Shown here piece after piece: positions 1-64,000 of a DNA stretch of 64,000 bases. Both the position numbers and the translations under genes were made by a program. The stretch is taken from positions 1,037-65,036 of the forward strand of contig JBBRAK010000001.1 in the NCBI GenBank assembly GCA_038206875.1, written 5' to 3'. This DNA is from Candidatus Saccharimonadales bacterium. Its GTDB lineage: Bacteria; Patescibacteriota; Saccharimonadia; Saccharimonadales; JBBQAJ01. Numbering within the stretch: position 1 is the stretch's first letter; each line of letters begins with the position of its first letter. The notes beneath the pieces were generated by a model that was not told where the DNA came from, did no database searches, and worked only from the letters and a program-made list of their open reading frames with translations.

Positions 1-1
1 T

Positions 2-1189
2 ATAACCGGCTCAGCTAGTGTTATACCTACAACTGGCACCGACTCAACTCTAAGCGGTGGTAAGGCAATAATGTTTGCCTCTGCTTCAAATCCGTCTGGA
101 AGCGATTTCCATACTTGTTATCCCGATGCCTTCTGTACACCTAGCAATCAGGTGGTCGTAATGAATGGTGCAAACATACGATATGTTGGCGAGAATACCA
201 ACGTAACTAGTCTAGCGCAAATGCAGAAACTGAAAACAACGGGTTTTAATTCGGTAAGATTGGTAATGGACTGGGAAGCTTTCCAGCCTTCATCGGGAAC
301 AGGAGGCTTTAGTACGACAGTTTTTAATAATCTTAAATCTGCAGTTGATAATGCTACATCGGCTGGTATTTATGTAATTTTAGATCCTATACACTTTGGC
401 GGTACGGGTACTTCTTGCGGTAGTTCAGCGCTATGCATTCCATCATGGGCAAGGGTTAGCTCCAGTGGAACGTATCAGGGGGCTGCAAAAAGTGTCCAAG
501 CTAATGCACGAGACTATATAGAAAAAGTAGCAGGCGACTACGCAAACAACCCAACGGTTGTTGCTATAGATCTTGTGAACGAACCAAAACCTGATCCATT
601 CAATGGTGATGACAACTTGCTAATGTCTATGTACAGCACTCTCATAGGATGGGCTAGAGGTAAGGATCCGGATAAAATTTTAATTGTTGAGCCTGACAGC
701 GGTGGTGGTTTGGCCCCATTGGCGGCGCTAAAGACACTCAGTAGGAAAGATAACATAGTGTTTTCGTTCCATCATTACTACGGAGGGGCTCATAACTCCA
801 ACGGAACACTTATTAGTGGCTGTAACCCTTCTGGATATAATAACTCCGGGGGTGATTGTGGTAATCATACATATGAAAATAATGCGGGGTACCCTGTAAT
901 TATACCAAGCGATCTTCGTGCTCAGTTCCAAGCCAATCTCGACGTACTTGCTGACCCAGCACTTAAACTTCCGCTTTGGGTGGGAGAATGGGGGATTATT
1001 GAGGGTGGTGCAAACTCAGTACAGTGGCGAAAAGACATGACAGCAATATTTAAGGATTTAAAAACCGGTCGCGCATATTGGCAATTTGCTAACTCTACAA
1101 ATGATCCACCGACTCAAAACATGTCGATGACGGTTGAGGGGTCCAGTACTCCTGGTGCGTTCAAATCTTGGATTAATGATATTCTATAA
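2..1189 (+). CDS. Glycoside hydrolase family 5 (cellulase/mannanase-type), 5'-truncated by window edge
   Basis: The frame is open from nt 2, so the true start lies upstream of the window. Upstream residues ITGSASVIPTTGTDSTLSGGKAI match the leader module of ORFs 7670 and 11889. GH5 hallmarks are present: DLVNEP (acid/base Glu), FSFHHYY and WVGEWG (nucleophile Glu). Confidence 0.8.
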   Translation: MTGSASVIPTTGTDSTLSGGKAIMFASASNPSGSDFHTCYPDAFCTPSNQVVVMNGANIRYVGENTNVTSLAQMQKLKTTGFNSVRLVMDWEAFQPSSGTGGFSTTVFNNLKSAVDNATSAGIYVILDPIHFGGTGTSCGSSALCIPSWARVSSSGTYQGAAKSVQANARDYIEKVAGDYANNPTVVAIDLVNEPKPDPFNGDDNLLMSMYSTLIGWARGKDPDKILIVEPDSGGGLAPLAALKTLSRKDNIVFSFHHYYGGAHNSNGTLISGCNPSGYNNSGGDCGNHTYENNAGYPVIIPSDLRAQFQANLDVLADPALKLPLWVGEWGIIEGGANSVQWRKDMTAIFKDLKTGRAYWQFANSTNDPPTQNMSMTVEGSSTPGAFKSWINDIL

Positions 1190-1277
1190 AAAGGCTACTA
1201 TCCAGAAAAGCTTAGGGCAGTGAACAGATTATTTATTGGACAATAATTTTTAAATAATAGTATTATACTTAAGAACA

Positions 1278-2384
1278 ATGAAATATTTAAAGAATATTAT
1301 TCACAGAAAACGAAACCTAGCGATATTTATTACGTTATTTGCTGTCATTGGGGCAGTTTCACTTATTATCAGTAGAGCCGCGACGCCAACATTAAGTATT
1401 GAACCAGAAACAGGGACAATACAACCTCCAGCTACGTCTATTGATGACACTTCTGCATCTGGTGGTAAGGCGGTTAAATTTAGCGTTGCGACTTCCGGAG
1501 GTGGTGTGTCCTCAGACACTCCATGTGTGGGAGCGTCGGCTCCAAGTCAGTGGAAGCACATTATCGTAGTTATGTTTGAGAATCACACGTGGTCAGAAGT
1601 TGTCGGTAGCTCATCCCCATATATAACCGGACTTATTAACAAATGTGGTGCAGCATATAGTGGTAGCAACGGGACTACCCAAAAAAATAACTGGCATGAC
1701 GGAAACTTTAATGTGGACGGTACGACCAATGGCAATTACAATTCCAAGCCGAGCTATGCAACTTTGACGAACGGCCTATCTCCTACAGTACACGGACTAA
1801 CAGATGACACATACTCTACGACAACAAGCGTCGATAATATCTACAAACAGTTGATTGCATCAGGAAAGAACGGCAAAGATTATTATAGTGGTTCGGCATC
1901 TAGTACACCCTGTTCGGGTTCAAACTTTAGTGGCGCTTATCACGATGCCATCAGGTACTACACCCCAACTATTGGTTCAGCATATTGCAATAGTCACGAT
2001 GTGCCTATAAGCACATTCATGAATGATGTAAACGGGACTTTGCCAGAGTTTTCATTGATACTCCCAACTAATGGTGAAAACATGCACGATAATAGTGTCT
2101 CTAGCGGGGATACTTGGGCCAAAAACTTCTTAAATCCAATATTTGACAGTGCTAGATATAAGTCTGGCGACACTGCCGTGTTCTTTTTGTTCGACGAGGA
2201 AACACCAATACCTAACGCTCTAGTAGCGCCATCTATAAAGCCAGGCTCGAAAGTACCGTCTCCCTCTGGAAACCCAATTAGCCATTTTTCAGCAACACGA
2301 ACCTGGACTGAGATGCTCGGCTTGCCTCCGTTGGGTGTGTCCGGCCAAGCCCCAAGCCTACTTTCTTTCTTCAACGGACAGTAG
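1278..2384 (+). CDS. Secreted phosphoesterase-family protein (acid phosphatase / PLC-like, PF04185-type)
   Basis: The N-terminus has a basic region, a TM segment and ISRAATPTLSIEPETGT...SGGKAVKF (the shared leader). The body has KHIIVVMFENHTWSEVVG, SKPSYATLTNG, LPEFSLILPTNGENMHD and SGDTWAKNFL, which match the phosphoesterase family pattern. Confidence 0.65.
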   Translation: MKYLKNIIHRKRNLAIFITLFAVIGAVSLIISRAATPTLSIEPETGTIQPPATSIDDTSASGGKAVKFSVATSGGGVSSDTPCVGASAPSQWKHIIVVMFENHTWSEVVGSSSPYITGLINKCGAAYSGSNGTTQKNNWHDGNFNVDGTTNGNYNSKPSYATLTNGLSPTVHGLTDDTYSTTTSVDNIYKQLIASGKNGKDYYSGSASSTPCSGSNFSGAYHDAIRYYTPTIGSAYCNSHDVPISTFMNDVNGTLPEFSLILPTNGENMHDNSVSSGDTWAKNFLNPIFDSARYKSGDTAVFFLFDEETPIPNALVAPSIKPGSKVPSPSGNPISHFSATRTWTEMLGLPPLGVSGQAPSLLSFFNGQ

Positions 2385-2397
2385 ATTCAAGCTGATT

Positions 2398-2931
2398 TTA
2401 GGTAGACTTTTCTAGGGATAGAATTTTCGAACCTGGCAGTGAAGCCAATAGCTTGCCTGAAACTAGAAGTTTGGAGTTTCTAACTCCGCTACCAATTACC
2501 ACGAGCTTTTTGTCTAGAACTGAGCCATCGACCAAAATAGGCCATCCAGCTGGTAATCCAACAGGTGTTATCGCACCATAGACCATTTTGGAATCGTTTA
2601 CAGCTTTGTCCATAGAGGCAAATGATATTTTGCGAGCACCTAGCTCGCGCCGAACTATCCCATTGATGTCAGCGCGAATAGTAGCTGGCACCATACATGC
2701 GGCTAGCCAAGATTTGTCAGAGCGTTTAGCTTCTACAATCACACAATTCACACAATCGTCTGGATCTATCTGGTAGGCCTCGCAAAAGGTTGCGGTGTCT
2801 GAGTAATTGTCGTCGATCTCGGCCACTAATATACCTTCTAGTCCTAATTTTTCAATTGTTTGTTTGGCGACTTCGCTAATCAGCCCTAAGTTGTCTTCTA
2901 CTGGTTTGAATTCTAAATTTCCAAGTTTCAT
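2398..2931 (-). CDS. YbaK/EbsC-type aminoacyl-tRNA trans-editing domain protein
   Basis: The 177-aa size fits the family. Motifs resemble YbaK/ProX deacylases: CVIVEAKRSD..., KISFASMDKAV and GAITPVGLPAGWPILVD. Confidence 0.6.
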   Translation of the reverse strand: MKLGNLEFKPVEDNLGLISEVAKQTIEKLGLEGILVAEIDDNYSDTATFCEAYQIDPDDCVNCVIVEAKRSDKSWLAACMVPATIRADINGIVRRELGARKISFASMDKAVNDSKMVYGAITPVGLPAGWPILVDGSVLDKKLVVIGSGVRNSKLLVSGKLLASLPGSKILSLEKST

Positions 2932-3042
2932 CTTTACTCCTTACAAATTAAATTATACTGGCTTTGCCAGAGTTATAACGAATTGAGTATACGAGCTAGA
3001 ATCCTTTGTAAGTTTTCATCTATTTATAATAACAAACCTGGG

Positions 3043-3573
3043 CTATCGGTGGGTGGCGATATAGTCCACTGCGTCTAGTAAGTCCGGGGCGGTGTGGGTA
3101 GCTTTACCGGATTTAACTTTGACGTTCCCTGTTTGCACAAGTATTGTTCTGGTTCCGGCGTTGACTCCGGTTTCTATATCTGTTGAGCGATCCCCAACCA
3201 TCCAAGAACTTGCCAGGTCAATGTCGTAATTCTTGGCAGCGTCTACTAACATTTTGGGCTTTGGTTTGCGGCATTCACAGGTATCGCCTTCGCCGTGCGG
3301 ACAAACATAGGTTTTGGTTATTTTTATCCCACTTTGAGCAATCATCTCGACTAACTTACCGTTAATTTCTTCAAAGTCAGACATTGATATGAGTCCTTCG
3401 GATATACCTGCTTGATTGGTGATAAAAAACACAGCGTAATCAAGGTTAGCCAGTTTCCTTAGAGCTTCAATTACGCCCGGCAATAGTTTAAGCTTATCGA
3501 CACTATCTACACGCTCATAAACTGGTATTCCAACGTTTATGGTCCCGTCTCTATCTAAAAATACAGCTTTCAT
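3043..3573 (-). CDS. gmhB: HAD-IIIA phosphatase, D,D-heptose 1,7-bisphosphate phosphatase (GmhB)-like
   Basis: It carries MKAVFLDRDGTIN (DxDGT nucleophile motif), FFITNQAGI, the Zn motif CPHGEGDTCECRKPKPKM and a GDRSTDIETG tail. Confidence 0.8.
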   Translation of the reverse strand: MKAVFLDRDGTINVGIPVYERVDSVDKLKLLPGVIEALRKLANLDYAVFFITNQAGISEGLISMSDFEEINGKLVEMIAQSGIKITKTYVCPHGEGDTCECRKPKPKMLVDAAKNYDIDLASSWMVGDRSTDIETGVNAGTRTILVQTGNVKVKSGKATHTAPDLLDAVDYIATHR

Positions 3574-3606
3574 AGTTTTAGAATAACAAATTTGGGGGAG
3601 AGTTCG

Positions 3607-4014
3607 CTAGGGTTGCTTTAGATGCTTGTCTATTAGCTCAATATCTTTAAGGTCTTTTGGGCGTCCAGAGGCGAGCTTCCACTTTCTTACTTCGTCTAGA
3701 GAGGCAAAAGCGATGCCGTCGACTATGTCAGCTGTCAACAGCAAATGTTCCAAAGTGGGAGTATAAGAACTAAAGTTCCATCTGAAATGCGCTTCAAAAT
3801 CACCATGAGTTAATGGATTGTCTTTGGGTCCTTTGTGGGCGAGCTTCCAGCCATTTTTCTGTAGTTGATAGAACAGCTCTTTGCTAACAAGCATATCTAT
3901 ATCTTGTGATTCCCTAATTCCTGCCAGTGCAAGAGGACAACTGCCAAAAACGACATAGGAATTTTTCGGTAGGTTCAAGCCTGCAACTTTACTAATAATT
4001 TCTTTTGACGTCAT
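3607..4014 (-). CDS. Minimal nucleotidyltransferase-fold protein (pol-beta superfamily), function unknown
   Basis: The pol-beta NTase signature is present as FGSCPLALAGIRESQDIDMLV (hG[GS]x9-13DhD). A C-terminal RPKDLKDIELI motif is also present. No HEPN partner is seen. Confidence 0.5.
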   Translation of the reverse strand: MTSKEIISKVAGLNLPKNSYVVFGSCPLALAGIRESQDIDMLVSKELFYQLQKNGWKLAHKGPKDNPLTHGDFEAHFRWNFSSYTPTLEHLLLTADIVDGIAFASLDEVRKWKLASGRPKDLKDIELIDKHLKQP

Positions 4015-4090
4015 TTATGAAATTATACTCTAGCGGGTATGTAGAATCTGCTATAATTTGTTAAATAATCGTAAGAGATGAGACAAAAAA

Positions 4091-4540
4091 ATGGTAGACA
4101 GGATTAATTTTGATATTTACGGAGAGGTCCTAACAAGGGCGTCAGCTCTAAGCTATGAGGCAGAGCGTGCTGGAATAGACCCTGATTCGGTTGCTATAAG
4201 GAACTCCATACTATCTGAAGTATCTGGGCGTTATGGCCCGAACAGTATGGTGGAAGCCGAATTAATAGTCGCCGCTCGTACCGCCGGTCGACTGGCAGTA
4301 CTGGCAGACAAAGCAGAGGCAGAGGGTTTTGGCAGTGCAGTAGCTCGGCTAGAACTGTGGTTAGGTGTGCAAATGGGCGACCCACTTGCTATGCCAGCTA
4401 TGGTGCCAGGCGGAATTGTTGACACAATTAGGGGGGTTGTTGGTATTGAGCCAATGCCCATATCATTGTTTGAACCGAGCGGGAAAGACATCCCTGAAAT
4501 CGCAGACTTGCCGGTGGCTGGCGAGCTCAGATTGGCATAA
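4091..4540 (+). CDS. Hypothetical protein (Ala/Gly/Arg/Pro-rich orphan)
   Basis: This is a 149-aa ORF with no recognisable motif. Its composition (A, G, R, E, P rich, no His) differs from its K/N/I-rich neighbours. Only weaker antisense ORFs overlap it. Confidence 0.5.
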   Translation: MVDRINFDIYGEVLTRASALSYEAERAGIDPDSVAIRNSILSEVSGRYGPNSMVEAELIVAARTAGRLAVLADKAEAEGFGSAVARLELWLGVQMGDPLAMPAMVPGGIVDTIRGVVGIEPMPISLFEPSGKDIPEIADLPVAGELRLA

Positions 4541-4614
4541 AACCTTAACAATGATGGTATAATTAATATAATCGATCTCTCGATACTTCGAACAAAGAAC
4601 TAGAAATAAAAAGT

Positions 4615-5766
4615 ATGAAACTAAAATATAAAATCAGTTTAATCCTATCAATCGTAATGGTATTTTTCGGAGTACTTTCAGTTGATGTGTCTACCGCCGC
4701 GGGAACAGCTTCTTTCAGCCTAAGCCCTAGTAGCGGGAGCTACAATATAAACACTAACTTTACGGTGACAGTTTATGAAAATAGCGGTTCAGATGCGGTT
4801 AGTGCGGTAGAGGCAGATCTAGCATATGATCAAGCGAAACTGCAGTTTGTCAGCACTGATACCAGTACCAGCGCTTTTGATGTTTCGTCCGTTAGCTCTG
4901 GGGGAAGCGGCTATGTTAATTTCCAAAGAAGTAAAACTGGCACACTTACCGGAAATCAAATTGTCGGAAAAGTGACATTCAAAGCCTTACTTGGCTCGGG
5001 TACTACCTCCGTAACATTTGCCCCAAGCTCGGCAATAAGTACATCAGGCAACACTAACATTTGGGATGAATTAACGACTGGCGGAACGTATACTATGACA
5101 ACGCCAGCACCGGTTAGTGACAGCAGTCCATCTGTTGGCACAACATCGAGTTCTAGCCCAAGTGCTGGTTCTGTCGCAAAAAGCAAACCGTCGTCAACAA
5201 CTGCTGATAGTTCGTCTGGCGCAGAGGCCGAAAAAAATAACTCATCTGAATCAGTTGTAGCAAATAACGATTCGACTTCGACTAGCTACTTGGTTTCTGT
5301 AAAAATAGTAAATAGTAAGGGCAAACCTCAAGTAGGTATAGACGTGGCACTGGGCAGTAACTACGCCAAAACTGATTCTACAGGGGTTGCGAGCTTTAGC
5401 GGGATTACGCCTGGAAGCTACAAGGTGAACGTACAGGGAGGCAAGATAATGGGCGATTCGACAATCGTCGTAGACGGCACTAAGTCAACTAAACAAGTCC
5501 AACATTTTGAGCTCAAGCTGAAAGCAGTTCTGGGTTTGCCAATATTGTTAGAAGTTGGAGGAGGAATAGTTCTAGTGATAATAATTGGTTACTTATTACT
5601 TCATAAGACTTCGTTTAGGCAAATGTTGGGAAAGCTGTCGGGTAAAAGTTCTGTACCAGATAAACATCCAGCTCCAACGTCTACAGTGTTTAGTGGTTCT
5701 GTTATTCAGCCGACGGTTGTTAGCACTGAGGCGAACGTTAAGGAGTCCAAGTTACAGAGTTATTAG
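4615..5766 (+). CDS. Surface protein: signal peptide + cohesin-like domain + S/T-rich linker + CarboxypepD_reg-like domain + TM anchor
   Basis: The signal peptide is MKLKYKISLILSIVMVFFGVLSVDVSTAAG. A cohesin-like segment reads FSLSPSSGSYNINTNFTVTVYENSG..VSAVEADLAYDQAKLQFVS..GKVTFKAL. It also has VKIVNSKGKPQVGIDVAL...TDSTGVASFSGITPGSYKV and a TM segment ILLEVGGGIVLVIIIGYLLL. Confidence 0.6.
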   Translation: MKLKYKISLILSIVMVFFGVLSVDVSTAAGTASFSLSPSSGSYNINTNFTVTVYENSGSDAVSAVEADLAYDQAKLQFVSTDTSTSAFDVSSVSSGGSGYVNFQRSKTGTLTGNQIVGKVTFKALLGSGTTSVTFAPSSAISTSGNTNIWDELTTGGTYTMTTPAPVSDSSPSVGTTSSSSPSAGSVAKSKPSSTTADSSSGAEAEKNNSSESVVANNDSTSTSYLVSVKIVNSKGKPQVGIDVALGSNYAKTDSTGVASFSGITPGSYKVNVQGGKIMGDSTIVVDGTKSTKQVQHFELKLKAVLGLPILLEVGGGIVLVIIIGYLLLHKTSFRQMLGKLSGKSSVPDKHPAPTSTVFSGSVIQPTVVSTEANVKESKLQSY

Positions 5767-5787
5767 TTTCTACTACAAGCTTCAATC

Positions 5788-5946
5788 CTAATACGTTTTA
5801 GTCACGACTTGCCGGGTTTGGTGCGAGGTTAGCTTTTCAATCAAATCGTGAGGAAAGTTAGAGATGTATTCGTCAATATTTTTGTAAGAGTTCTTAGGCA
5901 TCACCCAAGTACATACCAATGAAGATGCAGACTTTACGACTGTCAT
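5788..5946 (-). pseudogene. Possible remnant of a DUF1801/YdhG-like gene (N-terminal fragment only)
   Basis: Manual reverse translation gives MTVVKSASSLVCTWVMPKNSYKNIDEYISNFPHDLIEKLTSHQTRQVVTKTY*. The NIDEYISNFP...IEKL segment resembles the DUF1801 N-terminus (tvdEYIasfP..vqe.l). Family members are about 120 aa, and this reading frame stops after 37-52 aa. Confidence 0.3.
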
Positions 5947-6004
5947 TGACAAATTAAGTGGTTTATGCTAGAATTATATCTGTTAAACAAAAATAAACAT
6001 AAAC

Positions 6005-7531
6005 ATGTCAGAACAACAATCTACGCGTATACCCGATGTCGACCGTTCGCAGATGGGTCATCAAGTTCTTCAGGCTGTCGATGAGGGTTTTATAGCTATG
6101 AATCCTGAAACGGCTGATAGGTTTGTAGCGCCTTGGGTAAGTCGCTATCAGAGGTACGTCAGTAATCAGGAAATGGGTCTACCCCAGAAAATTTTAGACG
6201 ATTCGAAAAAGTTAATGACGGCAGAGAAGCTATCTACCTTGCCCGCAGAATACTTAGAACAACCAGGGGTTGCGTATTCCTTTGACCGGCTAATTACTAA
6301 CTATGCTTATGACAGTGGTCAACTAAAAGAATTGGTGAATGAGCTGGAAGTTAAGCCTATGGAAGAAGTCCCCGAGCGCAAGCTTCTTGATTTGATTCAC
6401 GGTGAAAATCGAAAACCGAGCAAACCCTACATGTTCTCCAGAGTGTTTCTGGGGTTGGATGGCGATATAACTGATGACAAATTTCAGAAATTAATAAAGC
6501 TACACGCCGACGCGCTAAAGGTAGCCCAAGAACACCTGGATTCGCAACTTCCAAGACTAAAGAATGATTTTTATACAAAACTCGATGAACTAATTGGCAC
6601 GGGGGTATTGCCCAAAAATATAACTTTTCCGGGTCAAGATGGCGACCCAGACTCTAACGGCGAAGCGAGGTTACGACAACTAGAAGTTATCGCAAGCGAC
6701 CCTGTAATTAACAGATTAAGTGATAGAGGCGGGCATTATGATGCACAGGAAAATGCCGTGTATATTGATGCAGACCGGGTTTTAGGTAGTGGGCGCTCGC
6801 GAACTATGGAAGACACCTATACACACGAAATGGTTCATGCTCATTCCGGCCACACGGTAATACTGAACGGAAAATCAATGTTTGAGGCGGTTGCGGAAAT
6901 CGATGGAGGTACGGATAATTACCGCGCAGAATCAGGGCAAAGTGAGGATGTCACGGAAGTTTATAGGAATGATCCAGATACTTTTGGCCCAATTCTGGGC
7001 GTCACTAGAGTAGGTTTGATGAAAAAGGTTAACATCATCAATGAGGCGTATACCGAATGGGCGACTATGTTGCTGAAAGACAGGCCGTATGATCAAACTA
7101 CTCTGTGGTCTGATTACGAGAGACTGATAGACGACGGCACTAATCTAAACGTAGAAATTACTGGACAGGCCCATTTATATGAAGAATACGGGGATGTATA
7201 TTTGCCAAACAGAATTATTATGGCCGGTTTGGTAGCCCACGGTATAGACCCAATAGTAATTGGTGAAGCCTACTTTGAATCTTACGAACCTAAGCTCAAC
7301 AACCCTAATCGTGGAGCTGGCAGTACTGTACCGGCTAGGCGCGCTTTAGACGTTGCAATTTCCAAGATTACTCCCTATAAATCGCTCGAACAACTACAAA
7401 AAAGGCTTTGGGTGCAGGCCAGAAAGCGGTGGCCGAAAGTGCGCGATTATAATGACCTTGCTTGGGGTCAGGCATTAATTTTGAGTGAAATTTTGAGAAC
7501 TGGTACAGAAGAGTTTGCTTCCCCCGGTTAA
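6005..7531 (+). CDS. Orphan zincin-like metallopeptidase candidate (HExxH), no signal peptide
   Basis: This is a 508-aa ORF. HEMVH lies at nt 6824-6838 in the context TYTHEMVHAHSGH. A possible third-ligand motif INEAYTEW sits about 60 aa downstream, which is a gluzincin-like arrangement. I recognise no other family. Confidence 0.55.
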   Translation: MSEQQSTRIPDVDRSQMGHQVLQAVDEGFIAMNPETADRFVAPWVSRYQRYVSNQEMGLPQKILDDSKKLMTAEKLSTLPAEYLEQPGVAYSFDRLITNYAYDSGQLKELVNELEVKPMEEVPERKLLDLIHGENRKPSKPYMFSRVFLGLDGDITDDKFQKLIKLHADALKVAQEHLDSQLPRLKNDFYTKLDELIGTGVLPKNITFPGQDGDPDSNGEARLRQLEVIASDPVINRLSDRGGHYDAQENAVYIDADRVLGSGRSRTMEDTYTHEMVHAHSGHTVILNGKSMFEAVAEIDGGTDNYRAESGQSEDVTEVYRNDPDTFGPILGVTRVGLMKKVNIINEAYTEWATMLLKDRPYDQTTLWSDYERLIDDGTNLNVEITGQAHLYEEYGDVYLPNRIIMAGLVAHGIDPIVIGEAYFESYEPKLNNPNRGAGSTVPARRALDVAISKITPYKSLEQLQKRLWVQARKRWPKVRDYNDLAWGQALILSEILRTGTEEFASPG

Positions 7532-7669
7532 AACTCCTAGTGCTTGCAAGGGTCTGCCACAATATTCGGATCGTTTATCCACAGCTTTGAGCTGAGCTTA
7601 TACGAAAAAGATTGCTATTAGCATTTTGCCAATCTATACTCAAGCCTAAGCAGTTAGGCAGTAGTATAT

Positions 7670-8710
7670 ATGAGCAAAAGAAAAGCTAGTATAAAAAGAA
7701 CGAGGGAGTTAATGCAAAACAAGCGCAACGTATTTATATTCGTGGGAGTGTTTGCTTTAATCGGTGTTGCAACACTGCTTATAAGTAAAGTAGCTACACC
7801 AGCCTATAGTGTAGAGGCCGAAGATGGAACAAGAACGGGCTCAGCCAGCATAATTCCAGCATCAGGAACTGATTCAACGTTAAGTGGTGGTAGGGCAATT
7901 GCATTTGGAAGCGCCGTAACACCACCACCATCCACAGGCCAACCACCCACTGCAGTTACTGGCGGAGCGACATGGAATACACTGTGGGCCGATGAGTTTA
8001 ACGGCTCCAGTATAGATACAAGTAAATGGAATGTTCTGAATAATAGTAACTACGGAACTGGAAACAACGAAGAAGAATGTTATATGACTGGTAATACTGT
8101 TGTCTCTGGAGGATCGTTAAGACTCATCGGAAAACAAGACTCAAATAACGGTTGTTCTGGTTACAAATATACTTCCGGATTTATAACTACCAGCAAACTT
8201 GGCGGTTCGCAAAAGTTTAAGTTCAAACAAGGTTATACCGAAATCAGGGCTAGGCTACCCAAGGGTGGTGGTTGGTGGCCAGCATTTTGGCTGGTAGGTG
8301 CCGACACCGCACCAGGTTGGCCTGCATATGGAGAGATAGATGTTATGGAAGCATACGGTACATACCCATGCTGTATTGAAGAAACCTTCCACTGGGATAA
8401 CGGTGGGCACAAACAAGAAGGAGGTGCGTCTAGAGATGTAGGTAGTACAGATAATACCGATTGGCATACCTACGGAGTCAATTGGACTGCTAGCAAGCTT
8501 GATTTTTACATCGACGGCGTAAAGAAGCAAACTTTCACTCCTTCCGATTCTGGTGCGACAGCTGCGCTGGGATATGAGCATACAATTGATATAAACCTAG
8601 CTATAGGCGGTGATGGACCAAGAAAATATCATGGCTGGAATGGAACCTGGGCTAGCGGTGATCTTCCTGGAACATATGAAGTTGATTATGTAAGAGTATG
8701 GCAACCATGA
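7670..8710 (+). CDS. Secreted glycoside hydrolase family 16 (beta-glucanase/laminarinase type)
   Basis: It has the shared leader (TM segment, then ATPAYSVEAEDGTRTGSASIIPASGTDSTLSGGRAIAFGS). It also has WADEFNGSSIDTSKWN, the GH16 catalytic motif GEIDVMEAYG (ExDxxE) and a DYVRVWQ end. Confidence 0.85.
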   Translation: MSKRKASIKRTRELMQNKRNVFIFVGVFALIGVATLLISKVATPAYSVEAEDGTRTGSASIIPASGTDSTLSGGRAIAFGSAVTPPPSTGQPPTAVTGGATWNTLWADEFNGSSIDTSKWNVLNNSNYGTGNNEEECYMTGNTVVSGGSLRLIGKQDSNNGCSGYKYTSGFITTSKLGGSQKFKFKQGYTEIRARLPKGGGWWPAFWLVGADTAPGWPAYGEIDVMEAYGTYPCCIEETFHWDNGGHKQEGGASRDVGSTDNTDWHTYGVNWTASKLDFYIDGVKKQTFTPSDSGATAALGYEHTIDINLAIGGDGPRKYHGWNGTWASGDLPGTYEVDYVRVWQP

Positions 8711-8726
8711 TAAAGGAGTTATGATA

Positions 8727-11357
8727 ATGTATAAAATTATTAAATCATTAACTAGTAATGGCAGTCGAAACCTGCTACTTGCTATGGCGTTTTCTATTGC
8801 AGTGTTTGGGGTTGCTTTTGCGTCTCCTCAATCTGTTAGTGCAGCATGTACAGCGCCATCAGCTCCATATGGTTCTGTCAGCTATACGTCTAATGTAACT
8901 CAAGCAGGAACTTACCGAATTGCAGTTCGACTTAAGGCGCCTACAACTACAGATAACTTTTTGGCAATTGATGTTGGTAACAACTGTAATATCAAGTATC
9001 AATTGGCCGGGTCAGATAATGTAGCTAACACTTGGAAATGGATTAGTTACAAAGACGGCAACAGTGCTAGCGTTGTCAATCTTAACCTAACCGCTGGCAA
9101 CAATGTTATCAACTTATACGGTACTGCACCTGGTGTTCAGGTTGACCGCGTATTACTTATGAGCGACACGGCTTGCCTACCAACCGGGACTGGTGACAAC
9201 TGCTATACTCCGCCCGACACCACACCCCCAACAGTTAGCCTTACTGCTCCGCAGGCTGGTAGCACAGTTCAGGGAACAGCCGCCACAGTAAGTGCTAATG
9301 CAACGGATGCACAAGGGATTAGTAAAGTAGAGTTTTACTCAGGAACGACATTAATTGGTAGTGACACGACATCACCATACTCAGCTAGCTGGAATACTAC
9401 AACAACGGTAGATGGGCCATATTCACTGACAGCCAAAGCATTCGACACTTCTAACAATTCTACGACTAGTTCAGCAATATCGGTTAAGGTTACAAATACA
9501 CCACCGCCACCTACTCCAGATACGGAGCCACCAAGTACTCCTGCGAATTTGCAGGCGACACTTGCTACTGGAACAACTACTCCTCAAGCAAATTTGACCT
9601 GGACGGCAAGCACCGATAACGTGGGCGTCAAAAGTTACGACGTTTACAAAGGGACAACTCTCTTAAAAACTGTTACTACAAATGCAACAACAGATAGTGG
9701 TTTAACAATCGGACAAACATACTCTTATTATGTTATAGCTAAAGATGCGGTCGGTAACGCTTCTGCGAAGTCCAATACGGCCTCAATTAGTATTCCGGAT
9801 TCTGTAATTCCTACGGTAAGTATTACAAGTCCATCCGCCGGCACAACTGTGAGCGGAACGGTGAATGTTGCTGCGACCGCGGGCGACAACATAGGTGTTG
9901 CCAAAGTTCAATTCTTGGTTGACGGAGTAGTACAATCACCAGCAGATACTAGTGCGCCATATGCCTTCAGCTGGAACACAACAGCGCTTGGAAATGGTGC
10001 TCACACTATTGCGGCGCAATCATACGACGCTGCAGGCAACAAATCATTGGTGGACAGCAAGTCCGTTACTGTTCAAAATGGTGACACAACGCCACCTTCT
10101 GCTCCCGGCAATTTCAAAGCAGTTGCTAGTGCGTACAACAAAGTTGTACTTACTTGGACCGCAGCAACAGATGCGAGTGGCATAAAAGATTACCTGTTGT
10201 CCAGAGATGGTGTATGGGTAGGTCTCATGGGCGCCAACACCACAACCTACACAGATACAAATGTTACAGCCACAACTAAGTACAGCTATGAGCTCATAGC
10301 CATAGATAATGCCGATAACCTTAATTCAGCCACAACTTCGGTTACTACTCCAGATGCACCCGATTCTCAAGCTCCATCAGCACCAGCTAATCTCACGGCA
10401 ACAGCTGTAAGTACAACTCAAATAAACCTTTCATGGCAAGCAAGCACCGACAATATTGGGGTCAAAAACTACGAAGTTTACAGGGGTAGCACCAAAGTAG
10501 CTACTGTGACAACAACAAGCTTCGGTGACACTGGATTAAGCCCTGACACGAGCTACAGCTATACAGTAAAAGCTGTAGACGCTGCTGGAAACAGTAGTGC
10601 AGATTCAAATACTGCAACCGTCAAGACTCCAGCGCCACCTGTAACTTCTACAAATGTAGCACTGAACAAACCCGCAACAGTTTCATCTGTCGAGTCTACT
10701 AATTACTCAGCTTCACGTGCAGTAGATGGAGATGCTGGTACTCGATGGGCAAGTGCGCTCAAATCCGACGGTAGCGGTGGTAGCGATCCAGAGTGGATAT
10801 ATGTTGACCTTGGTTCTAGCTACGATGTTAGCGGAGTTAAGCTTAACTGGGAGGCGGCTTATGGCAAGGCATACCAGGTACAAGTATCAACCGACGCATC
10901 CAGCTGGCAGTCGATATACAACACAACTAGCGGAGATGGCGGTGTAGATGATTTGACTGGCCTAACTGGATCGGGTCGCTATGTTCGAATGTATGGTACT
11001 GCTAGGGGAACGAAATGGGGATATTCACTGTTGGAGATGGAAATCTACGGTAAGCCTAGCAACGTAACTCCACCGCCACCACCTCCTCCACCGATTCTGT
11101 TGAATGGGGATGTGTATGGTCAGGTTAGGGATTCGAGCACACAAAAAACTCTAGGTTCAGTCTACGTATCAATCTATTACAGTGGTAGTACTCACCGTGT
11201 GAAAACTAGCAGTACAGGTAACTATAGGATGACTGGTGTTCCTGCAGGTACATACTCGTTTAAGTATGTTAGAACCAATTACATTACACTTAATTCAGAT
11301 GGAACAATCCCGTCGGGTTCGACTTTGACCAAGAACATAACGATGGTTCACAAATAA
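8727..11357 (+). CDS. Large secreted multidomain glycan-binding protein (CBM-like + Ig-like x2 + FN3 x3 + F5/8 type C discoidin + poly-Pro + CarboxypepD_reg-like)
   Basis: The ORF opens at 8721, but the ATG at 8727 has better spacing to AGGAG (8714-8718). The signal peptide ends ...SPQSVSA/ACTAP. Ig-like repeats read PTVS(L/I)T(A/S)P..G(S/T)TV.G...V.A.A.D..G(I/V).KV(E/Q)F..., followed later by SPYSASWNT or APYAFSWNT. FN3 repeats read PSxPxNL.A....T.(A/I)NL(T/S)W.AS(T)DN(V/I)GVK.Y(D/E)VY. The discoidin segment is ALNKPATVSSVES..AVDGDAGTRWAS. A PPPPPPPP run lies at about nt 11068-11095. Confidence 0.8.
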   Translation: MYKIIKSLTSNGSRNLLLAMAFSIAVFGVAFASPQSVSAACTAPSAPYGSVSYTSNVTQAGTYRIAVRLKAPTTTDNFLAIDVGNNCNIKYQLAGSDNVANTWKWISYKDGNSASVVNLNLTAGNNVINLYGTAPGVQVDRVLLMSDTACLPTGTGDNCYTPPDTTPPTVSLTAPQAGSTVQGTAATVSANATDAQGISKVEFYSGTTLIGSDTTSPYSASWNTTTTVDGPYSLTAKAFDTSNNSTTSSAISVKVTNTPPPPTPDTEPPSTPANLQATLATGTTTPQANLTWTASTDNVGVKSYDVYKGTTLLKTVTTNATTDSGLTIGQTYSYYVIAKDAVGNASAKSNTASISIPDSVIPTVSITSPSAGTTVSGTVNVAATAGDNIGVAKVQFLVDGVVQSPADTSAPYAFSWNTTALGNGAHTIAAQSYDAAGNKSLVDSKSVTVQNGDTTPPSAPGNFKAVASAYNKVVLTWTAATDASGIKDYLLSRDGVWVGLMGANTTTYTDTNVTATTKYSYELIAIDNADNLNSATTSVTTPDAPDSQAPSAPANLTATAVSTTQINLSWQASTDNIGVKNYEVYRGSTKVATVTTTSFGDTGLSPDTSYSYTVKAVDAAGNSSADSNTATVKTPAPPVTSTNVALNKPATVSSVESTNYSASRAVDGDAGTRWASALKSDGSGGSDPEWIYVDLGSSYDVSGVKLNWEAAYGKAYQVQVSTDASSWQSIYNTTSGDGGVDDLTGLTGSGRYVRMYGTARGTKWGYSLLEMEIYGKPSNVTPPPPPPPPILLNGDVYGQVRDSSTQKTLGSVYVSIYYSGSTHRVKTSSTGNYRMTGVPAGTYSFKYVRTNYITLNSDGTIPSGSTLTKNITMVHK

Positions 11358-11375
11358 AAGGAGTGGGGAAATATA

Positions 11376-11870
11376 ATGAATGAAATTCAAGACAGTGAAA
11401 CGCAAATGGAGCAAAGCCAGCCGGCACCACAGCCTGTAACTGGTGGACAGAACTCAAAGAAAAAGTTTGTTGTTGTCACAATTTTAGTACTGATTATTGT
11501 AGGTGTTATTGTTGCTGGAGTATTTGTTAGGATGAAGAGCGATAATAAAAAGACTGCAGAGCCTGCTTCAACTACTAGTCCATCTGAAACGCGAGAAGTT
11601 GCAAAAGTCAGTATTACCCCAGGTGGATTCCTGCCAGCGACTATAAAGGTCAAAGTCGGAACCCAGGTAAACTGGACCAATGATGATAGCGCAAATCATC
11701 AAATTGCAGCTGATCCGTTCAAGACTCATGAAATGCTTCCAGAGCTGTACGACGAAGAGCCAATAGGACCGAATGATTCATTTGGATTTACTTTTGAAAA
11801 GGCAGGTACATACACATATCACGACGAACTAAACCCTGGCAAATTTTCTGGAACTGTTATAGTCGAATAG
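11376..11870 (+). CDS. Membrane-anchored cupredoxin-like domain protein lacking the type-1 Cu cysteine
   Basis: It has a TM segment FVVVTILVLIIVGVIVAGVFV. The plastocyanin-like pattern is ATIKVKVGTQVNWTNDDSANHQIA...FTFEKAGTYTYHDELNPGKFSGTVIVE. The usual YxCxxHxxM motif is replaced by YHDELNPGKF. Confidence 0.6.
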   Translation: MNEIQDSETQMEQSQPAPQPVTGGQNSKKKFVVVTILVLIIVGVIVAGVFVRMKSDNKKTAEPASTTSPSETREVAKVSITPGGFLPATIKVKVGTQVNWTNDDSANHQIAADPFKTHEMLPELYDEEPIGPNDSFGFTFEKAGTYTYHDELNPGKFSGTVIVE

Positions 11871-11888
11871 CACCGAGGGAGACTTGGG

Positions 11889-12953
11889 TTGAGTAAAAAA
11901 TTCCAAAAAAAACGCAAAATAGTAGTGTTTGTTGTTCTTTTTGCGGTAATTGGGGCTACATTTCTAATCATAAGCAGAGCAGCCACGCCAACTTTTAGCA
12001 TAGAGCCAGAAAACGGAACTAGAACCGGCTCTATAAGCGTTATTCCCGCCATTGGAACTGACTCTACGCTAAGTGGCGGAAAAGCCATAACTTTTGGTAG
12101 TGCTGTAGTTCCTCCTACTGGCTGTAACCCCACTTCACCTCCTGACGGTTCTGCTCCAAGCAACCCAACTCCCTGTAGATATGGCCAATCAAATGGTCCT
12201 AGCGGAACCTGGAATTTTAACTGGCAAGACGAATTTAGTGGTACTGCGTTAGATTTTACCAAATGGAGACCAAATTATCTGGGAGGAAGTGATTCAGACA
12301 TAACGAAAGCAAGTAATAGCAGTATGCAGAACTGCGAAGATCCTGCACAAACAAAGGTAAACGGAGGAACTCTTAAACTTACGCTTGTGCAGAGGAGTTG
12401 CAAAGCAAACAATGGAACAACGTATCCCTATGCTTCAGGTTATGCCAGCACGCATGCAGATATAGTTATTACAAGTTCATTCTACATTGAGACAAAAATG
12501 TATATGCCTCCTGCAAATAGCACTACCGGTTGCGCAAACTGGCCTGGTATCTGGACCAATGGGGTGGCAAATGGAGTTAGCTGGCCGACTTTCCTAGAGA
12601 GCGATGTAATGGAGTGCTTGGGAGGGGAAGCGAAAGCTAACGTTCACGCTGGTCCAGGGGCTAACCAGGATGATTGGAAGAAAACAATTGGTGGAATAGG
12701 ACAGAATAGTGGTTGGCATGTTTTTGCCGCAAGTTTAGTAAAGAGCGCTAAGAGTGGCTGTCCTTCGCAAGCTCCGGATTCTGCAATTTTGACTTATTAC
12801 TACGATGGTGTGCAGATTGGGTCGCCCTATGAGACGTGTTACAAAAATACTGGCCAATTTATTATGCTCCAAAACGATATTCAGTCGGGTAGTTTAAAGA
12901 ACACTCTGCCTAGTACTGTTGAGTTTGACTACGTTAGGGTTTGGGCCAGGTAA
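11889..12953 (+). CDS. Secreted GH16-like / concanavalin-type glucanase
   Basis: It starts at TTG. It has the shared leader (AATPTFSIEPENGTRTGSISVIPAIGTDSTLSGGKAITFGS). It also has WQDEFSGTALDFTKW, the ExDxxE-type motif LESDVMECLG and a FDYVRVWA end. Confidence 0.7.
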   Translation: MSKKFQKKRKIVVFVVLFAVIGATFLIISRAATPTFSIEPENGTRTGSISVIPAIGTDSTLSGGKAITFGSAVVPPTGCNPTSPPDGSAPSNPTPCRYGQSNGPSGTWNFNWQDEFSGTALDFTKWRPNYLGGSDSDITKASNSSMQNCEDPAQTKVNGGTLKLTLVQRSCKANNGTTYPYASGYASTHADIVITSSFYIETKMYMPPANSTTGCANWPGIWTNGVANGVSWPTFLESDVMECLGGEAKANVHAGPGANQDDWKKTIGGIGQNSGWHVFAASLVKSAKSGCPSQAPDSAILTYYYDGVQIGSPYETCYKNTGQFIMLQNDIQSGSLKNTLPSTVEFDYVRVWAR

Positions 12954-12968
12954 TTTTTAAATAAATTA

Positions 12969-12997
12969 TTGACATTAGCGCAACCAAGTGATACCAT
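12969..12997 (+). promoter_or_regulatory. Sigma-70-like promoter (TTGACA-17-TACCAT with TG extension)
   Basis: TTGACA lies at 12969-12974, followed by a 17-nt spacer, TG at 12989-12990 and TACCAT at 12992-12997. The element sits upstream of both the 13025 hairpin and the KGG gene. Confidence 0.35.
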
Positions 12998-13024
12998 AAG
13001 CATAACTTCGTGAGAAGCGACATC

Positions 13025-13065
13025 AGAGAGGGTAGTGCCGAAAGGTACGCCCTCTCTTTTGTTTT
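13025..13065 (+). terminator. Strong intrinsic terminator-like hairpin (GAAA tetraloop) + U-tract
   Basis: AGAGAGGGTAGTGCC-GAAA-GGTACGCCCTCTCT forms 13 bp with a 2x1 internal loop, followed by TTTTGTTTT. It is 70 nt downstream of the stop of the 7670-12953 gene string. Confidence 0.65.
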
Positions 13066-13106
13066 CATCTTTTTTAAATTAAAGGTGGTGGGCAGGGAGT
13101 CATAAC

Positions 13107-13304
13107 ATGGCTGGAACTAAAGCTGGCGGCAAAGCTGCTGCATCAACAAACAAAAGTAAGTACGGTGCTGATTTTTACGCAAAAATCGGTGCTGCTGGTG
13201 GTAAAAAAGGCCGAACTGGCGGATTTTTTGCTAACCGTGAACTAGCACGTGTTGCGGGTGCCAAGGGTGGACGTATTAGTCGTCGCACCAAAAAGACAGT
13301 TTAA
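13107..13304 (+). CDS. KGG-repeat general stress protein (YciG-like)
   Basis: The 65-aa product has repeated GGKKG / AKGG motifs: AGTKAGGKAA, GAAGGKKGRTGGF, AGAKGGRISRR. The SD AAAGGTGG lies upstream. Confidence 0.7.
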   Translation: MAGTKAGGKAAASTNKSKYGADFYAKIGAAGGKKGRTGGFFANRELARVAGAKGGRISRRTKKTV

Positions 13305-13320
13305 TTTAAAAAAGCTTTCT

Positions 13321-13836
13321 TTATACAAACACCGTCTGATTAAGTTCTGGCGGTGTTTTTTTATGTCTGTCCTGCATGCGGTACGGCCTGCAGAAGCGCG
13401 ATTTTGACACAGACCAGCGAGTGGAGCAGTTTAAGCATAAATACGTTGTCTGGTCTATCTGTAAGCTGTTCAGAGCACATTTGGGGCAGGTACTGCGGGC
13501 GTATAACCAGTCTCGATATGTGTTTAGGCAGTCTTGAATATGCTCTTCGTCTATGTTTAATTCCAGTTTTTGGCTCAAATCTTGAGCTGATTGCCAAGCT
13601 TCTACCTCTAGTTTAAGTAGGCCAGCGTCTGTTTTGTAGCTTTTGTGGTCAAGCACTGCATGCCCGGCTTCGTGCAAAAGTGACCATTTGCCAGTTTCTG
13701 TGTTCAGCACATCACCGTTGAAGTAAATTGTGCTTGTCTGCGGAGACCAGTAAAAAGTAGGCGAAGCTATAAACTTGATGTCCGGGAGGAGTTTTTGGAG
13801 GCTATTTAATAAGTTTTTCATGATGAAATTTCGCAA
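13321..13836 (-). CDS. ImmA/IrrE-like HExxH metallopeptidase domain protein with C-terminal Cys4 zinc ribbon
   Basis: It has WSLLHEAGHAVLDH (HExxH) and CPKC...(x17)...CLNC. No adjacent Xre-type partner is present. Confidence 0.55.
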   Translation of the reverse strand: MRNFIMKNLLNSLQKLLPDIKFIASPTFYWSPQTSTIYFNGDVLNTETGKWSLLHEAGHAVLDHKSYKTDAGLLKLEVEAWQSAQDLSQKLELNIDEEHIQDCLNTYRDWLYARSTCPKCALNSLQIDQTTYLCLNCSTRWSVSKSRFCRPYRMQDRHKKTPPELNQTVFV

Positions 13837-14629
13837 GCTGGAAGCATCCTTGTGCTACAGACATGCCTCCATATTTTGCCTTTTTAATCGGTGGAATTGA
13901 AAACATTGGATTTTCGTGACTTTTCAGGAAGTCTAATAGTTGTTTTTCGAACTTCTCTAAATGTTCACCAGCACCACCACCAATGATGACCAACTCAGGT
14001 GTTAGAATTGCCAGAATATGCAAAAGCCCAACCCCAATTCTCTGTGCAAACCACTCCCATGCGACATAATTATCAATTGGCATGTCGCTAACTCTCATGC
14101 CAAACTTTTCCTGAAATGAGCGTCCAGAGCCAAAATCTTCCCAATCTACGAAAACTCCATGATTATCAATCGGTATTTGACCAACTTCCATATCTTCGTA
14201 GTTAATATCAATTTTTCCATCTATTACCATTCCGCCATTTATGCCAGTGCTAACTGTTAAATAAAAGACTTTCCGATACTTGCCATCTATATTGTTTGCT
14301 TCTGCTAATGCTGCGAGCTTAGAGTCGTTTTCTATAATAATTGGAGCTTTGAATATAAATTCAATATCATGTTCAATAGGTACGTTTTTCCAGGGTCTAT
14401 TTCCAAACGCCAGAGCAATACCGTTTTTTCTATCCAGCTTACCAGGGACTGCAACAACGATATTTTGAAAGTCACTTGTTGACAAATTTGCAACGACCTT
14501 TGCCAAATCCTTCTTAAATACTTCGTAATCTTTAGGTGTAGGGAACTTTACTTGTTCAATAATTTTGCCATGATTATCAAACACAGCAACCAACGTTTTA
14601 GTACCCCCAATGTCGACAGCTGCATACAT
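13802..14629 (-). CDS. ROK-family sugar kinase (glucokinase-like)
   Basis: It has the N-terminal MYAAVDIGGTKTLVAVFD (the ATP-binding DxGGT motif), then LTVSTGINGG and VIIGGGAG. Confidence 0.7.
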   Translation of the reverse strand: MYAAVDIGGTKTLVAVFDNHGKIIEQVKFPTPKDYEVFKKDLAKVVANLSTSDFQNIVVAVPGKLDRKNGIALAFGNRPWKNVPIEHDIEFIFKAPIIIENDSKLAALAEANNIDGKYRKVFYLTVSTGINGGMVIDGKIDINYEDMEVGQIPIDNHGVFVDWEDFGSGRSFQEKFGMRVSDMPIDNYVAWEWFAQRIGVGLLHILAILTPELVIIGGGAGEHLEKFEKQLLDFLKSHENPMFSIPPIKKAKYGGMSVAQGCFQLAKFHHEKLIK

Positions 14630-14778
14630 AGCGACTAGTATACAGCTATCAGCAGACAGCTAACAGCTTTTGGTCGTTAACACTTTACTTATACCGATAG
14701 AACAGATATAATTCACAGTGAAATCTGAACGGGTCAATGTGTTAAGGCACACCGCAGAGTCAAGGAGGCATGATTATC

Positions 14779-15855
14779 ATGTCAAAAACTAGTACATCAA
14801 CTAGCGTTACAATGGACGAACTTTTAGAGTCCAGCGATATCGCACAACTTAAAACGGGAGACGTCGTAGAAGGCGTGGTTTCTTCCGTACACAAACACGA
14901 GGTCTGGATAGACTTGGGTGCCAACGGCGTGGGTGTAGTAATGCGTCGAGAGATTGGTCATGGCCAAAAACTAGAACCAGGTCAAGAGATTTTGACCAGT
15001 GTAGTTGATCCAGAAATGGACGAAGGATATGCGCTTCTAAGCATGCGGAGAGCAGTCAAAGACAGAGGCTGGGACGAACTACAAACGATGTTTGATAAGC
15101 AAGAAATCATTGAAATCTCACCATATGACGCAAACAGAGGTGGGTTACTTGTCGAGCTAGAAGGCATAAGAGGATTTTTGCCAGTTTCTCAGCTCGCAGC
15201 CGGACACTACCCACGTGTTTCTGGAGCCGACAAAGACGAAATTCTTCAAAAGCTAAATGAACTGACGAATAAAACAATTAGGGCTAGAATTTTGGACATC
15301 AGTCGCAAGGACAACAAGCTGATATTTTCCGAAAAAGAAGCAGTCAAGGACGACATGCAAGCTAGATTTTCTGAACTCAAAGTGGGCGATAGCATAAAAG
15401 GGGTGGTTACTGGGGTAATAGATTTCGGAGCTTTTGTAAATGTTGACGGCATAGAAGGTTTGATACACATATCTGAAATATCATGGGAGCGGGTTGAAGA
15501 CCCTAGGGACTACGTAAAAACCGGCCAAAACGTAGAGGCCAAAATAATCGCTATCGATAAAGATCGTCTAAGTTTGAGCCTCAAACAAATGCAAGAGGAT
15601 CCCTGGCTACAAGAAGTAAAGGCGTTCAAAAAAGGTTCAGTTGTAGAGGGCAAAGTTACTAGAATAACTCCGTTTGGAGCATTTGTTCAGTTAAGTTCTG
15701 CAGTTGAGGCATTGGTTCATGTTTCTGAAATGAGCGACGAAGAAGGAATAGACCCTGAAAAAATCTTCCAACTAAACGAATCCAAGAAGTTTAAGGTCTT
15801 GGAAATAGATACGGAAGGCCGAAAAATAGCACTTAGCCTAAAAGACGCAAAATAA
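14779..15855 (+). CDS. rpsA: 30S ribosomal protein S1 (four S1 domains)
   Basis: S1-domain repeats are visible: GDVVEGVV...VDLG, GFLPVSQL, GDSIKGVVTGVIDFGAFVNV..IEGLIHISE and GSVVEGKVTRITPFGAFVQL. AGGAGG at 14763-14768 favours the ATG at 14779 over 14770. Confidence 0.9.
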   Translation: MSKTSTSTSVTMDELLESSDIAQLKTGDVVEGVVSSVHKHEVWIDLGANGVGVVMRREIGHGQKLEPGQEILTSVVDPEMDEGYALLSMRRAVKDRGWDELQTMFDKQEIIEISPYDANRGGLLVELEGIRGFLPVSQLAAGHYPRVSGADKDEILQKLNELTNKTIRARILDISRKDNKLIFSEKEAVKDDMQARFSELKVGDSIKGVVTGVIDFGAFVNVDGIEGLIHISEISWERVEDPRDYVKTGQNVEAKIIAIDKDRLSLSLKQMQEDPWLQEVKAFKKGSVVEGKVTRITPFGAFVQLSSAVEALVHVSEMSDEEGIDPEKIFQLNESKKFKVLEIDTEGRKIALSLKDAK

Positions 15856-15900
15856 TTTGACCTATTATGTGATTAAGTAATTCAAGAAAGGAGCGCAACC

Positions 15901-17658
15901 ATGAGTAGTAAAATCGAAATTGACAGTATGATTACCGTTGGCGCTCTAGCCGAAGAATTATCCATACCTGTGAGCAAACTAATTACCGAGCTCATGAAAA
16001 ACGGAGTAATGGCAACAGTCAATGAGCGGATTGATTTTGATACTGCGGAAATTATCGTCGGTGAGCTTGATTTAGACATAGAACTTTCCAAAAAGGACAG
16101 TAGTGCTTCAGAAAAGCCAAGAGAAAAGCCCGTAGCTAGCAAATCGGCTGGTCAGCGCCCACCGGTGGTGGCGGTAATGGGGCATGTTGATCATGGAAAG
16201 ACCAGCCTACTCGATGCTATTAGGGGTGCAAAAGTGGTTAATTCGGAAGCTGGAGGTATAACACAGCATATCTCCGCATATCAGATAAAACACGGAGACA
16301 GACAGATTACGTTTTTGGACACGCCAGGGCATGAAGCATTTGCAGCACTACGCGAACATGGTGCCGCTTTGACCGACGTTGTGGTGATTGTCGTTGCCGC
16401 AGATGACGGTATAAAACCTCAAACGATAGAAGCGATTCGGTTTGCAAAAAAAGCAGGTGTAAAAATAATCGTTGCCATAAACAAAATTGACAAAGAAGGC
16501 GCAGACATAAACCGCATAAAACAGCAGTTGTCAGAACAAGATTTACTTATTGAAGAATGGGGCGGTGACATTGTAGTTACCCCAGTATCTGCTAAAACAT
16601 CTGAAGGGATTCCCCACTTACTCGATATGATATTACTGGTTGCAGACGTAGAAGATTTACGTGCTGATACGGACGTTCCTGCCCAAGGATTGATTATTGA
16701 AGCACACATGGAGAAAGGTCGAGGTCCAGTTGCGGAAGCGCTTGTAGAGGCTGGTATGCTTAAGCCCGGGCAGTTTGTCGTAGCAGGAAGTAGCTATGCG
16801 CGCGTTCGAAATTTGGAATCAACTAGCGGTGAAATTCTCGAGTTCGCTGGTCCATCCACCCCCATAGTTATGACAGGATTCAAAATACTTCCGGAGTTTG
16901 GAGATACATTCAAAGTGGTATCAGACGAAAAAACAGCAAGAGCTATGGCAGATAAGTCAGCGTCAGATCAAAAAAGTGGCGCAAGGATGGACATAAACAG
17001 CGGTGAGCTAATTCGTATGATAAATCGCAGCAATGATGTAAATGAGTTGAATGTAATCATCAAAGCCGATGTGCAAGGCTCACTAACATCAGTGATCGAT
17101 AGTTTGAAAGCCTTAGACACTGAGGAAGTAGCCATAAGGGTTGTCGGCTCTGGAGTAGGTACTATTAATGAAAACGATGTGCATTTGGCTTCTACTACCA
17201 GTGCTATTTTGTACGGATTCCATGTACAAATGCCATCAAACGTTAAGCAACTTGCATCACGTGACAAAATCAAAATTCGACTATACAAAGTAATCTATGA
17301 GCTTATAGACGACGCTAAAGCTGAACTGCAACTATTATTGCCACCAAAGATTGTCGAAACTGTAATAGGGAGATTAGTTGTAAAAGGCGTATTTAAGACA
17401 ACTAAAACAGAAGTAATCTGTGGTGGAGAAGTGACCAAAGGTAAACTTACAGTTCCTGCGTTAGTAAAAATAGTTAGAGATAAAGAAACTATCGCGGAAG
17501 TTTCGGCAACATTATTGAAGCGTGGTCCTCAAGAAGCTAAGGAAATAGTTGAAGGCGAACTGTGTGGCGTAAGTCTCTCCACAGCCGTCAAAACGGAAAT
17601 TCTAGAAGGCGATCATTTGGAGTTTTTCATACGTGAAACTATTGCAAGAACTTTATAA
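15901..17658 (+). CDS. infB: Translation initiation factor IF-2
   Basis: G-domain motifs are present: VMGHVDHGKTSLLD, DTPGH and NKID. The C-terminal IF2 domains are also present. The SD AAAGGAG lies upstream. Confidence 0.95.
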   Translation: MSSKIEIDSMITVGALAEELSIPVSKLITELMKNGVMATVNERIDFDTAEIIVGELDLDIELSKKDSSASEKPREKPVASKSAGQRPPVVAVMGHVDHGKTSLLDAIRGAKVVNSEAGGITQHISAYQIKHGDRQITFLDTPGHEAFAALREHGAALTDVVVIVVAADDGIKPQTIEAIRFAKKAGVKIIVAINKIDKEGADINRIKQQLSEQDLLIEEWGGDIVVTPVSAKTSEGIPHLLDMILLVADVEDLRADTDVPAQGLIIEAHMEKGRGPVAEALVEAGMLKPGQFVVAGSSYARVRNLESTSGEILEFAGPSTPIVMTGFKILPEFGDTFKVVSDEKTARAMADKSASDQKSGARMDINSGELIRMINRSNDVNELNVIIKADVQGSLTSVIDSLKALDTEEVAIRVVGSGVGTINENDVHLASTTSAILYGFHVQMPSNVKQLASRDKIKIRLYKVIYELIDDAKAELQLLLPPKIVETVIGRLVVKGVFKTTKTEVICGGEVTKGKLTVPALVKIVRDKETIAEVSATLLKRGPQEAKEIVEGELCGVSLSTAVKTEILEGDHLEFFIRETIARTL

Positions 17659-17679
17659 AAACGTATAGTCGAATATGTT

Positions 17680-17955
17680 ATGGAAGTAATTCCAAAAAGT
17701 GACATATATCAAGATAAATCTCATGACAACTTAGACCACCGGCGTATGTTACGACTCGGTCAAATACTTGACGACTACACTGTCAGAAGTCAAATCGACT
17801 TTGCTCCGAAAGTAGCTACTTATCAAGCAAATAAAAAAGCAAACGCATCAATAACCTCATCAGAGGTTTATAAAACAGCTCTACGATACGGAATTATTAC
17901 AGGGATAATACTCGGATGTGTCATAGGTGGAATATTTTTGATTATAAGTAGATAA
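17680..17955 (+). CDS. Hypothetical small membrane protein
   Basis: This is a 91-aa ORF with a C-terminal TM segment GIITGIILGCVIGGIFLIIS. I recognise no family motif. Confidence 0.45.
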   Translation: MEVIPKSDIYQDKSHDNLDHRRMLRLGQILDDYTVRSQIDFAPKVATYQANKKANASITSSEVYKTALRYGIITGIILGCVIGGIFLIISR

Positions 17956-17962
17956 AGCACCG

Positions 17963-17971
17963 TGATAAAAT
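17963..17971 (+). promoter_or_regulatory. Extended -10 element (TGaTAAAAT) 6 nt upstream of the ATG at 17978
   Basis: The sequence is cgTGaTAAAATaaacctATG. There is no SD, which implies a leaderless transcript. Confidence 0.4.
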
Positions 17972-17977
17972 AAACCT

Positions 17978-18313
17978 ATGTTTAAACTCGATAATACGTT
18001 ACTTGAAGAGCTTGGCTTAGGGGGATTACCTACCGAAGAAAAAAACAAGATGCTCGCACATATTTACGAAACTCTGGAAATGCGTGTAGGGATGAAGTTG
18101 GCAGAGCAAATGACCAATGAGCAATTGGATGAATTTGAAAGCTTTATAGACAAAAATGATGAACCTGGTGCGCTAAAATGGCTCGAAACAAACTTTCCAG
18201 AATACAAAAAAGTAGTAGCTGATGAACTAGAAAAACTTAAAGCTGAAATCAAAGAATCTGCTCCACAAATTGTAGCTGCTGCAGTCCAGCCACCGGTAAC
18301 ACCAGAACAATAA
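17978..18313 (+). CDS. Hypothetical acidic helical protein
   Basis: This is a 111-aa ORF beginning MFKLDNTLLEELGLGGLPTEEKNKMLAHIYETLEMRVG. It is coding-like and has no competing ORF. Confidence 0.55.
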   Translation: MFKLDNTLLEELGLGGLPTEEKNKMLAHIYETLEMRVGMKLAEQMTNEQLDEFESFIDKNDEPGALKWLETNFPEYKKVVADELEKLKAEIKESAPQIVAAAVQPPVTPEQ

Positions 18314-18318
18314 TTCTT

Positions 18319-19371
18319 TCATATAGTATAAGGGAAGTCTATGTCTCCTTGTCCTAGTGAGCTAATACCGGGATGTCGAATATTGCCTCGTATAAATGCC
18401 TCTGCACTCATCTGTTTCTTGCCACTTGGCTGTAGGGCTTCTACTAGTAGTGATCCATTACCACATCCTATAACTAGATAATTCTTATCCCACGTAACTT
18501 TAATATCTCCCGGTAGATGTAACTTTTCAATCGCGCGAGCTTTGGTGATAATCACGTCCTTCTCTAAGAGTCTTGTGTGGCTTTTTGGCCAATTTATGTA
18601 TGCTCTAATTTCGCGCTCAATCTGTATAGCCGGTTTTTGCCAATCTATGATTCCGTCACTTTTGGTGAGCTTGCGTGAGTAGGTGGCTCGTTCGGGGTGT
18701 GGTTGGTTGCGGGGCTTAACCGAGCCTATACTGTATGCAGGTAGGTATTCTCTAAGTAGTTGATCGCTTAAATCAACCAATTCGTTGGTGAGAGAAGTGG
18801 AATTTGCGTTGGATTTAATTTGCAAGCTTTTCTGAACGATAATTTTCCCGCTGTCCAAGCCTGCATCAAGTACCATTAAACTGACCCCTGTTTTTTTCTG
18901 ACCGCTTAGAATGGAAAATGTAATGGGATCAGCTCCCCGCCATTCTGGTAAAAGTGAAAAATGACTGTTTACAATACCAAGTGGAAAATAGTTTATTGCA
19001 TCTAATCCAACCAGTATTCCAAAATCTATCAATACCGCAAGCATGCTTTTAAACGGTTTGGTGGCAAGAAGTTGAGAGATTTCAGCTTTGCTAGATACCG
19101 TATGTATAGGAAAATTCATTTGTTTTGCAATTTCTAGGACAGGGAACGGAGCTTTGTGATGGAGGGGTTGAGGTTTTGTTACCACCGCCTCAATCAAAAA
19201 ATTTTTTGACAATAGCTCCAATGACCTAGAAGCTACAGGTCCGCTACCTATAAAAACAATTGAAATTTTTTCTTTGTTGTTGAGCAAATTTGGCTTGACG
19301 TTAATTTCTGAGTTGCTCGTTTCCGGTGAAGCGGTAGATTTTTTATTGCTAAGTATAGATAATTTTTTCAC
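18319..19371 (-). CDS. fmt: Methionyl-tRNA formyltransferase
   Basis: It has IVFIGSGPVA, the formyltransferase core VNSHFSLLPEWRGADPI, and a C-terminal domain. It sits adjacent to def. Confidence 0.85.
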   Translation of the reverse strand: MKKLSILSNKKSTASPETSNSEINVKPNLLNNKEKISIVFIGSGPVASRSLELLSKNFLIEAVVTKPQPLHHKAPFPVLEIAKQMNFPIHTVSSKAEISQLLATKPFKSMLAVLIDFGILVGLDAINYFPLGIVNSHFSLLPEWRGADPITFSILSGQKKTGVSLMVLDAGLDSGKIIVQKSLQIKSNANSTSLTNELVDLSDQLLREYLPAYSIGSVKPRNQPHPERATYSRKLTKSDGIIDWQKPAIQIEREIRAYINWPKSHTRLLEKDVIITKARAIEKLHLPGDIKVTWDKNYLVIGCGNGSLLVEALQPSGKKQMSAEAFIRGNIRHPGISSLGQGDIDFPYTI

Positions 19372-19386
19372 GTTTCATATTCCAGA

Positions 19387-19977
19387 TTATTGCCATAAAT
19401 TGATATTTTTACGGATGTTATTTTCGTAATCTATCTCCGATAAGTGACCATCTTCTTGTAGTTGAAAAAATGCCTCTGAGTTATACCTAATGTGATCGAC
19501 AAACACAATTCCGTTCGTGTGATCAATTTCGTGCTGAAAAATTCGAGCTAAAAATCCATCAGCTGTGATTCTAATTTGTTTACCACTCAAATTCATTGCC
19601 TTTACTTTGACGCGTTCATACCTAGGAACTTTTCCGTATACGTTAGATATACTCAAACAACCCTCGAAATCTTCAATCAAGCCACCTTCAAATTTAACTA
19701 TCTCGGGGTTAATGAACACATTAAATGTTCGGTCATTTTTGTTGTCAAAATCATTACGTATTATGACAATCCTAAGTGGTAAATCCATCTGAATTGCGGC
19801 TAAAGCGACACCAACTTCATGCTCTCGACTATCTTCCCAGTCCAAAGTTGCATTAGACATATTGTCTACAACGTCACGAATGTTTTTATCTACTAAGCCA
19901 ACTCGTTTGGAGCGCGTACGTAAACTGGGATTCGGTAGCATTATAATATCGTTTTTTGTCGAGTTCATTGAAGTCAA
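19387..19977 (-). CDS. def: Peptide deformylase
   Basis: All three motifs are present: GVALAAIQ (motif 1), EGCLS (motif 2) and QHEIDHTNG (motif 3). Confidence 0.92.
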   Translation of the reverse strand: MTSMNSTKNDIIMLPNPSLRTRSKRVGLVDKNIRDVVDNMSNATLDWEDSREHEVGVALAAIQMDLPLRIVIIRNDFDNKNDRTFNVFINPEIVKFEGGLIEDFEGCLSISNVYGKVPRYERVKVKAMNLSGKQIRITADGFLARIFQHEIDHTNGIVFVDHIRYNSEAFFQLQEDGHLSEIDYENNIRKNINLWQ

Positions 19978-20035
19978 GTATACAGATTAGGGCAGGGTGA
20001 GTACAGTATGTCCTAAGAAGGTTTGTGATTGTAAA

Positions 20036-21964
20036 TTATAATAAGTCCCTAGGGTCAATATCAAATGTGCAATTGTTCGGTAGGTTTTTGATAACTTCAA
20101 TTAGCCTGTTTCTACTTTTGGATTTAATAACCAGATGCCACGAATATCGGCCAGCAATTTTTTCAATAAATCTAGGCGCTGGACCGTCAATTGTAAGATT
20201 GCTGTGTTGTGAGCGAAGTTTATCCGTTAAATTGCTACAGGCCGTGTAAGCACTTTTGCTACTGGAACGAGCACAACTAATTTTTAGCAAATATGCATAA
20301 GGGGGGAAATTATACAGTTTTCTCTGTTGAAGCTCGTGCTTATAAAAGCTAGCGAAGTCTTTGTTTAGGGACTGTTCCAGTAACCTACTCTCGGGTTCAA
20401 AAGTTTGCACAAACAACGATCCTTGTCGATGTCCACGATTTATTCTACCGCTAACCTGACTAATCAACTGGTATGTGAGCTCTGATGCTGTGTAATCAGG
20501 AATTTGCAAACTACTGTCTGCTTGGATAATTCCAACAACGCTCAGTTTCGGGAGGTCAAAACCTTTTACAATGCTTTGAGTACCAATCAAAATATCTATT
20601 TTTCCGCTTTGTAAATCTTGTCGTTGCTGATTCAAGCTTTGGAGTTTGGACGTATCTCCGTCGAATCGACTTATTGTAGCACCAGCAAACAATTTGGAGA
20701 TTTCAATTTCTAGCGCTTTTGTACCGATGCTTCTAAATTTCAGCTCATTGCTAGCGCATGATGGACAAGCGGTCGGTACTCTGTCTTTAAAGTCACAGCT
20801 GTGACAACGCATGTTGTAAGTATCATGATGATACGTTAGTGAGATGTCGCAGTGGGGACACATAGCCTGCCAACCACAGTTATCGCACAGCACAAGACGA
20901 GCGCTACCTCTTCGATTTAAAAATAACAAGATTTGTTCTTTGCGCTTAAGTGCAGTCGAAATTGCATCAAGCAGTGTATTAGCAATCCAAGGAGATCTAG
21001 TGAAGTCAACTTTGTTCCGGAGGTCTATGATTTTTACCGAAGAGGTAGTTTCGCTACTGATTGCTAGCTTCGTCATGCGCTCGATTGGTAGATTTTTGTT
21101 CTGAAAAGTAAAATAGTCCGAAACGAGCGGAGTTGCAGTGCCCATCACAAACCTTGCATCGTGAATGGCCGCTATTTTTGCGGCAACTCTACTGGTTTGA
21201 TAATAAGGAGATTTCTCTTGCTTGTAGGCACTGTCGTGGGCTTCATCCATGATTACTAGTCCGATATTTTTGAGTGGAGTAAAAAGAGCAGAACGGGGGC
21301 CAATAACAATCAATCCAGAGTTTGAACGACTAGCTCGGATCCAGGACAATCTACGTTCTTTTGGGGTCATGTCAGAATGAGTAACTAGTACTTTCTCTCC
21401 AAATGTTTTAGAAAAAATGTCTAGCAAAACTCCCGTGAGTCCAATCTCAGGAGTAAGAATGACCACAGACTTGCCTAGAGCCAATACTTTTTTGGACAAC
21501 TCCAGGTAAACTCTAGTTTTCCCCGTTCCGGTATTGCCATGAAGTAGAACGCTATTTAATTTTGAAGATTCAATAGATTTTAAAACAACTTGTTGTTCGG
21601 TAGTTAGGTCTGGTAATTTCATGGTGTTAGAGGTGGAAGTCTCAGCTAATATTGGAGAAAGTTTTTTTGTTAAATTTGGAGGAGTGAATAGCCCAGTTAA
21701 TGTGCCCAAAGGAGCCGGATAGTAGCTTTGTAGCCATTGCATTAAAGTAAACGATTTTTTGGGTAGATATAAATCCCACGAGTCTAAGATGCTTTTTGTA
21801 GTAAATTTGGGTTTGTTGGATGTACCTTCGACTATTCCCAGAACGGATTTTGACAAAAGAGGTACTTCAACGATTTGACCAATTTTTAGTTTTTTTTCAT
21901 ATTTGTAGGTCAGGCTTTCGTTTCCGTGGTAACGCTGGCTGGCGGCAAAAACTCGGTAGTACAT
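20036..21964 (-). CDS. priA: Primosomal protein N' (replication restart helicase PriA)
   Basis: It has Walker A LLHGNTGTGKT and a DEAH-like MDEAHD. A Cys-rich zinc insertion reads CDNCGWQAMCPHCDISLTYH....CHSCDF...CPSC. A C-terminal helicase domain follows. Confidence 0.92.
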   Translation of the reverse strand: MYYRVFAASQRYHGNESLTYKYEKKLKIGQIVEVPLLSKSVLGIVEGTSNKPKFTTKSILDSWDLYLPKKSFTLMQWLQSYYPAPLGTLTGLFTPPNLTKKLSPILAETSTSNTMKLPDLTTEQQVVLKSIESSKLNSVLLHGNTGTGKTRVYLELSKKVLALGKSVVILTPEIGLTGVLLDIFSKTFGEKVLVTHSDMTPKERRLSWIRASRSNSGLIVIGPRSALFTPLKNIGLVIMDEAHDSAYKQEKSPYYQTSRVAAKIAAIHDARFVMGTATPLVSDYFTFQNKNLPIERMTKLAISSETTSSVKIIDLRNKVDFTRSPWIANTLLDAISTALKRKEQILLFLNRRGSARLVLCDNCGWQAMCPHCDISLTYHHDTYNMRCHSCDFKDRVPTACPSCASNELKFRSIGTKALEIEISKLFAGATISRFDGDTSKLQSLNQQRQDLQSGKIDILIGTQSIVKGFDLPKLSVVGIIQADSSLQIPDYTASELTYQLISQVSGRINRGHRQGSLFVQTFEPESRLLEQSLNKDFASFYKHELQQRKLYNFPPYAYLLKISCARSSSKSAYTACSNLTDKLRSQHSNLTIDGPAPRFIEKIAGRYSWHLVIKSKSRNRLIEVIKNLPNNCTFDIDPRDLL

Positions 21965-22054
21965 AGACCCTATTATAGCTTTTAATAAAAAATGTATTGA
22001 ATTGTTGCCCGAGCTTTCATATACTTAACGTTGTAGGAGTAACAATAAGAGCTT

Positions 22055-22348
22055 ATGTTAGACGTATTTATCACTTCCAGAGTTAGACGAAAAATCATTG
22101 TCGTATATGCAAAGTACCCTGATTTTAAAACTCACGTACGTGGGCTGGCGAAACTTATCAAAGAAGACGCAGGCAACATACAAAGGGAATTAAAAAGGCT
22201 TGAAAAAATAGGTTTCCTCATTTCAGAAAGACAAGGGAATACAAAGATCTATCACACCAACAAGCAGTTTGCGATTTTTAAAGAGTTACAAAGTATAGTG
22301 TTGAAGTCACAACGACTAAGCCAAAAGAAGCAACAGATAAATCCGTAA
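22055..22348 (+). CDS. Winged-helix (ArsR/PadR-like) transcriptional regulator, small
   Basis: The 97-aa product has the pattern RRKIIVVYAKYPDFKTHVRGLAKLIKEDAGNIQRELKRLEKIGFLISERQGN, typical of a wHTH fold. Confidence 0.55.
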   Translation: MLDVFITSRVRRKIIVVYAKYPDFKTHVRGLAKLIKEDAGNIQRELKRLEKIGFLISERQGNTKIYHTNKQFAIFKELQSIVLKSQRLSQKKQQINP

Positions 22349-22350
22349 TG

Positions 22351-22379
22351 TTGCAATTCGCTATCTGTTAAGTTATAAT
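22351..22379 (+). promoter_or_regulatory. Promoter TTGCAA-17-TATAAT, -10 ends 11 nt before the rpsU ATG
   Basis: TTGCAA lies at 22351-22356 and TATAAT at 22374-22379, with the ATG at 22391. There is no SD in caattgaatat. Confidence 0.5.
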
Positions 22380-22390
22380 CAATTGAATAT

Positions 22391-22624
22391 ATGATACAAG
22401 TTACACGAAAGGACTCTAAGGAGTCGGTAGAAAATTTGATTCGCCGTTTTACTCGCAAAGTACAGCAAGGCGGTGTTGTTGCTGTTGCTAAACAAGCAGA
22501 ATTTTTTGAAAAACCTTTGAGTAAGCGTGACCGTAGGAAAAAAGCTATCATTCGTCGCGAGCGAAAAGCTATCAAAATGAAAAAAATTAAACTTGGATTA
22601 GCTCCGCCACAAAAAGAGCGTTAA
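22391..22624 (+). CDS. rpsU: 30S ribosomal protein S21
   Basis: The sequence MIQVTRKDSKESVENLIRRFTRKVQQGGVV...KRDRRKKAIIRRERKA follows the typical S21 pattern. Confidence 0.88.
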   Translation: MIQVTRKDSKESVENLIRRFTRKVQQGGVVAVAKQAEFFEKPLSKRDRRKKAIIRRERKAIKMKKIKLGLAPPQKER

Positions 22625-22685
22625 GTCATAGCCTATTCAGGTGTCGGCTTCTCTGGTACAATTTGTGGGAAATAATTGAGACATT

Positions 22686-23141
22686 ATGAAAATCAAGGCA
22701 CAAATTGATGAAGATATAAAGCAAGCTATGTTGGCTGGCGAGAAGACCCTTGTAACAACGCTAAGGGGTCTCAAGAGTGAAATTCTTTATGAGGAAGTTG
22801 CAAAAGGTGTACGAGAAGAAGGATTGGGCGAGGATGCAGTCATTGATTTGTTGGTCAAAGAAGCTAAAAAAAGACAAGAGAGTGCGGATATGTATGATAG
22901 GGGCGGTAGTGCTGAAAGATCTCAGGCCGAATCCGAAGAGAAAAAAATTATTGAAAAATATTTACCTTCTCAGCTTAGCAATGAGGAACTTGATAAGTTA
23001 GTGTCTAGTGTAATTATTGAGCTTAAGGCTACTAATATGTCTGACATGGGAAAAGTTATTTCCTCTGTAAAAAGTCGTAGTCGTGGTTCCGCAGACGGGG
23101 CAACAATTTCAAAAATTGTAAAAGAAAAGTTGTCTGTATGA
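22686..23141 (+). CDS. GatB/YqeY domain protein
   Basis: It has MKIKAQIDEDIKQAMLAGEK..TLRGLKSEI, EKKIIEKYLPSQLSNEELD, MGKVISSVKSRSRGSADG and a ...VKEKL end. Confidence 0.85.
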   Translation: MKIKAQIDEDIKQAMLAGEKTLVTTLRGLKSEILYEEVAKGVREEGLGEDAVIDLLVKEAKKRQESADMYDRGGSAERSQAESEEKKIIEKYLPSQLSNEELDKLVSSVIIELKATNMSDMGKVISSVKSRSRGSADGATISKIVKEKLSV

Positions 23142-23680
23142 TTTTACTAATGGGCATTGCTGGGTCTGGAAAAGGCACTCAGAGCAAACTACTTGCCGAA
23201 AGAGACGGTTTTGACTTGATTTCAACCGGAGAGTTACTGAGAAACTACGGATCAAAAGAGCAACACGAAAGAATGAATAACGGAGAAATTCTGGGCGACC
23301 AAGAAGTCACTAGATTGTTAGAAAATGCACTTGGAGAAACTCAAGATCAAAACAATATAATTCTTGATGGTTATCCCCGTAGGTTATCTCAAGCAGAGTG
23401 GTTATTAGGCCAGGCAAAAACTGGTAGATTTGAAGTAAGCTCAGTTATTCATCTAATTGCATCAAAACAAGCGGTAAAAGCTAGGTTACTTGAAAGAGCA
23501 CGTAACGATGACCACGACGACGGAATTGAACAAAGATTTAATGATTTTGAGCAGGATACGGTCCCAATCCTAAAGTATCTAACAGAATCTGGCGTTAAAC
23601 TCAAAGAAATAAATGCGGAAAAACCGGTAGAGGTTGTTCACGCGGAAATTGTAAATTGGCTCAAAGAGCACAGTAAGTAA
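23138..23680 (+). CDS. adk: Adenylate kinase (short form, no zinc lid)
   Basis: It has the P-loop GIAGSGKGTQ, then LISTGELLR and ILDGYPRRLSQAEW. Its start overlaps the preceding stop by 4 nt. Confidence 0.88.
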   Translation: MILLMGIAGSGKGTQSKLLAERDGFDLISTGELLRNYGSKEQHERMNNGEILGDQEVTRLLENALGETQDQNNIILDGYPRRLSQAEWLLGQAKTGRFEVSSVIHLIASKQAVKARLLERARNDDHDDGIEQRFNDFEQDTVPILKYLTESGVKLKEINAEKPVEVVHAEIVNWLKEHSK

Positions 23681-24435
23681 TGCAAATCAATATTAAGTCT
23701 GCCTCTGAAATAGATGTTATGCGTCAAGGTGGCAGAATGCTCGCGTCAGTTTTAACCGCCTTGTCGTCACAGGTTGAACCAGGGGTGAGTACAAAAGATC
23801 TGGCTGAAATTGCCAAAAAGGAACTAAAAAAACTGGGAGGACAACCAACTATTTTGGGCTATCATGGTTTTCCAGACGTACTTTGCGTTTCTGTTAACGA
23901 CGAAGTAGTGCACGGCATTCCTAGGAAAAACCATATTATTAAAGATGGCGACATCGTAAGTTTAGATTTTTGTGTAACATACCAAGGAATGATTACTGAC
24001 TCTGCTTTGTCGGTAGTGGTGGGTAATGCTAGCAATGACGTAAAAGATTTGCTAATTGCTACCGAAAGATCGCTCATGGCAGGAATAGGGGTTATAAAAC
24101 CCGGTGCGCGCGTGGGTGACATTTCCTACGAAGTACAGAAAATATTAGAAAAGAATAAAAAGTATGGAATTGTACGAGATTTGGTGGGACATGGGGTAGG
24201 TTATGAAATGCACGAGGAACCAAACGTACCTAATTTTGGTAAAAAGGGTGTTGGTCCTGTGCTGGAACCTGGAATGACGTTGGCAATTGAACCCATGGCG
24301 ACACTTGGAGGCTATGAGGTAAAGACCGACCAAGATAATTGGACTATTAGAACAGCGGATGGTTCTTGGGCGGCTCATTTTGAACACACGGTTCTAGTTA
24401 CGGACGATGGCGCAGAGATATTAACTAGTCGATAG
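23680..24435 (+). CDS. map: Methionine aminopeptidase type I
   Basis: It has VCVSVNDEVVHGIP, GDIVSLDF, DLVGHGVG, TLAIEP and AHFEHTVLVT (the metal ligand pattern). Confidence 0.93.
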   Translation: MQINIKSASEIDVMRQGGRMLASVLTALSSQVEPGVSTKDLAEIAKKELKKLGGQPTILGYHGFPDVLCVSVNDEVVHGIPRKNHIIKDGDIVSLDFCVTYQGMITDSALSVVVGNASNDVKDLLIATERSLMAGIGVIKPGARVGDISYEVQKILEKNKKYGIVRDLVGHGVGYEMHEEPNVPNFGKKGVGPVLEPGMTLAIEPMATLGGYEVKTDQDNWTIRTADGSWAAHFEHTVLVTDDGAEILTSR

Positions 24436-24487
24436 TTAGTATCAACATGTGTTGCGAAGAGAACAGGATAAGCGTTATACTTGCCTC

Positions 24488-25720
24488 ATGCGGGACGGTT
24501 CACAACCCACACATTTTTTCGGTATAGATATCGGCACCTCAACTGTTAGGTGTGTTATTGGCATGTATAATTCTGAACACCCAACGGAACTATCAATTGT
24601 TGGTCATGGGTCTGCTCCAAACATTGGCATGCGAAAAGGCGTAGTCGTTCATCTTGAGGATGTTACCGAAGCAATAACGCACGCAGTTACTGAGGCTGAA
24701 AGAATAGCAGGCATACAAATCAAAAGTGCAACAGTCAACATAAATGGAACCCATGTAAGCGGACTAAACTCTAAAGGCGTGATTGCAATAAGTTCGGCAG
24801 ACAGAGAAATCAGCACTGACGATAGGTATCGTGCAGAAGAAGCGGCCACTATAATGCAATTACCTCCAAACAGAGAAATCATACAAGTTTTTGCTAAAAA
24901 TTACCGCGTTGATGGTCAGGACAATATTAAAGATCCTGTTGGTATGAGTGGTGTCAGGCTTGAAGTAGATACCCATATAGTAACTGCGTCATCTCCAACG
25001 CTAAAGAGCCTTACGAGCGTTATGGAGCGCTCACACGTGAATTTAAACCACATAACGGTTTCCAGCCTAGCCGCTGCTGAAGCAGTGCTCAACAGGCAAC
25101 AGAAAGAGTCAGGCACCGTACTTCTGGATATTGGTGCAAGTACTACTAATTTAGTTGTCGTAGAAGACGGTGAGATTCAGCATGTAGCTATTTTGCCAAT
25201 TGGAGGAATCAATATAACTAACGACCTAGCAATAGGCCTTAAGACAGATTTGGACGTAGCAGAATCAGTAAAGATTGGTTATGCAACACTAGATGCCCCT
25301 GATTACGACACAATAACTTTGAGCGTGGATGGCGTTGAGCATACATTTACTAAGAGCGAAGTTCATATGATAACAGAAGCAAGGGTAGACGAATTATTTG
25401 AGTTCGTAGACAAAGAGTTGAAAAAAATTGGTCGGTCAAAAAAACTACCTGGAGGGGCCGTATTGGTGGGGGGCACGGCAAAGTTACCCGGTTTAGCAAA
25501 TCTTGCAAAAGAAAAACTTCAGCTTCCGGCGAGAATTGGTACTCTTCAACCGCTCCAGGGTTTAGTAGATGTTATAGATGACCCAGCATATTCGACAGCA
25601 ATTGGGCTCATGCAACTTGACATGCTACTTACACCAGAACCCAACGAGCTTCGTGGATCACCAAATAAGAAGGCGTTAGGAATGATTGAAGGGTTATTAA
25701 AAAAGCTCCGCAAATCCTGA
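24488..25720 (+). CDS. ftsA: Cell division protein FtsA
   Basis: It has the actin-fold motifs FGIDIGTSTVRCVIG, LLDIGASTTNLVV and LVGGTAKLPG. The ORF opens at GTG 24449, but the in-frame ATG at 24488 (MRDGSQP) is more plausible. Confidence 0.9.
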   Translation: MRDGSQPTHFFGIDIGTSTVRCVIGMYNSEHPTELSIVGHGSAPNIGMRKGVVVHLEDVTEAITHAVTEAERIAGIQIKSATVNINGTHVSGLNSKGVIAISSADREISTDDRYRAEEAATIMQLPPNREIIQVFAKNYRVDGQDNIKDPVGMSGVRLEVDTHIVTASSPTLKSLTSVMERSHVNLNHITVSSLAAAEAVLNRQQKESGTVLLDIGASTTNLVVVEDGEIQHVAILPIGGINITNDLAIGLKTDLDVAESVKIGYATLDAPDYDTITLSVDGVEHTFTKSEVHMITEARVDELFEFVDKELKKIGRSKKLPGGAVLVGGTAKLPGLANLAKEKLQLPARIGTLQPLQGLVDVIDDPAYSTAIGLMQLDMLLTPEPNELRGSPNKKALGMIEGLLKKLRKS

Positions 25721-25784
25721 CATTGAACAACTGGTTCGTATCAGGTATACTCCACCTTATACTAAATGAGGATGGTGAAAAATT

Positions 25785-27104
25785 ATGCCACAGGTTAGCC
25801 CCGCAATTGAAACGTTCGCTAGAATTAAGGTAATTGGTGTAGGTGGTGCAGGTGGAGCTGCGATAAATAGGATGGTTGATGCAGGTGTAGAAGGCGTTGA
25901 GTTCATTGTTGTAAATACAGATGCGCAAGCACTTCATCACTCGAAAGCTCAAACTAAAATTCACATAGGCAAAGACGAAACTCGTGGTTTGGGTGCTGGC
26001 GCAGACCCTAGCGTTGGACAAAAAGCAGCTCAAGAGTCACTAGAAGATATCCGCAAAGCAGTAGAAGGTGCCGACATGGTGTTTGTGACTATTGGCGCAG
26101 GTGGTGGTACAGGTAGTGGTGCAGGACATATAGTGGCGGAGGTGGCCCAAGAACAAGGGGCATTGGTAGTTGGTTTTGCCACAAAACCGTTTGCGTTTGA
26201 AGGAGATAAGCGTCGAAGAAACGCTGATATCGCAATTGAAAATTTACGAAAATCTGTAGATACCTTAATAATCATTCCAAACGATCGTTTGTTACAGACA
26301 ATTGATAGGCAGACTCCTTTACTCGAAGCTTTTAAGGTTGCCGATGATGTATTGCGTCAAGGAGTACAGGGAATTTCTGACCTAATAACAGTCCATGGTC
26401 TAATTAATCTTGATTTTGCAGATGTCAAAACTGTTATGAGTCACGCTGGATCAGCTTTGATGGGAATAGGACGTGCGTCCGGTGAAGATCGCGCGGTGAA
26501 TGCCGCACAACAAGCAATAGAGTCTCCCCTACTTGAAGTTTCGATTGATGGTGCACGAGGCATTCTATTCAATGTAATAGGTGGCAGTGACATGTCAATG
26601 CATGAAATCAACCAAGCCGCCGAGACTATAACAGCGGCATCAGATCCAGACGCAAATATCATTTTTGGCGCAACAATAAGTCCAGAATTAGAGGGCGAAA
26701 TCATCATTACGGTGGTTGCAACAGGTTTTGATGATGCCTATTATGCAAATCGCAAAAACCTAAAATCGGCATCTGAGTTACAGAGTAATCCCTTGCCAAA
26801 AACAACCGACAATCAGGATATGTCAGACATTGATATGGATTTGCATGATGACGACAAAGACAGTGAGCTCAACAAAGATACACCAATGCCAAATATTTGG
26901 ACAATCAATGGTGACGCTGATGATTCTGAAGACCAAGACAGCAACGAGCGAAATAATAATTTTCTAGACACCAACCCAATTGTCAGCAAGGATGAAGAAG
27001 ATGAGCTTGAAAAACCATCATTTTTGCGACGCCTAACCAAGCGAAAACAACAACAAGCAAAAAAAAATAGTCCCGATGAAGATTCTGACAAAAAAACAGA
27101 TTAG
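25785..27104 (+). CDS. ftsZ: Cell division GTPase FtsZ
   Basis: It has [17 protein letters not shown], the tubulin signature GGGTGSGAG and NLDFADV. An acidic linker precedes the C-terminal peptide EKPSFLRRL and a basic tail. Confidence 0.97.
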
Positions 27105-27184
27105 TAACAGAGAAGAGTAAGTAAATAATACACCATTATATATATTGCCAAACCCTGCATGTGGGTCTATTATTGTCTGTATAG

Positions 27185-27200
27185 ACGCTATATATGGTGA
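27185..27200 (+). promoter_or_regulatory. Candidate NrdR box
   Basis: ACGCTATATATGGTGA matches 13 of 16 positions of the published NrdR-box palindrome acaCwAtATaTwGtgt. It lies about 95 nt upstream of nrdR. Weaker half-sites occur at 27130 (ACACCAT) and 27233 (ACACATAATTTGTG). Confidence 0.4.
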
Positions 27201-27292
27201 CTATGAGTATAGTAATTGTACATTCAGAATGAACACATAATTTGTGCTAGGACTACATTTTTAAGTTCTAGTGAGCAAAAAGGAGGCAAATC

Positions 27293-27766
27293 ATGAAATG
27301 CAGCCAATGCTCGTCAGTAGACACAAAAGTTATTGAGTCGCGTGATGTTAGTGATGGCGAGGCAATTCGTCGACGTCGGGCTTGTCCTGATTGCGAGTAT
27401 CGTTTTACGACTTACGAACGGATAGAGCGACCACAGATAATCGTTATCAAAAATAACGGTATTCGTGAACTTTTTAACCGAGATAAACTACTGGCTGGAC
27501 TGTATAGAGCTTGCGAAAAGACTCCAGTAACTAGTTTGCAACTAGAAAGGTTAGTTGCAGATATCGAACACTATGTCCACGCTAGTGGAGAACAAGAGAT
27601 TGGTACTGCCCAGATAGGTGAACTAGTTATGGAACGACTCGCTCTGCTCAACGAAGTTGCTTATGTGCGCTTTGCGAGTGTTTATCGTCGCTTCAAAGAT
27701 ATTGCTGGGTTCGAACGTGAACTTTTGCAAATCCGCGAACGAAAAGTTAAACACATCTCAAAATAA
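27293..27766 (+). CDS. nrdR: Transcriptional repressor NrdR
   Basis: It has the zinc ribbon MKCSQCSS...CPDCEYRFTTYE followed by an ATP-cone domain. The SD AAAGGAGG lies upstream. Confidence 0.95.
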   Translation: MKCSQCSSVDTKVIESRDVSDGEAIRRRRACPDCEYRFTTYERIERPQIIVIKNNGIRELFNRDKLLAGLYRACEKTPVTSLQLERLVADIEHYVHASGEQEIGTAQIGELVMERLALLNEVAYVRFASVYRRFKDIAGFERELLQIRERKVKHISK

Positions 27767-27883
27767 TAGTTGCCAGCTACGACCCTTCTATTCTGCCTTG
27801 CATTAGCAGAGGGGAAAAGAGCTGACAAAGGCTTATGAGAGCAAGCCACAACAACTCTAAACAAATAACAAACATAACAAGCG

Positions 27884-27910
27884 GATCTGAGCACAATGCT
27901 CAAATCTTTT
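27884..27910 (+). terminator. Hairpin + T4 in the nrdR-nrdJ spacer (terminator/attenuator-like)
   Basis: GATCTGAGCA-CAA-TGCTCAAATC forms 10 bp with one mismatch, followed by TTTT. It is followed at 27922-27937 by the perfect palindrome AAAGGAGATCTCCTTT. Confidence 0.35.
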
Positions 27911-27974
27911 AAGAAGTGATGAAAGGAGATCTCCTTTAGAGACCATGAAAGTGTTTCAAAAGGGGGTAAATATT

Positions 27975-30743
27975 ATGGGACAAACAACAATCCTGGGGCA
28001 CAGGCGATTCTTTACTAAAGCCAAAAGCAAAGCATATGATGAATTAAAGTGGGTCAAACGAGATTCAGTTATTATGAATCCGACAACCGGAAAACCAGTA
28101 TTTGAACAAAAAGATTTGGAGTTTCCGGATGGCTGGTCGCTGAATTCAATCAATATTGTCGCCCAAAAATATTTCACGGGTACGCTTGGTACAGCCGAGC
28201 GGGAAGACTCGCTTAAAAAATTAATTGATCGTGTAGTCGATACAATCGCTAGGCAGGGCTTACAGGAGTCGTATTTTGAATCTGAGGCAGAAGTCGAAGA
28301 TTTTAGAGAAGAACTAAAATATATTTTGGCAACGCAACGTGCAGCTTTTAATTCCCCGGTGTGGTTCAATATCGGAGCTCCAGCAAGAGCACAACAGGCA
28401 AGTGCTTGTTTTATCTTGGCCGTTGAAGACACGATGCCGTCAATATTAAATTGGTATAAAGAAGAAGGAATGATTTTTAAGGGAGGCTCTGGCTCAGGGA
28501 TAAACCTGAGTGGCATTAGGTCATCCGTAGAACCGTTAGGTAAAAGCGCTGGAACGGCTTCCGGGCCACTGAGTTTTATGCGTGGTGCGGATGCATCGGC
28601 TGGAGCAATCAAAAGCGGTGGAAAAACACGTCGAGCTGCCAAAATGGTTATATTGAACTCAGATCATCCAGATATAGAAGAGTTTATTTGGTGTAAGGCT
28701 CGCGAAGAGCGCAAAGCTCGTGATTTACAAGCCGCCGGCTGGGACATGACACTTGATGGCAAAGATATTACGTCTGTTCAATACCAAAACGCTAATAATT
28801 CAATCCGGGTCACTGACGAATTTATGCAAGCCGTCGAAAATGACGAAGATTACGAACTACGAGCTGTGGCAACTGGCAAATCCGTAAAACGTGTAAAAGC
28901 TCGTGATTTATTTCGACAAATAGCAGAAGCGGCATGGGAGTGTGCCGATCCAGGGATGCAATTCGACACCACTATAAACAAGTGGCACACAACTCCTAAT
29001 GCAGGACGAATAAATGGCAGTAACCCTTGCAGTGAGTACATGCACCTAGACAACTCTGCCTGTAACCTTGCGTCAATCAACCTGCTTAGGTATTTAAATC
29101 AAGACGGTAGTTTTGATGTCGAAGCATTTCGCCACACCGTAGAGCTAATTTTTACCGCTCAGGAGATTTTAGTCGGTTATAGTGAGTATCCTACAGAAAA
29201 CATTACTAAAAATGCTCGCGCTTATCGACAGCTGGGTATTGGTTATGCAAACTTGGGTGCCATGTTAATGGCTCAAGGACTTCCCTACGATAGCGACGAA
29301 GGTAGGGCTCAAGCGGCTGCAATTACAGCGATAATGACTGGACATGCTTATGCAACAAGCGCGAGATTGGCGAATAGGGTTGGTCCGTTTGCGGGATTTC
29401 ACAAAGACAGAGAGGCGATGCTAAATGTTCTCAAAATGCACAGAGCAGAGGTATCCAAAATTGATGCCAGTTTAGTTGCAGAAGATCTATTGAGTGCTGC
29501 TACGACAGCCTGGGACGACGCAGTTGAGCTGGGTGATTTGTACGGTGTTAGAAATGCTCAGGCTAGCGTACTTGCTCCGACGGGAACAATTGGGCTTATG
29601 ATGGATTGTGATACAACTGGGATTGAACCTGATCTCGGTCTAGTCAAGTTTAAAAAACTTGTCGGTGGTGGCACTATGAATATTGTAAATCAGACAGTAC
29701 CTCGTGCACTAAAAGTACTCGGATATACTAAAGCCCAAGTAGACGATATTGTTAACTATATTGATGTTGAAAAAACAATAACTGACGCTCCTCAACTCAA
29801 GAGTGAGCACTTTGATGTGTTTTCTTGCTCGATGGGGGACAACCCAATTCATTACATGGGCCACGTCAAGATGATGTCAGCGGTACAACCCTTTATTTCG
29901 GGTGCTATTAGTAAAACTGTAAATATGCCAGAAGAGGTAAAAGTTGAGGAAATAGAACAACTGCACATTGAAGCTTGGAAGCTAGGCCTAAAAGCAGTGG
30001 CAATATATCGTGATAACTGTAAAGTTGCGCAACCACTATCAATGACTAAAAAGGGTGCAGACAAAAACAACGACATGCCTTCATCTGGCGCAGAAACAAT
30101 AACAGAAAAAGTGATAGTGAAAACCGTTGTACGTCGTGAAATGTCCAAGGTTCGACCTTCAAAAACATACTCCTTTACTGTTTCAGATTGTCATGGATAT
30201 TTCACTGTTGGTGAGTACGAAGATGGAACCCCGGGAGAATTATTTGTCCGAGTGGCCAAAATGGGTTCGACACTTGCAGGACTTATGGACTCCTTCGCTA
30301 GATCAATAAGTTACAGTTTGCAATATGGAGTTCCACTGAAAGTATATGTTAAGGGAATGACAAGTATGTCGTTTGCGCCTGCTGGAATAACGGATGATCC
30401 GGAAATTCGAACAGCATCATCTCTGATAGACTACATATTTCGTAGGTTGGCGATGGATTACTTATCTTTTGATGATCGACTGGAACTAGGATTGGCTTCA
30501 ATAGACGATATGCCAGACTCACAGACAAGTATGCTGGATATGGAAATCTTGCCAGAGACAACAAAACTCACAGAACAAAAGGTTGCCAAACAAGAAGTTA
30601 TTTCGGATGAAAAGATAGAAAAAACTAAGGCTACACACAAAGATCAATCGGCACCAATGTGCTTCAACTGTGGAAATCAAACTCAAAAAGCTGGCAGTTG
30701 CTACGTGTGTTCATCTTGCGGTTCGACAACTGGCTGTTCGTAA
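27975..30743 (+). CDS. nrdJ: Class II (adenosylcobalamin-dependent) ribonucleotide reductase NrdJ
   Basis: It has an N-terminal FTKAKSKAYDELKWVKRD...FEQKDLEFPDGWS..NIVAQKYF segment. The active-site region reads SNPCSEY, with LAPTGTIG downstream. The C-terminal Cys cluster is CFNCGNQTQKAGSCYVCSSCGSTTGCS. The ORF opens at 27945, but GGGGG at 27961-27965 favours the ATG at 27975. Confidence 0.92.
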   Translation: MGQTTILGHRRFFTKAKSKAYDELKWVKRDSVIMNPTTGKPVFEQKDLEFPDGWSLNSINIVAQKYFTGTLGTAEREDSLKKLIDRVVDTIARQGLQESYFESEAEVEDFREELKYILATQRAAFNSPVWFNIGAPARAQQASACFILAVEDTMPSILNWYKEEGMIFKGGSGSGINLSGIRSSVEPLGKSAGTASGPLSFMRGADASAGAIKSGGKTRRAAKMVILNSDHPDIEEFIWCKAREERKARDLQAAGWDMTLDGKDITSVQYQNANNSIRVTDEFMQAVENDEDYELRAVATGKSVKRVKARDLFRQIAEAAWECADPGMQFDTTINKWHTTPNAGRINGSNPCSEYMHLDNSACNLASINLLRYLNQDGSFDVEAFRHTVELIFTAQEILVGYSEYPTENITKNARAYRQLGIGYANLGAMLMAQGLPYDSDEGRAQAAAITAIMTGHAYATSARLANRVGPFAGFHKDREAMLNVLKMHRAEVSKIDASLVAEDLLSAATTAWDDAVELGDLYGVRNAQASVLAPTGTIGLMMDCDTTGIEPDLGLVKFKKLVGGGTMNIVNQTVPRALKVLGYTKAQVDDIVNYIDVEKTITDAPQLKSEHFDVFSCSMGDNPIHYMGHVKMMSAVQPFISGAISKTVNMPEEVKVEEIEQLHIEAWKLGLKAVAIYRDNCKVAQPLSMTKKGADKNNDMPSSGAETITEKVIVKTVVRREMSKVRPSKTYSFTVSDCHGYFTVGEYEDGTPGELFVRVAKMGSTLAGLMDSFARSISYSLQYGVPLKVYVKGMTSMSFAPAGITDDPEIRTASSLIDYIFRRLAMDYLSFDDRLELGLASIDDMPDSQTSMLDMEILPETTKLTEQKVAKQEVISDEKIEKTKATHKDQSAPMCFNCGNQTQKAGSCYVCSSCGSTTGCS

Positions 30744-30790
30744 ATCACCGATTTGTAAACCATAATCGTTTTCCTGTAAACTACTACGCA

Positions 30791-31051
30791 GTGAAGGCAA
30801 TAATTCTATATCATCCACAATCCGAGTTTGCTAGAAGCGTTGAAGAGTATGCGCACGACTTCGACCAACAAAAGGGAGTTGAAATTGATTTGATTAGTCT
30901 AGAAACCAAAGAAGGCGCGTATCGCGCTACCTTGTACGGTATTGTTAAATATCCGGCACTATTGGTATTACGCGACAACAACGACTTAATAAACAGCTGG
31001 GAGGGCGTGCCGTTGCCATTAATGAACGAAGTCGCCGGGTATCTAGGATAG
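30791..31051 (+). CDS. Small hypothetical protein, possibly thioredoxin-fold-like without CxxC
   Basis: The 86-aa product starts at GTG 30791: VKAIILYHPQSEFARSVEEY...YPALLVLRDNNDLINSWEG. The ATG at 30659 listed in the track would overlap nrdJ by 85 nt. Confidence 0.45.
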   Translation: MKAIILYHPQSEFARSVEEYAHDFDQQKGVEIDLISLETKEGAYRATLYGIVKYPALLVLRDNNDLINSWEGVPLPLMNEVAGYLG

Positions 31052-31080
31052 TTGCGCATAACAGATAGGTGAGTTACAAT
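31052..31080 (+). promoter_or_regulatory. Promoter TTGCGC-17-TACAAT for the ileS leader
   Basis: TTGCGC lies at 31052-31057, followed by a 17-nt spacer and TACAAT at 31075-31080. Confidence 0.45.
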
Positions 31081-31086
31081 TTAGGT

Positions 31087-31290
31087 AATCCGTAAAACAG
31101 CTATCAACTGTATGTCTCTGTAGGATTTTTCCGGACGGAGAGCGGAAAGGGAAGAACGTTTTGAGTAAGTCCTTCGACAGGCTCAGGATAAATAGAACCC
31201 TTCGGTGTGACCCGTAAGATCACAAAATTAAGTCCCAAATAGGATGGTACCGCCCCAATATAATGGAGCTCCTATGTGTAGGGATTTTTT
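31087..31290 (+). promoter_or_regulatory. T-box riboswitch leader (Ile) with terminator
   Basis: The T-box core AAAUAGGAUGGUACCGCC at 31237-31254 matches the consensus AANNNGGGUGGNACCGCG with 2 mismatches. UGGU fits a tRNA discriminator A. An imperfect hairpin CCCAAUAUAAUGGAG/CUCCUAUGUGUAGGG overlaps the T-box 3' end and is followed by AUUUUUU (to 31290). The element lies upstream of an aaRS gene. A candidate Ile specifier AUC-A is at 31103-31106. Confidence 0.7.
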
Positions 31291-31301
31291 AATTTCTCAA
31301 A

Positions 31302-31360
31302 CTCACAAAAACCACCCCTGCAAAAGGTCGGACCTTTTACAGAGAGGGAGAATGTGATTT
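31302..31360 (+). repeat. 59-bp palindromic repeat element, copy A (ileS leader)
   Basis: The sequence is ctcacaaaaaccacccctgcaaaaggtcggaccttttacagagagggagaatgtgattt. It has TCACA...TGTGA termini and a central perfect palindrome AAAAGGTC-G-GACCTTTT. Its reverse complement matches 47088-47146 at 55 of 59 positions. Confidence 0.85.
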
Positions 31361-31382
31361 GAGCAAGCTAAGGAGTTGAGGT

Positions 31383-34268
31383 GTGAAGTTTAAGCAAGGA
31401 ACTCGGCGAAAACCGATTGAATACGAAAAAGACCTCGTAGTTCAGTGGAAAAAAAATAAGACTTTTGAAAAATCTGTCGAAATGCGCCCCAAAGACAATG
31501 CTTACGTCTTCTATGATGGTCCTCCATTTATAACTGGGGTACCACATCATGGAACGTTGCTGTCTAGTATTGTTAAAGACGCAGTTCCTCGTTATCAGAC
31601 TATGAAGGGTAATCGCGTTGAGCGTGTTTGGGGATGGGATACCCATGGTCTTCCTGCAGAGAATTTTGTCGAACAAAAACTTGGTATTATTGATAGACAC
31701 GATATTGGTACAAAAATTAGTCTGGCGCAATACATCACTACAGCTCGGGAGAGCATGATACAGACGGGTGATTTGTGGGAAGATACTATTGATCGAATTG
31801 GTCGTTGGGTTGATTTCAAGGGCTCGTACAAGACGATGGACAAAGATTATATGGAGTCTGTTTGGTGGGCATTCAAACAGCTTTATGAGAAGGGCAAAAT
31901 TTACGAGGGTGAGCGAGTGCTCATGTATGACACAAAGTGGGCAACACCCTTGTCAAAAGCCGAAGTTACTATGGATGCAGGTGCATATCAAACGGTTACA
32001 GATCCTTCTGTGTATGTAAAATTTAGGTTACACGACTATAATGCGTATCTGTTAGCGTGGACTACAACACCTTGGACCCTACCTGCAAATACAGCGGTAG
32101 CAATAAACCCAAAAATTGAATATGTTCAGGTTGAGTATAATAACGAGCAGTTTATATTAGCAAAAGAGCTTGTCGCAAAAGTCTTTGTAGACGACAAGCA
32201 TAGCGCGCTGAGCTATAAGATTGTAAAACAGATTGACGGGGGTAACTTAATAGGTAAATCTTATGAACCTTTGTTCGAAAATCGAGGAAAGAGCGCTCAT
32301 AGGGTTTGGGAGGCAGATTACGTGACAACTGACTCAGGTACAGGTGTGGTTCACCTTGCTCCTGCATATGGCGAAGAAGACTTCTTGCTGGCACAAGAGA
32401 AGGGCATTCCAGTTGTCCATGTGCTAGACGAGTACGGAACCTACACTGAGGGTGACTGGAAAGGTGAAAATGTCTGGGAGATAAACAAAACAATCGCAAA
32501 AATACTTCTAGAGCGTGGGGTTGTCTGGAAAATTGTTTATATTCAGCACGAATATCCTCATAACCTGCGTAATGGCAATCGCTTGATGTATCGTGCTCAC
32601 CCCAGCTGGTTTATGGATATTGATGGACAAAGAACCCAGATGTTGGAGCAAAATAAAAACATCAACTGGTTTCCAGAATATATTAAGCACGGTCGGTTTG
32701 AGAACACCGTCAAATCTGCACCTGACTGGAATCTATCTCGTGACCGATTCTGGGCGACTGCAATGCCTGTCTGGAAGGGTACGGATAAAAAAGGCAACGA
32801 GCACATAAAAGTGGTCGGTAGTTATGCCGAGCTAAAAGAGCTCTCCGGAACGGAGCTAGAAGACTACCACCGACCCTGGATTGACGATGTAACTTTTACA
32901 ATAGATTCCGTCAAGTATAAGAGGATAGATAAAGTCTTAGACTGTTGGTTTGAGTCCGGAAGCATGCCGTTCGCGCAATTTCATTATCCATTCGAAAACA
33001 AAGCAAAATTTGATGCTAATTTTCCAGGAGACTTTATTGTCGAATATGTAGGACAAGTACGGGCCTGGTTCTACTACCTACATGCCATCAATGTTGGTTT
33101 ATTTGGTCGTAATGCTTTTGAAAATGTTATAACAACAGGGACGCTGGCGGGCAACGATGGGCGTAAAATGAGCAAATCTTTTGGAAATTATACTGATCCG
33201 AATGAGCTAATGGATAGATATTCTGCAGATAGCCTGAGGCTGTTGCTACTCAGTTCCCCGGTGCTCAACGGGGAAGATTTTGCTTTGCAGGACAAAGACG
33301 TCAGCGATGTGGCTCGCAAGCTGAGTATGGTTTGGAATATGTATGATTTTTTTACCCTATATGCGGATGTTGACGGCTGGGAGTGGAGTGGAGATATTTC
33401 TGATCCAACGGATGAGCTTACTAGTTCACTCGACCACTGGATTGTCTCAAGGGTGCACCAGCTTTCGTCTCATGTCGACAGGCATATGCAGGCTTATGAC
33501 ATCCCAAATGCGTTAGCTGAGGTATTGCCATTTATTGATGACGCCAGCAATTGGTACGTACGGAGAAGCCGTAAGCGTTTCTGGAAAAGTTCCAACGATC
33601 AGGATAAAAACGATGCTTACCGTACTTTGCACTACATTCTAGTCCAGCTAAGCATCATAATGGCGCCTTTTACACCATTCTTAGCTGAAGAGCTTTACCA
33701 AAAACTTACCGGTGGCGAGTCAGTGCACCTACTTGACTGGCCAGAGGTCGGACACACTAATGAGTTGGTAATAGAGCACATGGCGCATGTTAGGTGGATA
33801 GTGAATGAGGGTCTTTCCTTGCGAGCTAGTAACGGAATAAAGGTTAGGCAACCCCTGTTGGCTGTTAAAATTGAAAGTTCTTTTGAGCTGAGCAAAGAAC
33901 TAACGGACATGGTCGCAGAAGAGTTAAATGTGAAAGAAGTAAAACTAATACTCAGGAGTGACGGCCATAAGACCATCCAGCTAAATACAAAAATAACTCC
34001 TGAACTGAAAAGAGAAGGTTTGATGAGAGAAGTTATACGTCATGTTCAAAATGCCCGTAAAGAGGCTGGTTTACAGGTTGATGACCACATAAAATTGGTT
34101 CTTCAAACTAATAGTGAAGATATAAAACAAGCTGTCAGTGAGCACCAAAATACAATCAAGCAAGAAACACTGGCAAATCATCTTAATTCAGAAGGAAGTG
34201 GTTCGTTTGAGACAATGGTTCGCGTTGATAATGTGGATTTGCATGTAAAAATTCAGAAAGACGACTAA
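31383..34268 (+). CDS. ileS: Isoleucyl-tRNA synthetase (type 2-like)
   Basis: It starts at GTG, 7 nt after AGGAG (31371-31375). It has PPFITGVPHHGT (the HIGH region) and KMSKSFGN (KMSKS). The editing CP1 domain is present, and the product is 961 aa. Confidence 0.96.
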   Translation: MKFKQGTRRKPIEYEKDLVVQWKKNKTFEKSVEMRPKDNAYVFYDGPPFITGVPHHGTLLSSIVKDAVPRYQTMKGNRVERVWGWDTHGLPAENFVEQKLGIIDRHDIGTKISLAQYITTARESMIQTGDLWEDTIDRIGRWVDFKGSYKTMDKDYMESVWWAFKQLYEKGKIYEGERVLMYDTKWATPLSKAEVTMDAGAYQTVTDPSVYVKFRLHDYNAYLLAWTTTPWTLPANTAVAINPKIEYVQVEYNNEQFILAKELVAKVFVDDKHSALSYKIVKQIDGGNLIGKSYEPLFENRGKSAHRVWEADYVTTDSGTGVVHLAPAYGEEDFLLAQEKGIPVVHVLDEYGTYTEGDWKGENVWEINKTIAKILLERGVVWKIVYIQHEYPHNLRNGNRLMYRAHPSWFMDIDGQRTQMLEQNKNINWFPEYIKHGRFENTVKSAPDWNLSRDRFWATAMPVWKGTDKKGNEHIKVVGSYAELKELSGTELEDYHRPWIDDVTFTIDSVKYKRIDKVLDCWFESGSMPFAQFHYPFENKAKFDANFPGDFIVEYVGQVRAWFYYLHAINVGLFGRNAFENVITTGTLAGNDGRKMSKSFGNYTDPNELMDRYSADSLRLLLLSSPVLNGEDFALQDKDVSDVARKLSMVWNMYDFFTLYADVDGWEWSGDISDPTDELTSSLDHWIVSRVHQLSSHVDRHMQAYDIPNALAEVLPFIDDASNWYVRRSRKRFWKSSNDQDKNDAYRTLHYILVQLSIIMAPFTPFLAEELYQKLTGGESVHLLDWPEVGHTNELVIEHMAHVRWIVNEGLSLRASNGIKVRQPLLAVKIESSFELSKELTDMVAEELNVKEVKLILRSDGHKTIQLNTKITPELKREGLMREVIRHVQNARKEAGLQVDDHIKLVLQTNSEDIKQAVSEHQNTIKQETLANHLNSEGSGSFETMVRVDNVDLHVKIQKDD

Positions 34269-34273
34269 CACCT

Positions 34274-34302
34274 TTGACACAGGTAGCTATATCTGTTAAA
34301 CT
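34274..34302 (+). promoter_or_regulatory. Promoter TTGACA-17-TAAACT, -10 ends 12 nt before the rplU ATG
   Basis: TTGACA lies at 34274-34279 and TAAACT at 34297-34302, with the ATG at 34315. There is no SD in cgtttggtaatc. Confidence 0.5.
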
Positions 34303-34314
34303 CGTTTGGTAATC

Positions 34315-34623
34315 ATGAAAAAAGCAGTTATTACCACCGGCTCTAAACAGTATTTGGTCTCACAGGGAGACACAGTGCTGGTTGAACTTTTGAATTCCAA
34401 AGATAAATCTGTCAACTTTGTCCCCCTACTTGTTATTGATGGTGAAAAAACTACCGTAGGAACCCCTGAGGTTAGCGGGTCAAAAGTAACCGCAGAGGTG
34501 ATTTCGGAAGATGTTCAAGCTGACAAAGTTACCTCTATTCGCTACAAAGCCAAAAAGCGAGTTCACGTTGTTCGAGGCCATCGTCAACGTCACACACACC
34601 TGAAAATCACAAAAATCGCCTAA
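34315..34623 (+). CDS. rplU: 50S ribosomal protein L21
   Basis: The sequence MKKAVITTGSKQYLVSQGDTVLVE...KVTSIRYKAKKRVHVVRGHRQRHTHLKI follows the L21 pattern. The track start at TTG 34306 is less likely. No rpmA follows. Confidence 0.9.
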   Translation: MKKAVITTGSKQYLVSQGDTVLVELLNSKDKSVNFVPLLVIDGEKTTVGTPEVSGSKVTAEVISEDVQADKVTSIRYKAKKRVHVVRGHRQRHTHLKITKIA

Positions 34624-34711
34624 AATCATATTATTTTCCTCTTATCCGACACTTGTTTTACGGGGTTAAAGTCGTCATACTAAGGTAGAAGCATAAGTAA
34701 TATTGGTGACA

Positions 34712-35533
34712 ATGCGTAATAAACCAAGAGTTAATATAAAACTATTTATTTCTTTGATGGCGGGGTCATTGGCTTGTTTAATGGTACTTTTTTATGCACC
34801 AGTTTTCGCTATTGCAAGAGGTTATTTGAGTTCAGATTCTGGTTTGCAGACAGGTATGGTGGTTGCACTGGGCTTAGGAGAGGCGGGTGGTTCTAGTGTA
34901 GAGAGGGCGACGCAAGAAAGTAGTAGCAGAGTAGTGGGAATAGTTACCACCGTAGACAACAGCCTAGTAACGGTCAGTTCATTGCCTGCCAAGGTTTTGG
35001 TAGAGAGCGAAGGGCAGCCAGACGTTTATGTGAGCGATATAAACGGGCAGGTTAGCAAGGGTGATCTGTTGGTATTATCACCTCTTAAAGGTATTTTGAT
35101 GAAAGCAAGTGATTCCCAGGGCGCGGTCATCGGAATTGCTGCGGACAGTGCAACTCAAACAGCTACCTATAGCTACCAAGACGGCAGTCATACAAAGGAT
35201 ACGAAAATAGCTAAAATAAAAATAAACCTCAATCACCAAGGTGGCGCATCTGGAACACGGTCCAACGACTCCACGCTAGCAAAAATTGGCAGAGCGATTG
35301 CCGGTAAAGAAGTAAGTGAAATACGTGTTTTAGTGGCACTAATTCTTTTTGTCCTTGTGCTAATAGCTGAGGGAGCGATTATATACGGTGCCGTCTCTAG
35401 TGCTATCGTTGCGTTAGGGCGTAACCCTTTAGGGCGCAAAATTATTAATGGAGAGCTTATAAAGGTGGTTGCTATTGCTTTGTTGGTTTTGCTTGTCGGG
35501 CTAGCTGCTGTGTATGGAGTACTCCGTGTTTAA
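34712..35533 (+). CDS. Hypothetical membrane protein (N-terminal signal/anchor, extracytoplasmic domain, two C-terminal TM helices)
   Basis: The N-terminal segment is LFISLMAGSLACLMVLFYAPVFA. The C-terminal segments are IRVLVALILFVLVLIAEGAIIYGAV and VVAIALLVLLVGLAAVYGVL. It lies immediately upstream of the giant fibre gene. Confidence 0.6.
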   Translation: MRNKPRVNIKLFISLMAGSLACLMVLFYAPVFAIARGYLSSDSGLQTGMVVALGLGEAGGSSVERATQESSSRVVGIVTTVDNSLVTVSSLPAKVLVESEGQPDVYVSDINGQVSKGDLLVLSPLKGILMKASDSQGAVIGIAADSATQTATYSYQDGSHTKDTKIAKIKINLNHQGGASGTRSNDSTLAKIGRAIAGKEVSEIRVLVALILFVLVLIAEGAIIYGAVSSAIVALGRNPLGRKIINGELIKVVAIALLVLLVGLAAVYGVLRV

Positions 35534-35713
35534 GCCTACCAAAGATAATAACCTGTGTATAACCTGGCCAGATTCTATAAATTTTGTGTTCAAAAATATT
35601 TGCACAACGGAGTGACCTCTTGTACACTACTTGTGGGAAACTATAGCTAATAATAGCTAAAATGTACTTTTTACAGGGGTACAATTAAATAAAAAATTCC
35701 CAAATAAAAACAA

Positions 35714-38700
35714 ATGACCGTAATACAGCCAGAGGCTGTCACATCTACCTCTCCGGACTCCTCAAGTTCGGGTAAGGGAAATACTACCGACACATCGGCG
35801 TCCGTGGTCCAGTATGGCCTACCCCAAAATAACTTCCCCCTAGAAGATCTAGAATTTCATGCAGAAGGTAACTCTCCCAGCGCACCTCAAGTTGCTACTG
35901 CAGACGGAGTGTCTCCTAAGCGTGGTACTCTAGCCTTTTCTGGCCGTAAGGCAATGATAGTATCAATTGCTGTAACGGTGCTGGTAACTCTACTTACCGG
36001 TGTGAGTATGTTGTTACTGGCTAAAAATAGCCCAAAGACTAAGCAGTCCGGTCAAACAAATGTACAAACTCAAGACGTAACTCTAAAAGATGCTGAGATT
36101 AGAGCCCTTCCCAACGAATTGCAGGGAGCAAACCAATCTCTACTGGTAAATGGTGATTTAGTAACCAGGGGTAATTTAAAGTTTTCAAACAGTAATTTTA
36201 TATCTGTTCTTAAGGTCGAAAACTCTACGGCTAATCAGACATACGCATTACCAAACTCCAGCGGTACTATCTGTCTGGATAGTAATAATTGTAGCTATGT
36301 TACGTCGAATCAACTGCAAGTTCTTCAAACTCAGGTGGCAACAAACGCCGGCTCCCAAGGGAGTGGCGTAACGGCTTTAAATAACCAAGCCGGCAACATA
36401 ACACTGCAAGGTAGCGGAGGTTTAACAATTAGCGGTTCTGGCGGAAGTTTAAATTTAAATTTGCCACAAGATTTAACAACATCTGCAAGTCCCCAGTTTG
36501 CCGGGCTTACGGTAGCCGGGACCGTAAACGCCAGCAGTATTACTAGTTCAGGCCAGATTACATTTTTTGCAAATGGTCAAAGCTATATACTACCAACAAC
36601 TGGGGGTCCCGGGCAGACCATCTGTACGACTGGTATAACCTGTACGGCAGGTGGCGGAGAAGCCGTAGCTTTGGGTCCAAATGTGGCTGGGGTGTCGACC
36701 GCTCAACAAAACGCCTCGCCAATTAACTCATCGATATTTATAAATAACACTGGCGGTGCTAATTTATTGCAACTTCAATCAAGTGGTTCAGATGTGTTTT
36801 TAGTTGACAGTAGTGGAAATGTCACTGCAACGTCGTTCATCGGAACCGGCTCTGGACTTACTAGCCTAAATGCATCAAATATTAGTTTAGGGACATTGGC
36901 AGACAACAGACTTAGCGCAAATGTTGCGCTGTTGGATCGGCTTGGACAAACATTCACAGGAACTAATTTGTTCCAAAACACAAGCAACTCAGCGAATGCC
37001 GTACAAATAAAAACTTCCGCAGGAAGCGGTGGAGTCAGTTTGTTTAACGCGGATACAACTACTAACAGCGTATCTTTTGGTGGTTCAGCATTGTTCCAAA
37101 ACGCTACTGATTCTACAACTGCCTTTCAAATAAAAAGATCTGCTAGCTCTGGTGGAGATGCTCTATTGAGCGTCAGTACGTCTTTTATACCATCAATTAC
37201 AGTGGGTGGAACCGGTTCGGCAATCACGAATATACAGTCTGGAAATGGTGGAATCAGCGTTCAGCCTGCAGGCACAAGTGGCGGTGCAGTTACTATTCAG
37301 GCAGGAAACTACACGGGCAATACCGGCGGTAGTGTGTCAATTAATGCCGGAAGTGGTACTACCAACGGAAATATTAATATTGGAACTACCACAGCAAATA
37401 ATATAAGCATCGGCTCAACATCGTTAGCAGGTACCCTGTCTTTAGAAACTGGGACAGGACCAATTAACATAGGCACGGCTACTGGCAGCCGGACCATACA
37501 AATAGGTAGCTCAAGTTCTAGCTCTGGGACTCAGACGATAAATATTGGGAACAACAACACCAGTGGAGGCACAACAAATATAACGTTAGGTTCTGGCTCC
37601 TCAGCTACTGGCGGTACAACAACATTACAATCTAAGGGTGGGCTTAACTTGGGAAACAGTATTAGCTCAAGTATAGCTATTCAGCCAGCTTCGGGGGGAA
37701 CTGTGGGCATTGCAAATAATAATTCGGGTGCAACAATTAATATTGGCGCCACCGGTAGTAGTGCAACCACCACCACCGTTCATATAGCCGATTCGACAGG
37801 TAATGCTGCCCAAGCAGTCACAATTGGTGGAACTGGCAGTACTAGCACCACTACGCTACAGGCAGCCAATGCCACCGGCACTGGAGTTGCAATTACCGAC
37901 AATAGCACAACTTCCGGTACTGCACTACAAGTTACCGCAAACGGACTAAACACAGGCAATGGTGTAAATATATCTACAACACGTTCATTTGCTAGTGCTG
38001 GAGAATTAATAAGTGGAAACGTGCTTAACGTCAACCGTACACTGACAACTGGATTCAATAACCCAACCTATACGACACCACAGTTTGATGCATCATGTGA
38101 GTCGAATGTTACTAGTGGAATCGCTACTACTACGGATTGTTTAAGTTCATTGCTTCTATCCAAAACGACATCTGGACACGGTGGTCGAATTCTCCTTGTA
38201 TTTATAAGTACTATCAATAGCGCAGGCCCAACTTCTGTATCGTATCAACGTGACGGCGTTACTATTACGAACTTGTCCTTGTTGAGGGGTTCGTACGCGA
38301 CTGGTTCTGGCGGTGGAGTTTCGACATTCTCGTTTGTATATTACAAACTCCTAGACAGTGGTCTACCAATATCTGATGCAAATATTTGCGCTAGTGGCGA
38401 TGGACATTATTGTAGTATTCGTTCTACCGCCGCAAGTGGTACATGGCAGACCATGAACGCCGTTGCATACTACAATGTTGTCCAATCTGCACCGAATAGC
38501 AGTGGTACGGCTACTACAACATGTACAGGTGGAAACTCTTCCTGTGCCGCAACCACCACGATTACTCCCAGTAGCGTAAATGATTATGTGCTGGATTATG
38601 CCGGCACAGGAGACTCAAACAGTAATTACTATAATTTATATGACCCTTGGAATCACTATACACTTAGTAATCCATCGGGAACAACTACGTCGGAAGCGTG

Positions 38701-40951
38701 TTCAACTACAATTTTTTCGCCGTATTGCTATTCATCTGATCAAAATTTTGGAAATCGTAATGTCGAAGGTCATTTATGGTTAAATAAATGGTCCAGTGGT
38801 TCAAATTTTATAAATGCTAACACTTTCGGAATATCTATAAGTGGTTTCTATATTTCAAGTAACACTGGACTTAACGTCATGCAGGTAGCACTAACACCGA
38901 TATCTGTTCCGCTAACTGTAACAGGAAGTTTGGCGACTCTTCAGAGTAGTTGTTCGACACCATCTGGCGGATGTGGTTCGGATAATTCCAACATTTTAAC
39001 TCTTTCCCAGCTCGATACTGGGAATACAGGAGCGGTATTGAGCCTGCAAAATTCTGGTACGGGACTGGACATTCTTCTAGGAAGAGGAACAATAGATACA
39101 GGCACGACTTCAGGGAATAATATTAGTATTGGCACTCAAAGCTTCAGTCATAACGTTACTGTTGGCTCTCAAACCGGCACCAGCGCACTCACGCTAAACG
39201 CTGGCACAGGAACAATTAGCATCGGTACATCGGCTAGTGCACGCACAGTAAACATTGCTACAGGTGCAGCCGCTCAAACAGTCACAGTAGGCTCGACTAA
39301 CACCACTAGTACTCTAACTTTACAAGCTGGCTCTGGTAATATATCAGTTAAATCACCAAAGATTACATTTGCTGAAGCCGCGGATCGAACACTAGACGTA
39401 CAGACAAGAAGTACCAACGCTATTGGTAATAACTTGACCGTCAAAGCCGGCGACGCTGGGTCGGGTGCAAGTGCATTCGTGGGTGGTAATTTAGTTCTTC
39501 AAGCAGGAGATGCTGCTGGTACCGGAAACGCGGTTGGCGGTAGCGTCATTGTGCGGGTGGGTGCGAAAGTTGGCACCAGTACGGAAGGAGCATTTGATAT
39601 TCAAGATAGTAGTGGCAGTCCTTTCTTTAGAGCGAGAACTTCAGGTGGTGTTGGAGGAGGCGCGGCTGTTACGTGCGGGCTGTTCTTGACCAATACATGT
39701 ACCTATACCTCCGGCTTGGTTGGAACTAACAGCACCAGCACACATTTAAATATTGTGAGCCAAAACACAACTACAAATGGACTTGCCACAGGAAATATTA
39801 GTATAAACACAGGCAATGCGTCTGGAACCACGGCCAACTCGGGGACAATTACAATCGGAACAGGTACGGCAACCGGAACACCCGGGGGTGTAATTGTCAA
39901 AAATGGAACAAACTCAACCACTTCTTTCCAGATTCAAGACTCGGCAGGAACGTCAAATTTATTTGTAGCTGATACGTCCAATACTCGCATAGGAATCGGC
40001 ACCAATACACCATCAGCATTACTAGACGTGAAATACGCAAACTTCCAGGAGACACTCATAAACGGTGGTTCTATAGATATAACTAGCACAAATGCTGTTG
40101 TGCCTATAATAAATGTTAGTCAAACAAATCTTGGCGGGTCGCCACTGCTAAGTTTCAATACAAATTCTGCAAACGTATTGCAAGTTGCGAATGATGGAGC
40201 TATATTATCGCAAAACTACGCTGATTCTACTGATGCGTTCAAAATATTGAGAAAAACTGGGAACCAAAGATTATTTAGCGTAGATACACTCAATAGTACA
40301 CTATCTATTGGACAATTAGCTCCGGATCCAACAGTTAAGTTGTTGATAGATACAACTTTGATTGGCTTAAAAATTCATGTTTCTGCTGGTGCAAGCAAAG
40401 CATTAGTGATACAAGGGGACAAAGTCGGGGTTCCTACAGATATGTTTACAATATCTAACTCTGGGGCAGTATTGTCTAAAAATACAGCAGATTCAACGAC
40501 CGCGTTTGAAATTCAAAACACTTTAGGGACAGCCCTCCTGAGTGCAGACACCTCAGGTATGATACTTACAGTTAAGACTCTAGTTGTAAATGGGACATTA
40601 TCTGTAAATGGTCACGTTATTTCAGGGAATAGTAGCGGAACCACAACCATAGGTACTCCTGCAGGAGCAGCTTGTACTACGCCAACCCTAAATATCTCTG
40701 GCAACGACAGCTCAGGGAAAATATCAATAACAACAGGTACAGGGTGCGGTGCAACTGGTGTACTTGGAACGATTACATTTGCCAGTGCTTATGCATCGGC
40801 GCCACGAGTACTATTAACCCCTGCAAATGCTAGCGCAACCACAATCCAGTACTTCAATGGAGCCAGTAATACTACCACCTTCACGCTCAATACAAACACC
40901 GCGCCAGCAGACGCCACTCTGTACGAATACAACTACTGGGTAGTTCAATAG
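35714..40951 (+). CDS. Giant (1745 aa) membrane-anchored fibrous surface protein, G/S/T/N-rich beta-helix-like repeats, tail-fibre-like motif, lectin-like C-terminus
   Basis: This is an uninterrupted 5.2-kb ORF. One TM helix lies at about aa 80-103 (MIVSIAVTVLVTLLTGVSMLLLA). Repeats occur such as GTGPINIGTATGSRTIQIGS and GTGTISIGTSASARTVNIATG. The phage tail-fibre-like motif NTRIGIGTNTPSALLDV is at about nt 39985-40030. The C-terminus reads GTITFASAYASAPRVLLTPANAS. Confidence 0.8.
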   Translation: MTVIQPEAVTSTSPDSSSSGKGNTTDTSASVVQYGLPQNNFPLEDLEFHAEGNSPSAPQVATADGVSPKRGTLAFSGRKAMIVSIAVTVLVTLLTGVSMLLLAKNSPKTKQSGQTNVQTQDVTLKDAEIRALPNELQGANQSLLVNGDLVTRGNLKFSNSNFISVLKVENSTANQTYALPNSSGTICLDSNNCSYVTSNQLQVLQTQVATNAGSQGSGVTALNNQAGNITLQGSGGLTISGSGGSLNLNLPQDLTTSASPQFAGLTVAGTVNASSITSSGQITFFANGQSYILPTTGGPGQTICTTGITCTAGGGEAVALGPNVAGVSTAQQNASPINSSIFINNTGGANLLQLQSSGSDVFLVDSSGNVTATSFIGTGSGLTSLNASNISLGTLADNRLSANVALLDRLGQTFTGTNLFQNTSNSANAVQIKTSAGSGGVSLFNADTTTNSVSFGGSALFQNATDSTTAFQIKRSASSGGDALLSVSTSFIPSITVGGTGSAITNIQSGNGGISVQPAGTSGGAVTIQAGNYTGNTGGSVSINAGSGTTNGNINIGTTTANNISIGSTSLAGTLSLETGTGPINIGTATGSRTIQIGSSSSSSGTQTINIGNNNTSGGTTNITLGSGSSATGGTTTLQSKGGLNLGNSISSSIAIQPASGGTVGIANNNSGATINIGATGSSATTTTVHIADSTGNAAQAVTIGGTGSTSTTTLQAANATGTGVAITDNSTTSGTALQVTANGLNTGNGVNISTTRSFASAGELISGNVLNVNRTLTTGFNNPTYTTPQFDASCESNVTSGIATTTDCLSSLLLSKTTSGHGGRILLVFISTINSAGPTSVSYQRDGVTITNLSLLRGSYATGSGGGVSTFSFVYYKLLDSGLPISDANICASGDGHYCSIRSTAASGTWQTMNAVAYYNVVQSAPNSSGTATTTCTGGNSSCAATTTITPSSVNDYVLDYAGTGDSNSNYYNLYDPWNHYTLSNPSGTTTSEACSTTIFSPYCYSSDQNFGNRNVEGHLWLNKWSSGSNFINANTFGISISGFYISSNTGLNVMQVALTPISVPLTVTGSLATLQSSCSTPSGGCGSDNSNILTLSQLDTGNTGAVLSLQNSGTGLDILLGRGTIDTGTTSGNNISIGTQSFSHNVTVGSQTGTSALTLNAGTGTISIGTSASARTVNIATGAAAQTVTVGSTNTTSTLTLQAGSGNISVKSPKITFAEAADRTLDVQTRSTNAIGNNLTVKAGDAGSGASAFVGGNLVLQAGDAAGTGNAVGGSVIVRVGAKVGTSTEGAFDIQDSSGSPFFRARTSGGVGGGAAVTCGLFLTNTCTYTSGLVGTNSTSTHLNIVSQNTTTNGLATGNISINTGNASGTTANSGTITIGTGTATGTPGGVIVKNGTNSTTSFQIQDSAGTSNLFVADTSNTRIGIGTNTPSALLDVKYANFQETLINGGSIDITSTNAVVPIINVSQTNLGGSPLLSFNTNSANVLQVANDGAILSQNYADSTDAFKILRKTGNQRLFSVDTLNSTLSIGQLAPDPTVKLLIDTTLIGLKIHVSAGASKALVIQGDKVGVPTDMFTISNSGAVLSKNTADSTTAFEIQNTLGTALLSADTSGMILTVKTLVVNGTLSVNGHVISGNSSGTTTIGTPAGAACTTPTLNISGNDSSGKISITTGTGCGATGVLGTITFASAYASAPRVLLTPANASATTIQYFNGASNTTTFTLNTNTAPADATLYEYNYWVVQ

Positions 40952-41699
40952 TTAATCTTTATCTCCTCAAGGTGTTTACGTAGGATTGCTTAAACAGCGA
41001 CACAGGTGCCAATCACGGGAAGATATTTACCGTGCTTCTCAACATGGGGGTACGGCAGTAAAAGTACTAACCCCGTTAATTAATAATCTACATGTGGATT
41101 TCAGCCTTGTGTCAGATGCCAGGTTGGCTTGTGAATCACTACCATGTAATACGTCAGACTAGTAGCTTAGAAAGAATTATATATAATATTGTGCGACGTG
41201 CCGATTGTATAAAATTTCGAATACTGATCCACATTATGAAAGGGCAGGGTTTGTAAAATACATAAACCAAAACAAAAATACTAGTGCTTGTGAATATACC
41301 TCTTCAAGTATTACCGACTATACAGCCTCTCGATTCACTGCCACAAGGTAAGTAACACTACCGAAGAGGCTGAAAATATAAAACAGTTAGTATCAAAAGA
41401 CCACGAGCAACCTGAAATTTTTTCAAGCGTAAATGCAGTAGAGTAAATTGTGCAAGAGGACCACAAGCCATAAAGAACTAGTACGATAAGGCTAGTACTG
41501 TAGGGACAGCTGACTTTATTGTTACGGATATGATGCTGAACGTCGATTGTAGACTCTGAGTGGCTATGACATCATACTTCTGCCAAAAAAGGTGGTCAGC
41601 GTAGCAAAATTTCCATGCTTGTAGGTGTCTCACTTCATTTACTCGAGGATGTTTTAGTGCTAGTCTAAGGGGTAACCACTAGAGGGAAATATCACCGAG

Positions 41700-42458
41700 A
41701 TGACAAATATTATAGCTGTGCTGAACCAAAAAGGCGGAGTCGGTAAGACTACATCAACGATTAATTTAGCCGCATATTTAGTTAAATCCGGAAAATCTGT
41801 TTTGATTGTAGACTTTGACCCACAAGGTAACGCAACCAGCGGACTGGGGCTAGATGGCGGACCGGTTAAAACAAGTTACGAGGTCATGCTTGGACTCGAC
41901 AAGGCTGAAAGTGCAATTTTGGTTTCGCCCGACAGTGGAATTTCATTGATTCCTGCAAATAATAACTTAGCAGCAGCAGAACTGGAGCTAAAAGATCAAC
42001 CAAACAGGGAAAGCATGCTTAAAAACATGCTTGAAAATCTGAAGTATGACTATATCTTAATAGACTGCCCACCGGCGTTGAGTCTACTAACGATAAATGC
42101 ACTTACGGCATCTAACTGGCTGTTGATACCAGTACAGGCGGAATTTTTTGCGATGGAAGGTATTGGTCAGCTAATGGAAGTATTTCAGCGTGTCAAACAA
42201 ACTACAAATACAAATTTGAATTTGTTGGGGGTGCTTGTGACAATGTATGATGGTCGTACGTCTTTGGCGGAGCAAGTTGTAGATGAACTAAGTAAATATT
42301 TTGGCGATGTTGTTTTCAAGACGTACATTCCACGAAATGTGCGCTTGGCAGAAGCTCCAAGCTATGGAAAGCCAATTTCTGAGCATGACAAATGGTCAAA
42401 AGGCGCAAGGGCGTATAAGCAGTTTACCAAGGAGGTGATAAAACGTGTCGAAGGGTAG
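41700..42458 (+). CDS. parA: Chromosome partitioning ATPase ParA/Soj
   Basis: It has the deviant Walker A NQKGGVGKTT, then VDFDPQGN and LIDCPP. Confidence 0.95.
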   Translation: MTNIIAVLNQKGGVGKTTSTINLAAYLVKSGKSVLIVDFDPQGNATSGLGLDGGPVKTSYEVMLGLDKAESAILVSPDSGISLIPANNNLAAAELELKDQPNRESMLKNMLENLKYDYILIDCPPALSLLTINALTASNWLLIPVQAEFFAMEGIGQLMEVFQRVKQTTNTNLNLLGVLVTMYDGRTSLAEQVVDELSKYFGDVVFKTYIPRNVRLAEAPSYGKPISEHDKWSKGARAYKQFTKEVIKRVEG

Positions 42459-43302
42459 TTTACATTTAGGCAGAGGTCTTGAGAGCTTGTTGCCGTCTGA
42501 TTTCGACAAAAGTTTGTTGAGTAATGATGAGCGGATAAAAAGCCTACCTTTATCGCAGATTGTACCTAATCCTAACCAGCCTCGTAAGCAGTTTGACGAA
42601 AAACTTATTTCTGAATTGGCAGACTCAATTCGCGAACACGGAGTACTACAGCCAATTATTGTTGCTACTATTGACAAAGGTTTTGAGATTGTTGCCGGTG
42701 AGCGTAGATGGCGAGCGTCCAAGCTGGCTGGGCTGAAGACAATACCAGCAATTGTACGGGACAAAGCAAAGCTACAACGACTGGAGATAGCACTCATAGA
42801 AAACGTCCAGCGAGTTGATTTATCACCAATTGAACAGGCGCTTTCAATCGAACACCTGCATGAACAGTTCAATCTGAGTTATACTCAGATTGCACAAAAA
42901 CTTGGCAAAGCTTCTCCTACGGTGAACAACATTGTTAGGCTTTTACAGCTTCCAGGCAACGCACGCGATGCATTGCAGTCGGGGCATATTTCAGAAGGTC
43001 ACGCTCGGTCTATTTTGGCGCTAAAAAATATACCAGAGCTACAATCAAAATTGTTGGAGCTGATTCAGTCGCAAGCGTGGTCTGTTCGTCAGGCAGAGCA
43101 ATTTGTAACTGCTCACAAACAGGGAGTAAAAACTTCAAGCGTGATAAAAAAGCGAACAGTCAAAGAAACCCCAGAGACTGTAAAATTATCGAAAAACTTA
43201 GGAACAAAAGTTACAATTCACCATACCGCAAAGGGGGGTAAGTTAGAAATATATTTTAAAGACGAAAATGATTTAAAAGATCTGTATCAAAAACTCAGCT
43301 AA
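42445..43302 (+). CDS. parB: Chromosome partitioning protein ParB/Spo0J
   Basis: It starts at GTG after AGGAGG. It has IVPNPNQPRK, GVLQPIIV, AGERRWRASKLAG and an HTH segment QIAQKLGKASPTVNNIVRLL. Confidence 0.95.
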   Translation: MSKGSLHLGRGLESLLPSDFDKSLLSNDERIKSLPLSQIVPNPNQPRKQFDEKLISELADSIREHGVLQPIIVATIDKGFEIVAGERRWRASKLAGLKTIPAIVRDKAKLQRLEIALIENVQRVDLSPIEQALSIEHLHEQFNLSYTQIAQKLGKASPTVNNIVRLLQLPGNARDALQSGHISEGHARSILALKNIPELQSKLLELIQSQAWSVRQAEQFVTAHKQGVKTSSVIKKRTVKETPETVKLSKNLGTKVTIHHTAKGGKLEIYFKDENDLKDLYQKLS

Positions 43303-43961
43303 AAGAACGATTTAAAGCCGTTGATTGGGAATACCCTCAGGGCAAGTTTGCCTACTATATCGTTTGAAGATACTGTACCAAACGCCCTAGAGTCTAGAGA
43401 GTTTGTGCGGTTATCGCCGTTCACAAACACTTCCCCCTCGGGGACTTGTAAGTCAATATTCCCCGATGTGACAGAGGCAATATTTTGTGAATAATCATGG
43501 TTTATGTCCGGATTAAATCCATCTGGGAATTCTGCAGAATATATAGTGATGTGGTTGTCTTGGACGACAACTCTATCACCGGGTAACCCAACTACACGTT
43601 TAATTAGTTGTTTTTCGTGCGCACCTCCGTATTCGTCGAACAGACCCTTTTTAGCAAAAACAATAATATCTCCCCTTGCGGGTATGTAGTGCCTATTTGT
43701 TATGCGAGCCACGGTTTTTGGAAGTTTCCATACAATCAATCTGTCACGGTTTTGTAGGGTTGTTTCCATACTTGGACCGTCAACTTCGTAGGACTGAAAT
43801 ACAAATGCGGTAAGAGTAAGTGCGACTAATGGTGCGGCAATCAAAATTGCTATTGTAGACAACGCACCTATCCATTTGCTGGGAGGTTTCTGGGTGTTAA
43901 AAGTGGGCGTTCTATCACTTGCACCGGAAGATGTAACTGGTATACTGGGAGTCTGTTGCAT
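43299..43961 (-). CDS. lepB: Signal peptidase I
   Basis: It has a TM anchor, GPSMETTL (catalytic Ser), RGDIIVF, KRVVGLPGD and GDNRTNSLDSR. Confidence 0.92.
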   Translation of the reverse strand: MQQTPSIPVTSSGASDRTPTFNTQKPPSKWIGALSTIAILIAAPLVALTLTAFVFQSYEVDGPSMETTLQNRDRLIVWKLPKTVARITNRHYIPARGDIIVFAKKGLFDEYGGAHEKQLIKRVVGLPGDRVVVQDNHITIYSAEFPDGFNPDINHDYSQNIASVTSGNIDLQVPEGEVFVNGDNRTNSLDSRAFGTVSSNDIVGKLALRVFPINGFKSFF

Positions 43962-44073
43962 TCAGGCAATCACTATAGCGCATTTTGCAGTACATTGACA
44001 TAAGCATATGTTTTGAAAATGATACAGCACTTCCGATTTTTCACCATAACCGCTATAATCACAAGTCATATAT

Positions 44074-45705
44074 ATGGATAAATTTACAAGAAAACACCAC
44101 AAACATCACCACTCATCGGTTGATGGCATGCTTAACTCAAACCCAATCCAAAAAACACCACATAATACAAATTTATTATCACAAAAAGGGGAGGTAGACA
44201 CGTCGCTACCTACGCCTAGAAACAGACTTGATGATTTTAGCGGTTCGGAAGGATTTAGAGCTTCTCAGCAGAACATTATAAATGATAATGGGTCAATCCC
44301 CGGTGGCAGAAACCCCAGAAGAGGTCTTGATGGAGCTATTGACTTAAGTCTATCCCCAGCTCCAAAAAAATCACGCAAAAAACTTAGCTGGAAAAAACGT
44401 GGTTTCCGTGCACTAGCTGGCCTGACACTGCTTGTAGTCGTAGTTACTGGATTTTTGTTCGGAAAAGGTTACCTGAAGCTAAATAAAATATTTAAAGGTG
44501 GAGCAGAAGGCGCAACTGCCTTGCAAGACAATGTAGACCCTAGCAAGCTCAAGGGCGAAGGTGACGGTAGGGTGAATATACTTTTACTAGGACGCGGTGG
44601 TGAGGGAAATGCCGGTCCGGACCTTACGGATACGATATTAATTGCAAGTATTGACCCAATCAACAAAAAAGCTTCGCTTCTAAGTGTACCCAGAGATTTG
44701 TACTACCCAAAAACCAGTAATTACAGAGTAAACTCCGTTTTTGCAGAAGCAAAATATGCGGCTAAAGCAAGAAAAGCTAGTAACACAGACGCCGAGAATG
44801 CTGGATTTACTGCTATGGAAAAAGTCATACAAGACGACCTAGGCATACCAATTCATTATCATGTGATGATAGATTTTGCAGGTTTTGTTCAGGCTATAAA
44901 TACAGTAGGTGGAGTCGACATAAATGTCGACAAAAACGGAACAGTATACGAAAAATTGTGGGATGGCTTGATTAAGAAAAATTACACGCTTGATGTTAAG
45001 GAAGGGCCTCAGCATTTTGATGGCCAAAGAGCACTATATTATGCACGTTCACGTAAAACCAGTTCCAGGGGTGACTTTGATAGGGCAGAGCGACAGCGAA
45101 TGCTGATAATCGCACTTAAAGAGAGGGTATTGTCTATTGGCACCTTTGCAAACCCTTTAAAAATATCAGGTCTATTGGATGCATTTGGCAATCATGTTCA
45201 GTCAAATATGAGCATAGACGAAGTAACCCGGTTGTACGATTTAGGAAAACAAATTAACTCATCAAACATTTCTACGATTGGGCTTGTAGATCCCCCGAAC
45301 AACTTTTTGCAAAGTGTAAACATAGCTGGACAGGCAATTCAACGGCCTCGTGCAGGTCTAAATGATTTTTCAGAAATTCAAAACTATGTCAGGAACACTT
45401 TGAAAGATGGCTATTTAGCTAATGAGAATGCCTCGGTTGTTGTATTAAACGGGTCGACAAGTTCAGGTCTGGCAACCAAAAAGGCAAATGAACTTCGAAG
45501 TTATGGCTATAATGTAGTCAAAGTAAGTGATGCGCCGACTAAAACGTATAAAAGTACTATACTGGTAGATATGAGAAACGGTGAGAAAAAATATACAAGA
45601 AGGTATCTGGAGATAAGGTTTGGCGTGAGTGCTGTCAATACTTTGCCGGATCCCAAAATCCAAAACCCGGAAAACGCGGATTTTATAATAATATTGGGGC
45701 AATGA
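44074..45705 (+). CDS. LytR-CpsA-Psr (LCP) family cell-envelope glycopolymer transferase with C-terminal LytR_C domain
   Basis: It has a TM anchor, VNILLLGRGGEGNAGPDLTDTILIASIDP, SVPRDL, ALYYARSRK...DFDRAERQR, and a C-terminal VVVLNGSTSSGLA. Confidence 0.85.
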   Translation: MDKFTRKHHKHHHSSVDGMLNSNPIQKTPHNTNLLSQKGEVDTSLPTPRNRLDDFSGSEGFRASQQNIINDNGSIPGGRNPRRGLDGAIDLSLSPAPKKSRKKLSWKKRGFRALAGLTLLVVVVTGFLFGKGYLKLNKIFKGGAEGATALQDNVDPSKLKGEGDGRVNILLLGRGGEGNAGPDLTDTILIASIDPINKKASLLSVPRDLYYPKTSNYRVNSVFAEAKYAAKARKASNTDAENAGFTAMEKVIQDDLGIPIHYHVMIDFAGFVQAINTVGGVDINVDKNGTVYEKLWDGLIKKNYTLDVKEGPQHFDGQRALYYARSRKTSSRGDFDRAERQRMLIIALKERVLSIGTFANPLKISGLLDAFGNHVQSNMSIDEVTRLYDLGKQINSSNISTIGLVDPPNNFLQSVNIAGQAIQRPRAGLNDFSEIQNYVRNTLKDGYLANENASVVVLNGSTSSGLATKKANELRSYGYNVVKVSDAPTKTYKSTILVDMRNGEKKYTRRYLEIRFGVSAVNTLPDPKIQNPENADFIIILGQ

Positions 45706-46454
45706 AAAAATTAATAGCCGGTAAAATTAAGCCCACAAAAGGCTATGCTCATGTTTTGCACATAGTTCTTAGTGCAATAATGCCAGCCCTTGTATATGTA
45801 CTTATAAGAATAGATTTTGTGCAGTTGGCAGTTTTGGTGATACTAATTACAAAATGGCGTATGTTTGCCGTAAGGCCACGGTTTTGGCCGGCAATATTCC
45901 GCGCAAATTCTGTAGATATAATAGTTGGACTGGCCACGATTGTACTTATGTCTCACACAGACAGTGCTTCACTTCAACTTTTCTGGGCAGTCCTATATAT
46001 GTTGTGGCAAACTGTTCTAAAGCCAGGGCGAAGCGTAATAAGTATCGCCTCTCAAGCATTGGTCGGACAGACTTATGGTTTGATGGCGATATTTTTAGGA
46101 TGGCCAGCTGCCCCGTTGGGTCTTCTAGTTTTTGCTGTTTGGGGCGTATGTTACCTTTCGGCAAGGCATTTTATAAGTAGTTTCGAAGAACCCTACACTT
46201 CATTGTACGCACATACATGGGGATATTTTGCGGCGGCAATAACATGGTTGTGTGTGCATTGGTTGCTTTTTTATAGCGTTATTGCACAGCCGACGCTTCT
46301 GATTACTGTTTTGGGGTTTGGATTGGGTGGTCTTTATTATTTGAGAGAAACAGATCGATTGTCAGTTTTACTTAGGCGACAAATTGTTTTTATTATGATA
46401 GCGATAATTGTCGTTGTGTTTGTTTTCTCAGACTGGGGTGATAAAGCCATATAG
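45702..46454 (+). CDS. Hypothetical polytopic membrane protein
   Basis: This is a 250-aa product with about 7 hydrophobic segments. Its start overlaps the LCP stop by 4 nt, which suggests an operon. I recognise no family motif. Confidence 0.6.
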   Translation: MKKLIAGKIKPTKGYAHVLHIVLSAIMPALVYVLIRIDFVQLAVLVILITKWRMFAVRPRFWPAIFRANSVDIIVGLATIVLMSHTDSASLQLFWAVLYMLWQTVLKPGRSVISIASQALVGQTYGLMAIFLGWPAAPLGLLVFAVWGVCYLSARHFISSFEEPYTSLYAHTWGYFAAAITWLCVHWLLFYSVIAQPTLLITVLGFGLGGLYYLRETDRLSVLLRRQIVFIMIAIIVVVFVFSDWGDKAI

Positions 46455-46572
46455 CTTTTGTTTGCCGGAATGTGTTACGTGCAATTAGTGATTATAGATT
46501 TTTCAAAGAACCGGTTTATAGCGCATGACCACAATCGCAATAACTGCCAGAAGAATTGCATCTGTAATTCCT

Positions 46573-47505
46573 CTACGGTAAAATCGATCTAAAAGCCAAT
46601 ATGAAATCCTCTGAATCTGCTAATTCGTATCCGGCTGAATCTGCAATTTGTTTTAATATTTGGTGTTGAGCTGGCATTGACTCGGTAAAGACATACTGTG
46701 GTTTTGGATGATTTTTCGAAAGAATATTCGAGCTGTTCGCTTTATATATTTGGTCAAAAAGCTTTCTATATAAGTCTAGACCATCTTCACCGCCAAAAAT
46801 TGCGAGCTTAGGTTCTCGCTCAGCGTCTTGATTGATTGTATAGTTACTCGGAACATAGGGAAGATTTGCTAGGATAGCCGACTGGGGGGCAAGACCTACG
46901 GATAGGATGGGTTCTAACAAGTCTCCGCGAAGGTAAGTAATATGCGTGTTATGAAGTTCCGAGTTTTGTTTAGCAATCTTAAGGCATTCAGTGGAGATAT
47001 CAGTAGCGAAAACAGTTAACTCAGGATGCTCTAGTTTTACATCAATTCCTATCACTCCAGAACCCGTACCAACATCTATAACATTCAAAATCACATTTTC
47101 CCTCTCTGTAAAAGGTCGGACCTTTTGCAGGGGTGATTTTTGTGAATTGTAGATTTTTGTGAACAGGTCTAGCATGGTTTCGGTTTCGGGGCGGGGTATT
47201 AGGGTATGTTTGTTTACTAAGAAATTACGACCATAAAATTCTGAGAAACCGCGAATATATGCTAGAGGTTCGTGCTTTAACCGCCGGTTGATTTGCTTAT
47301 TGAGTACGGTTAAATTAGTTTGAGATATGTCTTCATCTGGGTGAGCTAGCACATAGGATTTATCTTTTTTTAGAATATCAGAGAGGAGTACAAGCGCATC
47401 AAGTCTGCTTGTCATAACGCCTGATTTATTCAAACGATTGCCTGCGGACGATAGCCAGTTATTAATTGTTGTCGAGCTGGCGTTCGTAATCATGTAGTTT
47501 TTCAA
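46573..47505 (-). CDS. prmC: Release-factor glutamine N5-methyltransferase PrmC, carrying an in-frame repeat-derived insertion
   Basis: It has IPRPETE, the SAM motif [12 protein letters not shown] and the catalytic NLPYVP (an NPPY variant). The segment between PRPETE and DVGTG is about 16 aa longer than in E. coli PrmC, from memory. That extra segment coincides with repeat copy B. Confidence 0.85.
47088..47146 (-). repeat. 59-bp palindromic repeat element, copy B (inside the prmC coding sequence, in frame)
   Basis: The sequence is aaatcacattttccctctctgtaaaaggtcggaccttttgcaggggtgatttttgtgaa. It is identical at 55 of 59 positions to the reverse complement of 31302-31360. It is translated as ...[21 protein letters not shown]... 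within PrmC. Confidence 0.85.
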
Positions 47506-48511
47506 TCAAATCATCTATATCACCCGTCAAAGCGGTGGGAATATTACTTCTGGAATATCCAATTCTATGATCTGTGATACGGTCTTGTGGAAAATTATAA
47601 GTACGAATTTTTTCGCTTCTGTCCCCAGTACCGATAAGTTTTTTTCGATCATCGCTAAGTTGTTGAGTTTCTTCGTCTATTTTCATCTGAAGCAGGCGAC
47701 TTCTAAGTACGCTCATGGCTTTTAACTTATTTTTTATTTGAGATTTCTCGTCTTGATTAGTTACAACTAGACCTGAAGGAATATGAGTTATTCGTACTGC
47801 AGAATCTGTAGTATTTACCGACTGACCTCCATGACCACCAGATCGGAAAACGTCGACCTTAAGATCGTTTGGAGAAATATCAATATCTGATTCTTCGGCT
47901 TCGGGCATGACCGCAACCGTCACGGTGCTGGTGTGAATACGGCCTTGGCTTTCAGTCGCAGGTACTCTTTGAACTCTGTGAACACCGGCTTCGAATTTTA
48001 GCTTTTTGTATGCATCGAGCCCGCGTACTTCAAATATTATTTCTTTGAAACCACCGGCTTCTGATGGACTTTCGCTGATAAGTTCGGTTTTATAATCGTG
48101 GTTTTCGCTCCATCGTATGTACATTCGGTATAGTTCACCACCAAACAGACTTGCCTCGTCACCACCAGCGGCAGCGCGAATTTCAATGATTACGTTTTTT
48201 TCGTCGTTTGGATCTTTTGGAGTTGTCAGGGTAGAAAATTGGTTTTTGAGCGTTAAAAGCCTCGCATCTAGTTCAAGTACTTCTTGTTGAGCAAGCTCTG
48301 CCATGTCACCGTTCCCTAGAGATAATTTATGTGCCTCGATGCGCTGATTTTCAAGTTTTGAAATTTCACCGTGAAAATTTAAGATGTCTTGAATCTCTTT
48401 TTTACGGCGTGCGATTTTGGGGTATTGAGGTGTGCTGAAAATGCCTGGATTATCAAGTGTTGATTGCAAGCTAGTTAGTTCTTCTTTGTATAATTGAATT
48501 TTATCGGTCAT
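47462..48511 (-). CDS. prfA: Peptide chain release factor 1
   Basis: It has the PAT tripeptide in [17 protein letters not shown], which marks RF1. It also has the GGQ motif in [24 protein letters not shown]. Confidence 0.96.
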
Positions 48512-48573
48512 ATCTAGTCCTAGTATATAGAAAAGTACCCATATCTCTATGATACAAGTGACTGGGTAGTTAG

Positions 48574-48924
48574 TTAACGGGCAGTCGGTTTTAGGGAGCC
48601 GATTTTTTGAGACTCATCAGCTTTTGGTGATTTGATACGCGTTTTACTAGCAGATTTTTTCATGCTTTCAGCCCGAGCTTTGGCGGCTTCTTGGCGGGCT
48701 TTAAATTTATCAACGCGTCCTTCGATATCTATCATCTTTTCCTGCCCAGTGAAGAAAGGGTGAGATGCGCTAGAAATATGAACCTTAACTAGCGGATATT
48801 CACTGCCGTCCAGCTTTATTGTTTCTTCAGTAGTAACAGTAGATTTGGTTAAAAACGTGGTGTTATCGTTCAGATCTTGAAAAACAACTGAGCGATAGTT
48901 AGTTGGGTGAATTCCTTTTTTCAT
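48574..48924 (-). CDS. rpmE: 50S ribosomal protein L31, type B (no Zn-binding CxxC), with basic C-terminal extension
   Basis: It has [17 protein letters not shown]...HPFFTG and lacks the Cys pairs. The Lys/Ala-rich tail is longer than usual. Confidence 0.85.
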
Positions 48925-48935
48925 AACTTTGGGAA

Positions 48936-48964
48936 AGTATATAGATAAAATGCCTTGTTGTCAA
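48936..48964 (-). promoter_or_regulatory. Promoter TTGACA-17-TATACT, -10 ends 11 nt before the rpmE ATG
   Basis: The minus strand reads TTGACAacaaggcattttatctaTATACTttcccaaagttATG. There is no SD. Confidence 0.5.
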
Positions 48965-49096
48965 AGGGTGACGTATCTGTTATTCTAAGTCGGTAATAAG
49001 TAAAGCAGTTTGGGGAAGAATTCTCCTGCATAACACCTTGAGCGGACTATGTAGGCACCCAAACAAAGGTTAAGAATTCGAGAAAGGTATACATAT

Positions 49097-49894
49097 ATGT
49101 CAGTAGTTGTAGACATCAAGAAATTACTAGAGGCGGGGGCTCATTTTGGACACAAAACGAGTCGATGGCATCCCAAAATGGCTCCTTATATTCACAGTAA
49201 GCGCAACGGAACTCACATAATTGACTTGACTAAAACAGTCGAGCAACTTGAACGAGCCCTAAACTTTCTAGAAGATACTTCAGCAGAAGGAAAACAAGTT
49301 TTGGTTGTTGGTACCAAAAGACAGGCCCACGACATTATCAAAAACCTAGCTAGTTCTACTAACATGCCCTATGTTATAGAGCGCTGGTTGGGAGGTATGT
49401 TAACTAACAAAAATACCATTGGGGGCAGAGTAAAACATCTAAAAGATCTTGAAGAAAAACTTGAAAACGGAACTCTGTCGGCAAAATATAGCAAACTTGA
49501 AGTACAAAGATTCCAAGAAGAAATTGACGAGATGAATCACATTTACGGTGGTATCAAAAACATTTCCGCAAAACTTGGTGCAATATATGTAACAGATGTG
49601 AATCACGACATAAATGCTGTGCGTGAAGCTCGTAAATTGGGCGTGCCAATAGTTGGGATTGTCGATACAAATGCAGATCCAACATTGGTTGATTATCCAA
49701 TCCCTGCAAACGATGACGCCATCAAAACAATCAAACTAATAACCGACTATGTCCAACAGGCAATAGAGGCCGGACAAGTAAAGCATGTCAAAAAAGTCGA
49801 AAAATCCGCGGAATCTCCTAAAGCGGTAGAATCACCAGACAAAGAAACAGAAGAACCAAAAACAGCGACAAAGGCGGTACTAAGAAATGGCTGA
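49097..49894 (+). CDS. rpsB: 30S ribosomal protein S2
   Basis: It has LLEAGAHFGHKTSRWHPKM, VLVVGTKRQA, ERWLGGMLTN and VDTNADP. Confidence 0.96.
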   Translation: MSVVVDIKKLLEAGAHFGHKTSRWHPKMAPYIHSKRNGTHIIDLTKTVEQLERALNFLEDTSAEGKQVLVVGTKRQAHDIIKNLASSTNMPYVIERWLGGMLTNKNTIGGRVKHLKDLEEKLENGTLSAKYSKLEVQRFQEEIDEMNHIYGGIKNISAKLGAIYVTDVNHDINAVREARKLGVPIVGIVDTNADPTLVDYPIPANDDAIKTIKLITDYVQQAIEAGQVKHVKKVEKSAESPKAVESPDKETEEPKTATKAVLRNG

Positions 49895-50489
49895 AATTAG
49901 CATAGAAGACATTAAACGATTGAAAAACTTAAGTGGTGCAGGGTTGACGGACGCAAAAGCTGCTCTAGTTGATGCCGACGGAGACTTTGATGCAGCGCTT
50001 GCGGCGATGCGCAAGAAGGGACTTACAAAAGCTGACAAACGTGGTGAACGAGAAGCACGGAGCGGAACTGTGGGAACATATAATCACGACGGACGAATTG
50101 GTGTTTTGGTAGAAGTAAATTGTGAAACGGATTTTGTTGCCAAAACTGACGAGTTTAAACATTTGGTAAAAGATATTGCTATGCATGTGGCTGCTATGAC
50201 GCCCGTTTACGTGAATATGGAGGAAATCCCCGCAGACGTCTTGAAAGCGAAAAAAACTGAATTTGCCGAAAAGGCCAAATCTGAAGGCAAGCCTGAAAAA
50301 ATGCTGAATAGCATAGTAGACGGCATGTTGAAAAAGCATTTTTCTGAACAGTGTTTAATGAACCAGCCATTTGTAAAAAATTCTGATTTAACAGTTGCAG
50401 ACTACGTAAAAGAGCATATTGCAAAACTTGGTGAAAACATAGTAATTCGTCGTTTCAGTCGTATGGCATTAGGTGAAATTTCGGAGTAA
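49887..50489 (+). CDS. tsf: Elongation factor Ts (short form)
   Basis: It has the UBA-like N-terminus IKRLKNLSGAGLTDAKAALVDADGDFDAALAAMRKKG and VEVNCETDFVAKT. The product is 200 aa and overlaps rpsB by 8 nt. Confidence 0.92.
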   Translation: MAEISIEDIKRLKNLSGAGLTDAKAALVDADGDFDAALAAMRKKGLTKADKRGEREARSGTVGTYNHDGRIGVLVEVNCETDFVAKTDEFKHLVKDIAMHVAAMTPVYVNMEEIPADVLKAKKTEFAEKAKSEGKPEKMLNSIVDGMLKKHFSEQCLMNQPFVKNSDLTVADYVKEHIAKLGENIVIRRFSRMALGEISE

Positions 50490-50498
50490 TATCAGACA

Positions 50499-51062
50499 AT
50501 GACACCACAACAAGTCGTTGATCAGGCTAAAGCGAAATTCGACAACGCTCTTAATCATTTTCGGGATGAGTTGAAAAAGATACGAACAGGACGTGCAAGT
50601 GCTGGAATGTTAGACGGTGTAATGGTGACGGCTTATGGTGTGGCTACTCCGTTAAATCAAGTTGCAAATATCACCGCGCCTGAAGTGCAACTGATTCAAA
50701 TAACTCCATTTGACCCAACAAACATGGAAGCAATTTCTTCTGCTATTCGTGATAATCCAAATTTGGGTATGAACCCTATGGATGATGGTCGGGTTATAAG
50801 GATTCAAGTACCACCCCTAAATGAAGAGCGTAGACGCGAGATTGTAAAAGTTTTGGGCAACAAAGTAGAAGAGTGCATGATTAGTTTAAGGAACATTCGT
50901 CATGAGGCTATGAGCACGATTGATGACGCCAAAAAAGACAGAGATATTGGCGAAGACGACGCAAAAAGACTTGCCAAGCAAATTGATGATGCCATGAACC
51001 AGGCAAAAGCAGAGACCGAAGTTGCATCAAAGGCCAAAGAAGCAGAGATATTAACCATCTAA
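50499..51062 (+). CDS. frr: Ribosome recycling factor
   Basis: It has LKKIRTGRASAGMLD, ITPFD, IRIQVPPLNEERRRE and an ISLRNIRHEA pattern. Confidence 0.95.
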   Translation: MTPQQVVDQAKAKFDNALNHFRDELKKIRTGRASAGMLDGVMVTAYGVATPLNQVANITAPEVQLIQITPFDPTNMEAISSAIRDNPNLGMNPMDDGRVIRIQVPPLNEERRREIVKVLGNKVEECMISLRNIRHEAMSTIDDAKKDRDIGEDDAKRLAKQIDDAMNQAKAETEVASKAKEAEILTI

Positions 51063-51096
51063 ATTTTCTAGAAAAATCCAGGATATTGCGTAGCTT

Positions 51097-51789
51097 ATGA
51101 AGAATAATAATCTAAAAATCCCCAAACATGTCGGAATAATTTTGGATGGAAATCGGCGCTGGGCACAGGATCACAATTTGCCCAAATTTGAAGGTCACAA
51201 AGCAGGGTACGAAAAACTGAAAGAGATTTCAGAATATGCTATCGACCTAGGCGTAGAATATGTGTCTGCATACATTTTTTCTACAGAGAACTGGAATAGA
51301 AACAAGGATGAAGTTAAGTATTTGTTAGATTTAGCACTTTGGGTTGCTACAAAAGAAGTAAAAAAAGTACATAAGCAGGGAATAAGAATACGTTTTTTAG
51401 GTAGTAAACTGGGTCTTGGTGACAAGCTGTTAAATGCTATTGAAAAAGCAGAAAAGCTAACAATGAAAAATAGCAGAGGCACTCTAGCACTGTGCTTTAA
51501 CTACGGTGGTCAACAGGAGATTGTTGAATCTGTAAATAAACTTCTAAAACTGGGATCTGAGATTGTCACCCAAAAACAGTTTGAAAACGAGTTGTATGCC
51601 CCCGACATACCGCCTGTAGATTTGATTATAAGAACTTCTGGCGAACAGCGTTTGAGTAACTTTATGTTATGGCGAGCTTCGTATGCTGAACTATATTTTG
51701 TAAATCAGCATTGGCCAGCATTTTCTAAAGGAGATTTTGATATTGCCTTGGCAGAGTATGCTGACCGGCAGCGCAGGTTTGGTTCCTAG
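51097..51789 (+). CDS. uppS: Undecaprenyl diphosphate synthase (cis-prenyltransferase)
   Basis: It has HVGIILDGNRRWA, FSTENWNR, IRTSGEQRLSNFMLWRASYAELYF and RRFG. Confidence 0.95.
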   Translation: MKNNNLKIPKHVGIILDGNRRWAQDHNLPKFEGHKAGYEKLKEISEYAIDLGVEYVSAYIFSTENWNRNKDEVKYLLDLALWVATKEVKKVHKQGIRIRFLGSKLGLGDKLLNAIEKAEKLTMKNSRGTLALCFNYGGQQEIVESVNKLLKLGSEIVTQKQFENELYAPDIPPVDLIIRTSGEQRLSNFMLWRASYAELYFVNQHWPAFSKGDFDIALAEYADRQRRFGS

Positions 51790-51849
51790 ATACTACTAAA
51801 CGTTCAAAAAGCTATCCTATGACTAGGATTATCTATATAATGAAGAAAC

Positions 51850-52974
51850 ATGTCAGTTTTATTACTAGTTGTGGGGTTGCTTTTGTTTGTCGGTCTTGTG
51901 GTTGTACACGAATTTGGTCACTTTATCATGGCTCGGCGTGGTGGTGTTGAGGTTGAGGAATTTGGTATCGGTTTCCCGCCGAGGGCAAAAGTAATTGCAA
52001 TAAAAAACAAAACAGAATATACCCTGAACTGGCTTCCTCTTGGGGGGTTTGTGAAACTCAAAGGAGAAAATGATGCAGACAAATCCCCGGGTAGTTTTGG
52101 GGCAGCACCTCTGGGTACAAAAGTAAAAATCATGTTAGCAGGAGTTGCTATGAATCTAGTCACAGCATTTATATTGCTAACTTTTTTGGCACTTTTGGGT
52201 ATGCCTTTGCTGGTCGAGAATCAATTTACAGTTAATTCAGATACAAAAACAATTAGGCAAGATGTATTAGTTGGCAAAATTGTGGAAAAGAGTCCGGCTG
52301 AAAAAAGCGGACTTCAAGCAAGGGATAAATTGCTAAGCATAACAGGTGGTGGTATCTCTCGTGAAATAACTTCAGCAGAAAAACTTCCTGATATTACTGA
52401 ACAATTCCAAGGTCAAAACGTAGAATTATCTCTAAAAAGAGCAGGTCAAATTCAGAAAGTAAATATGACTCTCGAGACTAAGCAGGAAGTACAAGATAGT
52501 CAAAAAACCGACAATCCCCAAGGATATGTTGGCATTGTGCCATCGGAATACGTAATTCGACGCTCTACCTGGTCAGCTCCAATCGTGGCGCTTGGGTTTA
52601 TGAAGCAAGTCACTCAACTGACGTTCAAGGGCATAGGAACGGCTCTTAGTAGTTTGTTTCGAGGTGATACTGCTAAGGCAAGTTCACAAGTGGCTGGACC
52701 GGTTGGAATATTTGTACTTTTGAGTGACGGCAGTAGTTTGGGGTACCAGTTTGTGCTTATGATAATTGCCATAATCTCACTTACGCTTGCCATAATGAAC
52801 GTACTGCCAATACCTGCCCTAGATGGCGGTAGACTGTTTGTGACACTGCTGTTTAGGGCAATTCGCAAGCCACTAAAAGAAAGCACAGAGAATCTCATAC
52901 ATGGAACTGGTTTTGCTGCCTTAATGATACTTTTTGTGCTGATTACAGTTGTAGACGTAAAACGGTTTTTCTAA
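51850..52974 (+). CDS. rseP: RIP (site-2) zinc metalloprotease RseP/RasP
   Basis: It has the HEFGHF motif in TM1, a PDZ-like middle segment (GKIVEKSPAEKSGLQARDKLLSI) and NVLPIPALDGG. Confidence 0.92.
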   Translation: MSVLLLVVGLLLFVGLVVVHEFGHFIMARRGGVEVEEFGIGFPPRAKVIAIKNKTEYTLNWLPLGGFVKLKGENDADKSPGSFGAAPLGTKVKIMLAGVAMNLVTAFILLTFLALLGMPLLVENQFTVNSDTKTIRQDVLVGKIVEKSPAEKSGLQARDKLLSITGGGISREITSAEKLPDITEQFQGQNVELSLKRAGQIQKVNMTLETKQEVQDSQKTDNPQGYVGIVPSEYVIRRSTWSAPIVALGFMKQVTQLTFKGIGTALSSLFRGDTAKASSQVAGPVGIFVLLSDGSSLGYQFVLMIIAIISLTLAIMNVLPIPALDGGRLFVTLLFRAIRKPLKESTENLIHGTGFAALMILFVLITVVDVKRFF

Positions 52975-53736
52975 ATGCAAGAAAATAATAGCCAGACCAA
53001 GAACTACAACCCTTTTGCGATCGTAGCTCTTACTATCTCAATATATTTTGCAGCACAAATCGTAGCTGCCTTAATTTTTTCTTTGGTCGCTAGGATCATA
53101 TTCAAAAACGGGGATCATACTCTGTCTTGGGTTCAGGATAATGTTTGGATTACATTCGGATTTATACTTCTCGTAGAAGCAATCACGCTGTACTTATTAT
53201 TCATTTTTATAAAACTCAAAAACCAAAATTTTAAAACTCTGGGAATAAACAGTTTAAAACTAAAATACATTGGATATGCCCTGGGTGGATTTGGGATGTA
53301 TTTTTTGCTGTATCTAGCAGGCATTGCAGCAGCCAAAGTATTAGTTCCAGGATTGAATTTGGATCAAAAGCAAGAGATTGGATTTGAGACCACTACCAGG
53401 GGATTGTCTTTGGTTCCAGTGTTTTTTAGTTTGGTAGTTCTACCACCTATTACAGAAGAAATAGTGGCGCGCGGGTTTTTGTTTGGGGGACTGCGCACAA
53501 AACTACCATTTGTAGTGTCTGCCATAATCACAAGTATACTTTTTGCAGCCGCCCACTTAGGAGCAGCGTCGGACGGGCTATTATGGGTAGCGGCTATTGA
53601 TACGTTCATACTATCTTTGGTACTTTGTTATTTACGAGAAAAAACCGGAAGTCTTTGGCCGTCCATAGGGGTCCATGCCCTAAAAAACTTCCTGGCTTTT
53701 ATGATTTTGTTCGATATCGTACAATATTTTAGATAA
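52975..53736 (+). CDS. CPBP-family intramembrane glutamic endopeptidase (CAAX protease-like)
   Basis: It has PPITEEIVARGFLF (EExxxR) and FAAAH, with a second His in GVHALKN. It is polytopic. Confidence 0.85.
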   Translation: MQENNSQTKNYNPFAIVALTISIYFAAQIVAALIFSLVARIIFKNGDHTLSWVQDNVWITFGFILLVEAITLYLLFIFIKLKNQNFKTLGINSLKLKYIGYALGGFGMYFLLYLAGIAAAKVLVPGLNLDQKQEIGFETTTRGLSLVPVFFSLVVLPPITEEIVARGFLFGGLRTKLPFVVSAIITSILFAAAHLGAASDGLLWVAAIDTFILSLVLCYLREKTGSLWPSIGVHALKNFLAFMILFDIVQYFR

Positions 53737-53846
53737 AGTGATATAATATATTTATGAGTTTGACTAAAAAAGTTTTCATCAATATACCGCCAGCCCCTAT
53801 ATGTCACCGGAGGCTTCGCTAGGTTTAACTAAAGTAATTAGAGAAT

Positions 53847-53887
53847 CAACGCAAGGCGGTCTCCGGGCCGTCTTTTTACTTGCGTTG
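53847..53887 (+). terminator. Nested hairpin: inner GC stem + T5 enclosed by a perfect 9-bp outer stem
   Basis: CAACGCAAG (53847-53855) pairs with CTTGCGTTG (53879-53887). The enclosed sequence is GCGGTCTCCGGGCCGTCTTTTTA, where GGCGG pairs with CCGTC and is followed by TTTTT. The structure ends 4 nt before the GAGGA SD of ORF 53904. Confidence 0.4.
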
Positions 53888-53903
53888 GTTTGAGGAAATA
53901 ATA

Positions 53904-54329
53904 ATGACTGAAAAAAGACAATTACATGAAGCGATTTCTGAGACTGAGTGGCATGAAGCAGCCCAAGAAATGCAAGCGTTCGGGTGGGATATTACGGAAC
54001 AGGCAGCCCACTACTCAGCTACTTTGGTGAGCCGTGTCTTAAGTGGAATTTGTTCAGTTGAAGAGCTCCGGGCTGGTACCAGTTGGGTTGGTACGCTCGA
54101 TGCCGAAGCTGTTCAACTTGGTGTCGCCACAGATAGGCGGGATGATGACGGCGTGGAGGCACTAGGACGCCAAATTGCCCATCATGCAGGGCGTAAAGCG
54201 CTTAAGATCGTAGGCACTAGAGCAGGACAAGAGTTTGAACGGATTCGGCGCGCTTCTCTTTTGCACCGCCTAAAAGATCCTAGTAATGTAGGCCTTGGGC
54301 GTCTAGAACGTCGTGATCTAGATTTTTAG
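53904..54329 (+). CDS. Hypothetical protein (Ala/Arg/Gly/Glu-rich orphan)
   Basis: This is a 141-aa product from ATG 53904, 7 nt after GAGGA. I recognise no motif. Its composition is atypical for the neighbourhood. A clear terminator follows it. Confidence 0.5.
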   Translation: MTEKRQLHEAISETEWHEAAQEMQAFGWDITEQAAHYSATLVSRVLSGICSVEELRAGTSWVGTLDAEAVQLGVATDRRDDDGVEALGRQIAHHAGRKALKIVGTRAGQEFERIRRASLLHRLKDPSNVGLGRLERRDLDF

Positions 54330-54333
54330 AAAA

Positions 54334-54373
54334 ACAAAGAGACGACACAAAACATCTCTTTGTGGCTTTTTTT
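54334..54373 (+). terminator. Rho-independent terminator
   Basis: ACAAAGAGA (54334-54342) and TCTCTTTGT (54355-54363) form a 9-bp stem. It is followed by GGCTTTTTTT. Confidence 0.75.
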
Positions 54374-54426
54374 GTCGCCAAGAGACCACAAAAACGTTAG
54401 AATATGTAAACACTAGGAGAAAATCA

Positions 54427-56130
54427 ATGAGACTATCAAAACTATTCGGGAAGACTTCTAAAACAGAAGGTTCGGATTACAAGATTGATTCGCATCGCTT
54501 GCTTATTCAGGCTGGTTTTATTCGTGAGTCAACTGCTGGACGTTACTACTTGCTGCCGCTCGGGCTCAAGGTGCACGAAAACATCACTAACATAGTGCGG
54601 AAGCACATGGACAAAGCTGGAGCCCAAGAACTTGTAATGCCAGTCTTACATCCTCTGGAACTATGGAAAGAAACAAATCGCACCAATACGGCCGGGTTTG
54701 AGTTAATGAAAATTAAGGATAGGCGCGATGCTGAATTTGCTCTAGGTGGTACTGCAGAAGAAATGGCAGTGGACTTAGTGCGAAAGTTTAACATTAGCTA
54801 CAAAGATCTCCCGTTTAATATCTATCAGTTTAGTATGAAGTTTCGTGACGAAATGCGAGCTCGTGGTGGTTTATTAAGAGTTCGTGAATTTGTTATGAAA
54901 GACGCGTACAGTTTTAGCACCGAGGAGCAGTTCAAGATGATTTATCAGCAAATGTGGGATAGCTACAAAGCAATCTTTGACGAAATCGGTGTCAATACTG
55001 ACGTGGTTGCTGCTGATAATGGATACATCGGCGGTGAGTATTGCCATGAATTCGTGGTGCCAAGCAAGATAGGCGAAAGTCGCTATTTTGTGACGCCAAA
55101 CAGCAGTTATGTGGCCCATGAGGACATCGCGAAGTTTGTGAAATATGAGGAGCATAGCGACGAAGGGATGAAGCCTATAAAGGAAGTTGAAGGCAAAGAA
55201 ATAATCGGTGTTCAAGAGCTAGCAGAGTATCTTAATATACCTGTTGAAAAAACAACTAAGACTATCCTGTTTGAAACAGTTACTGGCGAAGTAGTTGCGG
55301 CAGCGGTCGCGGGTATGTATGACATTAACGAAACCAAGCTTCGGCATATTTTGGGCGGTGTTGATTTTCAACTTGCAAGTGAAGATACGGTCAAGCGAGT
55401 AACGGGTGCAGAAGTGGGGTATGCTGGTTTTATTAATCTTCCCAAAGAAGTTAAAGTCATTTTAGACGAATCAGTTAAGGGCCGTAAGAACTTTGAGGTC
55501 GGAGCAAACCACACGCACTTTCACACAATTAACGTTAACTTTGGGCGTGATTTGCCTGAACCTAAACAGTTTTATGATATTGCAATGGCTCGTCCCGGTG
55601 ACGAAGCTTTAGATGGAAAGGGAAAACTTGAAGAGCGACGCGGGATTGAAGTCGGTAACATTTTTCAACTAGGTAACCATTACACAAATCTGATGCATGG
55701 TGCTGTGTACGCGGATGAGCAAGGTGTGCGTCAGAAATATTATATGGGTTGCTATGGGATAGGCATTGGCCGAACAATGGCGGCCGTGGTAGAAGTCCAC
55801 AATGATGAAAAAGGTATTATTTGGCCGGAGAACATTGCGCCTTACAGGGTATATTTAGCTCGTCTAGGAGAAAGCAAAGAAGTCGTAAAAGAAGCAGACG
55901 ATGTTTATGAAAAACTGCAAAAAGCTGGAATTACGGTACTTTTTGATGACAGAGAGGTTCGTCCGGGCGAAAAGTTTGCGGATGCTGATTTGCTGGGAAT
56001 TCCATATAGACTAGTTATCAGCGAAAAAACACTTACAAGTGGTGAATATGAGTTGAAAAAGCGCACTGAACAAACGCCTCAAATGATTGGTAAAGATGAA
56101 CTTGTAAAAAGACTGGCGAACCAAGCCTAG
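54427..56130 (+). CDS. proS: Prolyl-tRNA synthetase (bacterial type with INS editing domain)
   Basis: It has MRLSKLFGKT...LLIQAGFIRE..AGRYYLLPLG. Class II motifs are present: FRDEMRARGGLLRVREFVMKDAYSF and GCYGIGIGR. The 567-aa length is consistent with an insertion domain, and a C-terminal anticodon-binding domain is present. Confidence 0.95.
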   Translation: MRLSKLFGKTSKTEGSDYKIDSHRLLIQAGFIRESTAGRYYLLPLGLKVHENITNIVRKHMDKAGAQELVMPVLHPLELWKETNRTNTAGFELMKIKDRRDAEFALGGTAEEMAVDLVRKFNISYKDLPFNIYQFSMKFRDEMRARGGLLRVREFVMKDAYSFSTEEQFKMIYQQMWDSYKAIFDEIGVNTDVVAADNGYIGGEYCHEFVVPSKIGESRYFVTPNSSYVAHEDIAKFVKYEEHSDEGMKPIKEVEGKEIIGVQELAEYLNIPVEKTTKTILFETVTGEVVAAAVAGMYDINETKLRHILGGVDFQLASEDTVKRVTGAEVGYAGFINLPKEVKVILDESVKGRKNFEVGANHTHFHTINVNFGRDLPEPKQFYDIAMARPGDEALDGKGKLEERRGIEVGNIFQLGNHYTNLMHGAVYADEQGVRQKYYMGCYGIGIGRTMAAVVEVHNDEKGIIWPENIAPYRVYLARLGESKEVVKEADDVYEKLQKAGITVLFDDREVRPGEKFADADLLGIPYRLVISEKTLTSGEYELKKRTEQTPQMIGKDELVKRLANQA

Positions 56131-56133
56131 GGC

Positions 56134-56142
56134 TGGTATAAT
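56134..56142 (+). promoter_or_regulatory. Extended -10 promoter element TGgTATAAT (about 160 nt upstream of greA)
   Basis: The sequence gcTGgTATAATcacc begins at 56134. The downstream leader contains the hairpin CCTGCC-AGTC-GGCAGG near 56217-56232. Confidence 0.4.
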
Positions 56143-56303
56143 CACCTGCGCACTAAGGGTTCGTTTACATTTATTTGCAATTTGTCGATTACAATCTTTG
56201 CACTGTAGACAGACAGGCCTGCCAGTCGGCAGGTAGATGTTAATGAATTCTCAGTAATGAAAATATAGTCGAGTTACTTAATTAAGAAGAGGTCAGGTTA
56301 GTC

Positions 56304-56759
56304 ATGAACAAACAGTTTTTACTTACCAAAAGTGGTGTTGATGAGCTAGAAAAAGAACTAGCTAGTTTGGTTGCAGGTAGAAAACCAGTTGCAGATGCTA
56401 TTAAAACTGCCAGAGAGTTTGGTGATTTAACCGAAAACGCCGAATATCAGTCTGCTAGGCAAGAGCAGGAAAAGTTCGAAGCACGTATTTCTGAAATAAA
56501 TCACATATTGTTGAACGTAAAAATTATTTCGAAACCCAAAGGAGACAGTAAAGTTCAAATTGGTAGCACCGTGACACTGAAAAATGGAACGACCAAAAAG
56601 TTTCAGGTAGTCGGTACTGTAGAAGCTGACCCGTTAAATGGCAAAATTTCTGACGAATCGCCGATTGGCCAAGCGTTACTAGGCAAAAAACTTGGAGAAA
56701 AAGTAGAAATAGTTACTCCAGCAGAAACAGCCACCTACAAAATTGCCGAAATCGCCTAA
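56304..56759 (+). CDS. greA: Transcription elongation factor GreA
   Basis: It has LTKSGVDELEKEL, AREFGDLTENAEYQSARQEQ and SDESPIGQALLGKKLGEKVEI. Confidence 0.95.
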   Translation: MNKQFLLTKSGVDELEKELASLVAGRKPVADAIKTAREFGDLTENAEYQSARQEQEKFEARISEINHILLNVKIISKPKGDSKVQIGSTVTLKNGTTKKFQVVGTVEADPLNGKISDESPIGQALLGKKLGEKVEIVTPAETATYKIAEIA

Positions 56760-57346
56760 CTTATTCGGTTTGCAAAACTATCTGTTGTTATCACCTCTGC
56801 TAATAGGCTATTCATACGCTGTAGCGCGTTTTGGTGCGCGTCTTCAGGGCCGATATTGCCCATTGCTTGAGAGGCGCAGGCATCTTCAAGTAAGATAACT
56901 TTCCGATTGCTCATCATAAGACCATCTATGGTAGCTTGGACACAAATTGGCGTTGTTAGTCCGCAAACTACAACCGTGTCAATATCTTCCCGCTCTAGGG
57001 TATCACTTAAATCTGTGCCGATCAGAGCATTGAATCGAGTTTTATCCAATAACGTATCTCCGTCTTGGAAGACGTCCGGGTATAGTATTGCATCTGGAGA
57101 ATCTGATCCAAGCACCTGATGGACGTTAGGAATAGAGTCCGCTAATCTACCCACTTCTGAGGGGTTCTTAAAAATATGGCGAGTGAGTACGACCTTACCC
57201 ATGGGTCGCCAAAGATTAAGCGCGAATTTTGCATTTTCAAGTGCCTCTGAAGCCTTGGGCACAGGGATTATGCCTCCAAAAGCTAACTGCCAGTCAATGC
57301 CAAGCATTATAGTACGTTTAGGATTGATAGGATATTTCTCAGTCAT
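56756..57346 (-). CDS. Isochorismatase-family cysteine hydrolase (nicotinamidase-like)
   Basis: It has MLGIDWQLAF (the DxQ motif) and VVVCGLTTPICVQATIDGL (catalytic Cys). The product is 196 aa. Confidence 0.8.
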   Translation of the reverse strand: MTEKYPINPKRTIMLGIDWQLAFGGIIPVPKASEALENAKFALNLWRPMGKVVLTRHIFKNPSEVGRLADSIPNVHQVLGSDSPDAILYPDVFQDGDTLLDKTRFNALIGTDLSDTLEREDIDTVVVCGLTTPICVQATIDGLMMSNRKVILLEDACASQAMGNIGPEDAHQNALQRMNSLLAEVITTDSFANRIS

Positions 57347-57451
57347 AACAACTCCTTAGTTACAAATATTATCCAATGATATGAATTGCTATACAAGAGC
57401 AGAGTTTTTTAATTTAGCAAAGAAATGCTAAAATATTTTTACGGATAAGTT

Positions 57452-58201
57452 ATGCTTAAAAACGAGACAATATATGATAAATTAGCAGAATTTGGTCTAA
57501 GTCCAGACGAATGTGACGTCTACTTATTGTTATTAACCGAAGGAAGTTTGACTGCCAAAGCTTTAGCATCTGGACTAGATGTAGTTGTAAACAGCATTTA
57601 TCGTGTGGCTGACGCTTTGGTCGGACTTGGGTTAGTTATCGAATTAGATGTTCGACCCAAACAATTTCAAGCCGTGCAACCGAATTCGGCAATACAAAAA
57701 CTATCAAGTAGTAAAGCCAGACATTTACAAAATATTGGTCAGGAGCTAATACAATTACTACCGGTCAAACAAAATCCGAATCGCCTAAACATGGAACTGC
57801 TAACAGGTCGCGCAGATCTATTTGAGAAGTTTGTAGAGTTAGCAAAAACAGCTAATGACGAAGTGCTTGTAATAAGTATTGGTGAGCCTGTGCCCGAATC
57901 TATCTGGTCAATTACACAGCGACTAATTGAAAAAGACGTGAAACCAAAATATCTTTTTCATAAGTATGACAAAGAAAACATTTTGCTTGTGAAGAGATGG
58001 CTGGCTATGGGTGTACCAATTCGTCACCTCCCGGGCGCGGGATATCATCTAAATATTTTTGATCATAGTTCGGTAATACTCTCAGCCAGTAACCCAAATC
58101 AGGGCAAAGAACGAAGCGGGGTAGTGATTTACAATGAAGCAATAATTGAGATGTTACGTACGTACTTTTTCCAGCAGTGGGCACTAGCGAAGAGACTGTA
58201 A
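57452..58201 (+). CDS. TrmB-family transcriptional regulator
   Basis: The N-terminal wHTH is LAEFGLSPDECDVYLLLLTEGSLTAKALASGLDVVVNSIYRVADALVGLGLV. A TrmB-like C-terminal domain is present. Confidence 0.7.
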   Translation: MLKNETIYDKLAEFGLSPDECDVYLLLLTEGSLTAKALASGLDVVVNSIYRVADALVGLGLVIELDVRPKQFQAVQPNSAIQKLSSSKARHLQNIGQELIQLLPVKQNPNRLNMELLTGRADLFEKFVELAKTANDEVLVISIGEPVPESIWSITQRLIEKDVKPKYLFHKYDKENILLVKRWLAMGVPIRHLPGAGYHLNIFDHSSVILSASNPNQGKERSGVVIYNEAIIEMLRTYFFQQWALAKRL

Positions 58202-58234
58202 TCTGTAATCTGTTTACTGTATACTTTTCTTGAT

Positions 58235-59770
58235 ATGCAGTGGTTGAACAAAATTGTTGATGATGTGATTGAAAAACACCCAGAGAGTGAGATTTTGATA
58301 GAATCTGGTAGTTCACCGTCTGGAATTTATCATTTGGGTCATTTACGAGAACTGGTGACCTGCGACGCTATTTTGTTAGAGATTAGACGACGGGGCAGGC
58401 AAGCTAGGCATATACAATTTGTAGATGACTTTGACGCTTTTCGGAAAGTTCCAGTTAACTTACCTACAGATTATGAAAAATATTTAGGGGTTCCGTTATG
58501 TGACATACCTGCTCCTGATGGTTCAAAAAACTCTATGGGTGATTATTTTTTGCAGGGGCTGAAAGATGCTTGTGGGATTTTAGGGATAGAAGTTGAGTAC
58601 CCAAAAGCTAGTGAAAAATATCGTTCTGGATGGTACGTACCAGCAATTGAACAAGCACTTGACCATGTCCCCAAAGCCCGACATGCGCTTGAAGCGGTGT
58701 CCGGGAGAGAGCTTGATGAAAGCTGGTCGCCAATACAGATTTTGGAAGAGTTGCGGTTAAAAAAACGCGCATACGTTAGGATAGATAAAACCAAAAAAAC
58801 GCTTATATATATAGACGCGAAGGGCAATGAGCAAACAATAGGATATGGTGACGGCAACGTAAAACTGGATTGGCGTTTGGACTGGCCGGGACGCTGGTGG
58901 TTGCAGAAAGTGGCCGTAGAGCCATCTGGCAGGGACCACATGACAAAAGGCGGTAGCTATGACACGGGCGTTCAGATTGTGCGTGAAGTCTTCGATTCTG
59001 AACCTCCTTATCCAGTGGCGTATGACTTTATAAACATGGTGGGAGATACTAAGAAAATGAGTGCCAGCAAAGGCACGGGTCTGGATGCTGTAGAGGGGGC
59101 TAAACTGATGCCTCCAGAGGTTGTACGATATTTTATACTTGCGTCCCCGCCCAGCAAAAGACTGTATTTTGATCCCGTAAACGGTGTGGTGAAAATGATG
59201 GACGAATTTGCCGCATTTGCCGCAAAAACTGACAAAACCGAAGACGAAAAACAGCTTTGGTACGTATGCACTAGAGGTCAAGACACTGGTCGCATGGTTA
59301 GCAGAGTACCTTTTTCACACCTTGTTGCGAGCTACCAGGCGTCACTCAAAAATGCCGACAAGACCCTAGAAGTCATAAAACGCACAGAACACTCAGACCT
59401 TGCGGAACAAGATGCCGAAATTATCAAAAATGAATTAAAGTTTATTGACCAATGGTTAAACACGCGCGCTCCAGAAGAGGTTAAGTTTAGCTTGCTAGAA
59501 AAGATAGATGCAGGTGATTTTAGCCCAGTTCAAAAGCAAGTTCTGAGTTCACTAGCAGAAAAAATAGAGCATGCACCGGCAGATGCCGACGGCGAGTGGT
59601 TCCACAAAGCTATATATGACCTTAAAAATGAAACTAATCTGTCGCCAAAAGAGTTATTTCAGACACTCTATCAAGCCATTATAGGAAAAGATTCTGGTCC
59701 AAGAGCTGGCTGGTTTCTGAGTTTATTACCCAAGGATTGGTTGATTGAAAGACTTAAACTAAGAGACTAA
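58235..59770 (+). CDS. lysK: Class I lysyl-tRNA synthetase (archaeal/spirochaete type)
   Basis: It has ESGSSPSGIYHLGHLRE (a HIGH-like motif) and KMSASKG (KMSKS). The 511-aa length and overall layout fit class I LysRS rather than class II LysS. Confidence 0.85.
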   Translation: MQWLNKIVDDVIEKHPESEILIESGSSPSGIYHLGHLRELVTCDAILLEIRRRGRQARHIQFVDDFDAFRKVPVNLPTDYEKYLGVPLCDIPAPDGSKNSMGDYFLQGLKDACGILGIEVEYPKASEKYRSGWYVPAIEQALDHVPKARHALEAVSGRELDESWSPIQILEELRLKKRAYVRIDKTKKTLIYIDAKGNEQTIGYGDGNVKLDWRLDWPGRWWLQKVAVEPSGRDHMTKGGSYDTGVQIVREVFDSEPPYPVAYDFINMVGDTKKMSASKGTGLDAVEGAKLMPPEVVRYFILASPPSKRLYFDPVNGVVKMMDEFAAFAAKTDKTEDEKQLWYVCTRGQDTGRMVSRVPFSHLVASYQASLKNADKTLEVIKRTEHSDLAEQDAEIIKNELKFIDQWLNTRAPEEVKFSLLEKIDAGDFSPVQKQVLSSLAEKIEHAPADADGEWFHKAIYDLKNETNLSPKELFQTLYQAIIGKDSGPRAGWFLSLLPKDWLIERLKLRD

Positions 59771-59790
59771 TTCATGTATACTACATTTTC

Positions 59791-60516
59791 ATGATAGAGG
59801 TCAAAAATTTAACCAAAACTTATGGCAAAAAAGACAGTATTTTCACTGCGCTTGAAGACGTCAGTTTTTCTATTCCAAATGGTTCAAGGGTTGCTATCAT
59901 TGGCAAAAGTGGGTCAGGCAAAAGTACGCTGATGCACATTATGAGCGGACTGGATCACCCTACCAGCGGGACTGTAACCATAGACACCAAAGTATTGGTA
60001 AAAATGAAGTCCAAAGCTGTAGATAGTTTTCGGGCCAGCAAAATGAGCTTTATTTTTCAGGCATTTTTTATAGAAGGAAATCAATCTGCTTACCAAAACG
60101 TCATGTTGCCACTCGAAATTGCAAAAGTTGGACGCAGACGCAGAAAAGACATGGTTTTACAGGCACTTGAAGCGGTTGAGTTAACTGATAAAAAAAATTC
60201 AAAGGCAAATAACCTGTCTGGTGGACAAAAACAGCGACTTGCTATAGCTCGAGCGATAGTAAACAAACCTAAGCTTATTTTTGCAGATGAGCCAACTGGT
60301 AATTTGGATAGCATAACTGGCGACAAAATTATTGATTTGCTTTTTGACTTGAACAAAACCATGGGGAGTACTCTGTTTATTGTTACTCACGACGATGAGC
60401 TGGCTGCAAAATGCCAAATACAAATTTCATTAAAAGATGGCAAAGTTCAAAATATCAAAAAATCTACCGCAAAACAGGCTACAAAGACAGTTAAAAGTCG
60501 GCGGAGGAGTACATAA
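59791..60516 (+). CDS. ABC transporter ATP-binding protein (MacB/LolD/FtsE-like)
   Basis: It has Walker A GKSGSGKST, the signature LSGGQKQR, Walker B LIFADEPTGNLD and an H-loop VTHD. Confidence 0.92.
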   Translation: MIEVKNLTKTYGKKDSIFTALEDVSFSIPNGSRVAIIGKSGSGKSTLMHIMSGLDHPTSGTVTIDTKVLVKMKSKAVDSFRASKMSFIFQAFFIEGNQSAYQNVMLPLEIAKVGRRRRKDMVLQALEAVELTDKKNSKANNLSGGQKQRLAIARAIVNKPKLIFADEPTGNLDSITGDKIIDLLFDLNKTMGSTLFIVTHDDELAAKCQIQISLKDGKVQNIKKSTAKQATKTVKSRRRST

Positions 60517-61889
60517 TGTACGTTTCTGATATATTTCGCAGAAGTGGACGGAATTTACGTCAAGCCAAAGCGCGAACAATTTTGACTGCTATGGCAATTG
60601 GCGTTGGAGCATTTGCACTTACTCTGACTTTGGCCGCAAGTAACGGCGCAAAAAGTTTTGTGAACAATATTATTCAAGAAAATTTTGACCCGTCAGAGCT
60701 TATTGTAGCTAGAGAGGAAAGTTTGTTCACCGGGTCAACCGATAATTCAAAGCCCCAAGAATACAATGAAAACTTTGGCGATGGTGTAAGTAACGCAGGA
60801 GCGCCGGTACAAATACAATATCTAAGCGCTGGTGACGTTGAAACGTTAAAGAAAATTGACGGAGTTGAAAGTGTCAGGCTGGGAGTGGCAGTTAATCTAC
60901 AATACATAACCAGGCCTGATCAAAAAAAATATGTCGGTACAATTCAAGCACTAAGCCAGTATCAAAAAGTGGATATTGTTGCTGGATCTAGGCCGGAAAA
61001 ACTGGACAACAAACAATTGCTTTTGCCAGAAGGGTTTGTAGGTCCTTTGGGGTTTGAAAGTGCCCAGAGTGCAGTTGGCCAGGAGATTACTGTTGCGGTT
61101 AGAAAATCTTTTAATCCTGATGAATTGCTCGCAAAATCTCGTGCAGGTGGGGACGTAACGGCTTTGATATCACAGGCTGAATCAGATGTGGTTAGGACTG
61201 AACAATTTACGGTTGTAGGCGTGACCAAAAAACAACCAACCTCACAGCCTGGTACGGAGTTATATTTGTATGGTGGCGAAACGGATGTGCAACAATTGCA
61301 AGAAATTAATACGGCAGGTACTAGCACATTCCAGAAATACCAAACGGTCTATGCGAGGATAAAGGATGGGACAGACGAAACCAAGTTGAAAGATGCTCAA
61401 AAGCGTATTAAAGACGCTGGATTTGCTTCTTTTAGCGTAAAAGACACTCAGCAGTTTTTGAACCAAGCCATAAATGTTTTGCAGGGAATCGTAGTGGCTT
61501 TTAGCCTGATTGCGGTGGTGGCGTCGTTGTTTGGAGTTATAAATACTATGTATATAAGTGTTTTGCAGAGAACTAGGGAAATTGGTCTCATGAAAGCTCT
61601 TGGCATGCGTCGGCGTGACGTGAGTAGGCTTTTCAGGTTTGAAGCGGCTTGGATTGGTTTTCTAGGCGGCACTCTCGGTGCGGGTTTGGCATATTTATTG
61701 GGTTTGGCTTTGAACCCCTGGATTACCAAGAAACTAGAACTTGGTGAAGGAAAAGCACTATTAGAATTTCAGTTCCCACAAATTGCTCTGCTTGTAGTGG
61801 CTTTAGTTCTAGTCGCTGTAGTAGCCGGTCTATTTCCAGCCAGAAAAGCCGCCAAACAAGACCCCATAGAAGCCCTCCGCACAGAGTAA
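60516..61889 (+). CDS. ABC transporter permease, FtsX/MacB type with large periplasmic domain
   Basis: It has an N-terminal TM segment, an extracytoplasmic domain of about 270 aa, and the FtsX-type motif REIGLMKALGMRRRDV. It also has three C-terminal TM segments and the ending DPIEALRTE. Confidence 0.88.
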   Translation: MYVSDIFRRSGRNLRQAKARTILTAMAIGVGAFALTLTLAASNGAKSFVNNIIQENFDPSELIVAREESLFTGSTDNSKPQEYNENFGDGVSNAGAPVQIQYLSAGDVETLKKIDGVESVRLGVAVNLQYITRPDQKKYVGTIQALSQYQKVDIVAGSRPEKLDNKQLLLPEGFVGPLGFESAQSAVGQEITVAVRKSFNPDELLAKSRAGGDVTALISQAESDVVRTEQFTVVGVTKKQPTSQPGTELYLYGGETDVQQLQEINTAGTSTFQKYQTVYARIKDGTDETKLKDAQKRIKDAGFASFSVKDTQQFLNQAINVLQGIVVAFSLIAVVASLFGVINTMYISVLQRTREIGLMKALGMRRRDVSRLFRFEAAWIGFLGGTLGAGLAYLLGLALNPWITKKLELGEGKALLEFQFPQIALLVVALVLVAVVAGLFPARKAAKQDPIEALRTE

Positions 61890-61939
61890 AGACGCAAGCA
61901 CGATTTGGGGGCTACAAGTATGTCTGTTTTGTATAACGA

Positions 61940-62431
61940 TTATTTTGTAATAAATTGTCCAGCAATCTTGTCTTTTTGCACTTTGTCCGCCTCAAAATAT
62001 TGCCCATTCATAGCGATATAAACCCCAGGTTTTAGCACCTGAACAAACGCAAGTGCGTTGCCAAGGTTGAACATTGCATCAGACTTAACCCCAAAGCTAT
62101 ATGGCACCATTGCGCCAGTTAGGACGATTACTTTATTGAGAATTCCAGCATTAAGTATGCTTTTTGCTGTTTCAACCATAGTGTCAGTACCATGGGTAAT
62201 CACTATTTGGGATTCTTCGCTCGTTTTACAGACGTTTACGATTAAGTCACGATCACCTTGTGTTAAATCCAGACTATCTTTCAATAAAAGTTGCTTTACT
62301 TTTGCACTTCCGGTAAATCGACTAACATGAAGCATGTCATCTACGTGAGTGCTCTCAAAGCCCAGCTCAGCAGTTAATTCGTTGTACTCTTTATCAAAAG
62401 TTCCTCCCGTTAACAGTAGCAAGATATTCAT
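61940..62431 (-). CDS. Single-domain asparaginase-like protein (N-terminal asparaginase domain only)
   Basis: It has LLLTGGTFDK (the TGGT catalytic Thr motif), ITHGTDTMVETA (HGTDT) and LTGAMVP. At 163 aa it is about half a type I asparaginase. Confidence 0.6.
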   Translation of the reverse strand: MNILLLLTGGTFDKEYNELTAELGFESTHVDDMLHVSRFTGSAKVKQLLLKDSLDLTQGDRDLIVNVCKTSEESQIVITHGTDTMVETAKSILNAGILNKVIVLTGAMVPYSFGVKSDAMFNLGNALAFVQVLKPGVYIAMNGQYFEADKVQKDKIAGQFITK

Positions 62432-62502
62432 ATACTATATAATTGCTCATTTATAGAGTTGTTGTCAATTTTTGGATAGTTGATGTCCCGCCTTAGTGTG
62501 TT

Positions 62503-63033
62503 CTACGGTTTTAGTTTTTGGTTAAATTTTTGGCGGAGTTTTTGGATTTTGGGGTCAATTACTACTTGGCAGTAACCGGCACTGCGATTGTTGTTATAGA
62601 AGTTTTGGCTGTCTTCGTCGGCAGGCCAGAATTTTTCAAATTTTGTAAGCTCGGTTACAACAGGGTCTTTGTACAAAGTTGGAGCAAAGTTAACTATCAT
62701 ATCTTGGGCAATTTGTTGCTGGTCTGGGTCATGATAAAAGATAACGGACCGATATATATTACCTACGTCTGGACCCTGACGGTTGAGGGTAGTCGGATCG
62801 TGCATAGCAAAAAATATTTCTAAAATTTCTTTGTAACTAATAACCTTTGGGTCAAAAGAAACTTGCACCACTTCTGCATGACCAGTAGACATGGTGTAGA
62901 CCTGCTGTGATGTTGGGTTTTTCACACTACCACCCGAGTACCCAGATACTACTGCGTCAACACCTATGACTCGCTGGTAAAAAGCTTCCAAGCACCAATA
63001 ACATCCTCCACCAAGCGTCGCTACTTCTTTCAT
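62503..63033 (-). CDS. msrA: Peptide methionine sulfoxide reductase MsrA
   Basis: It has ATLGGGCYWCLEA (a GCFWC variant), VVSGYSGG, TGHAEVVQVSFDP, DPTTLNRQGPDVGNIYRS and VIFYH. Confidence 0.95.
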   Translation of the reverse strand: MKEVATLGGGCYWCLEAFYQRVIGVDAVVSGYSGGSVKNPTSQQVYTMSTGHAEVVQVSFDPKVISYKEILEIFFAMHDPTTLNRQGPDVGNIYRSVIFYHDPDQQQIAQDMIVNFAPTLYKDPVVTELTKFEKFWPADEDSQNFYNNNRSAGYCQVVIDPKIQKLRQKFNQKLKP

Positions 63034-63050
63034 ATGCTAAGTCTATCATG

Positions 63051-63056
63051 TATAGT
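63051..63056 (+). promoter_or_regulatory. -10-like element TATAGT 7 nt upstream of ATG 63064 (leaderless heliorhodopsin transcript?)
   Basis: The sequence is catgTATAGTatttcgcATG. It lies inside the 30 bp that separate the msrA start codon from ATG 63064. Confidence 0.3.
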
Positions 63057-63063
63057 ATTTCGC

Positions 63064-63978
63064 ATGGCTACAACAACTAAATCCAAGGCAAAGAAAAAAA
63101 CTACCAAAAAACCTGCAAGTCAGGCAAGTGCGAAATCATCATCAACTAAAGCAGTAAAAGTTACCAAAGCAACTAAGTCTAAAACCACAGTCGTAAAATC
63201 AAATAGTAAATCAAACTCTAAACCAGTTACAGATATACTGAGGAACCTCAATCTACTTAGCGGTATTTTGGGTCTTGCTCTGGCGGTGGCTGCAGGATTT
63301 TTGATGAACCGTTCGTCTTATCAGATATTTTCAGGTCTGCTCAGCAAAGACGCGCTTGCTAGCAAAACCGAAACGGTTTTTGCTCCAGCAGTACATGCAG
63401 TATTTGATTTGCAACTACGGTGGGCGGTGGTCGGAATATTAGTTGTTTCGGCAATTGTTCCACTATTGGCGGCAACTAGAAAACGCAAGATGTACGAAGA
63501 GTCTCTCACTAAGAAAGTTATGTTGCCACGCTGGATAGAAATGGCAGTTGTGAGTGCGCTTATGGTAGAGGTAATAGCTCTTTTGAGCGGTGTCCAAGAT
63601 GCAATGACGCTAAAACTAATCGGTGGGTTCATGGTAGTAACTACACTACTGGGTTACTTATGGGAAAAACAGTCCTTAAAATCAGATGGTTCAGCGAAAA
63701 ACATATACAGACTAAGTATATTGACTGGAATTTTGCCATGGTTAGTTATTGCTAGTTATGCTGTAAATACAGTTGTATATGGCATGGTGCGTTACCCTTG
63801 GTATGTTTATGCGCTGTACGCTACTACTCTGGTTGCCTTTATGGGTTATGCCAGAAACCAAATGCGCTATGACAGAGCGAACATCAACTACGAAACAGCT
63901 GAAAATGGTTACTTGCGAATTGGTATTTTCGCCAAAGTTTCTTTTGCACTGATACTAATTGTTGGTCTATACAAATAA
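63064..63978 (+). CDS. Heliorhodopsin-family 7-TM retinal protein homologue with Lys/Ser/Thr-rich N-terminal extension
   Basis: Seven hydrophobic helices are visible. TM3 reads LPRWIEMAVVS (heliorhodopsin RWxE, Glu at nt 63538-63540). The end of TM4 reads GYLWEK, and TM5 reads GILPWLVIASY. TM7 reads RIGIFAKVSFALIL, with Lys at nt 63934-63936 at the retinal Schiff-base position. The ORF opens at 63034, but ATG 63064 (MATTTKSKAKKK...) is more plausible. Confidence 0.75.
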   Translation: MATTTKSKAKKKTTKKPASQASAKSSSTKAVKVTKATKSKTTVVKSNSKSNSKPVTDILRNLNLLSGILGLALAVAAGFLMNRSSYQIFSGLLSKDALASKTETVFAPAVHAVFDLQLRWAVVGILVVSAIVPLLAATRKRKMYEESLTKKVMLPRWIEMAVVSALMVEVIALLSGVQDAMTLKLIGGFMVVTTLLGYLWEKQSLKSDGSAKNIYRLSILTGILPWLVIASYAVNTVVYGMVRYPWYVYALYATTLVAFMGYARNQMRYDRANINYETAENGYLRIGIFAKVSFALILIVGLYK

Positions 63979-64000
63979 TCTAGTTTGAAACCAGTAGAAA

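Follow-up and report, generated by a model that had tools for sequence, protein, structure and literature searches.

A leader cassette of signal peptide and short conserved tag on secreted enzymes of Saccharibacteria, with a tentative role in docking or retention

Introduction

Why do secreted enzymes with different catalytic domains begin with the same N-terminal sequence? The question is raised by a 64-kb stretch of DNA from a Candidatus Saccharimonadales bacterium (hereafter, the window), in which the original prediction described a common signal peptide and short module on four unrelated hydrolases.

Results

The shared N-terminus in the window

The full cassette is encoded by three window genes (1278, 7670 and 11889). 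The GH5 open reading frame (2–1189) runs off the window start and displays just the last 25 tag residues. Its complete N-terminus was read on an independent contig (L009), whose DNA is identical to the window across the overlap, and contains the full cassette (MRKALSQGKAIKSLIHRNPKIWVFVAVFAIIGTAMLIISKAATPTLSFEAEDGTITGSASVIPTTGTDSTLSGGKAIMF). The predicted common start on four secreted enzymes is thus borne out. The features are as follows (↓, predicted cleavage).

2..76, + strand: GH5 tag, last 25 of 32 residues (translation ITGSASVIPTTGTDSTLSGGKAIMF; rest from L009)
Within ORF 2–1189, + strand: GH5 domain (Pfam PF00150, E 7e-27)
1278..1379, + strand: p1278 signal peptide, residues 1–34, predicted cleavage SRA↓ATP (n-h-c layout, F..FA.IG, S-R-A; -3/-1 rule)
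1380..1481, + strand: p1278 predicted mature N-terminus, ATPTLS (1380–1397) and 28-residue core tag IEPETGTIQPPATSIDDTSASGGKAVKF (1398–1481); HMM E 7e-39
1482..2384, + strand: p1278 Gly/Ser/Thr linker and catalytic domain of the Phosphoesterase family (PF04185, Pfam E 1.3e-12)
7670..7792, + strand: p7670 (GH16) signal peptide, residues 1–41, SKV↓ATP with a non-canonical V at -1
7793..7906, + strand: p7670 ATPAYS (7793–7810) and 32-residue core tag VEAEDGTRTGSASIIPASGTDSTLSGGRAIAF (7811–7906); HMM E 8e-45
7907..8710, + strand: p7670 Pro/Thr linker and GH16 catalytic domain (PF00722, E 1.9e-17)
11889..11981, + strand: p11889 (GH16-like) signal peptide, TTG start, SRA↓ATP
11982..12095, + strand: p11889 ATPTFS (11982–11999) and 32-residue core tag IEPENGTRTGSISVIPAIGTDSTLSGGKAITF (12000–12095); HMM E 8e-44
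12096..12953, + strand: p11889 Pro-rich linker and divergent GH16-like domain (BLASTP to p7670, E 1e-47)

An HMM built from the three copies was run against a six-frame translation of all 64 kb. It recovers only these four copies, including the GH5 fragment (E 7e-10), and nothing else convincing; the next-best match (E 0.016) is the antisense strand of one of the four. Contrary to the original claim, the carriers are not all unrelated. The p7670 and p11889 proteins are 33% identical (BLASTP E 1e-47 over a span that includes the shared cassette) and are, as judged by sequence, distant GH16-type paralogues, and the four carriers therefore represent three unrelated folds.

The cassette is arranged in a constant order: a Sec-type signal peptide, six residues, the core tag, a linker rich in G, S, T, P and A, and the enzyme domain. 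The signal peptide belongs to the cassette (F..FA.IG...L..S[RKH]A↓ATP) and has an unusually conserved hydrophobic core. The core tag follows the consensus [ILVF]-E-[PA]-E-x-G-T-x4-A-x4-D-x2-A-S-G-G-x-A-[VI]-x-F, in which thirteen positions are kept at about 74% or above and the acidic trio E, E and D is invariant. Its second motif starts 13–17 residues past the G-T, closer than the roughly 20 residues first reported. The tag comprises 28 residues in p1278, the canonical length (107 of 137 relatives), and 32 residues in a rare subtype found in GH5, p7670 and p11889. Among relatives, its mean net charge is -2, and it contains no Trp and few aromatic residues.

Neither Pfam-A 2025 nor NCBIfam 20.0 holds a family model that covers the tag, in keeping with the expectation that no defined domain or propeptide family would match. 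Pfam gave no match over the tag in the four window proteins (E ≤ 0.1) or with the consensus tag (E ≤ 10).

Distribution and cargo

A profile search with the cassette retrieved 1053 representatives (50%-identity protein clusters) at E ≤ 1e-3, of which 80 reach E ≤ 1e-10. In all 150 of the 150 matches listed out of 1053, the match is N-terminal and present in one copy. The restriction to the N-terminus is in part a product of the search itself, whose profile covered the signal peptide as well. Both genome matches are Candidatus Saccharibacteria MAGs, and the leader cassette is known so far from Saccharibacteria. Domains identified in 108 scanned carriers are Beta_helix (10), GH16 (9), GH5 (5), GH26 (5), alginate lyase (3) and Metallophos (3), along with polysaccharide lyases, GH39, GH71, apiosidase, GDSL and PIG-L. 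The predicted cargo thus consists almost entirely of extracellular glycan or ester enzymes. A 77-residue ORF present in two samples (P0155) encodes the signal and tag alone.

The signal peptide and its predicted cleavage site

The leaders begin with a K/R-rich segment followed by a hydrophobic run of ∼19–20 residues. By sequence rule, they fit Sec/signal peptidase I substrates: the n-region is basic, a hydrophobic core follows, and positions -3 and -1 carry small, uncharged residues. Among 107 relatives with the 28-residue core, position -1 is A in 98% and position -3 is S or T in 84%, and the hydrophobic helix retains a G (94%) and an F (84%). A small-x-small site directly past the hydrophobic stretch supports the predicted signal peptidase I-like processing; cleavage at A↓ATP would most likely place the tag at the mature N-terminus. 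The SRA↓A junction originally proposed holds for p1278 and p11889 and, in the form SKA↓A, for GH5 (from L009), but p7670 has SKV↓A, and its cleavage is uncertain because of the V at -1.

Other export signals were considered. A lipoprotein signal was rejected, as none of the window copies has a Cys close to the junction. A type IV prepilin leader, with G↓F-T-L-x-E ahead of the hydrophobic helix, is absent from the sequences and was also rejected. A Tat signal peptide (S/T-R-R-x-F-L) was rejected for the four window copies, which lack the motif. Tat-like n-regions occur in three relatives (TRREFL, TRKEFL and TRKDFL in P0085, P0111 and P0128, respectively); behind such leaders the tag is likewise present, and S[HR]A↓ATP again forms the junction. 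Conversely, cohesin- and dockerin-bearing proteins encoded at related loci (L002 and L003) carry the window's signal-peptide type but no tag. The signal peptide and tag are therefore separable at the sequence level, and the tag does not appear to be needed for export.

Selection on the tag

Synonymous sites between the copies are saturated (pS 0.73–0.83 versus pN 0.17–0.18 over 58 aligned codons), and an identical codon is used at just ∼30% of identical amino acids. The similarity is therefore old and held by selection, in agreement with the proposal of purifying selection rather than recent duplication. Orthologues from other genomes (P0006 and P0031) are 61–66% identical and retain the tag, as anticipated; P0031, the p11889 orthologue, accounts for the 66% value.

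The 32-residue subtype is concentrated in this genome, where it accounts for three of the four window copies versus three of 136 relatives (2%). In other genomes, the nearest GH5 and GH16-like orthologues carry a shorter tag of 27–28 residues. Because synonymous sites are nevertheless saturated, this genome-specific subtype suggests that the copies co-evolve with a common partner, and argues against recent gene conversion.

Resemblance to CBM35/CBM6 and predicted fold

Searched against the PDB, the tag profile matched only CBM35-type or related carbohydrate-binding modules, all below threshold (E 0.08–2): 7BYX (residues 305–332), 2WZ8 (chain 2WZ8_A, residues 19–38), 7EHG (residues 4–35) and 6F2P. 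The first three are matched at the N-terminal end of the module. These sub-threshold matches are consistent with the proposed resemblance to the first strands of CBM35/CBM6. In an hhalign comparison with one full CBM35 sequence, the expected register was not recovered. At 28–32 residues versus about 120, the tag is, as noted originally, too short for a full CBM. Membership in CBM35/CBM6 was rejected, given the lack of a Pfam match even at E ≤ 10, the lack of a complete β-sandwich and a linker that directly follows the core.

In an AlphaFold model of p7670 built on a 65-row alignment, the tag region (residues 41–90) has block mean pLDDT values of 51–65 and contains only two short strands (residues 59–63 and 75–79). 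The GH16 domain has 10-residue block means mostly of 71–95, with a low-confidence stretch at residues 231–260. The model thus predicts neither an autonomous fold for the tag nor packing of the tag on its own protein.

Dockerins and cohesin-like proteins

One related locus (L003) encodes seven enzymes with C-terminal dockerins, including β-helix-like repeat proteins and a phosphoesterase–GH16 fusion, and none of the seven carries the tag. Their dockerin repeats and those of P0157 fit, by reading, a regular expression for two calcium-binding repeats (D-x-N-x-D-G-x-[VI]-[NDST]-x2-D). The same expression finds no dockerin-like motif among the 150 tagged proteins listed and no dockerin repeats in the window, and no dockerin was matched by Pfam in the tagged window proteins. 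As judged from this expression and from three loci, the tag and dockerin do not occur together. Identity of the tag with a type I dockerin was rejected, with no PF00404 match and no repeats.

A cohesin-like protein is encoded between the tagged genes.

4615..5766, + strand: p4615, putative membrane-anchored cohesin-like surface protein (sequence pattern by eye; C-terminal hydrophobic helix)

The p4615 N-domain resembles, by eye, the cohesin-type proteins of L002, L003 and L010. A Pfam scan of p4615 (E ≤ 0.1) reports no cohesin; the only Pfam cohesin match on record among the three loci is a weak one (PF00963) in an L010 protein.

Discussion

Our preferred reading, held tentatively, is that the tag is a fold-on-binding docking or retention element at the mature N-terminus that fills the role of dockerins on the same enzyme types. 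Once cut by signal peptidase I at A↓ATP, the exported enzyme would begin with the tag as its free N-terminus. Without a stable fold of its own, the tag would fold upon binding and add strands to a cell-surface partner, possibly with the invariant E, E and D coordinating calcium. Glycan- and ester-cleaving enzymes would then remain attached to the tiny epibiont cell rather than being lost by diffusion, which is the job that dockerins would perform for enzymes of these types in related genomes. Against docking, the strict place behind the cleavage site and the single copy per protein equally fit a propeptide or an export-linked role; dockerins and CBMs are less position-bound. The signal-plus-tag ORF P0155 is left unaccounted for by this reading, and the likeness to CBM35 falls short of significance.

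A propeptide or export-competence leader is the strongest of the alternatives, although we consider it unlikely. The acidic stretch would aid translocation or keep the enzyme from folding or acting before its release, and then be removed or left idle. Such a role would suit the invariable location in the matches listed, the net charge of -2, the lack of a stable fold in AlphaFold and the many unrelated catalytic folds, which also mean that the tag cannot be a fold-specific domain. However, the same signal-peptide type exports untagged proteins, and the thirteen conserved positions far exceed what a charge effect requires. Variable G/S/T/P linkers follow the tag in place of a conserved second cleavage site, and it is implausible that one chaperone or inhibitor would serve GH5, GH16, β-helix and phosphoesterase folds alike.

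It is less probable that the tag is a minimal CBM, in which a calcium-stabilised hairpin recognises a polysaccharide or cell-wall polymer from either the epibiont or its host. The carbohydrate-active carriers, the invariant acidic residues and the apparent CBM35/CBM6 descent, with its weak PDB matches to N-terminal strands, are compatible with ligand binding. However, the 28 residues amount to about a quarter of CBM35, whose sugar-binding residues lie mostly outside the segment matched by the tag. Trp is absent from the tag and Tyr is scarce; the tag also lacks the conserved aromatic platform and the disulfides of small CBMs, and its model confidence is low.

We give still less weight to an uncleaved signal anchor, with the helix retained in the membrane and the tag serving as a conserved juxtamembrane stalk. 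The hydrophobic stretch could span a membrane, the helix F, A and G are conserved as for specific contacts, and p7670 has V at -1. Nevertheless, such a length is common among Gram-positive-type signal peptides, the residues at -1 and -3 constitute a signal peptidase I signature, and the same junction is retained behind Tat-like leaders.

A specific form of strand donation involves a second surface protein in the window, a speculative candidate partner.

8847..9215, + strand: p8721 N-terminal four-cysteine domain of an 878-residue surface protein (putative CBM35-like fold lacking about the first 37 model positions)

In this improbable scheme, the tag would supply the missing first strands of a headless CBM35-like domain in p8721 and its relatives. 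The N-domain aligns to Pfam CBM_35 positions 38–103 (E 0.004, under the family cut-off) and, by hhalign, to a full CBM35 from position 36. It matches 2WZ8 at residues 54–135, in the same chain that the tag matches at residues 19–38 (2WZ8_A), and the top Foldseek matches of its model are all CBM35/CBM6. The tag and N-domain are encoded within about 10 kb in the window, L002 and L003 and are joined in one protein (P0013). However, none of the sequence matches reaches its threshold, and the model of the N-domain has a mean pLDDT of just 56. A multidomain enzyme (L003) and dockerin-ended proteins contain the N-domain too, as does L010 without a tag within 10 kb, and its four conserved cysteines are expected of an autonomous domain. 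The least credible explanation, a functionless relic left by deletion of a CBM35, or else a 5' end that was duplicated or converted recently, would account for the likeness to CBM35 N-terminal strands by truncation, but it is already contradicted by the substitution pattern (saturated synonymous change, pN about 0.18), retention in orthologues and conservation in >1000 clusters.

The docking or retention reading can be set against known systems. Relative to CBM35/CBM6 (PF16990 and PF03422), the tag has, by sequence, an E-x-E start, a G-T turn and an A-S-G-G-x-(A/Y)-V strand in a spacing that may correspond to that of the CBM35 N-terminus. However, it covers roughly the first quarter of a sandwich of ∼120–130 residues and, in the matches listed, is always at the predicted mature N-terminus. 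As with the YSIRK-G/S signal peptides of Gram-positive cocci, signal residues (F..FA.IG and S[RKH]A) are conserved across the exported proteins of one lineage; the motif differs, sits in the hydrophobic core rather than in the n-region, and is accompanied by a tag that extends past the cleavage site. The N-terminal extension of chaperone-usher pilins is likewise a short strand-forming segment at the mature N-terminus (predicted for the tag), and the tag could, purely hypothetically, complete the incomplete β-sandwich of another protein. However, the envelope of this organism is different, the chaperone and usher are absent, and the tag would provide three strands versus one in pilins. The analogy with the type I dockerin (PF00404)–cohesin pair is functional only, given that the tag lacks sequence similarity and the duplicated calcium-binding loop-helix motif and is N-terminal whereas the dockerin is C-terminal. 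In both systems, a short acidic appendage is attached through a flexible linker to many unrelated secreted carbohydrate-active enzymes, and in related Saccharibacteria-type loci the same kinds of enzymes bear dockerins in place of the tag.

An N-terminal cassette on four secreted enzymes

The first 13 kb of the window constitute a cluster of exported-protein genes on the + strand.

Genes of the exported-protein cluster (window coordinates)
2–1189, +, GH5 enzyme, cut by the window start
1278–2384, +, phosphoesterase-family protein p1278
4615–5766, +, cohesin-like protein p4615 with a C-terminal membrane helix (cohesin likeness judged by eye; no cohesin match in Pfam)
7670–8710, +, GH16 enzyme p7670
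8721–11357, +, multidomain surface protein p8721 (878 aa)
11376–11870, +, cupredoxin-like protein
11889–12953, +, divergent GH16-like protein p11889 (TTG start)

The three complete enzymes p1278, p7670 and p11889 have a cassette of ∼70 residues in common at their N-termini, and the GH5 fragment in the window retains only the last 25 cassette residues. A genome search with an HMM had been suggested in the original prediction. An HMM built from the three window copies was run on the six-frame translation of the entire 64 kb and recovers four copies only (E 8e-45, 8e-44 and 7e-39; GH5 fragment, 7e-10), with no further copy in the 64 kb and the rest no better than E 0.016. Contig L009, an independent assembly found via the exact p1278 protein, has DNA identical to the window over the overlap and extends upstream of it, where the GH5 enzyme begins with the full cassette. 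All four copies are therefore real, and the predicted common beginning of four secreted hydrolases holds, with three copies complete in the window and the fourth completed by L009. The cassette is attached to secreted enzymes that act on glycans and esters.

Two other genes of the window are worth mention. A 508-aa protein (6005–7531, +), located between tagged genes, contains an HExxH motif (THEMVHAH) and has no obvious signal peptide and no Pfam match. A 1745-aa Gly/Ser/Thr-rich protein (35714–40951, +) with one N-terminal membrane helix is probably a surface fibre or adhesin.

Anatomy and conservation of the cassette

The coordinates of the parts of the window copies were verified by translation. 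Each copy consists of a basic n-region and a hydrophobic run of ∼19 residues with F..FA.IG, followed by the predicted signal peptidase I junction S-[RK]-A|A-T-P (S-K-V|A-T-P in p7670). Three residues ending in S separate A-T-P from the core tag, which is connected to the catalytic domain via a Gly/Ser/Thr/Pro linker. The core tag of p1278 comprises 28 residues (IEPETGTIQPPATSIDDTSASGGKAVKF), and the other three cores comprise 32 residues with a common four-residue insertion (...S.IP..GTDSTLSGG...). An example of the mature tag is ATPTFSIEPENGTRTGSISVIPAIGTDSTLSGGKAITFGSAV.

The core is exactly 28 residues long in 107 of the 137 relatives whose core was located by pattern. Among these 107 relatives, E2 and E4 (100%), A20-S21 (99%) and F28 (98%) are the most conserved core residues, frequencies that partly follow from the selecting pattern, which demanded E at positions 2 and 4, A/S then S/T at 20–21 and F/L at 28. 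Conservation is also observed at G6 (79%), A12 (78%), D17 (91%), G22-G23 (86%) and A25 (74%), at F (84%), G (94%) and L (75%) of the signal peptide, and at the junction, with S/T at −3 (84%), A at −1 (98%) and A-T-P (79%, 75% and 84%). In the same relatives, the core has a mean net charge of −2, and the 30 residues past it abound in G, T, S, A and P. In a MAFFT alignment of full-length matches, both E residues and the D, A, S and F residues are at least 90% conserved; in MAFFT tag alignments, which were built from pattern-selected sequences, E, E, S and F are invariant. A tag-only HMM finds one copy, starting at residue 26–64, in each of the 150 matches listed.

The cassette is old and maintained by selection. 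The three long copies were compared across 58 aligned codons: synonymous differences are saturated at 0.73–0.83 per site, against 0.17–0.18 for non-synonymous differences, and the same codon is used in only 8–10 of the 28–29 identical amino acids that have a codon choice. The predicted purifying selection on the module is thus confirmed, and the saturated synonymous sites rule out a recent duplication or gene conversion. The identity between p7670 and p11889 is 33% over the BLASTP alignment, cassette included, and 67% over the cassette alone. For two of the window enzymes, orthologues from other genomes also keep the tag: P0006 (GH5, 61% identity) and P0031 (66% identity to p11889). The absence from orthologues that would have spoken against the original prediction is therefore not observed.

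Distribution and cargo of the tag

Among 1.84 billion cluster representatives, a profile of the three window cassettes matched 1053 proteins at E ≤ 1e-3, including 80 at E ≤ 1e-10. This exhaustive profile search was the method that worked, unlike word-indexed protein searches, which found nothing with the 77-aa N-terminus as the query and only eight short fragments with a 97-sequence alignment. A collection of species genomes gave two matches, both in Candidatus Saccharibacteria MAGs; these were the only two loci from that scan because the derived patterns were too narrow. A metagenome scan gave four short contigs.

A Pfam scan of 108 carriers identified Beta_helix (10), GH16 (9), GH5 (5), GH26 (5), alginate lyase (3) and Metallophos (3) domains, as well as other polysaccharide lyases, GH39, GH71, apiosidase, GDSL esterases and PIG-L. 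Across many unrelated folds, then, the tag marks enzymes that cleave glycans or esters outside the cell. No Pfam-A or NCBIfam model covers the tag, whose consensus lacks a Pfam match even at E ≤ 10, and the literature searched contained no account of it. The anticipated alternative of an already defined domain family was thus not borne out. The cassette is best described as belonging to no defined family and as akin to leader or docking tags and to CBM35-derived segments.

Resemblance to CBM35 and structure model

Across all PDB sequences, a profile built from 105 mature-tag sequences gave only six matches, all weak and all to CBM35-type or related carbohydrate-binding modules: 7BYX, 7BYS and 7BYV (residues 305–332, E 0.08), 2WZ8 (19–38, E 0.10), 7EHG (4–35, E 0.95) and 6F2P (E 1.9). 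The match lies at the N-terminal end of the module in 7BYX/7BYS/7BYV, 2WZ8 and 7EHG; residues 305–332 of 7BYX are presumably the start of its CBM35, and we take the 6F2P match to fall within the binding module. The proposed resemblance to the first strands of CBM6/CBM35 is therefore plausible, but the matches stay below significance (E 0.08–1.9). Alignment of the tag with one complete CBM35 sequence by hhalign did not recover the register (probability 0.7%). The tag is too short for a member of CBM35 and stays under the profile cut-off of the family. It may derive from the first strands of a CBM35.

In the related protein P0108, the tag directly precedes two CBM35 modules that look complete and each open with an EAE...ASGG stretch of their own. 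Pfam assigns two CBM_35 stretches to P0108, the better at aa 82–217 (E 4e-18). Tag and full CBM35s therefore occur together, rather than one in place of the other.

AlphaFold was run for p7670 on a 65-row alignment with deep coverage of the cassette. The GH16 domain is mostly confident, with 10-residue block means mostly of 71–95 and low values at aa 231–260, and the signal forms a helix. The tag region (aa 41–90) has block means of 51–65 and contains two short strands (59–63 and 75–79). Given these low means and few strands, in an output that does not include contacts, the tag is not expected to pack on the enzyme. Its low confidence fits a segment that folds only upon binding something else and speaks against a part of the catalytic fold.

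Tags and dockerins in related loci

The 44-kb contig L003, which comes from a related organism, encodes seven enzymes that end in dockerins, including beta-helix-like repeat proteins and a phosphoesterase–GH16 fusion, and a scaffold protein with two cohesin-like repeats and a membrane helix. The tag is absent from all seven enzymes. Conversely, a dockerin-like motif is absent from the 150 listed tagged proteins and from the 64 kb of the window, although the cohesin-like p4615 is present there. In the two dockerin-rich loci, the sole tag genes are defective or truncated. The gene at 181–1509 of the related contig L002 has an in-frame TAG (367–369) inside the tag, after which the ORF is intact for 380 aa; the stop is explained by either recent pseudogenization or a misassembly. 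The 77-aa ORF P0155 (L003 10001–10234; L004 1456–1689) encodes the signal and tag and then stops, and is identical in two independent samples. P0155 sits in the middle of a dockerin-enzyme cluster. From these few cases, enzymes of the same kinds seem to carry either a tag or a dockerin.

Membrane-anchored cohesin-like proteins recur at 4615–5766 (+) of the window, L002 4489–5784, L003 13822–16113 and L010 8511–9995. In the related loci, they adjoin many dockerin-ended enzymes (seven in L003), an arrangement reminiscent of a minimal, cellulosome-like system in genomes of the Saccharibacteria type.

Candidate roles of the tag

By analogy with the dockerin, the tag is tentatively read as a docking or retention element that would fold on binding. 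The 32-aa subtype occurs in three of 136 relatives versus three of the four copies in this genome, and the nearest orthologues of two enzymes with the 32-aa tag have the shorter form (27–28 aa). Combined with the saturated synonymous sites, this bias points to a constraint specific to this genome and common to its copies, for instance a single partner to which all of them would have to fit.

A propeptide or export leader is a less probable role. The profile match is N-terminal in all 150 of the 1053 matches listed. Cohesin-like domains and dockerin-ended enzymes of L002 and L003 lack the tag but are headed by the signal-peptide type of the cassette; signal peptide and tag are thus separable, and the tag would be dispensable for export. 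A hairpin that binds a ligand directly is unlikely; the core in the 107 relatives lacks Trp and contains few Tyr or Cys.

An uncleaved anchor with a stalk is still more doubtful. P0085, P0111 and P0128 have Tat-like n-regions (TRREFL, TRKEFL and TRKDFL) before the same S[HR]A|ATP junction and tag; together with the tag-less use of the signal, these leaders argue for A|A as a processing site and for the tag as the mature start. By the −3/−1 rule, cleavage is predicted at A|ATP, and the tag would begin the mature protein. Lipoprotein, prepilin and Tat leaders are ruled out for the window copies.

Very improbable is a split CBM35, in which the tag, at the free N-terminus of each secreted enzyme, would supply the first three strands with the E-x-E calcium ligands in trans to a 'headless' domain of surface proteins of the p8721 type. 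The N-terminal domain of p8721 (aa 43–165; 8847–9215, +) contains four conserved cysteines and aligns with CBM35 only from approximately position 36–38 on: Pfam CBM_35 matches at model positions 38–103 (E 0.004), the PDB profile search at 2WZ8 residues 54–135 and hhalign from position 36 (probability 56%). For the AlphaFold model of this domain, Foldseek ranks only CBM35/CBM6 structures at the top, but these matches are indicative only, as the model is poor (mean pLDDT 56, four sequences). The domain would thus lack exactly the strands that the tag resembles, and the two map to adjacent, non-overlapping stretches of one module. They are near each other in the window, L002 and L003 and are joined in one protein in P0013. 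However, the domain also occurs within a multidomain enzyme and dockerin-ended proteins, its conserved cysteines suggest a stand-alone domain, and L010 carries it with no tag nearby. CBM35-like four-cysteine domains recur in P0157–P0159, L002 1850–2821, L003 10866–13805 (internal) and P0013 (two hits). The N-terminal Cys of p8721 was rejected as a lipobox, given the polar residues between it and the hydrophobic stretch.

Saccharibacteria live as tiny epibionts on other bacteria, and the tag bears on the question of how their few extracellular enzymes are retained and directed. One short tag on more than 1000 families of secreted hydrolases and lyases offers a sequence handle for listing that secretome, and its 28 residues could serve as a small natural protein tag. 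If the tag is merely a leader or propeptide, the family still deserves a database model, at modest interest. If it is a docking tag, it would point to an unknown surface receptor and on-cell enzyme assembly unlike cohesin–dockerin. A split CBM35, if true, would provide Saccharibacteria with a docking parallel to cohesin–dockerin that works like pilus donor-strand complementation.

What the first reader, a model, noticed from the sequence alone, without database searches (positions are those of the whole stretch)
31302..31360. 59-bp palindromic repeat present in the ileS leader and, in frame, inside prmC (RPE-like behaviour)
- **Two copies.** 31302-31360 and the reverse complement of 47088-47146 are identical at 55 of 59 positions. 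Similarity decays immediately outside this span.
- **Structure.** The unit has TCACA...TGTGA termini. Its arms fold around a perfect AAAAGGTC-N-GACCTTTT centre.
- **Copy A.** It sits between the T-box terminator and the ileS Shine-Dalgarno.
- **Copy B.** It lies inside the prmC ORF and is translated as [21 protein letters not shown]. This is exactly the linker between PRPETE and the SAM-binding DVGTGSG motif, where this PrmC is about 16-19 residues longer than E. coli PrmC.
- **Orientation.** Both copies are in the same sense relative to local transcription.
- **Precedent.** In-frame insertion of a palindromic selfish element into a housekeeping gene is the hallmark of Rickettsia palindromic elements. 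I am not aware of this being described in this lineage.
Basis: seen in the sequence. Interest (0 to 1): 0.7.

Follow-up and report, generated by a model that had tools for sequence, protein, structure and literature searches.

The report
Transposase-linked palindromic repeat inside prmC
Two copies of a 55-base hairpin-forming repeat sit in a Saccharibacteria genome, one in the ileS leader and one read in frame as a floppy surface loop of the essential enzyme PrmC. In related genomes the same repeat flanks a tyrosine-transposase gene, so it is a REP/RPE-like selfish element in a new lineage rather than a new kind of thing.

Summary
**Observation: confirmed.** The two stated spans match at 55 of 59 positions, and the flanks are unrelated. 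The real unit is a 55-nt hairpin, TCACA...TGTGA, at 31303-31357(+) and 47091-47145(-). Two covariance models find no third copy in the 64 kb.

**Host.** The genome is a Saccharimonadia (CPR) bacterium.

**The prmC copy is not lineage-specific.**
- PrmC orthologues of about 50-60% identity carry the same 55-nt hairpin at the same codon.
- The termini are conserved and the inner stem shows compensatory changes.
- Other orthologues hold truncated, decayed or no copies.

**Link to a transposase.**
- A blind pattern scan of metagenomes returned three loci.
- All three lie 2-54 nt from a 204-aa Y1 (HUH) transposase gene, and none lies in prmC.
- That gene has a copy of the element on each side.
- One member of its protein cluster is annotated as a Saccharibacteria transposase.

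**Best reading.** These are solo copies of a REP/RPE-like palindromic element served by a RAYT-like transposase. The prmC copy is an old in-frame insertion in a low-confidence surface loop.

**Caveats.** No transposase gene lies in the window. The genome-wide copy number is unknown. Mobilisation is inferred. In-frame REPs are already published for other phyla, so this is a new member of a known kind.

The parts
31303..31357 (+). Copy A: a 55-nt palindromic element (TCACA...TGTGA) in the ileS 5' leader, in the same sense as ileS. Flanking CTCAAAC/TTTGAG extends the outer stem to about 31297-31363.
   Evidence: CM R2 scores it at 79.3 bits. It is flagged terminator-like on the minus strand.
47091..47145 (-). 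Copy B: the same 55-nt element inside prmC, read in frame. With flanking bases it encodes [21 protein letters not shown].
   Evidence: CM R2 scores it at 78.2 bits. It is flagged terminator-like on the plus strand. Orthologous copies are shown.
46573..47415 (-). prmC (release-factor glutamine methyltransferase), the host gene of copy B. The 280-aa form starting MTSRLD is 100% identical to database protein P0001. The mechanical ORF runs up to 47505.
31383..34268 (+). ileS (isoleucyl-tRNA synthetase), the gene downstream of copy A.
31094..31276 (+). T-box-like leader upstream of copy A. It is a weak match that includes the AAAUAGGAUGGUACCGC motif.
   Evidence: One search gives 19.9 bits against a gathering score of 93. 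It is not found at the gathering threshold.
34605..34620 (+). Possible remnant of the element's left arm (AATCACAAAAATCGCC). No hairpin follows it, and it could be chance.
   Evidence: (I5).

Best explanation
**What it is.** Both sites are solo copies of a short non-autonomous palindromic element of Saccharibacteria. It is a 55-nt, three-segment hairpin:
- an outer stem TCACA/TGTGA;
- an A-rich internal loop;
- a middle stem, roughly CCACCCCTG with CAGRGRGGG;
- a variable inner stem-loop.

In kind it is a REP/RPE-like repeat.

**Partner enzyme.** In related genomes the partner is a 204-aa RAYT-like Y1 (HUH) tyrosine transposase. Its gene has a copy of the element on each side.

**Inferred mechanism.**
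- The hairpin forms on single-stranded DNA.
- The Y1 enzyme recognises it by shape and by its conserved feet, then cuts and rejoins it.
- This spreads copies or converts one copy to another.

**The prmC copy (shown).**
- It is an old insertion of about 57 nt that preserves the reading frame.
- It lies in the loop between the first helix of the methyltransferase domain and strand beta-1.
- It has been inherited vertically across a large part of the Saccharimonadia.
- In different lineages it is kept intact with compensatory stem changes, truncated, or decayed.

**The ileS-leader copy.**
- It belongs to the same subfamily as the prmC copy.
- It shares the T-to-C variant (CTG CAA AAG) that avoids a TAA stop in the prmC frame.
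- It also shares the AGAGAGGGA right arm.
- It therefore arose by transposition or conversion from a prmC-type copy.

**Orientation.** Every copy whose flanking genes give an unambiguous reading runs co-directionally with local transcription. This keeps the terminator-shaped strand (hairpin plus UUUUUG) off the mRNA. I read that as purifying selection on orientation.
For: **The repeat is real.**

**The family exists elsewhere.**
- MAG CALFBO01 has at least 5 intergenic copies of the same core, CCACCCCTGTAAAAGGTC-S-GACCTTTTACAGGGGTGG.

**Link to a Y1 transposase.**
- I ran a structure-agnostic scan of metagenomes: TCACAAAAA N6 CTG N19 CAG N8 AATGTGA, 22 specified bases. My own estimate is well under one chance hit. 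The tool gives no expected count for collection scans.
- It returned 3 loci. None is in prmC.
- All three lie 2-54 nt from a 204-aa ORF. L012 and L013 are the same locus from two samples.
- That ORF matches Pfam Y1_Tnp above its gathering score, at 31-46 bits against 23.
- Its best NCBIfam hit is REP_Tyr_transpos.
- It has an HUH motif (NHFHLL) and a Y motif (RYIHLNP) about 58 residues apart.
- One member of its cluster is named "transposase [Candidatus Saccharibacteria bacterium]".
- The gene has the element on both sides in L014, and a full copy plus a truncated copy in L012 and L013.
- A 44-48% identical Y1 gene lies 8 kb from prmC in L002. It is flanked by a shorter related hairpin, TTACAAGGTTGAACCTTGTAA.

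**The hairpin is maintained in prmC.**
- L002, L010 and L011 carry a 55-nt unit at the same codon.
- Six stem pairs have changes on both sides. No shuffle out of 500 reached the observed covariation score.
- L001 is decayed. L016 is truncated to the left arm plus the inner hairpin. L015 has no hairpin.

**The insert is a surface loop.**

**Published precedent.** In-frame REPs in linkers and loops are reported in PMC6006769 and PMC3733652.
Against: **Gaps in the window's own genome.**
- The window contains no Y1 gene (tblastn).
- The rest of the genome could not be reached.
- So a cognate transposase and the genome-wide copy number are unknown.

**Low copy number.**
- There are 2 copies in 64 kb.
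- About 197 kb of related loci hold no copies beyond those found by the sequence scans. This is far below classical REP abundance.

**Departures from canonical REPs.**
- There is no GT[AG]G foot.
- The copies flanking the Y1 gene are in direct orientation, not inverted.
- The NCBIfam RAYT score is below its cut-off, at 32-46 bits against 80.

**Other limits.**
- Only one gene is seen hit in frame. The six-frame peptide search had almost no power.
- Compensatory changes in a DNA palindrome can arise from template-switch correction or from conversion by other copies. They need not reflect selection.
- No transposition event, such as an empty site against a filled site in close strains, was observed.
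Confidence: 0.65

Rival explanations
1. The hairpin is a functional, exapted element. It acts as a one-way intrinsic terminator or insulator on the strand antisense to prmC and ileS. It stops transcription from the convergent downstream genes (LytR, a membrane protein, and in relatives a protease) from running antisense into prmC-prfA. It sits in the only permissive loop of PrmC. Selection for this role would explain why it has lasted. This does not exclude a selfish origin.
For: - The antisense strand folds much better, at -33.3 and -23.2 kcal/mol against -23.4 and -17.4 for the sense strand.
- More cells pair on the antisense strand, 88.6% against 83.0%, through G-U pairs.
- Both copies are called terminator-like on the antisense strand: a 14-bp stem followed by TGGTTTTTGT or TGATTTTTGT.
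- Downstream of the convergent 250-aa gene, the element is the first terminator-like site on the plus strand.
- In L001 and L011 prmC overlaps a convergent protease gene. In L015 the two genes abut with no spacer.
- Compensatory changes keep the stem at about 50% protein identity.
Against: - Copy A has no convergent gene to terminate.
- The prmC copy lies about 650 nt beyond the stop of the convergent ORF.
- The hairpin is decayed in L001, truncated in L016 and absent in L015, although L001 and L015 have the same convergent gene arrangement. L016 is too short to tell.
- The same element flanks a transposase gene.
- No transcript data exist.
Confidence: 0.15
2. No mobile element is involved. 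The segment is simply the ancestral PrmC linker of this clade, and a short piece of prmC was copied once into the ileS leader by illegitimate recombination.
For: - The segment is shared by many orthologues at the same codon.
- Copy A carries the C variant that is needed only in the prmC reading frame.
- The window holds only two copies.
Against: - Similarity stops exactly at the palindrome's ends, with flanks matching at 14 of 40.
- The same 55-nt architecture occurs outside prmC. It flanks Y1 transposase genes in Saccharibacteria contigs and lies in intergenic DNA of another MAG.
- PrmC orthologues and solved HemK structures lack the segment.
Confidence: 0.07
3. It is a sense-strand cis-regulatory RNA hairpin shared by the ileS and prfA-prmC mRNAs. 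It might be a protein-binding or RNase-processing site that couples the expression of translation genes.
For: - Both copies are in the sense orientation within transcribed regions of translation-related genes.
- The sense RNA folds better than shuffled sequence, with z-scores of -4.1 and -3.0.
Against: - The sense strand is the weaker folder, with conserved C-A mismatches.
- Close relatives have no ileS leader at all.
- Other copies sit next to unrelated genes and a transposase gene.
- No Rfam family matches the element itself; the only hit in the 30700-31500 E-value search was the weak T-box.
Confidence: 0.05

Closest known systems
REP elements with their RAYT (TnpA-REP) transposases, known as REPtrons. 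Sources: Nunvar 2010 (PMC2817692), Di Nocera 2013 (PMC3733652), Quentin 2018 (PMC6006769).
   Same: - It is a short imperfect palindrome dispersed in the genome.
- The same palindrome flanks a single Y1 HUH transposase gene.
- That gene has a class-2-like Y motif (YIHLNP). The resemblance to E. coli RayT's YIYINP is from my own memory.
- G-T/G-U pairing favours one strand.
- Intragenic, frame-preserving copies in protein loops are documented for REPs.
   Different: - It has no 5' GT[AG]G or CGTC tag. Its feet are TCACA/TGTGA.
- It is 55 nt long with three helical segments, against the 20-40 nt given for REPs in PMC3733652.
- The flanking copies are direct, not inverted.
- Copy number appears low.
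- The transposase scores below the NCBIfam RAYT cut-off and is 204 aa long with a C-terminal extension.
- The host is a CPR bacterium.
   Same: - It is a palindromic repeat found both in non-coding DNA and in frame inside a housekeeping gene.
- The encoded peptide sits in a surface loop and leaves the fold intact.
   Different: - RPE-1 is about 100-150 bp, from my own knowledge. This unit is 55 nt.
- RPEs decorate many different genes. Here only prmC is seen.
- Here a candidate transposase partner is identified.
- No sequence relationship to RPEs was tested.
IS200/IS605 insertion sequences and their transposase-less derivatives (PATEs).
   Same: - It has a Y1 HUH transposase.
- Sub-terminal hairpins in direct orientation lie on both sides of the gene (L012, L014).
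- There are no long terminal inverted repeats.
- Solo hairpin units could be end-only derivatives.
   Different: - The Y motif is not the class-1 Y----Q form.
- The protein is 204 aa, against the 140-143 aa of the solved ISDra2 transposase chains it weakly matched.
- The PDB profile match to ISDra2 TnpA is only E = 0.35.
- No multi-copy full-length IS was seen.
Atypical hairpins flanking subclass 2.6 and class 3 TnpA-Y1 genes (Quentin 2018, PMC6006769).
   Same: Non-GTAG secondary structures flank a Y1 gene, and copies occur elsewhere in the genome. That paper describes them as intermediate between an IS and a REPtron.
   Different: - Those subclasses are reported mostly from Bacteroidetes (subclass 2.6) and from Planctomycetes, Acidobacteria and Proteobacteria (class 3).
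- Class 3 has a CnGA foot and a Y----Q motif. Neither is seen here.
- I did not determine which subclass these proteins belong to.

Membership tests
REP / RAYT (REPtron) | Short imperfect palindrome that folds into a stem-loop | tested here: met
   - Folds.
- Across 8 copies, 83-89% of cells pair and 6 pairs have compensatory changes.
REP / RAYT (REPtron) | Conserved 5' GT[AG]G (or CGTC) tetranucleotide at the foot of the hairpin | tested here: not met
   All full copies begin TCACA and end TGTGA. The feature itself is as defined in PMC6006769.
REP / RAYT (REPtron) | A RAYT-type Y1 transposase gene flanked by the same palindromes | tested here: met
   - Met in related Saccharibacteria loci L012/L013 and L014.
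- Met in a variant form in L002.
- The Pfam Y1_Tnp score is above its gathering score. The NCBIfam REP_Tyr_transpos score is below its cut-off.
- Not testable for the window's own genome, because the window holds no Y1 gene.
REP / RAYT (REPtron) | Flanking REPs in inverted orientation (REPIN-like) | tested here: not met
   In L014 the flanking copies align at 38 of 50 in direct register and 12 of 50 in inverted register. In L012 the two copies share the same left arm on the same strand.
REP / RAYT (REPtron) | High copy number dispersed through the genome (classically more than 100) | tested here: inconclusive
   - There are 2 copies in 64 kb.
- MAG CALFBO01 has at least 5 copies in 16 kb, but that sample is biased by how it was found.
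- The whole genome was not available.
Rickettsia-type RPE behaviour | Palindromic repeat inserted in frame in a functional gene and encoding a surface loop | tested here: met
   - Copy B is in prmC.
- The loop has pLDDT of 64-66 and is coil.
- T. maritima HemK aligns with a 15-residue gap there.
Rickettsia-type RPE behaviour | Many different protein genes hit in frame | tested here: inconclusive
   The six-frame peptide search returned only the query's own PrmC, at 29 bits. Even the known orthologue P0003 was missed, so the test had almost no power.
IS200/IS605 and derivatives | Class-1 Y1 transposase (Y----Q motif, about 130-150 aa) with left-end and right-end hairpins in direct orientation | tested here: inconclusive
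   - Direct hairpins: met.
- Y motif: RYIHLNP, with no Q, so not met.
- Length: 204 aa.
- The PDB profile match to ISDra2 TnpA is only E = 0.35.
T-box leader (RF00230), for the ileS leader that holds copy A | Match at Rfam's gathering score | tested here: not met
   It scores 19.9 bits against 93 and gives no hit at the gathering threshold. The T-box sequence motif is present.
Intrinsic (Rho-independent) terminator | G+C-containing stem followed by a U-run | tested here: met
   It is met only on the strand antisense to ileS and prmC. This is a consensus match, and function is untested.

The most novel reading that the evidence does not exclude
The hairpin inside prmC is not just a tolerated relic. 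It has been actively maintained for a family- or order-level span of Saccharimonadia evolution because it does something. One option is an antisense-strand terminator or insulator that shields prfA-prmC from convergent transcription in these gene-dense genomes. Another is a resident binding or conversion site for the Y1 enzyme. The evidence for maintenance is the compensatory stem changes and the nucleotide-level conservation of TCACAAAAA...AATGTGA across synonymous sites. This would make it a domesticated REP embedded in the coding sequence of an essential gene.
Probability: 0.15. Interest if true: 0.7.

Novelty: new member of a known kind. Interest (0 to 1): 0.45.

Why it matters
**What it would add.**
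- It gives Saccharibacteria (CPR/Patescibacteria) a REP/RAYT-like repeat system. My literature searches found none described for this group.
- These are tiny, streamlined, largely uncultured genomes that are thought to carry few repeats.
- The system has an unusual 55-nt hairpin with TCACA/TGTGA feet.

**Why the prmC copy is useful.**
- It shows how a selfish hairpin can become a long-lived piece of an essential protein.
- The prmC linker offers a natural series of intact, compensated, truncated, decayed and absent copies.
- That series could be used to separate selection on structure from palindrome self-correction.

**Practical point.** The element explains the odd extra loop in these PrmC proteins. 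It also marks a site that tolerates insertions.

**Limit.** It does not change any general principle. Intragenic REPs and RPEs are already known.

Tried and rejected
1. **Reaching the source genome.** Exact-protein look-ups of the window's PrmC, as the mechanical ORF and as P0001, found no contig on record. The genome-contig collection does not hold this genome or L002's genome. A genome-wide copy count was therefore impossible.

2. **First metagenome scan.** The window-type core CTGYAAAAGGTCNGACCTTTTRCAG gave 0 hits.

3. **Viral contigs.** Scans with the core and with the architecture pattern gave 0 hits. A scan for Y1 relatives gave one distant locus, L017, which I did not pursue.

4. **ileS leaders of relatives.** I checked whether the leader copy is conserved. 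In the three closest IleS relatives, at 76-77% identity, ileS overlaps an upstream acetyltransferase gene. There is no leader and no element.

5. **Six-frame peptide search.** This was meant to find other genes hit in frame. Only the query's own PrmC came back, at E = 0.27. The test was underpowered, so it is not evidence of absence.

6. **Replication-strand bias.**
   - I tested the bias expected for single-strand transposition.
   - GC skew is positive across the whole window.
   - So A and B lie on opposite strands relative to replication and agree only relative to transcription.
   - With two copies this is not informative.

7. **A universal prmC hairpin.** I rejected this because L015 has none and L001 is decayed.

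8. **Other readings.** I considered parS, an operator site and a DNA-uptake sequence.
   - I rejected the parS and operator readings because the inner stem sequence differs between lineages while the pairing is kept.
   - I rejected the DNA-uptake reading because the density is only 2 copies per 64 kb.

9. **PrmC tree.** An NJ tree of 117 PrmC sequences is too star-like to decide between one insertion with many losses and repeated insertions.

Full report
**1. Observation**

The 40 nt on each side match at only 14 of 40. The shared 34-mer never occurs twice in 100 shuffles of the window.

The centre AAAAGGTC-N-GACCTTTT and the TCACA/TGTGA ends are as described. Copy A (31303-31357, +) lies in the ileS leader. 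It is 8 nt upstream of AAGGAG and 25 nt upstream of the GTG start at 31383. Copy B (47091-47145, -) lies inside prmC and reads ...[21 protein letters not shown]... between RPETE and DVGTGSG.

Two covariance models find only these two copies in the 64 kb. One was built from window-type copies and one from eight diverse copies. The next best scores are 13 bits.

Three details needed correcting.
- **The unit.** It is exactly 55 nt in every full family member.
- **The better-folding strand.** The strand antisense to the genes is the better folder. It gives -33.3 and -23.2 kcal/mol, against -23.4 and -17.4 for the sense strand. It has G-U pairs where the sense strand has C-A mismatches. It ends in UUUUUG, so a consensus scan calls it terminator-like on that strand.
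- **The T-box.** The match is weak, at 19.9 bits against a gathering score of 93. The putative terminator is a 5-bp stem.

**2. Organism and the prmC insertion**

PrmC and IleS homologues place the window in the Saccharimonadia, also called Saccharibacteria or CPR.

The segment is missing from solved HemK structures. Thermotoga HemK aligns with a 15-residue gap. An AlphaFold model has a mean pLDDT of 89.8. It shows the insert as coil of low confidence (pLDDT 64-66, below 50 at residues 98-100) between helix 76-91 and strand 111-115.

It is not specific to this lineage, however. Among 117 orthologues the RPETE-to-DxGTG linker ranges from 16 to 106 residues.
- A regex classification found 14 with a full related peptide (xSQKxxL...P.T...NVxW), 20 with only the inner motif (K[VD][RGS]P[LF]) and 3 with only the right half.
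- By eye, about 20 carry the full peptide.
- Most have none.

On a poorly resolved tree these states are patchy.

**3. DNA of the orthologues**

| Locus | PrmC identity to window | State of the element |
|---|---|---|
| L002 | about 60% | Near-identical; 46 of 47 in the core, while the gene overall is 56% identical at DNA level |
| L010 | about 51% | 55-nt unit at the same codon, same termini, different inner stem: CTG-ATAAAGG...CCTTTAT-CAG |
| L011 | about 51% | 55-nt unit at the same codon, same termini, different inner stem: CTG-TTACAG...CTGTAA-CAG |
| L001 | about 57% | Decayed |
| L016 | about 51% | Left arm plus inner hairpin only |
| L015 | about 50% | No hairpin; a 14-nt tandem repeat instead |

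The shared termini in L010 and L011 are TCACAAAAA, CTG/CAG and AATGTGA. The window's inner stem is CTG-CAAAAGGTC...GACCTTTTA-CAG.

Across eight full copies, six stem pairs carry changes on both sides. No shuffle out of 500 reached the observed covariation score. The prmC hairpin is therefore old, structurally maintained in some lineages and lost in others.

**4. What the element is**

The window-type core occurs in intergenic DNA of another Saccharimonadia MAG, CALFBO01. Its copies lie at L003 about 345-395, about 1105-1155 and as a tandem pair at 7886-7945, and at L005 about 4090-4135. There it is a nearly perfect palindrome, CCACCCCTGTAAAAGGTC-S-GACCTTTTACAGGGGTGG.

The decisive result came from a scan of metagenome contigs. 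The pattern specified only the conserved skeleton: TCACAAAAA N6 CTG N19 CAG N8 AATGTGA. It returned three loci, and L012 and L013 are the same locus from two samples. None is in prmC. All lie beside a 204-aa ORF:
- 54 nt upstream of it in L012 and L013;
- 2 nt after its stop in L014, with a second copy 12 nt upstream of its start.

That ORF is a Y1 HUH transposase.
- It matches Pfam Y1_Tnp at 31-46 bits, above the gathering score of 23.
- Its best NCBIfam hit is REP_Tyr_transpos at 32-46 bits, below the cut-off of 80.
- It has the motifs NHFHLL and RYIHLNP.
- NCBI names one member of its cluster "transposase [Candidatus Saccharibacteria bacterium]".

L002 carries a 44-48% identical gene 8 kb from prmC. 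That gene is flanked on both sides by a shorter related hairpin. In L012 the downstream copy is truncated just after the inner hairpin, which is the same truncation as in L016's prmC.

The flanking copies are in direct orientation. The intergenic copies translate to the same peptide flavour (KSQKPSLLRVEPLTDE*NVI) as the PrmC inserts.

**5. Interpretation**

The best-supported reading is a REP/RPE-like non-autonomous palindromic element served by a RAYT-like Y1 transposase.

*Shown:*
- the family exists;
- it is physically associated with Y1 genes;
- the prmC copy is an in-frame insertion in a surface loop;
- that insertion is ancient and patchily retained.

*Inferred:*
- the Y1 enzyme mobilises the element on single-stranded DNA;
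- copy A derives from a prmC-type copy.

The case for copy A's origin rests on three points.
- Copy A shares the CTG-CAA-AAG variant. In the prmC frame this variant avoids the TAA stop that the canonical CTGTAAAAGG would create.
- It also shares the AGAGAGGGA right arm.
- It differs from B and from L002's copy by only 3 positions each, and at four of those positions it keeps the state seen in L010.

Orientation was read at eight sites: copy A, copy B, L005, L003_b, L003_c, L012 upstream, L012 downstream and L014 downstream. At all eight the TCACAAAAA-to-AATGTGA sense runs co-directionally with local transcription. L003_a lies between convergent genes and is uninformative. This fits counter-selection against placing the terminator-shaped strand in an mRNA.

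**6. Rivals**

- **An exapted antisense terminator or insulator.** This is attractive. prmC overlaps or directly abuts a convergent protease gene in relatives. The element is the first plus-strand terminator-like site after the convergent operon in the window. However, copy A has nothing to terminate, the site is about 650 nt into prmC, and lineages with the same gene arrangement have lost the hairpin.
- **An ancestral linker plus a copied prmC fragment.** This is contradicted by the non-prmC copies and by the sharp palindrome boundaries.
- **A sense-strand regulatory RNA.** This fits poorly with the C-A mismatches and with the absence of an ileS leader in relatives.

**7. Comparison with known systems**

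Intragenic, frame-preserving REPs in loops and linkers are already reported. Some Rickettsia RPEs are classed with GTAG REPs (PMC3733652; PMC6006769).

This element fails several canonical REP criteria.
- It has no GT[AG]G foot.
- It is 55 nt long with three helices.
- Its flanking copies are direct.
- Its copy number appears low.

It most resembles the "atypical secondary structures" around some TnpA-Y1 subclasses. My searches found no description of such repeats in Saccharibacteria. I therefore class it as a new member of a known kind.

**8. Limits**

- The window holds no Y1 gene.
- Copy number is unknown.
- The search for other in-frame hosts had no power.
- Only eight full copies support the covariation analysis.
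- Palindrome self-correction or conversion could mimic selection.

Noticed in passing
window 31094-31382, compared with L007, L008, L009 and L015: This genome has an ileS leader of about 330 nt with a weak T-box-like match that includes the AAAUAGGAUGGUACCGC motif. In the closest IleS relatives (76-77% identity), ileS overlaps an upstream acetyltransferase gene by 4 nt (11 nt in L008, where the overlapped gene is an uncharacterised ORF after the acetyltransferase), and there is no leader. Leader-based regulation of ileS therefore seems to be gained or lost within this clade.
   Followed up: partly
PrmC linker between RPETE and DxGTG: window about 47080-47180(-), and proteins P0001-P0120: The linker is hypervariable across Saccharimonadia, at 16-106 residues. 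It holds other recurrent peptide families unrelated to this element, such as ...ATTRDWRQETEDNSL... and ...SRQSPVASEAQCKEQETSDKRRK.... Some orthologues (P0083, P0090, P0097, P0101, P0116) have inserts of 77-106 residues. This one loop looks like a general hotspot for insertions.
   Followed up: partly
L015 10001-10828 (prmC of P0034): At the place where the hairpin sits in other orthologues, this prmC has a perfect 14-nt tandem direct repeat, GTCGACAGTAAACA x2, which encodes VDSKQSTVNSQ.
   Followed up: no
L003 7886-7945 (MAG CALFBO01): Two hairpin cores lie in tandem, 28 nt apart (CTAAAGGTCAGACCTTTTACAGGATCTT repeated), followed by the usual GGGGTAAATTTTGCAAAAT tail. This is a local duplication of the element.
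   Followed up: no
window 46454-46573, compared with L001 10902-12095, L011 10891-12120 and L015 10829-12094: In relatives, prmC overlaps or directly abuts a convergent trypsin-like/PDZ protease gene at its 3' end. In the window that protease gene is missing. prmC is followed by a 119-nt spacer and then the convergent 250-aa membrane-protein gene.
   Followed up: no
window 34605-34620 (+): AATCACAAAAATCGCC is an exact match to the element's left-arm consensus. It lies at the 3' end of a 105-aa ORF downstream of ileS, and no hairpin follows it. It could be a remnant or chance, since 0.45 matches are expected at up to 2 mismatches.
   Followed up: partly
L002 9745-9987 and 10811-11966: L002 has several small unannotated ORFs of 64-189 aa, with no Pfam hit, inserted around prmC. 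They are absent from the window and from L001. The same contig holds the Y1 transposase gene, which suggests local rearrangement.
   Followed up: no
window 1-64000: GC skew is positive in every 4-kb window and the cumulative skew rises steadily. The whole window therefore lies on one replichore, although it includes parA/parB-like genes at about 41.7-43.3 kb.
   Followed up: no

Follow-up and report, generated by a model that had tools for sequence, protein, structure and literature searches.

A divergent heliorhodopsin of Saccharimonadales with a lysine-rich N-terminal tail and a recurrent msrA neighbour

Background

The function of heliorhodopsins (HeRs) is still largely unsettled. Just three partner proteins are known, each of them found via gene adjacency: the pairs HeR-glutamine synthetase (AbHeR), HeR-photolyase (TfHeR) and HeR-ABC transporter (OcHeR-OmrDE) are encoded adjacently, the helper HeRs bind and up-regulate the neighbour's product in light, and the binding needs positive cytoplasmic residues (PMC9529153, PMC9769723, PMC11109279). 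Cho et al. 2024 list ten groups of HeR neighbours, and the methionine sulfoxide reductase MsrA is not one of them. It has been proposed, on the strength of glutaredoxin, peroxiredoxin and catalase genes nearby, that HeRs are linked to oxidative stress (PMC8612252, PMC9166423).

Residues His23, His80, Asn101, Tyr108 and Ser111 of the Schiff-base cavity (numbering of the HeR 48C12) are highly conserved in HeRs (Kovalev 2020, PMC7049168). Ser237 of 48C12 is hydrogen-bonded to the Schiff base, and the motif SxxxK has been used as a survey filter for HeRs. The surveys report, in their main texts, 80 HeRs from Saccharimonadia and list the N-terminal extension variants ntv1-10 (Chiriac et al. 2022, PMC9166423; Bulzu et al. 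2021, PMC8612252). Saccharibacteria are reported to depend on external retinal, which HeR binds fast and with which related Saccharibacteria functionalise their rhodopsins (PMC9296517).

We analysed a HeR gene that lies at the end of a 64-kb stretch of DNA (64,000 nt, hereafter the window). The initial annotation, made from the letters alone, had guessed at a reduced-genome, host-dependent bacterium; the organism belongs to Saccharimonadales (Patescibacteria/CPR). The features discussed below are collected in Table 1.

Table 1. Features at the msrA-HeR end of the window
Feature	Position	Strand	Basis or size
msrA (peptide-methionine (S)-S-oxide reductase), type A, 176 aa	62503..63033	-	Pfam PMSR
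Divergent msrA/HeR spacer, 30 bp, with two opposed -10-like boxes	63034..63063	.	promoter scan
HeR CDS, likeliest form	63064..63978	+	304 aa + stop
Predicted cytoplasmic polybasic N-terminal tail, residues 1-54, opening with the conserved 17-mer MATTTKSKAKKKTTKKP	63064..63225	+	composition, model
Seven-helix rhodopsin domain, beta-hairpin between TM1 and TM2 (predicted extracellular)	63226..63975	+	AF2 model
Codon of E159, putative Schiff-base counterion (48C12 E107)	63538..63540	+	phmmer alignment
Codon of K291, putative retinal Schiff-base Lys (48C12 K241), in the context GIFAK	63934..63936	+	phmmer alignment
Next gene, TTG start (MKPVE...), homologue of TRAM/tRNA-U5-methyltransferase	63985..64000, cut by the window end	+	sequence

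Gene model, spacer and promoters

The longest frame of the last gene in the window is a 314-aa ORF (63034..63978, plus strand), for whose product an exact look-up found no identical protein on record. The upstream ATG at 63034 had been taken as the HeR start. Most likely, judging from the sequences compared, translation begins at the ATG at 63064 (MATTTKSK...), because the homologues mostly begin with MATTTK... (N-termini MATTT/MATK... in about 108 of 120), the ATG at 63034 is not conserved (it is absent from two related loci, L006 and L015) and a -10-like box, TATAGT, falls inside the longer frame. The earlier choice of start is thus probably wrong. Its companion claim, that msrA lies head-to-head with the HeR gene and that the two starts are 0-30 bp apart, agrees with the coordinates: the msrA ATG is 0 bp from the ATG at 63034 and 30 bp from that at 63064.

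On the plus strand the box TATAGT (63051-63056) is located 7 nt ahead of the HeR ATG, and on the minus strand TAGACT (63040-63045, context TGATAGACT) is located 6 nt ahead of the msrA ATG; the promoter scan matched TTCATA-16-TATAGT at 63029..63056. The spacer is conserved among the window, the locus with the 76%-identical HeR (L001), L006 and L015, and in each of the 11 loci examined the HeR ATG is preceded, at 6-7 nt, by a TATAnT box. From these positions we infer that the boxes act as promoter elements. The short distance from box to ATG suggests that the HeR gene has its own promoter and that its mRNA is leaderless; with an own promoter in every locus, strict co-transcription with msrA would not be required.

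The context downstream of the gene was drawn from L001, where the counterpart of the next gene starts at 10865 and carries the domains TRAM and tRNA_U5-meth_tr. Scans for tRNA genes and Rfam families across the window were both empty.

Family assignment, fold and topology

The gene product is a bona fide heliorhodopsin and falls into a divergent HeR clade specific to its lineage. It matched the Pfam model Heliorhodopsin (PF18761) almost end to end (positions 1-238 of the 242 in the profile; E=4.6e-32; 111.7 bits, cutoff 26.7) and the NCBIfam HeR model NF038020 with 112.2 bits (cutoff 100); the family had been named correctly from motifs. The AF2 model (pLDDT 88.5) has seven helices and the extracellular beta-hairpin typical of HeRs (DSSP: H55-80, E85-95/E106-117, H118-137, H154-174, H180-205, H210-240, H246-270, H276-301). 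In Foldseek comparisons the model matched TaHeR (6is6) with a TM-score of 0.90 and an rmsd of 1.6 A, and 48C12 with 0.84-0.87; type-1 rhodopsins reached at most 0.74.

The residue register was taken from a phmmer pairwise alignment to 48C12. All four motifs quoted in the initial annotation were found in it: RWIE (R156 W157 I158 E159) aligns with R104-E107 of 48C12 (RWVE in 6su3/9ljj), LGYLWEK with FGWLQEK (E149), LPW with VPW (P172/W173) and IFAK with LVAK (K241). The Glu of TM3 and the Lys of TM7 are therefore in register, E159 with E107 and K291 with K241. Another placement of 48C12, by mafft --add --keeplength on the clade alignment, was discarded for a one-residue shift that set R104 on W157.

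The topology is predicted to be N-terminus cytoplasmic and C-terminus outside, as had been proposed: by the positive-inside count, 28 Lys and Arg residues (12 without the tail) lie on the predicted inside and seven outside.

Departures from the canonical pattern and retinal supply

The HeR keeps K291, E159, R156, W157, E201, P225/W226, F259, Q266 and E280 of the pocket and motifs and, in 48C12 numbering, N16, S76, Y92, R104 and E230 of the cavity. The polar set of the Schiff-base cavity is changed to H23G, H80P, N101M, Y108M and S111V, and TM7 has GxxxK (GIFAK) in place of the canonical SxxxK; the loss thus includes both histidines and the Ser of SxxxK. The GxxxK motif is a departure from the canonical pattern with the fold and the Lys retained. 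His23, His80, Ser237 and Tyr108 are regarded as important for HeR photochemistry; with all four replaced, the photocycle may be atypical.

Across 80 clade members the counterion position is D in 47, E in 26 and other in seven, and the 48C12 S237 position is S in 34, G in 21 (as here) and N in 15. The position of the retinal Lys is K in 66, R in 12, L in one and Q in one; the Lys has been replaced in about 15% of members. The HeR of locus L012 has neither the retinal Lys nor an acidic counterion. In locus L022 the Lys is changed to Arg, and this HeR still has the tail and an adjoining msrA. Four charged residues of the extracellular half (E169, D179, K184 and R243) are clade-specific and kept in 61-78 of the 80 members.

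With its retinal Lys and Glu counterion in place and much of the pocket unchanged, this HeR most likely binds all-trans retinal. There is no carotenoid or retinal gene among the 53 ORFs of the window, which agrees, within the window, with the expectation that retinal is scavenged; it would be supplied to the cell from outside.

The lysine-rich N-terminal tail

The initial annotation had described a K/S/T-rich extension of about 55 aa, and 54 residues were measured: 16 K (30%), 11 S, 10 T, seven A and no D or E, with a net charge of +16. In the AF2 model the tail has a pLDDT of 47-59 and no secondary structure, and it is predicted to be disordered. Its proposed cytoplasmic location agrees with the predicted N-in topology. 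The statement that such a tail is abnormal for the family holds against the characterised HeRs, since the solved ones have only about 11-15 residues ahead of TM1, but not in Saccharibacteria, where the tail is the rule in two clades (present in about 210 of 240 HeR clusters). Clade-wide it measures 34-89 aa, with K 26.7%, T 22.7%, A 16.7%, S 10.8% and a net charge of +10 to +27.

The first 17 residues, the head, share 88-94% identity in comparisons of loci where the TM domains share 67-81%. Past residue 17 the tail keeps its composition, not its sequence. The conserved head looks like a short linear motif. Another explanation, that MATTT... is a nucleotide-level need of leaderless translation, was rejected because the loci differ at third codon positions and because the N-termini of the window's other leaderless-type genes bear no relation to it.

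The description of the tail as histone-like stands for its composition (K-rich and acid-poor) but not beyond it: comparison with Pfam and PDB gave no match, and the tail is rich in K/T/A/S, not in K/A/P. A tail-only profile search against 5.8 billion proteins returned nothing at E<=10 even though the tail occurs in at least 200 HeRs, because low-complexity correction removes the signal. No second tail of this type was found within the window. In about 200 kb of related loci the tail filter flagged one other plausible-gene ORF (>=60 aa), in L020; this is a Cohesin/Big-domain protein with a short basic signal-anchor N-terminus.

The msrA neighbour

The neighbouring protein is a genuine MsrA by family models (PMSR PF01625, E=4.9e-56; TIGR00401, 167.7 bits against a cutoff of 108.1) and has GGGCYWC at residues 8-14. 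The gene for MsrA is the immediate upstream neighbour of the HeR gene in 15 of the 18 informative loci on which the neighbourhood statistics rest (the window and 14 further distinct loci), at HeR identities from 76% down to 31%. A contig scan with the single HeR protein had yielded one locus and a scan with a 22-sequence alignment eight metagenome loci; the 80-sequence HeR alignment was too diverse for pattern design.

Two non-orthologous MsrA types, 40-46% identical to each other, fill this slot. Type A (about 176 aa, GGGC[Y/F]WC) is divergent from the HeR gene in every case, and type B (AGCFWG) is co-directional in every case; type B proteins have 155-162 aa in the 14 loci with extracted MsrA sequence, and the one called in L022 has 169 aa. 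Loci with the two types are intermingled on the HeR tree: the HeRs of L002 (type B) and L006 (type A), for instance, share 80% identity. This is a neighbour-joining tree without support values, and apparent msrA swaps could also stem from recombination of the HeR gene. None of the loci compared carries both types. The MsrAs are mildly acidic (pI 4.8-6.9), and the genes flanking the msrA-HeR pair differ between loci.

The region is syntenic throughout the lineage (lysS ... PDDEXK, serS, hpf, secA), hence the adjacency of msrA and HeR is partly a matter of inheritance. Loci L021, L008 and L012 have a tailed HeR without an msrA neighbour; in L021 a HeR of the canonical Saccharibacterial type, with the tail, occupies the same slot. 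The adjacency persists with the Lys-to-Arg HeR of L022, so any coupling of the two proteins need not be light-dependent. The hint of a HeR-MsrA coupling in the initial annotation gains real support from the comparison of loci, through the 15 of 18 loci and the two MsrA types in one slot.

Proposed function and alternatives

The reading that we favour, tentatively and with somewhat less than even confidence, is a photosensory or regulatory HeR with scavenged retinal as chromophore and MsrA as candidate partner, to which it would be coupled in function. It would be no ion pump and would behave like the three characterised partner-regulating HeRs. Light, which is also a source of photo-oxidative damage, would alter the HeR on its cytoplasmic side, and this would bring MsrA to the membrane or activate it there, for the repair of methionine sulfoxide. 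The disordered +16 tail could serve as an electrostatic arm that reaches out toward the mildly acidic partner or anionic surfaces. Each gene would be under its own promoter, with an mRNA that is probably leaderless, and in the divergent layout the start sites would be about 31 bp apart, so that one RNA polymerase or regulator at a time would govern both genes.

Possible, if on the unlikely side, is a generic photosensory HeR that is not physically linked with MsrA; the pair of genes would belong to one light/oxidative-stress regulon or lie together through inherited synteny. The tail would then be topogenic or act at the membrane surface, enforcing the N-in orientation and binding anionic lipid head groups, not a partner. 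Such a HeR fits the synteny of the whole region, the presence in every locus of a separate -10 box 6-7 nt ahead of the HeR ATG, the three tailed HeRs without msrA and a tail that beyond residue 17 conserves composition only. It is harder to reconcile with two non-orthologous MsrA types that, in opposite orientations, hold the slot despite changing flanks. Nor does orientation call for a tail, as the Lys and Arg count without it is already 12 inside versus seven outside and solved HeRs manage with their short N-termini; and a head better conserved than the TM domain would not be expected of a mere charge block.

An improbable alternative makes the tail a nucleic-acid-binding arm of the histone H1 or bacterial lysine-rich type that tethers DNA or RNA at the membrane, possibly under control of light, with the nucleoid, ribosomes or incoming DNA as conceivable cargo. 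A tail with 27% K clade-wide, nearly acid-free, disordered and of net charge +10 to +27 would suit this role; other HeRs have Zn-ribbons fused to the N-terminus, of a type able to bind DNA (PMC8612252), and one HeR assists photolyase (PMC9769723). However, the tail matches nothing in Pfam or PDB (its profile search was empty as well, the signal being masked by the low-complexity correction), and this alternative leaves the msrA adjacency unexplained. The known H1-like bacterial tails are Ala/Pro-rich; the tail described here is Thr/Ser-rich, not Ala/Pro-rich.

We consider it hardly probable that the role is largely light-independent, the HeR being a membrane scaffold or chaperone-like partner with a vestigial retinal site and retinal perhaps rarely obtained. 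This would account for the 14 of 80 clade members without the Lys and the seven without an acidic counterion, for the L012 HeR that lacks both, for the Lys-to-Arg member that keeps its tail and msrA adjacency and for the lost cavity histidines. Yet the HeR of the window retains its Lys, its counterion and the other pocket residues listed above, the Lys is kept in 66 of 80 members, and external retinal functionalises the rhodopsins of related Saccharibacteria (PMC9296517). A light-driven or light-gated proton transporter of the V2HeR3 type, using the conserved E169, D179, K184 and R243 in a half of the protein that is fully hydrophobic in canonical non-transporting HeRs (PMC7049168, PMC9448325), is very improbable and was rejected on two hallmark residues, T255 where transporting HeRs have a Glu (V2HeR3 E191 = 48C12 L202) and F259, still Phe at the gate Trp position; in addition, E169 would be off the pore-lining helix face by helical periodicity.

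Having outlasted a swap of MsrA type and a reversal of orientation, the adjacency makes MsrA a fourth candidate HeR partner, in keeping with the role in photo-oxidative stress that has been proposed for HeRs. A literature search for heliorhodopsin jointly with methionine sulfoxide reductase found no paper, and a search for heliorhodopsin with a lysine-rich, disordered or polybasic segment found no HeR paper; a lineage-wide polybasic rhodopsin tail with a head better conserved than the membrane domain was not found in the literature examined. A bolder extension, to which we give little credence, is that the Saccharibacterial HeRs are the first rhodopsins with a disordered polycationic output arm, tipped by the conserved 17-residue head and switching between the protein's own cytoplasmic face and MsrA, nucleic acid or anionic lipid. 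If true, the arm switch, driven by light or by another cue in the Lys-less members, would couple illumination to methionine-sulfoxide repair or, alternatively, light to nucleoid or ribosome tethering in an episymbiont that steals host retinal. The Lys-less relatives are a natural control that separates light-dependent from light-independent roles, and the question is relevant to the ways in which minimal-genome, host-dependent bacteria, as in the CPR, sense light and cope with it.

Comparison with described heliorhodopsins

The HeR of the window belongs to the same lineage and family as the Saccharimonadia HeRs surveyed by Chiriac et al. and Bulzu et al. The main texts of these surveys describe no lysine-rich tail, msrA link, Lys-less members or leaderless promoters; the surveys were filtered on SxxxK, a filter that this GxxxK HeR would fail. 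MORN-HeR and Zn-ribbon-HeR (PMC8612252) likewise have an extra cytoplasmic N-terminal element that is presumed to couple the sensor to partners, but the appendage here is a disordered low-complexity polycation with a conserved 17-residue head and has no folded domain.

With 48C12 (freshwater actinobacterium; 6SU3, 6UH3) and TaHeR (Thermoplasmatales archaeon; 6IS6) it shares the Pfam/NCBIfam family, the N-in orientation (predicted here) and the fold of seven TM helices with an extracellular beta-hairpin (TM-score 0.84-0.90). Kept relative to 48C12, in its numbering, are the Schiff-base Lys, the single Glu counterion, R104/W105, E149, P172/W173, F206, Q213, Y226 and E230. In contrast, the identity to the two proteins is only 20-24%, the N-terminus is a 54-aa polybasic tail in place of about 11-15 residues, the extracellular half has clade-specific charged residues, and the substitutions relative to 48C12 comprise, besides the five of the cavity set, S237G, N138M, M141T, I142T and W246L.

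The closest functional parallels are AbHeR, TfHeR and OcHeR. As in these systems, an enzyme gene adjoins the HeR gene, the predicted cytoplasmic face is positive (ICL1 TRKRK...KK) and there is no ion-transporter hallmark. The differences are that the neighbour and candidate partner is MsrA, outside the reported partner classes; that the genes are divergent, with promoters that are probably separate; and that the positive charge lies mainly in the disordered tail, not in the loops.

Divergent heliorhodopsin with a conserved core

The final ORF of the window encodes a heliorhodopsin (HeR), and the initial annotation, which had claimed one with a lysine-rich tail, head-to-head with msrA, was correct in its observation and essentially right in its interpretation. 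The product exceeds the cutoffs of Pfam PF18761 (E=4.6e-32, 111.7 bits, cutoff 26.7, nearly the entire profile spanned) and of the NCBIfam HeR model (112.2 bits, cutoff 100), and among solved structures it comes closest to 48C12 (E=1.5e-13) and TaHeR. An AlphaFold2 model, for which an alignment of 80 sequences from a divergent Saccharimonadia clade was the input, has seven helices and the TM1-TM2 beta-hairpin (mean pLDDT 88.5, >90 over the membrane domain), while residues 1-53 have no structure (pLDDT 47-59). Foldseek matches this model to TaHeR (TM-score 0.90, rmsd 1.6 A) and 48C12 (0.84-0.87), with type-1 rhodopsins scoring far lower. The predicted topology places 28 K+R inside (12 without the tail) vs seven outside, which by the positive-inside rule agrees with the inverted N-in orientation already proposed.

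Mapping to 48C12 by phmmer alignment puts the TM3 Glu and TM7 Lys in the register first read for them, E107 and K241 (48C12 numbering) corresponding to E159 and K291 of the window protein. Also kept are N16, S76, Y92, R104, W105, M115, E149, P172, W173, Y179, F206, Q213, Y226 and E230. The Schiff-base cavity walls His23, His80, Asn101, Tyr108, Ser111 and Ser237 are described as highly conserved (Kovalev et al., PMC7049168), but the window protein replaces all six (H23G, H80P, N101M, Y108M, S111V and S237G); N138M, M141T, I142T, Q26L and W246L are changed as well. It also lacks SxxxK, the family filter of HeR surveys (PMC8612252, PMC9166423). Fold and core chemistry thus make the protein a HeR, yet one within a divergent subfamily. 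Charged residues are conserved in the extracellular half of the clade (E169 in 61/80, D179 in 78/80, K184 in 76/80 and R243 in 70/80 members). A proton transporter of the viral kind can be set aside, since the position of E191 in V2HeR3, the proton-transporting viral HeR, is T255 here and the gate position is still Phe.

Among the 80 aligned sequences the Schiff-base position is K in 66, R in 12, L in one and Q in one; about 15% of the clade carries Arg, Leu or Gln instead of the retinal Lys. The counterion is D in 47, E in 26 and non-acidic in seven. The window HeR retains both. The Lys-less members (P0026, P0028, P0033, P0037, P0046, P0049, P0056, P0060, P0061, P0063, P0083 and P0098) keep the lysine-rich tail, and P0049 also keeps an adjoining msrA. 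Such members are presumably retinal-free, and the clade evidently tolerates them with the tail in place.

Lysine-rich N-terminal tail

Residues 1-54 of the window HeR contain 16 K, 11 S, 10 T, seven A and no acidic residue (net charge +16). Tails of the 80 clade members measure 34-89 aa (median 54.5) and are rich in K (26.7%), T (22.7%), A (16.7%) and S (10.8%), with a mean of 0.5 acidic residues and net charges of +10 to +27. Loci with a membrane-domain identity of 67-81% agree at 88-94% over tail residues 1-17; beyond residue 17 tail identity is only 40-63%. Such a profile is that of a short linear motif leading into a composition-constrained segment, and the variation of third codon positions between loci indicates that the constraint acts at the protein level.

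The tail had been called histone-like, a term that fits its composition only, since the tail matches no Pfam family or PDB chain. It had also been called abnormal for the family. Solved HeRs indeed have no such tail, but a second, large, canonical-type Saccharibacterial clade (P0120-P0239), which keeps SxxxK and a His23-type 'LHAxQG', shares the MATTTKK... start in 107/120 clusters, with tails of about 65-80 residues. The tail is therefore the norm among Saccharibacterial HeRs and older than the split of the two clades. The divergent clade may itself be a fast-evolving positional orthologue of the canonical type, given that at locus L021 a tailed, canonical-type HeR without msrA occupies the same syntenic slot (lysS ... 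HeR, NUDIX, U5-methyltransferase, rsmE, PDDEXK, serS, hpf).

Within the 64-kb window a composition scan found such a tail on HeR alone, and in ~200 kb of related loci its only flags besides HeRs were two frames that are spurious and a basic signal-anchor N-terminus of the ordinary kind; the tail is essentially specific to HeR. The terminator-like hairpin with a T-run inside the tail-coding region is probably due to chance, the count of such sites being within shuffle expectation.

Table. Features of the window and of related loci
Feature	Sequence	Coordinates	Strand	Remarks
Glycan-active/surface cluster	window	71-1189, 7670-8710, 8721-11357	+	predicted
1745-aa ORF	window	35714-40951	+	no Pfam match at E<=1e-5
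MacB-type ABC transporter	window	59791-61889	+	ABC_tran plus MacB_PCD/FtsX; two genes upstream of HeR
Asparaginase-like ORF	window	61940-62431	-	163 aa; N-terminal domain only (PF00710, E=3.6e-22)
msrA	window	62503-63033	-	176 aa; PMSR E=4.9e-56; TIGR00401 above cutoff
Sigma-70-like site	window	63029-63056		TTCATA-16-TATAGT
HeR, longest ORF	window	63034-63978	+	314 aa; back to back with msrA ORF
Terminator-like hairpin	window	63111-63129	-	T-run
Next gene	window	63985-64000	+	truncated at window edge; TTG start, MKPVE...
Type-B msrA	L002	5494-5961
Type-B msrA	L014	4500-4982
Lys-less HeR	L012	5929-6825
Lys-less HeR	L022	2584-3537
Canonical-type HeR	L021	5001-5966

Start codon and promoters

About 108/120 homologues begin MATTTK... 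or MATK..., equivalent to ATG 63064 and not to ATG 63034, which is missing from the otherwise conserved spacer in L006 and L015. Start 63034 is accordingly rejected, and 63064 is probably the real one. The sigma-70-like site ends 7 nt before it; in 11/11 loci inspected the HeR ATG is preceded, at 6-7 nt, by a TATAnT box, often with TGn before it, with no Shine-Dalgarno (SD) motif between box and ATG in these loci, and whether msrA is divergent or co-directional. By consensus, HeR thus probably has a dedicated, leaderless promoter. The msrA ATG has TGATAGACT 6 nt ahead of it on the minus strand. Since the presumed start sites are ~31 bp apart, 'interpenetrating promoters' was a fair description.

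The box-without-SD arrangement is not peculiar to HeR. Ahead of 9/53 window genes (1278, 3607(-), 13802(-), 20036(-), 51850, 58235, 59791, 62503(-) and 63064, for example) there is a TAnAnT box at 5-9 nt from the start (peak 7-8 nt) but no SD motif; another 20/53 carry an SD-like motif, and no gene combines the two. This points to leaderless mRNAs as a common form for operon-leading genes of this Saccharimonadales genome. Only 6 nt separate the HeR stop from the next gene, a homologue of the TRAM/tRNA-U5-methyltransferase of L001, so the two may be co-transcribed.

MsrA neighbour

We read the window and 22 fetched loci, where the upstream side was visible in 18 distinct arrangements. PMSR is the immediate upstream gene of HeR in 15 of them, at HeR identities to the window protein from 76% down to 31%. 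The gene beyond msrA varies (asparaginase-like, FtsX, lysS, NYN, NTP_transf_9 or unknown), as does that downstream of HeR (U5-methyltransferase, HAD, rsmE, PDDEXK or unknown). The asparaginase-like ORF of the window, between the FtsX gene and msrA, either was inserted recently or is what remains of a truncated gene, as the 76%-related L001 has a 197-bp gap and no gene there.

The adjoining MsrAs are of two families, which share only 40-46% identity. Type A (about 176 aa, GGGC[Y/F]WC) is always divergent to HeR (window, L001, L006, L015, L018, L019); type B (AGCFWG; 155-162 aa in the 14 loci with MsrA sequence extracted) is always co-directional (L002, L007, L009, L011, L014, L016, L017, L020 and L022, the last, 169 aa as called, assigned by orientation only). 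No locus compared has both. In an NJ tree built from HeR membrane domains, which carries no support values, the types are interleaved, and the HeR of L002, beside a type-B MsrA, shares 80% identity with that of L006, beside type A. Either the MsrA gene beside HeR has been swapped repeatedly, or lineages exchange HeR genes by recombination. Under both scenarios HeR keeps an MsrA beside it, which speaks for a functional link over and above inherited synteny. Against coupling, the entire region is syntenic, the interleaving rests on the unsupported tree and three tailed HeRs have no adjoining msrA: L008, with a divergent SPFH gene upstream; L012, where both Lys and counterion are lost; and L021. 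At L022, with a Lys-to-Arg HeR, msrA is still upstream.

Genomic context and retinal supply

The window (42% GC) is filled with housekeeping genes, for translation (IF-2, S1, S2, Ts, RRF, RF1 and aminoacyl-tRNA synthetases for Ile, Pro and Lys), replication, division and partitioning (PriA, FtsA, FtsZ, ParAB), nucleotide metabolism (NrdR, class II ribonucleotide reductase) and the envelope (UppS). Named relatives are 'Candidatus Saccharimonadales / Saccharibacteria / Patescibacteria group bacterium'. The surface cluster, with a GH5 cellulase-family protein, a GH16 protein and an 878-aa protein (Big_7, fn3, F5/8 type C and CarboxypepD_reg domains), may be related to host attachment or feeding. 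Giant proteins of unknown function, like that encoded by the 1745-aa ORF, are often seen in CPR genomes.

Carotenoid/retinal-synthesis families had no match at E<=1e-5 among the 53 window ORFs of at least 120 aa, in keeping with a published account in which Saccharibacteria use retinal from outside to functionalise rhodopsins and HeR binds it fast (PMC9296517).

Proposed mechanism and comparison with known heliorhodopsins

The window gene itself is an ordinary, auto-annotatable family member in a lineage already known for HeRs. The novelty is at the clade level: a polybasic tail that is universal and has a conserved motif at its head, a remodelled Schiff-base cavity, Lys-less members and an msrA adjacency upheld through two MsrA types. 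We propose that the window HeR would bind retinal and act in a sensory or regulatory role rather than in transport, with MsrA as its partner, the tail serving as an arm for electrostatic recruitment and the divergent promoters leaderless and mutually exclusive. This proposal, which is open to concrete, cheap experimental test, draws by analogy on HeRs having been proposed for photo-oxidative stress defence in monoderms (PMC8612252, PMC9166423) and on three experimentally characterised HeRs, each of which, via positively charged cytoplasmic residues, binds and up-regulates the protein encoded by a neighbouring gene (PMC9529153, PMC9769723, PMC11109279). MsrA is not among the HeR partner or neighbour classes reported in the literature so far. 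An ABC transporter is a known case of regulation by HeR (PMC11109279), which makes the MacB-type transporter, with homologues two genes upstream of HeR in L001, L012, L014 and L022, a second, alternative candidate partner.
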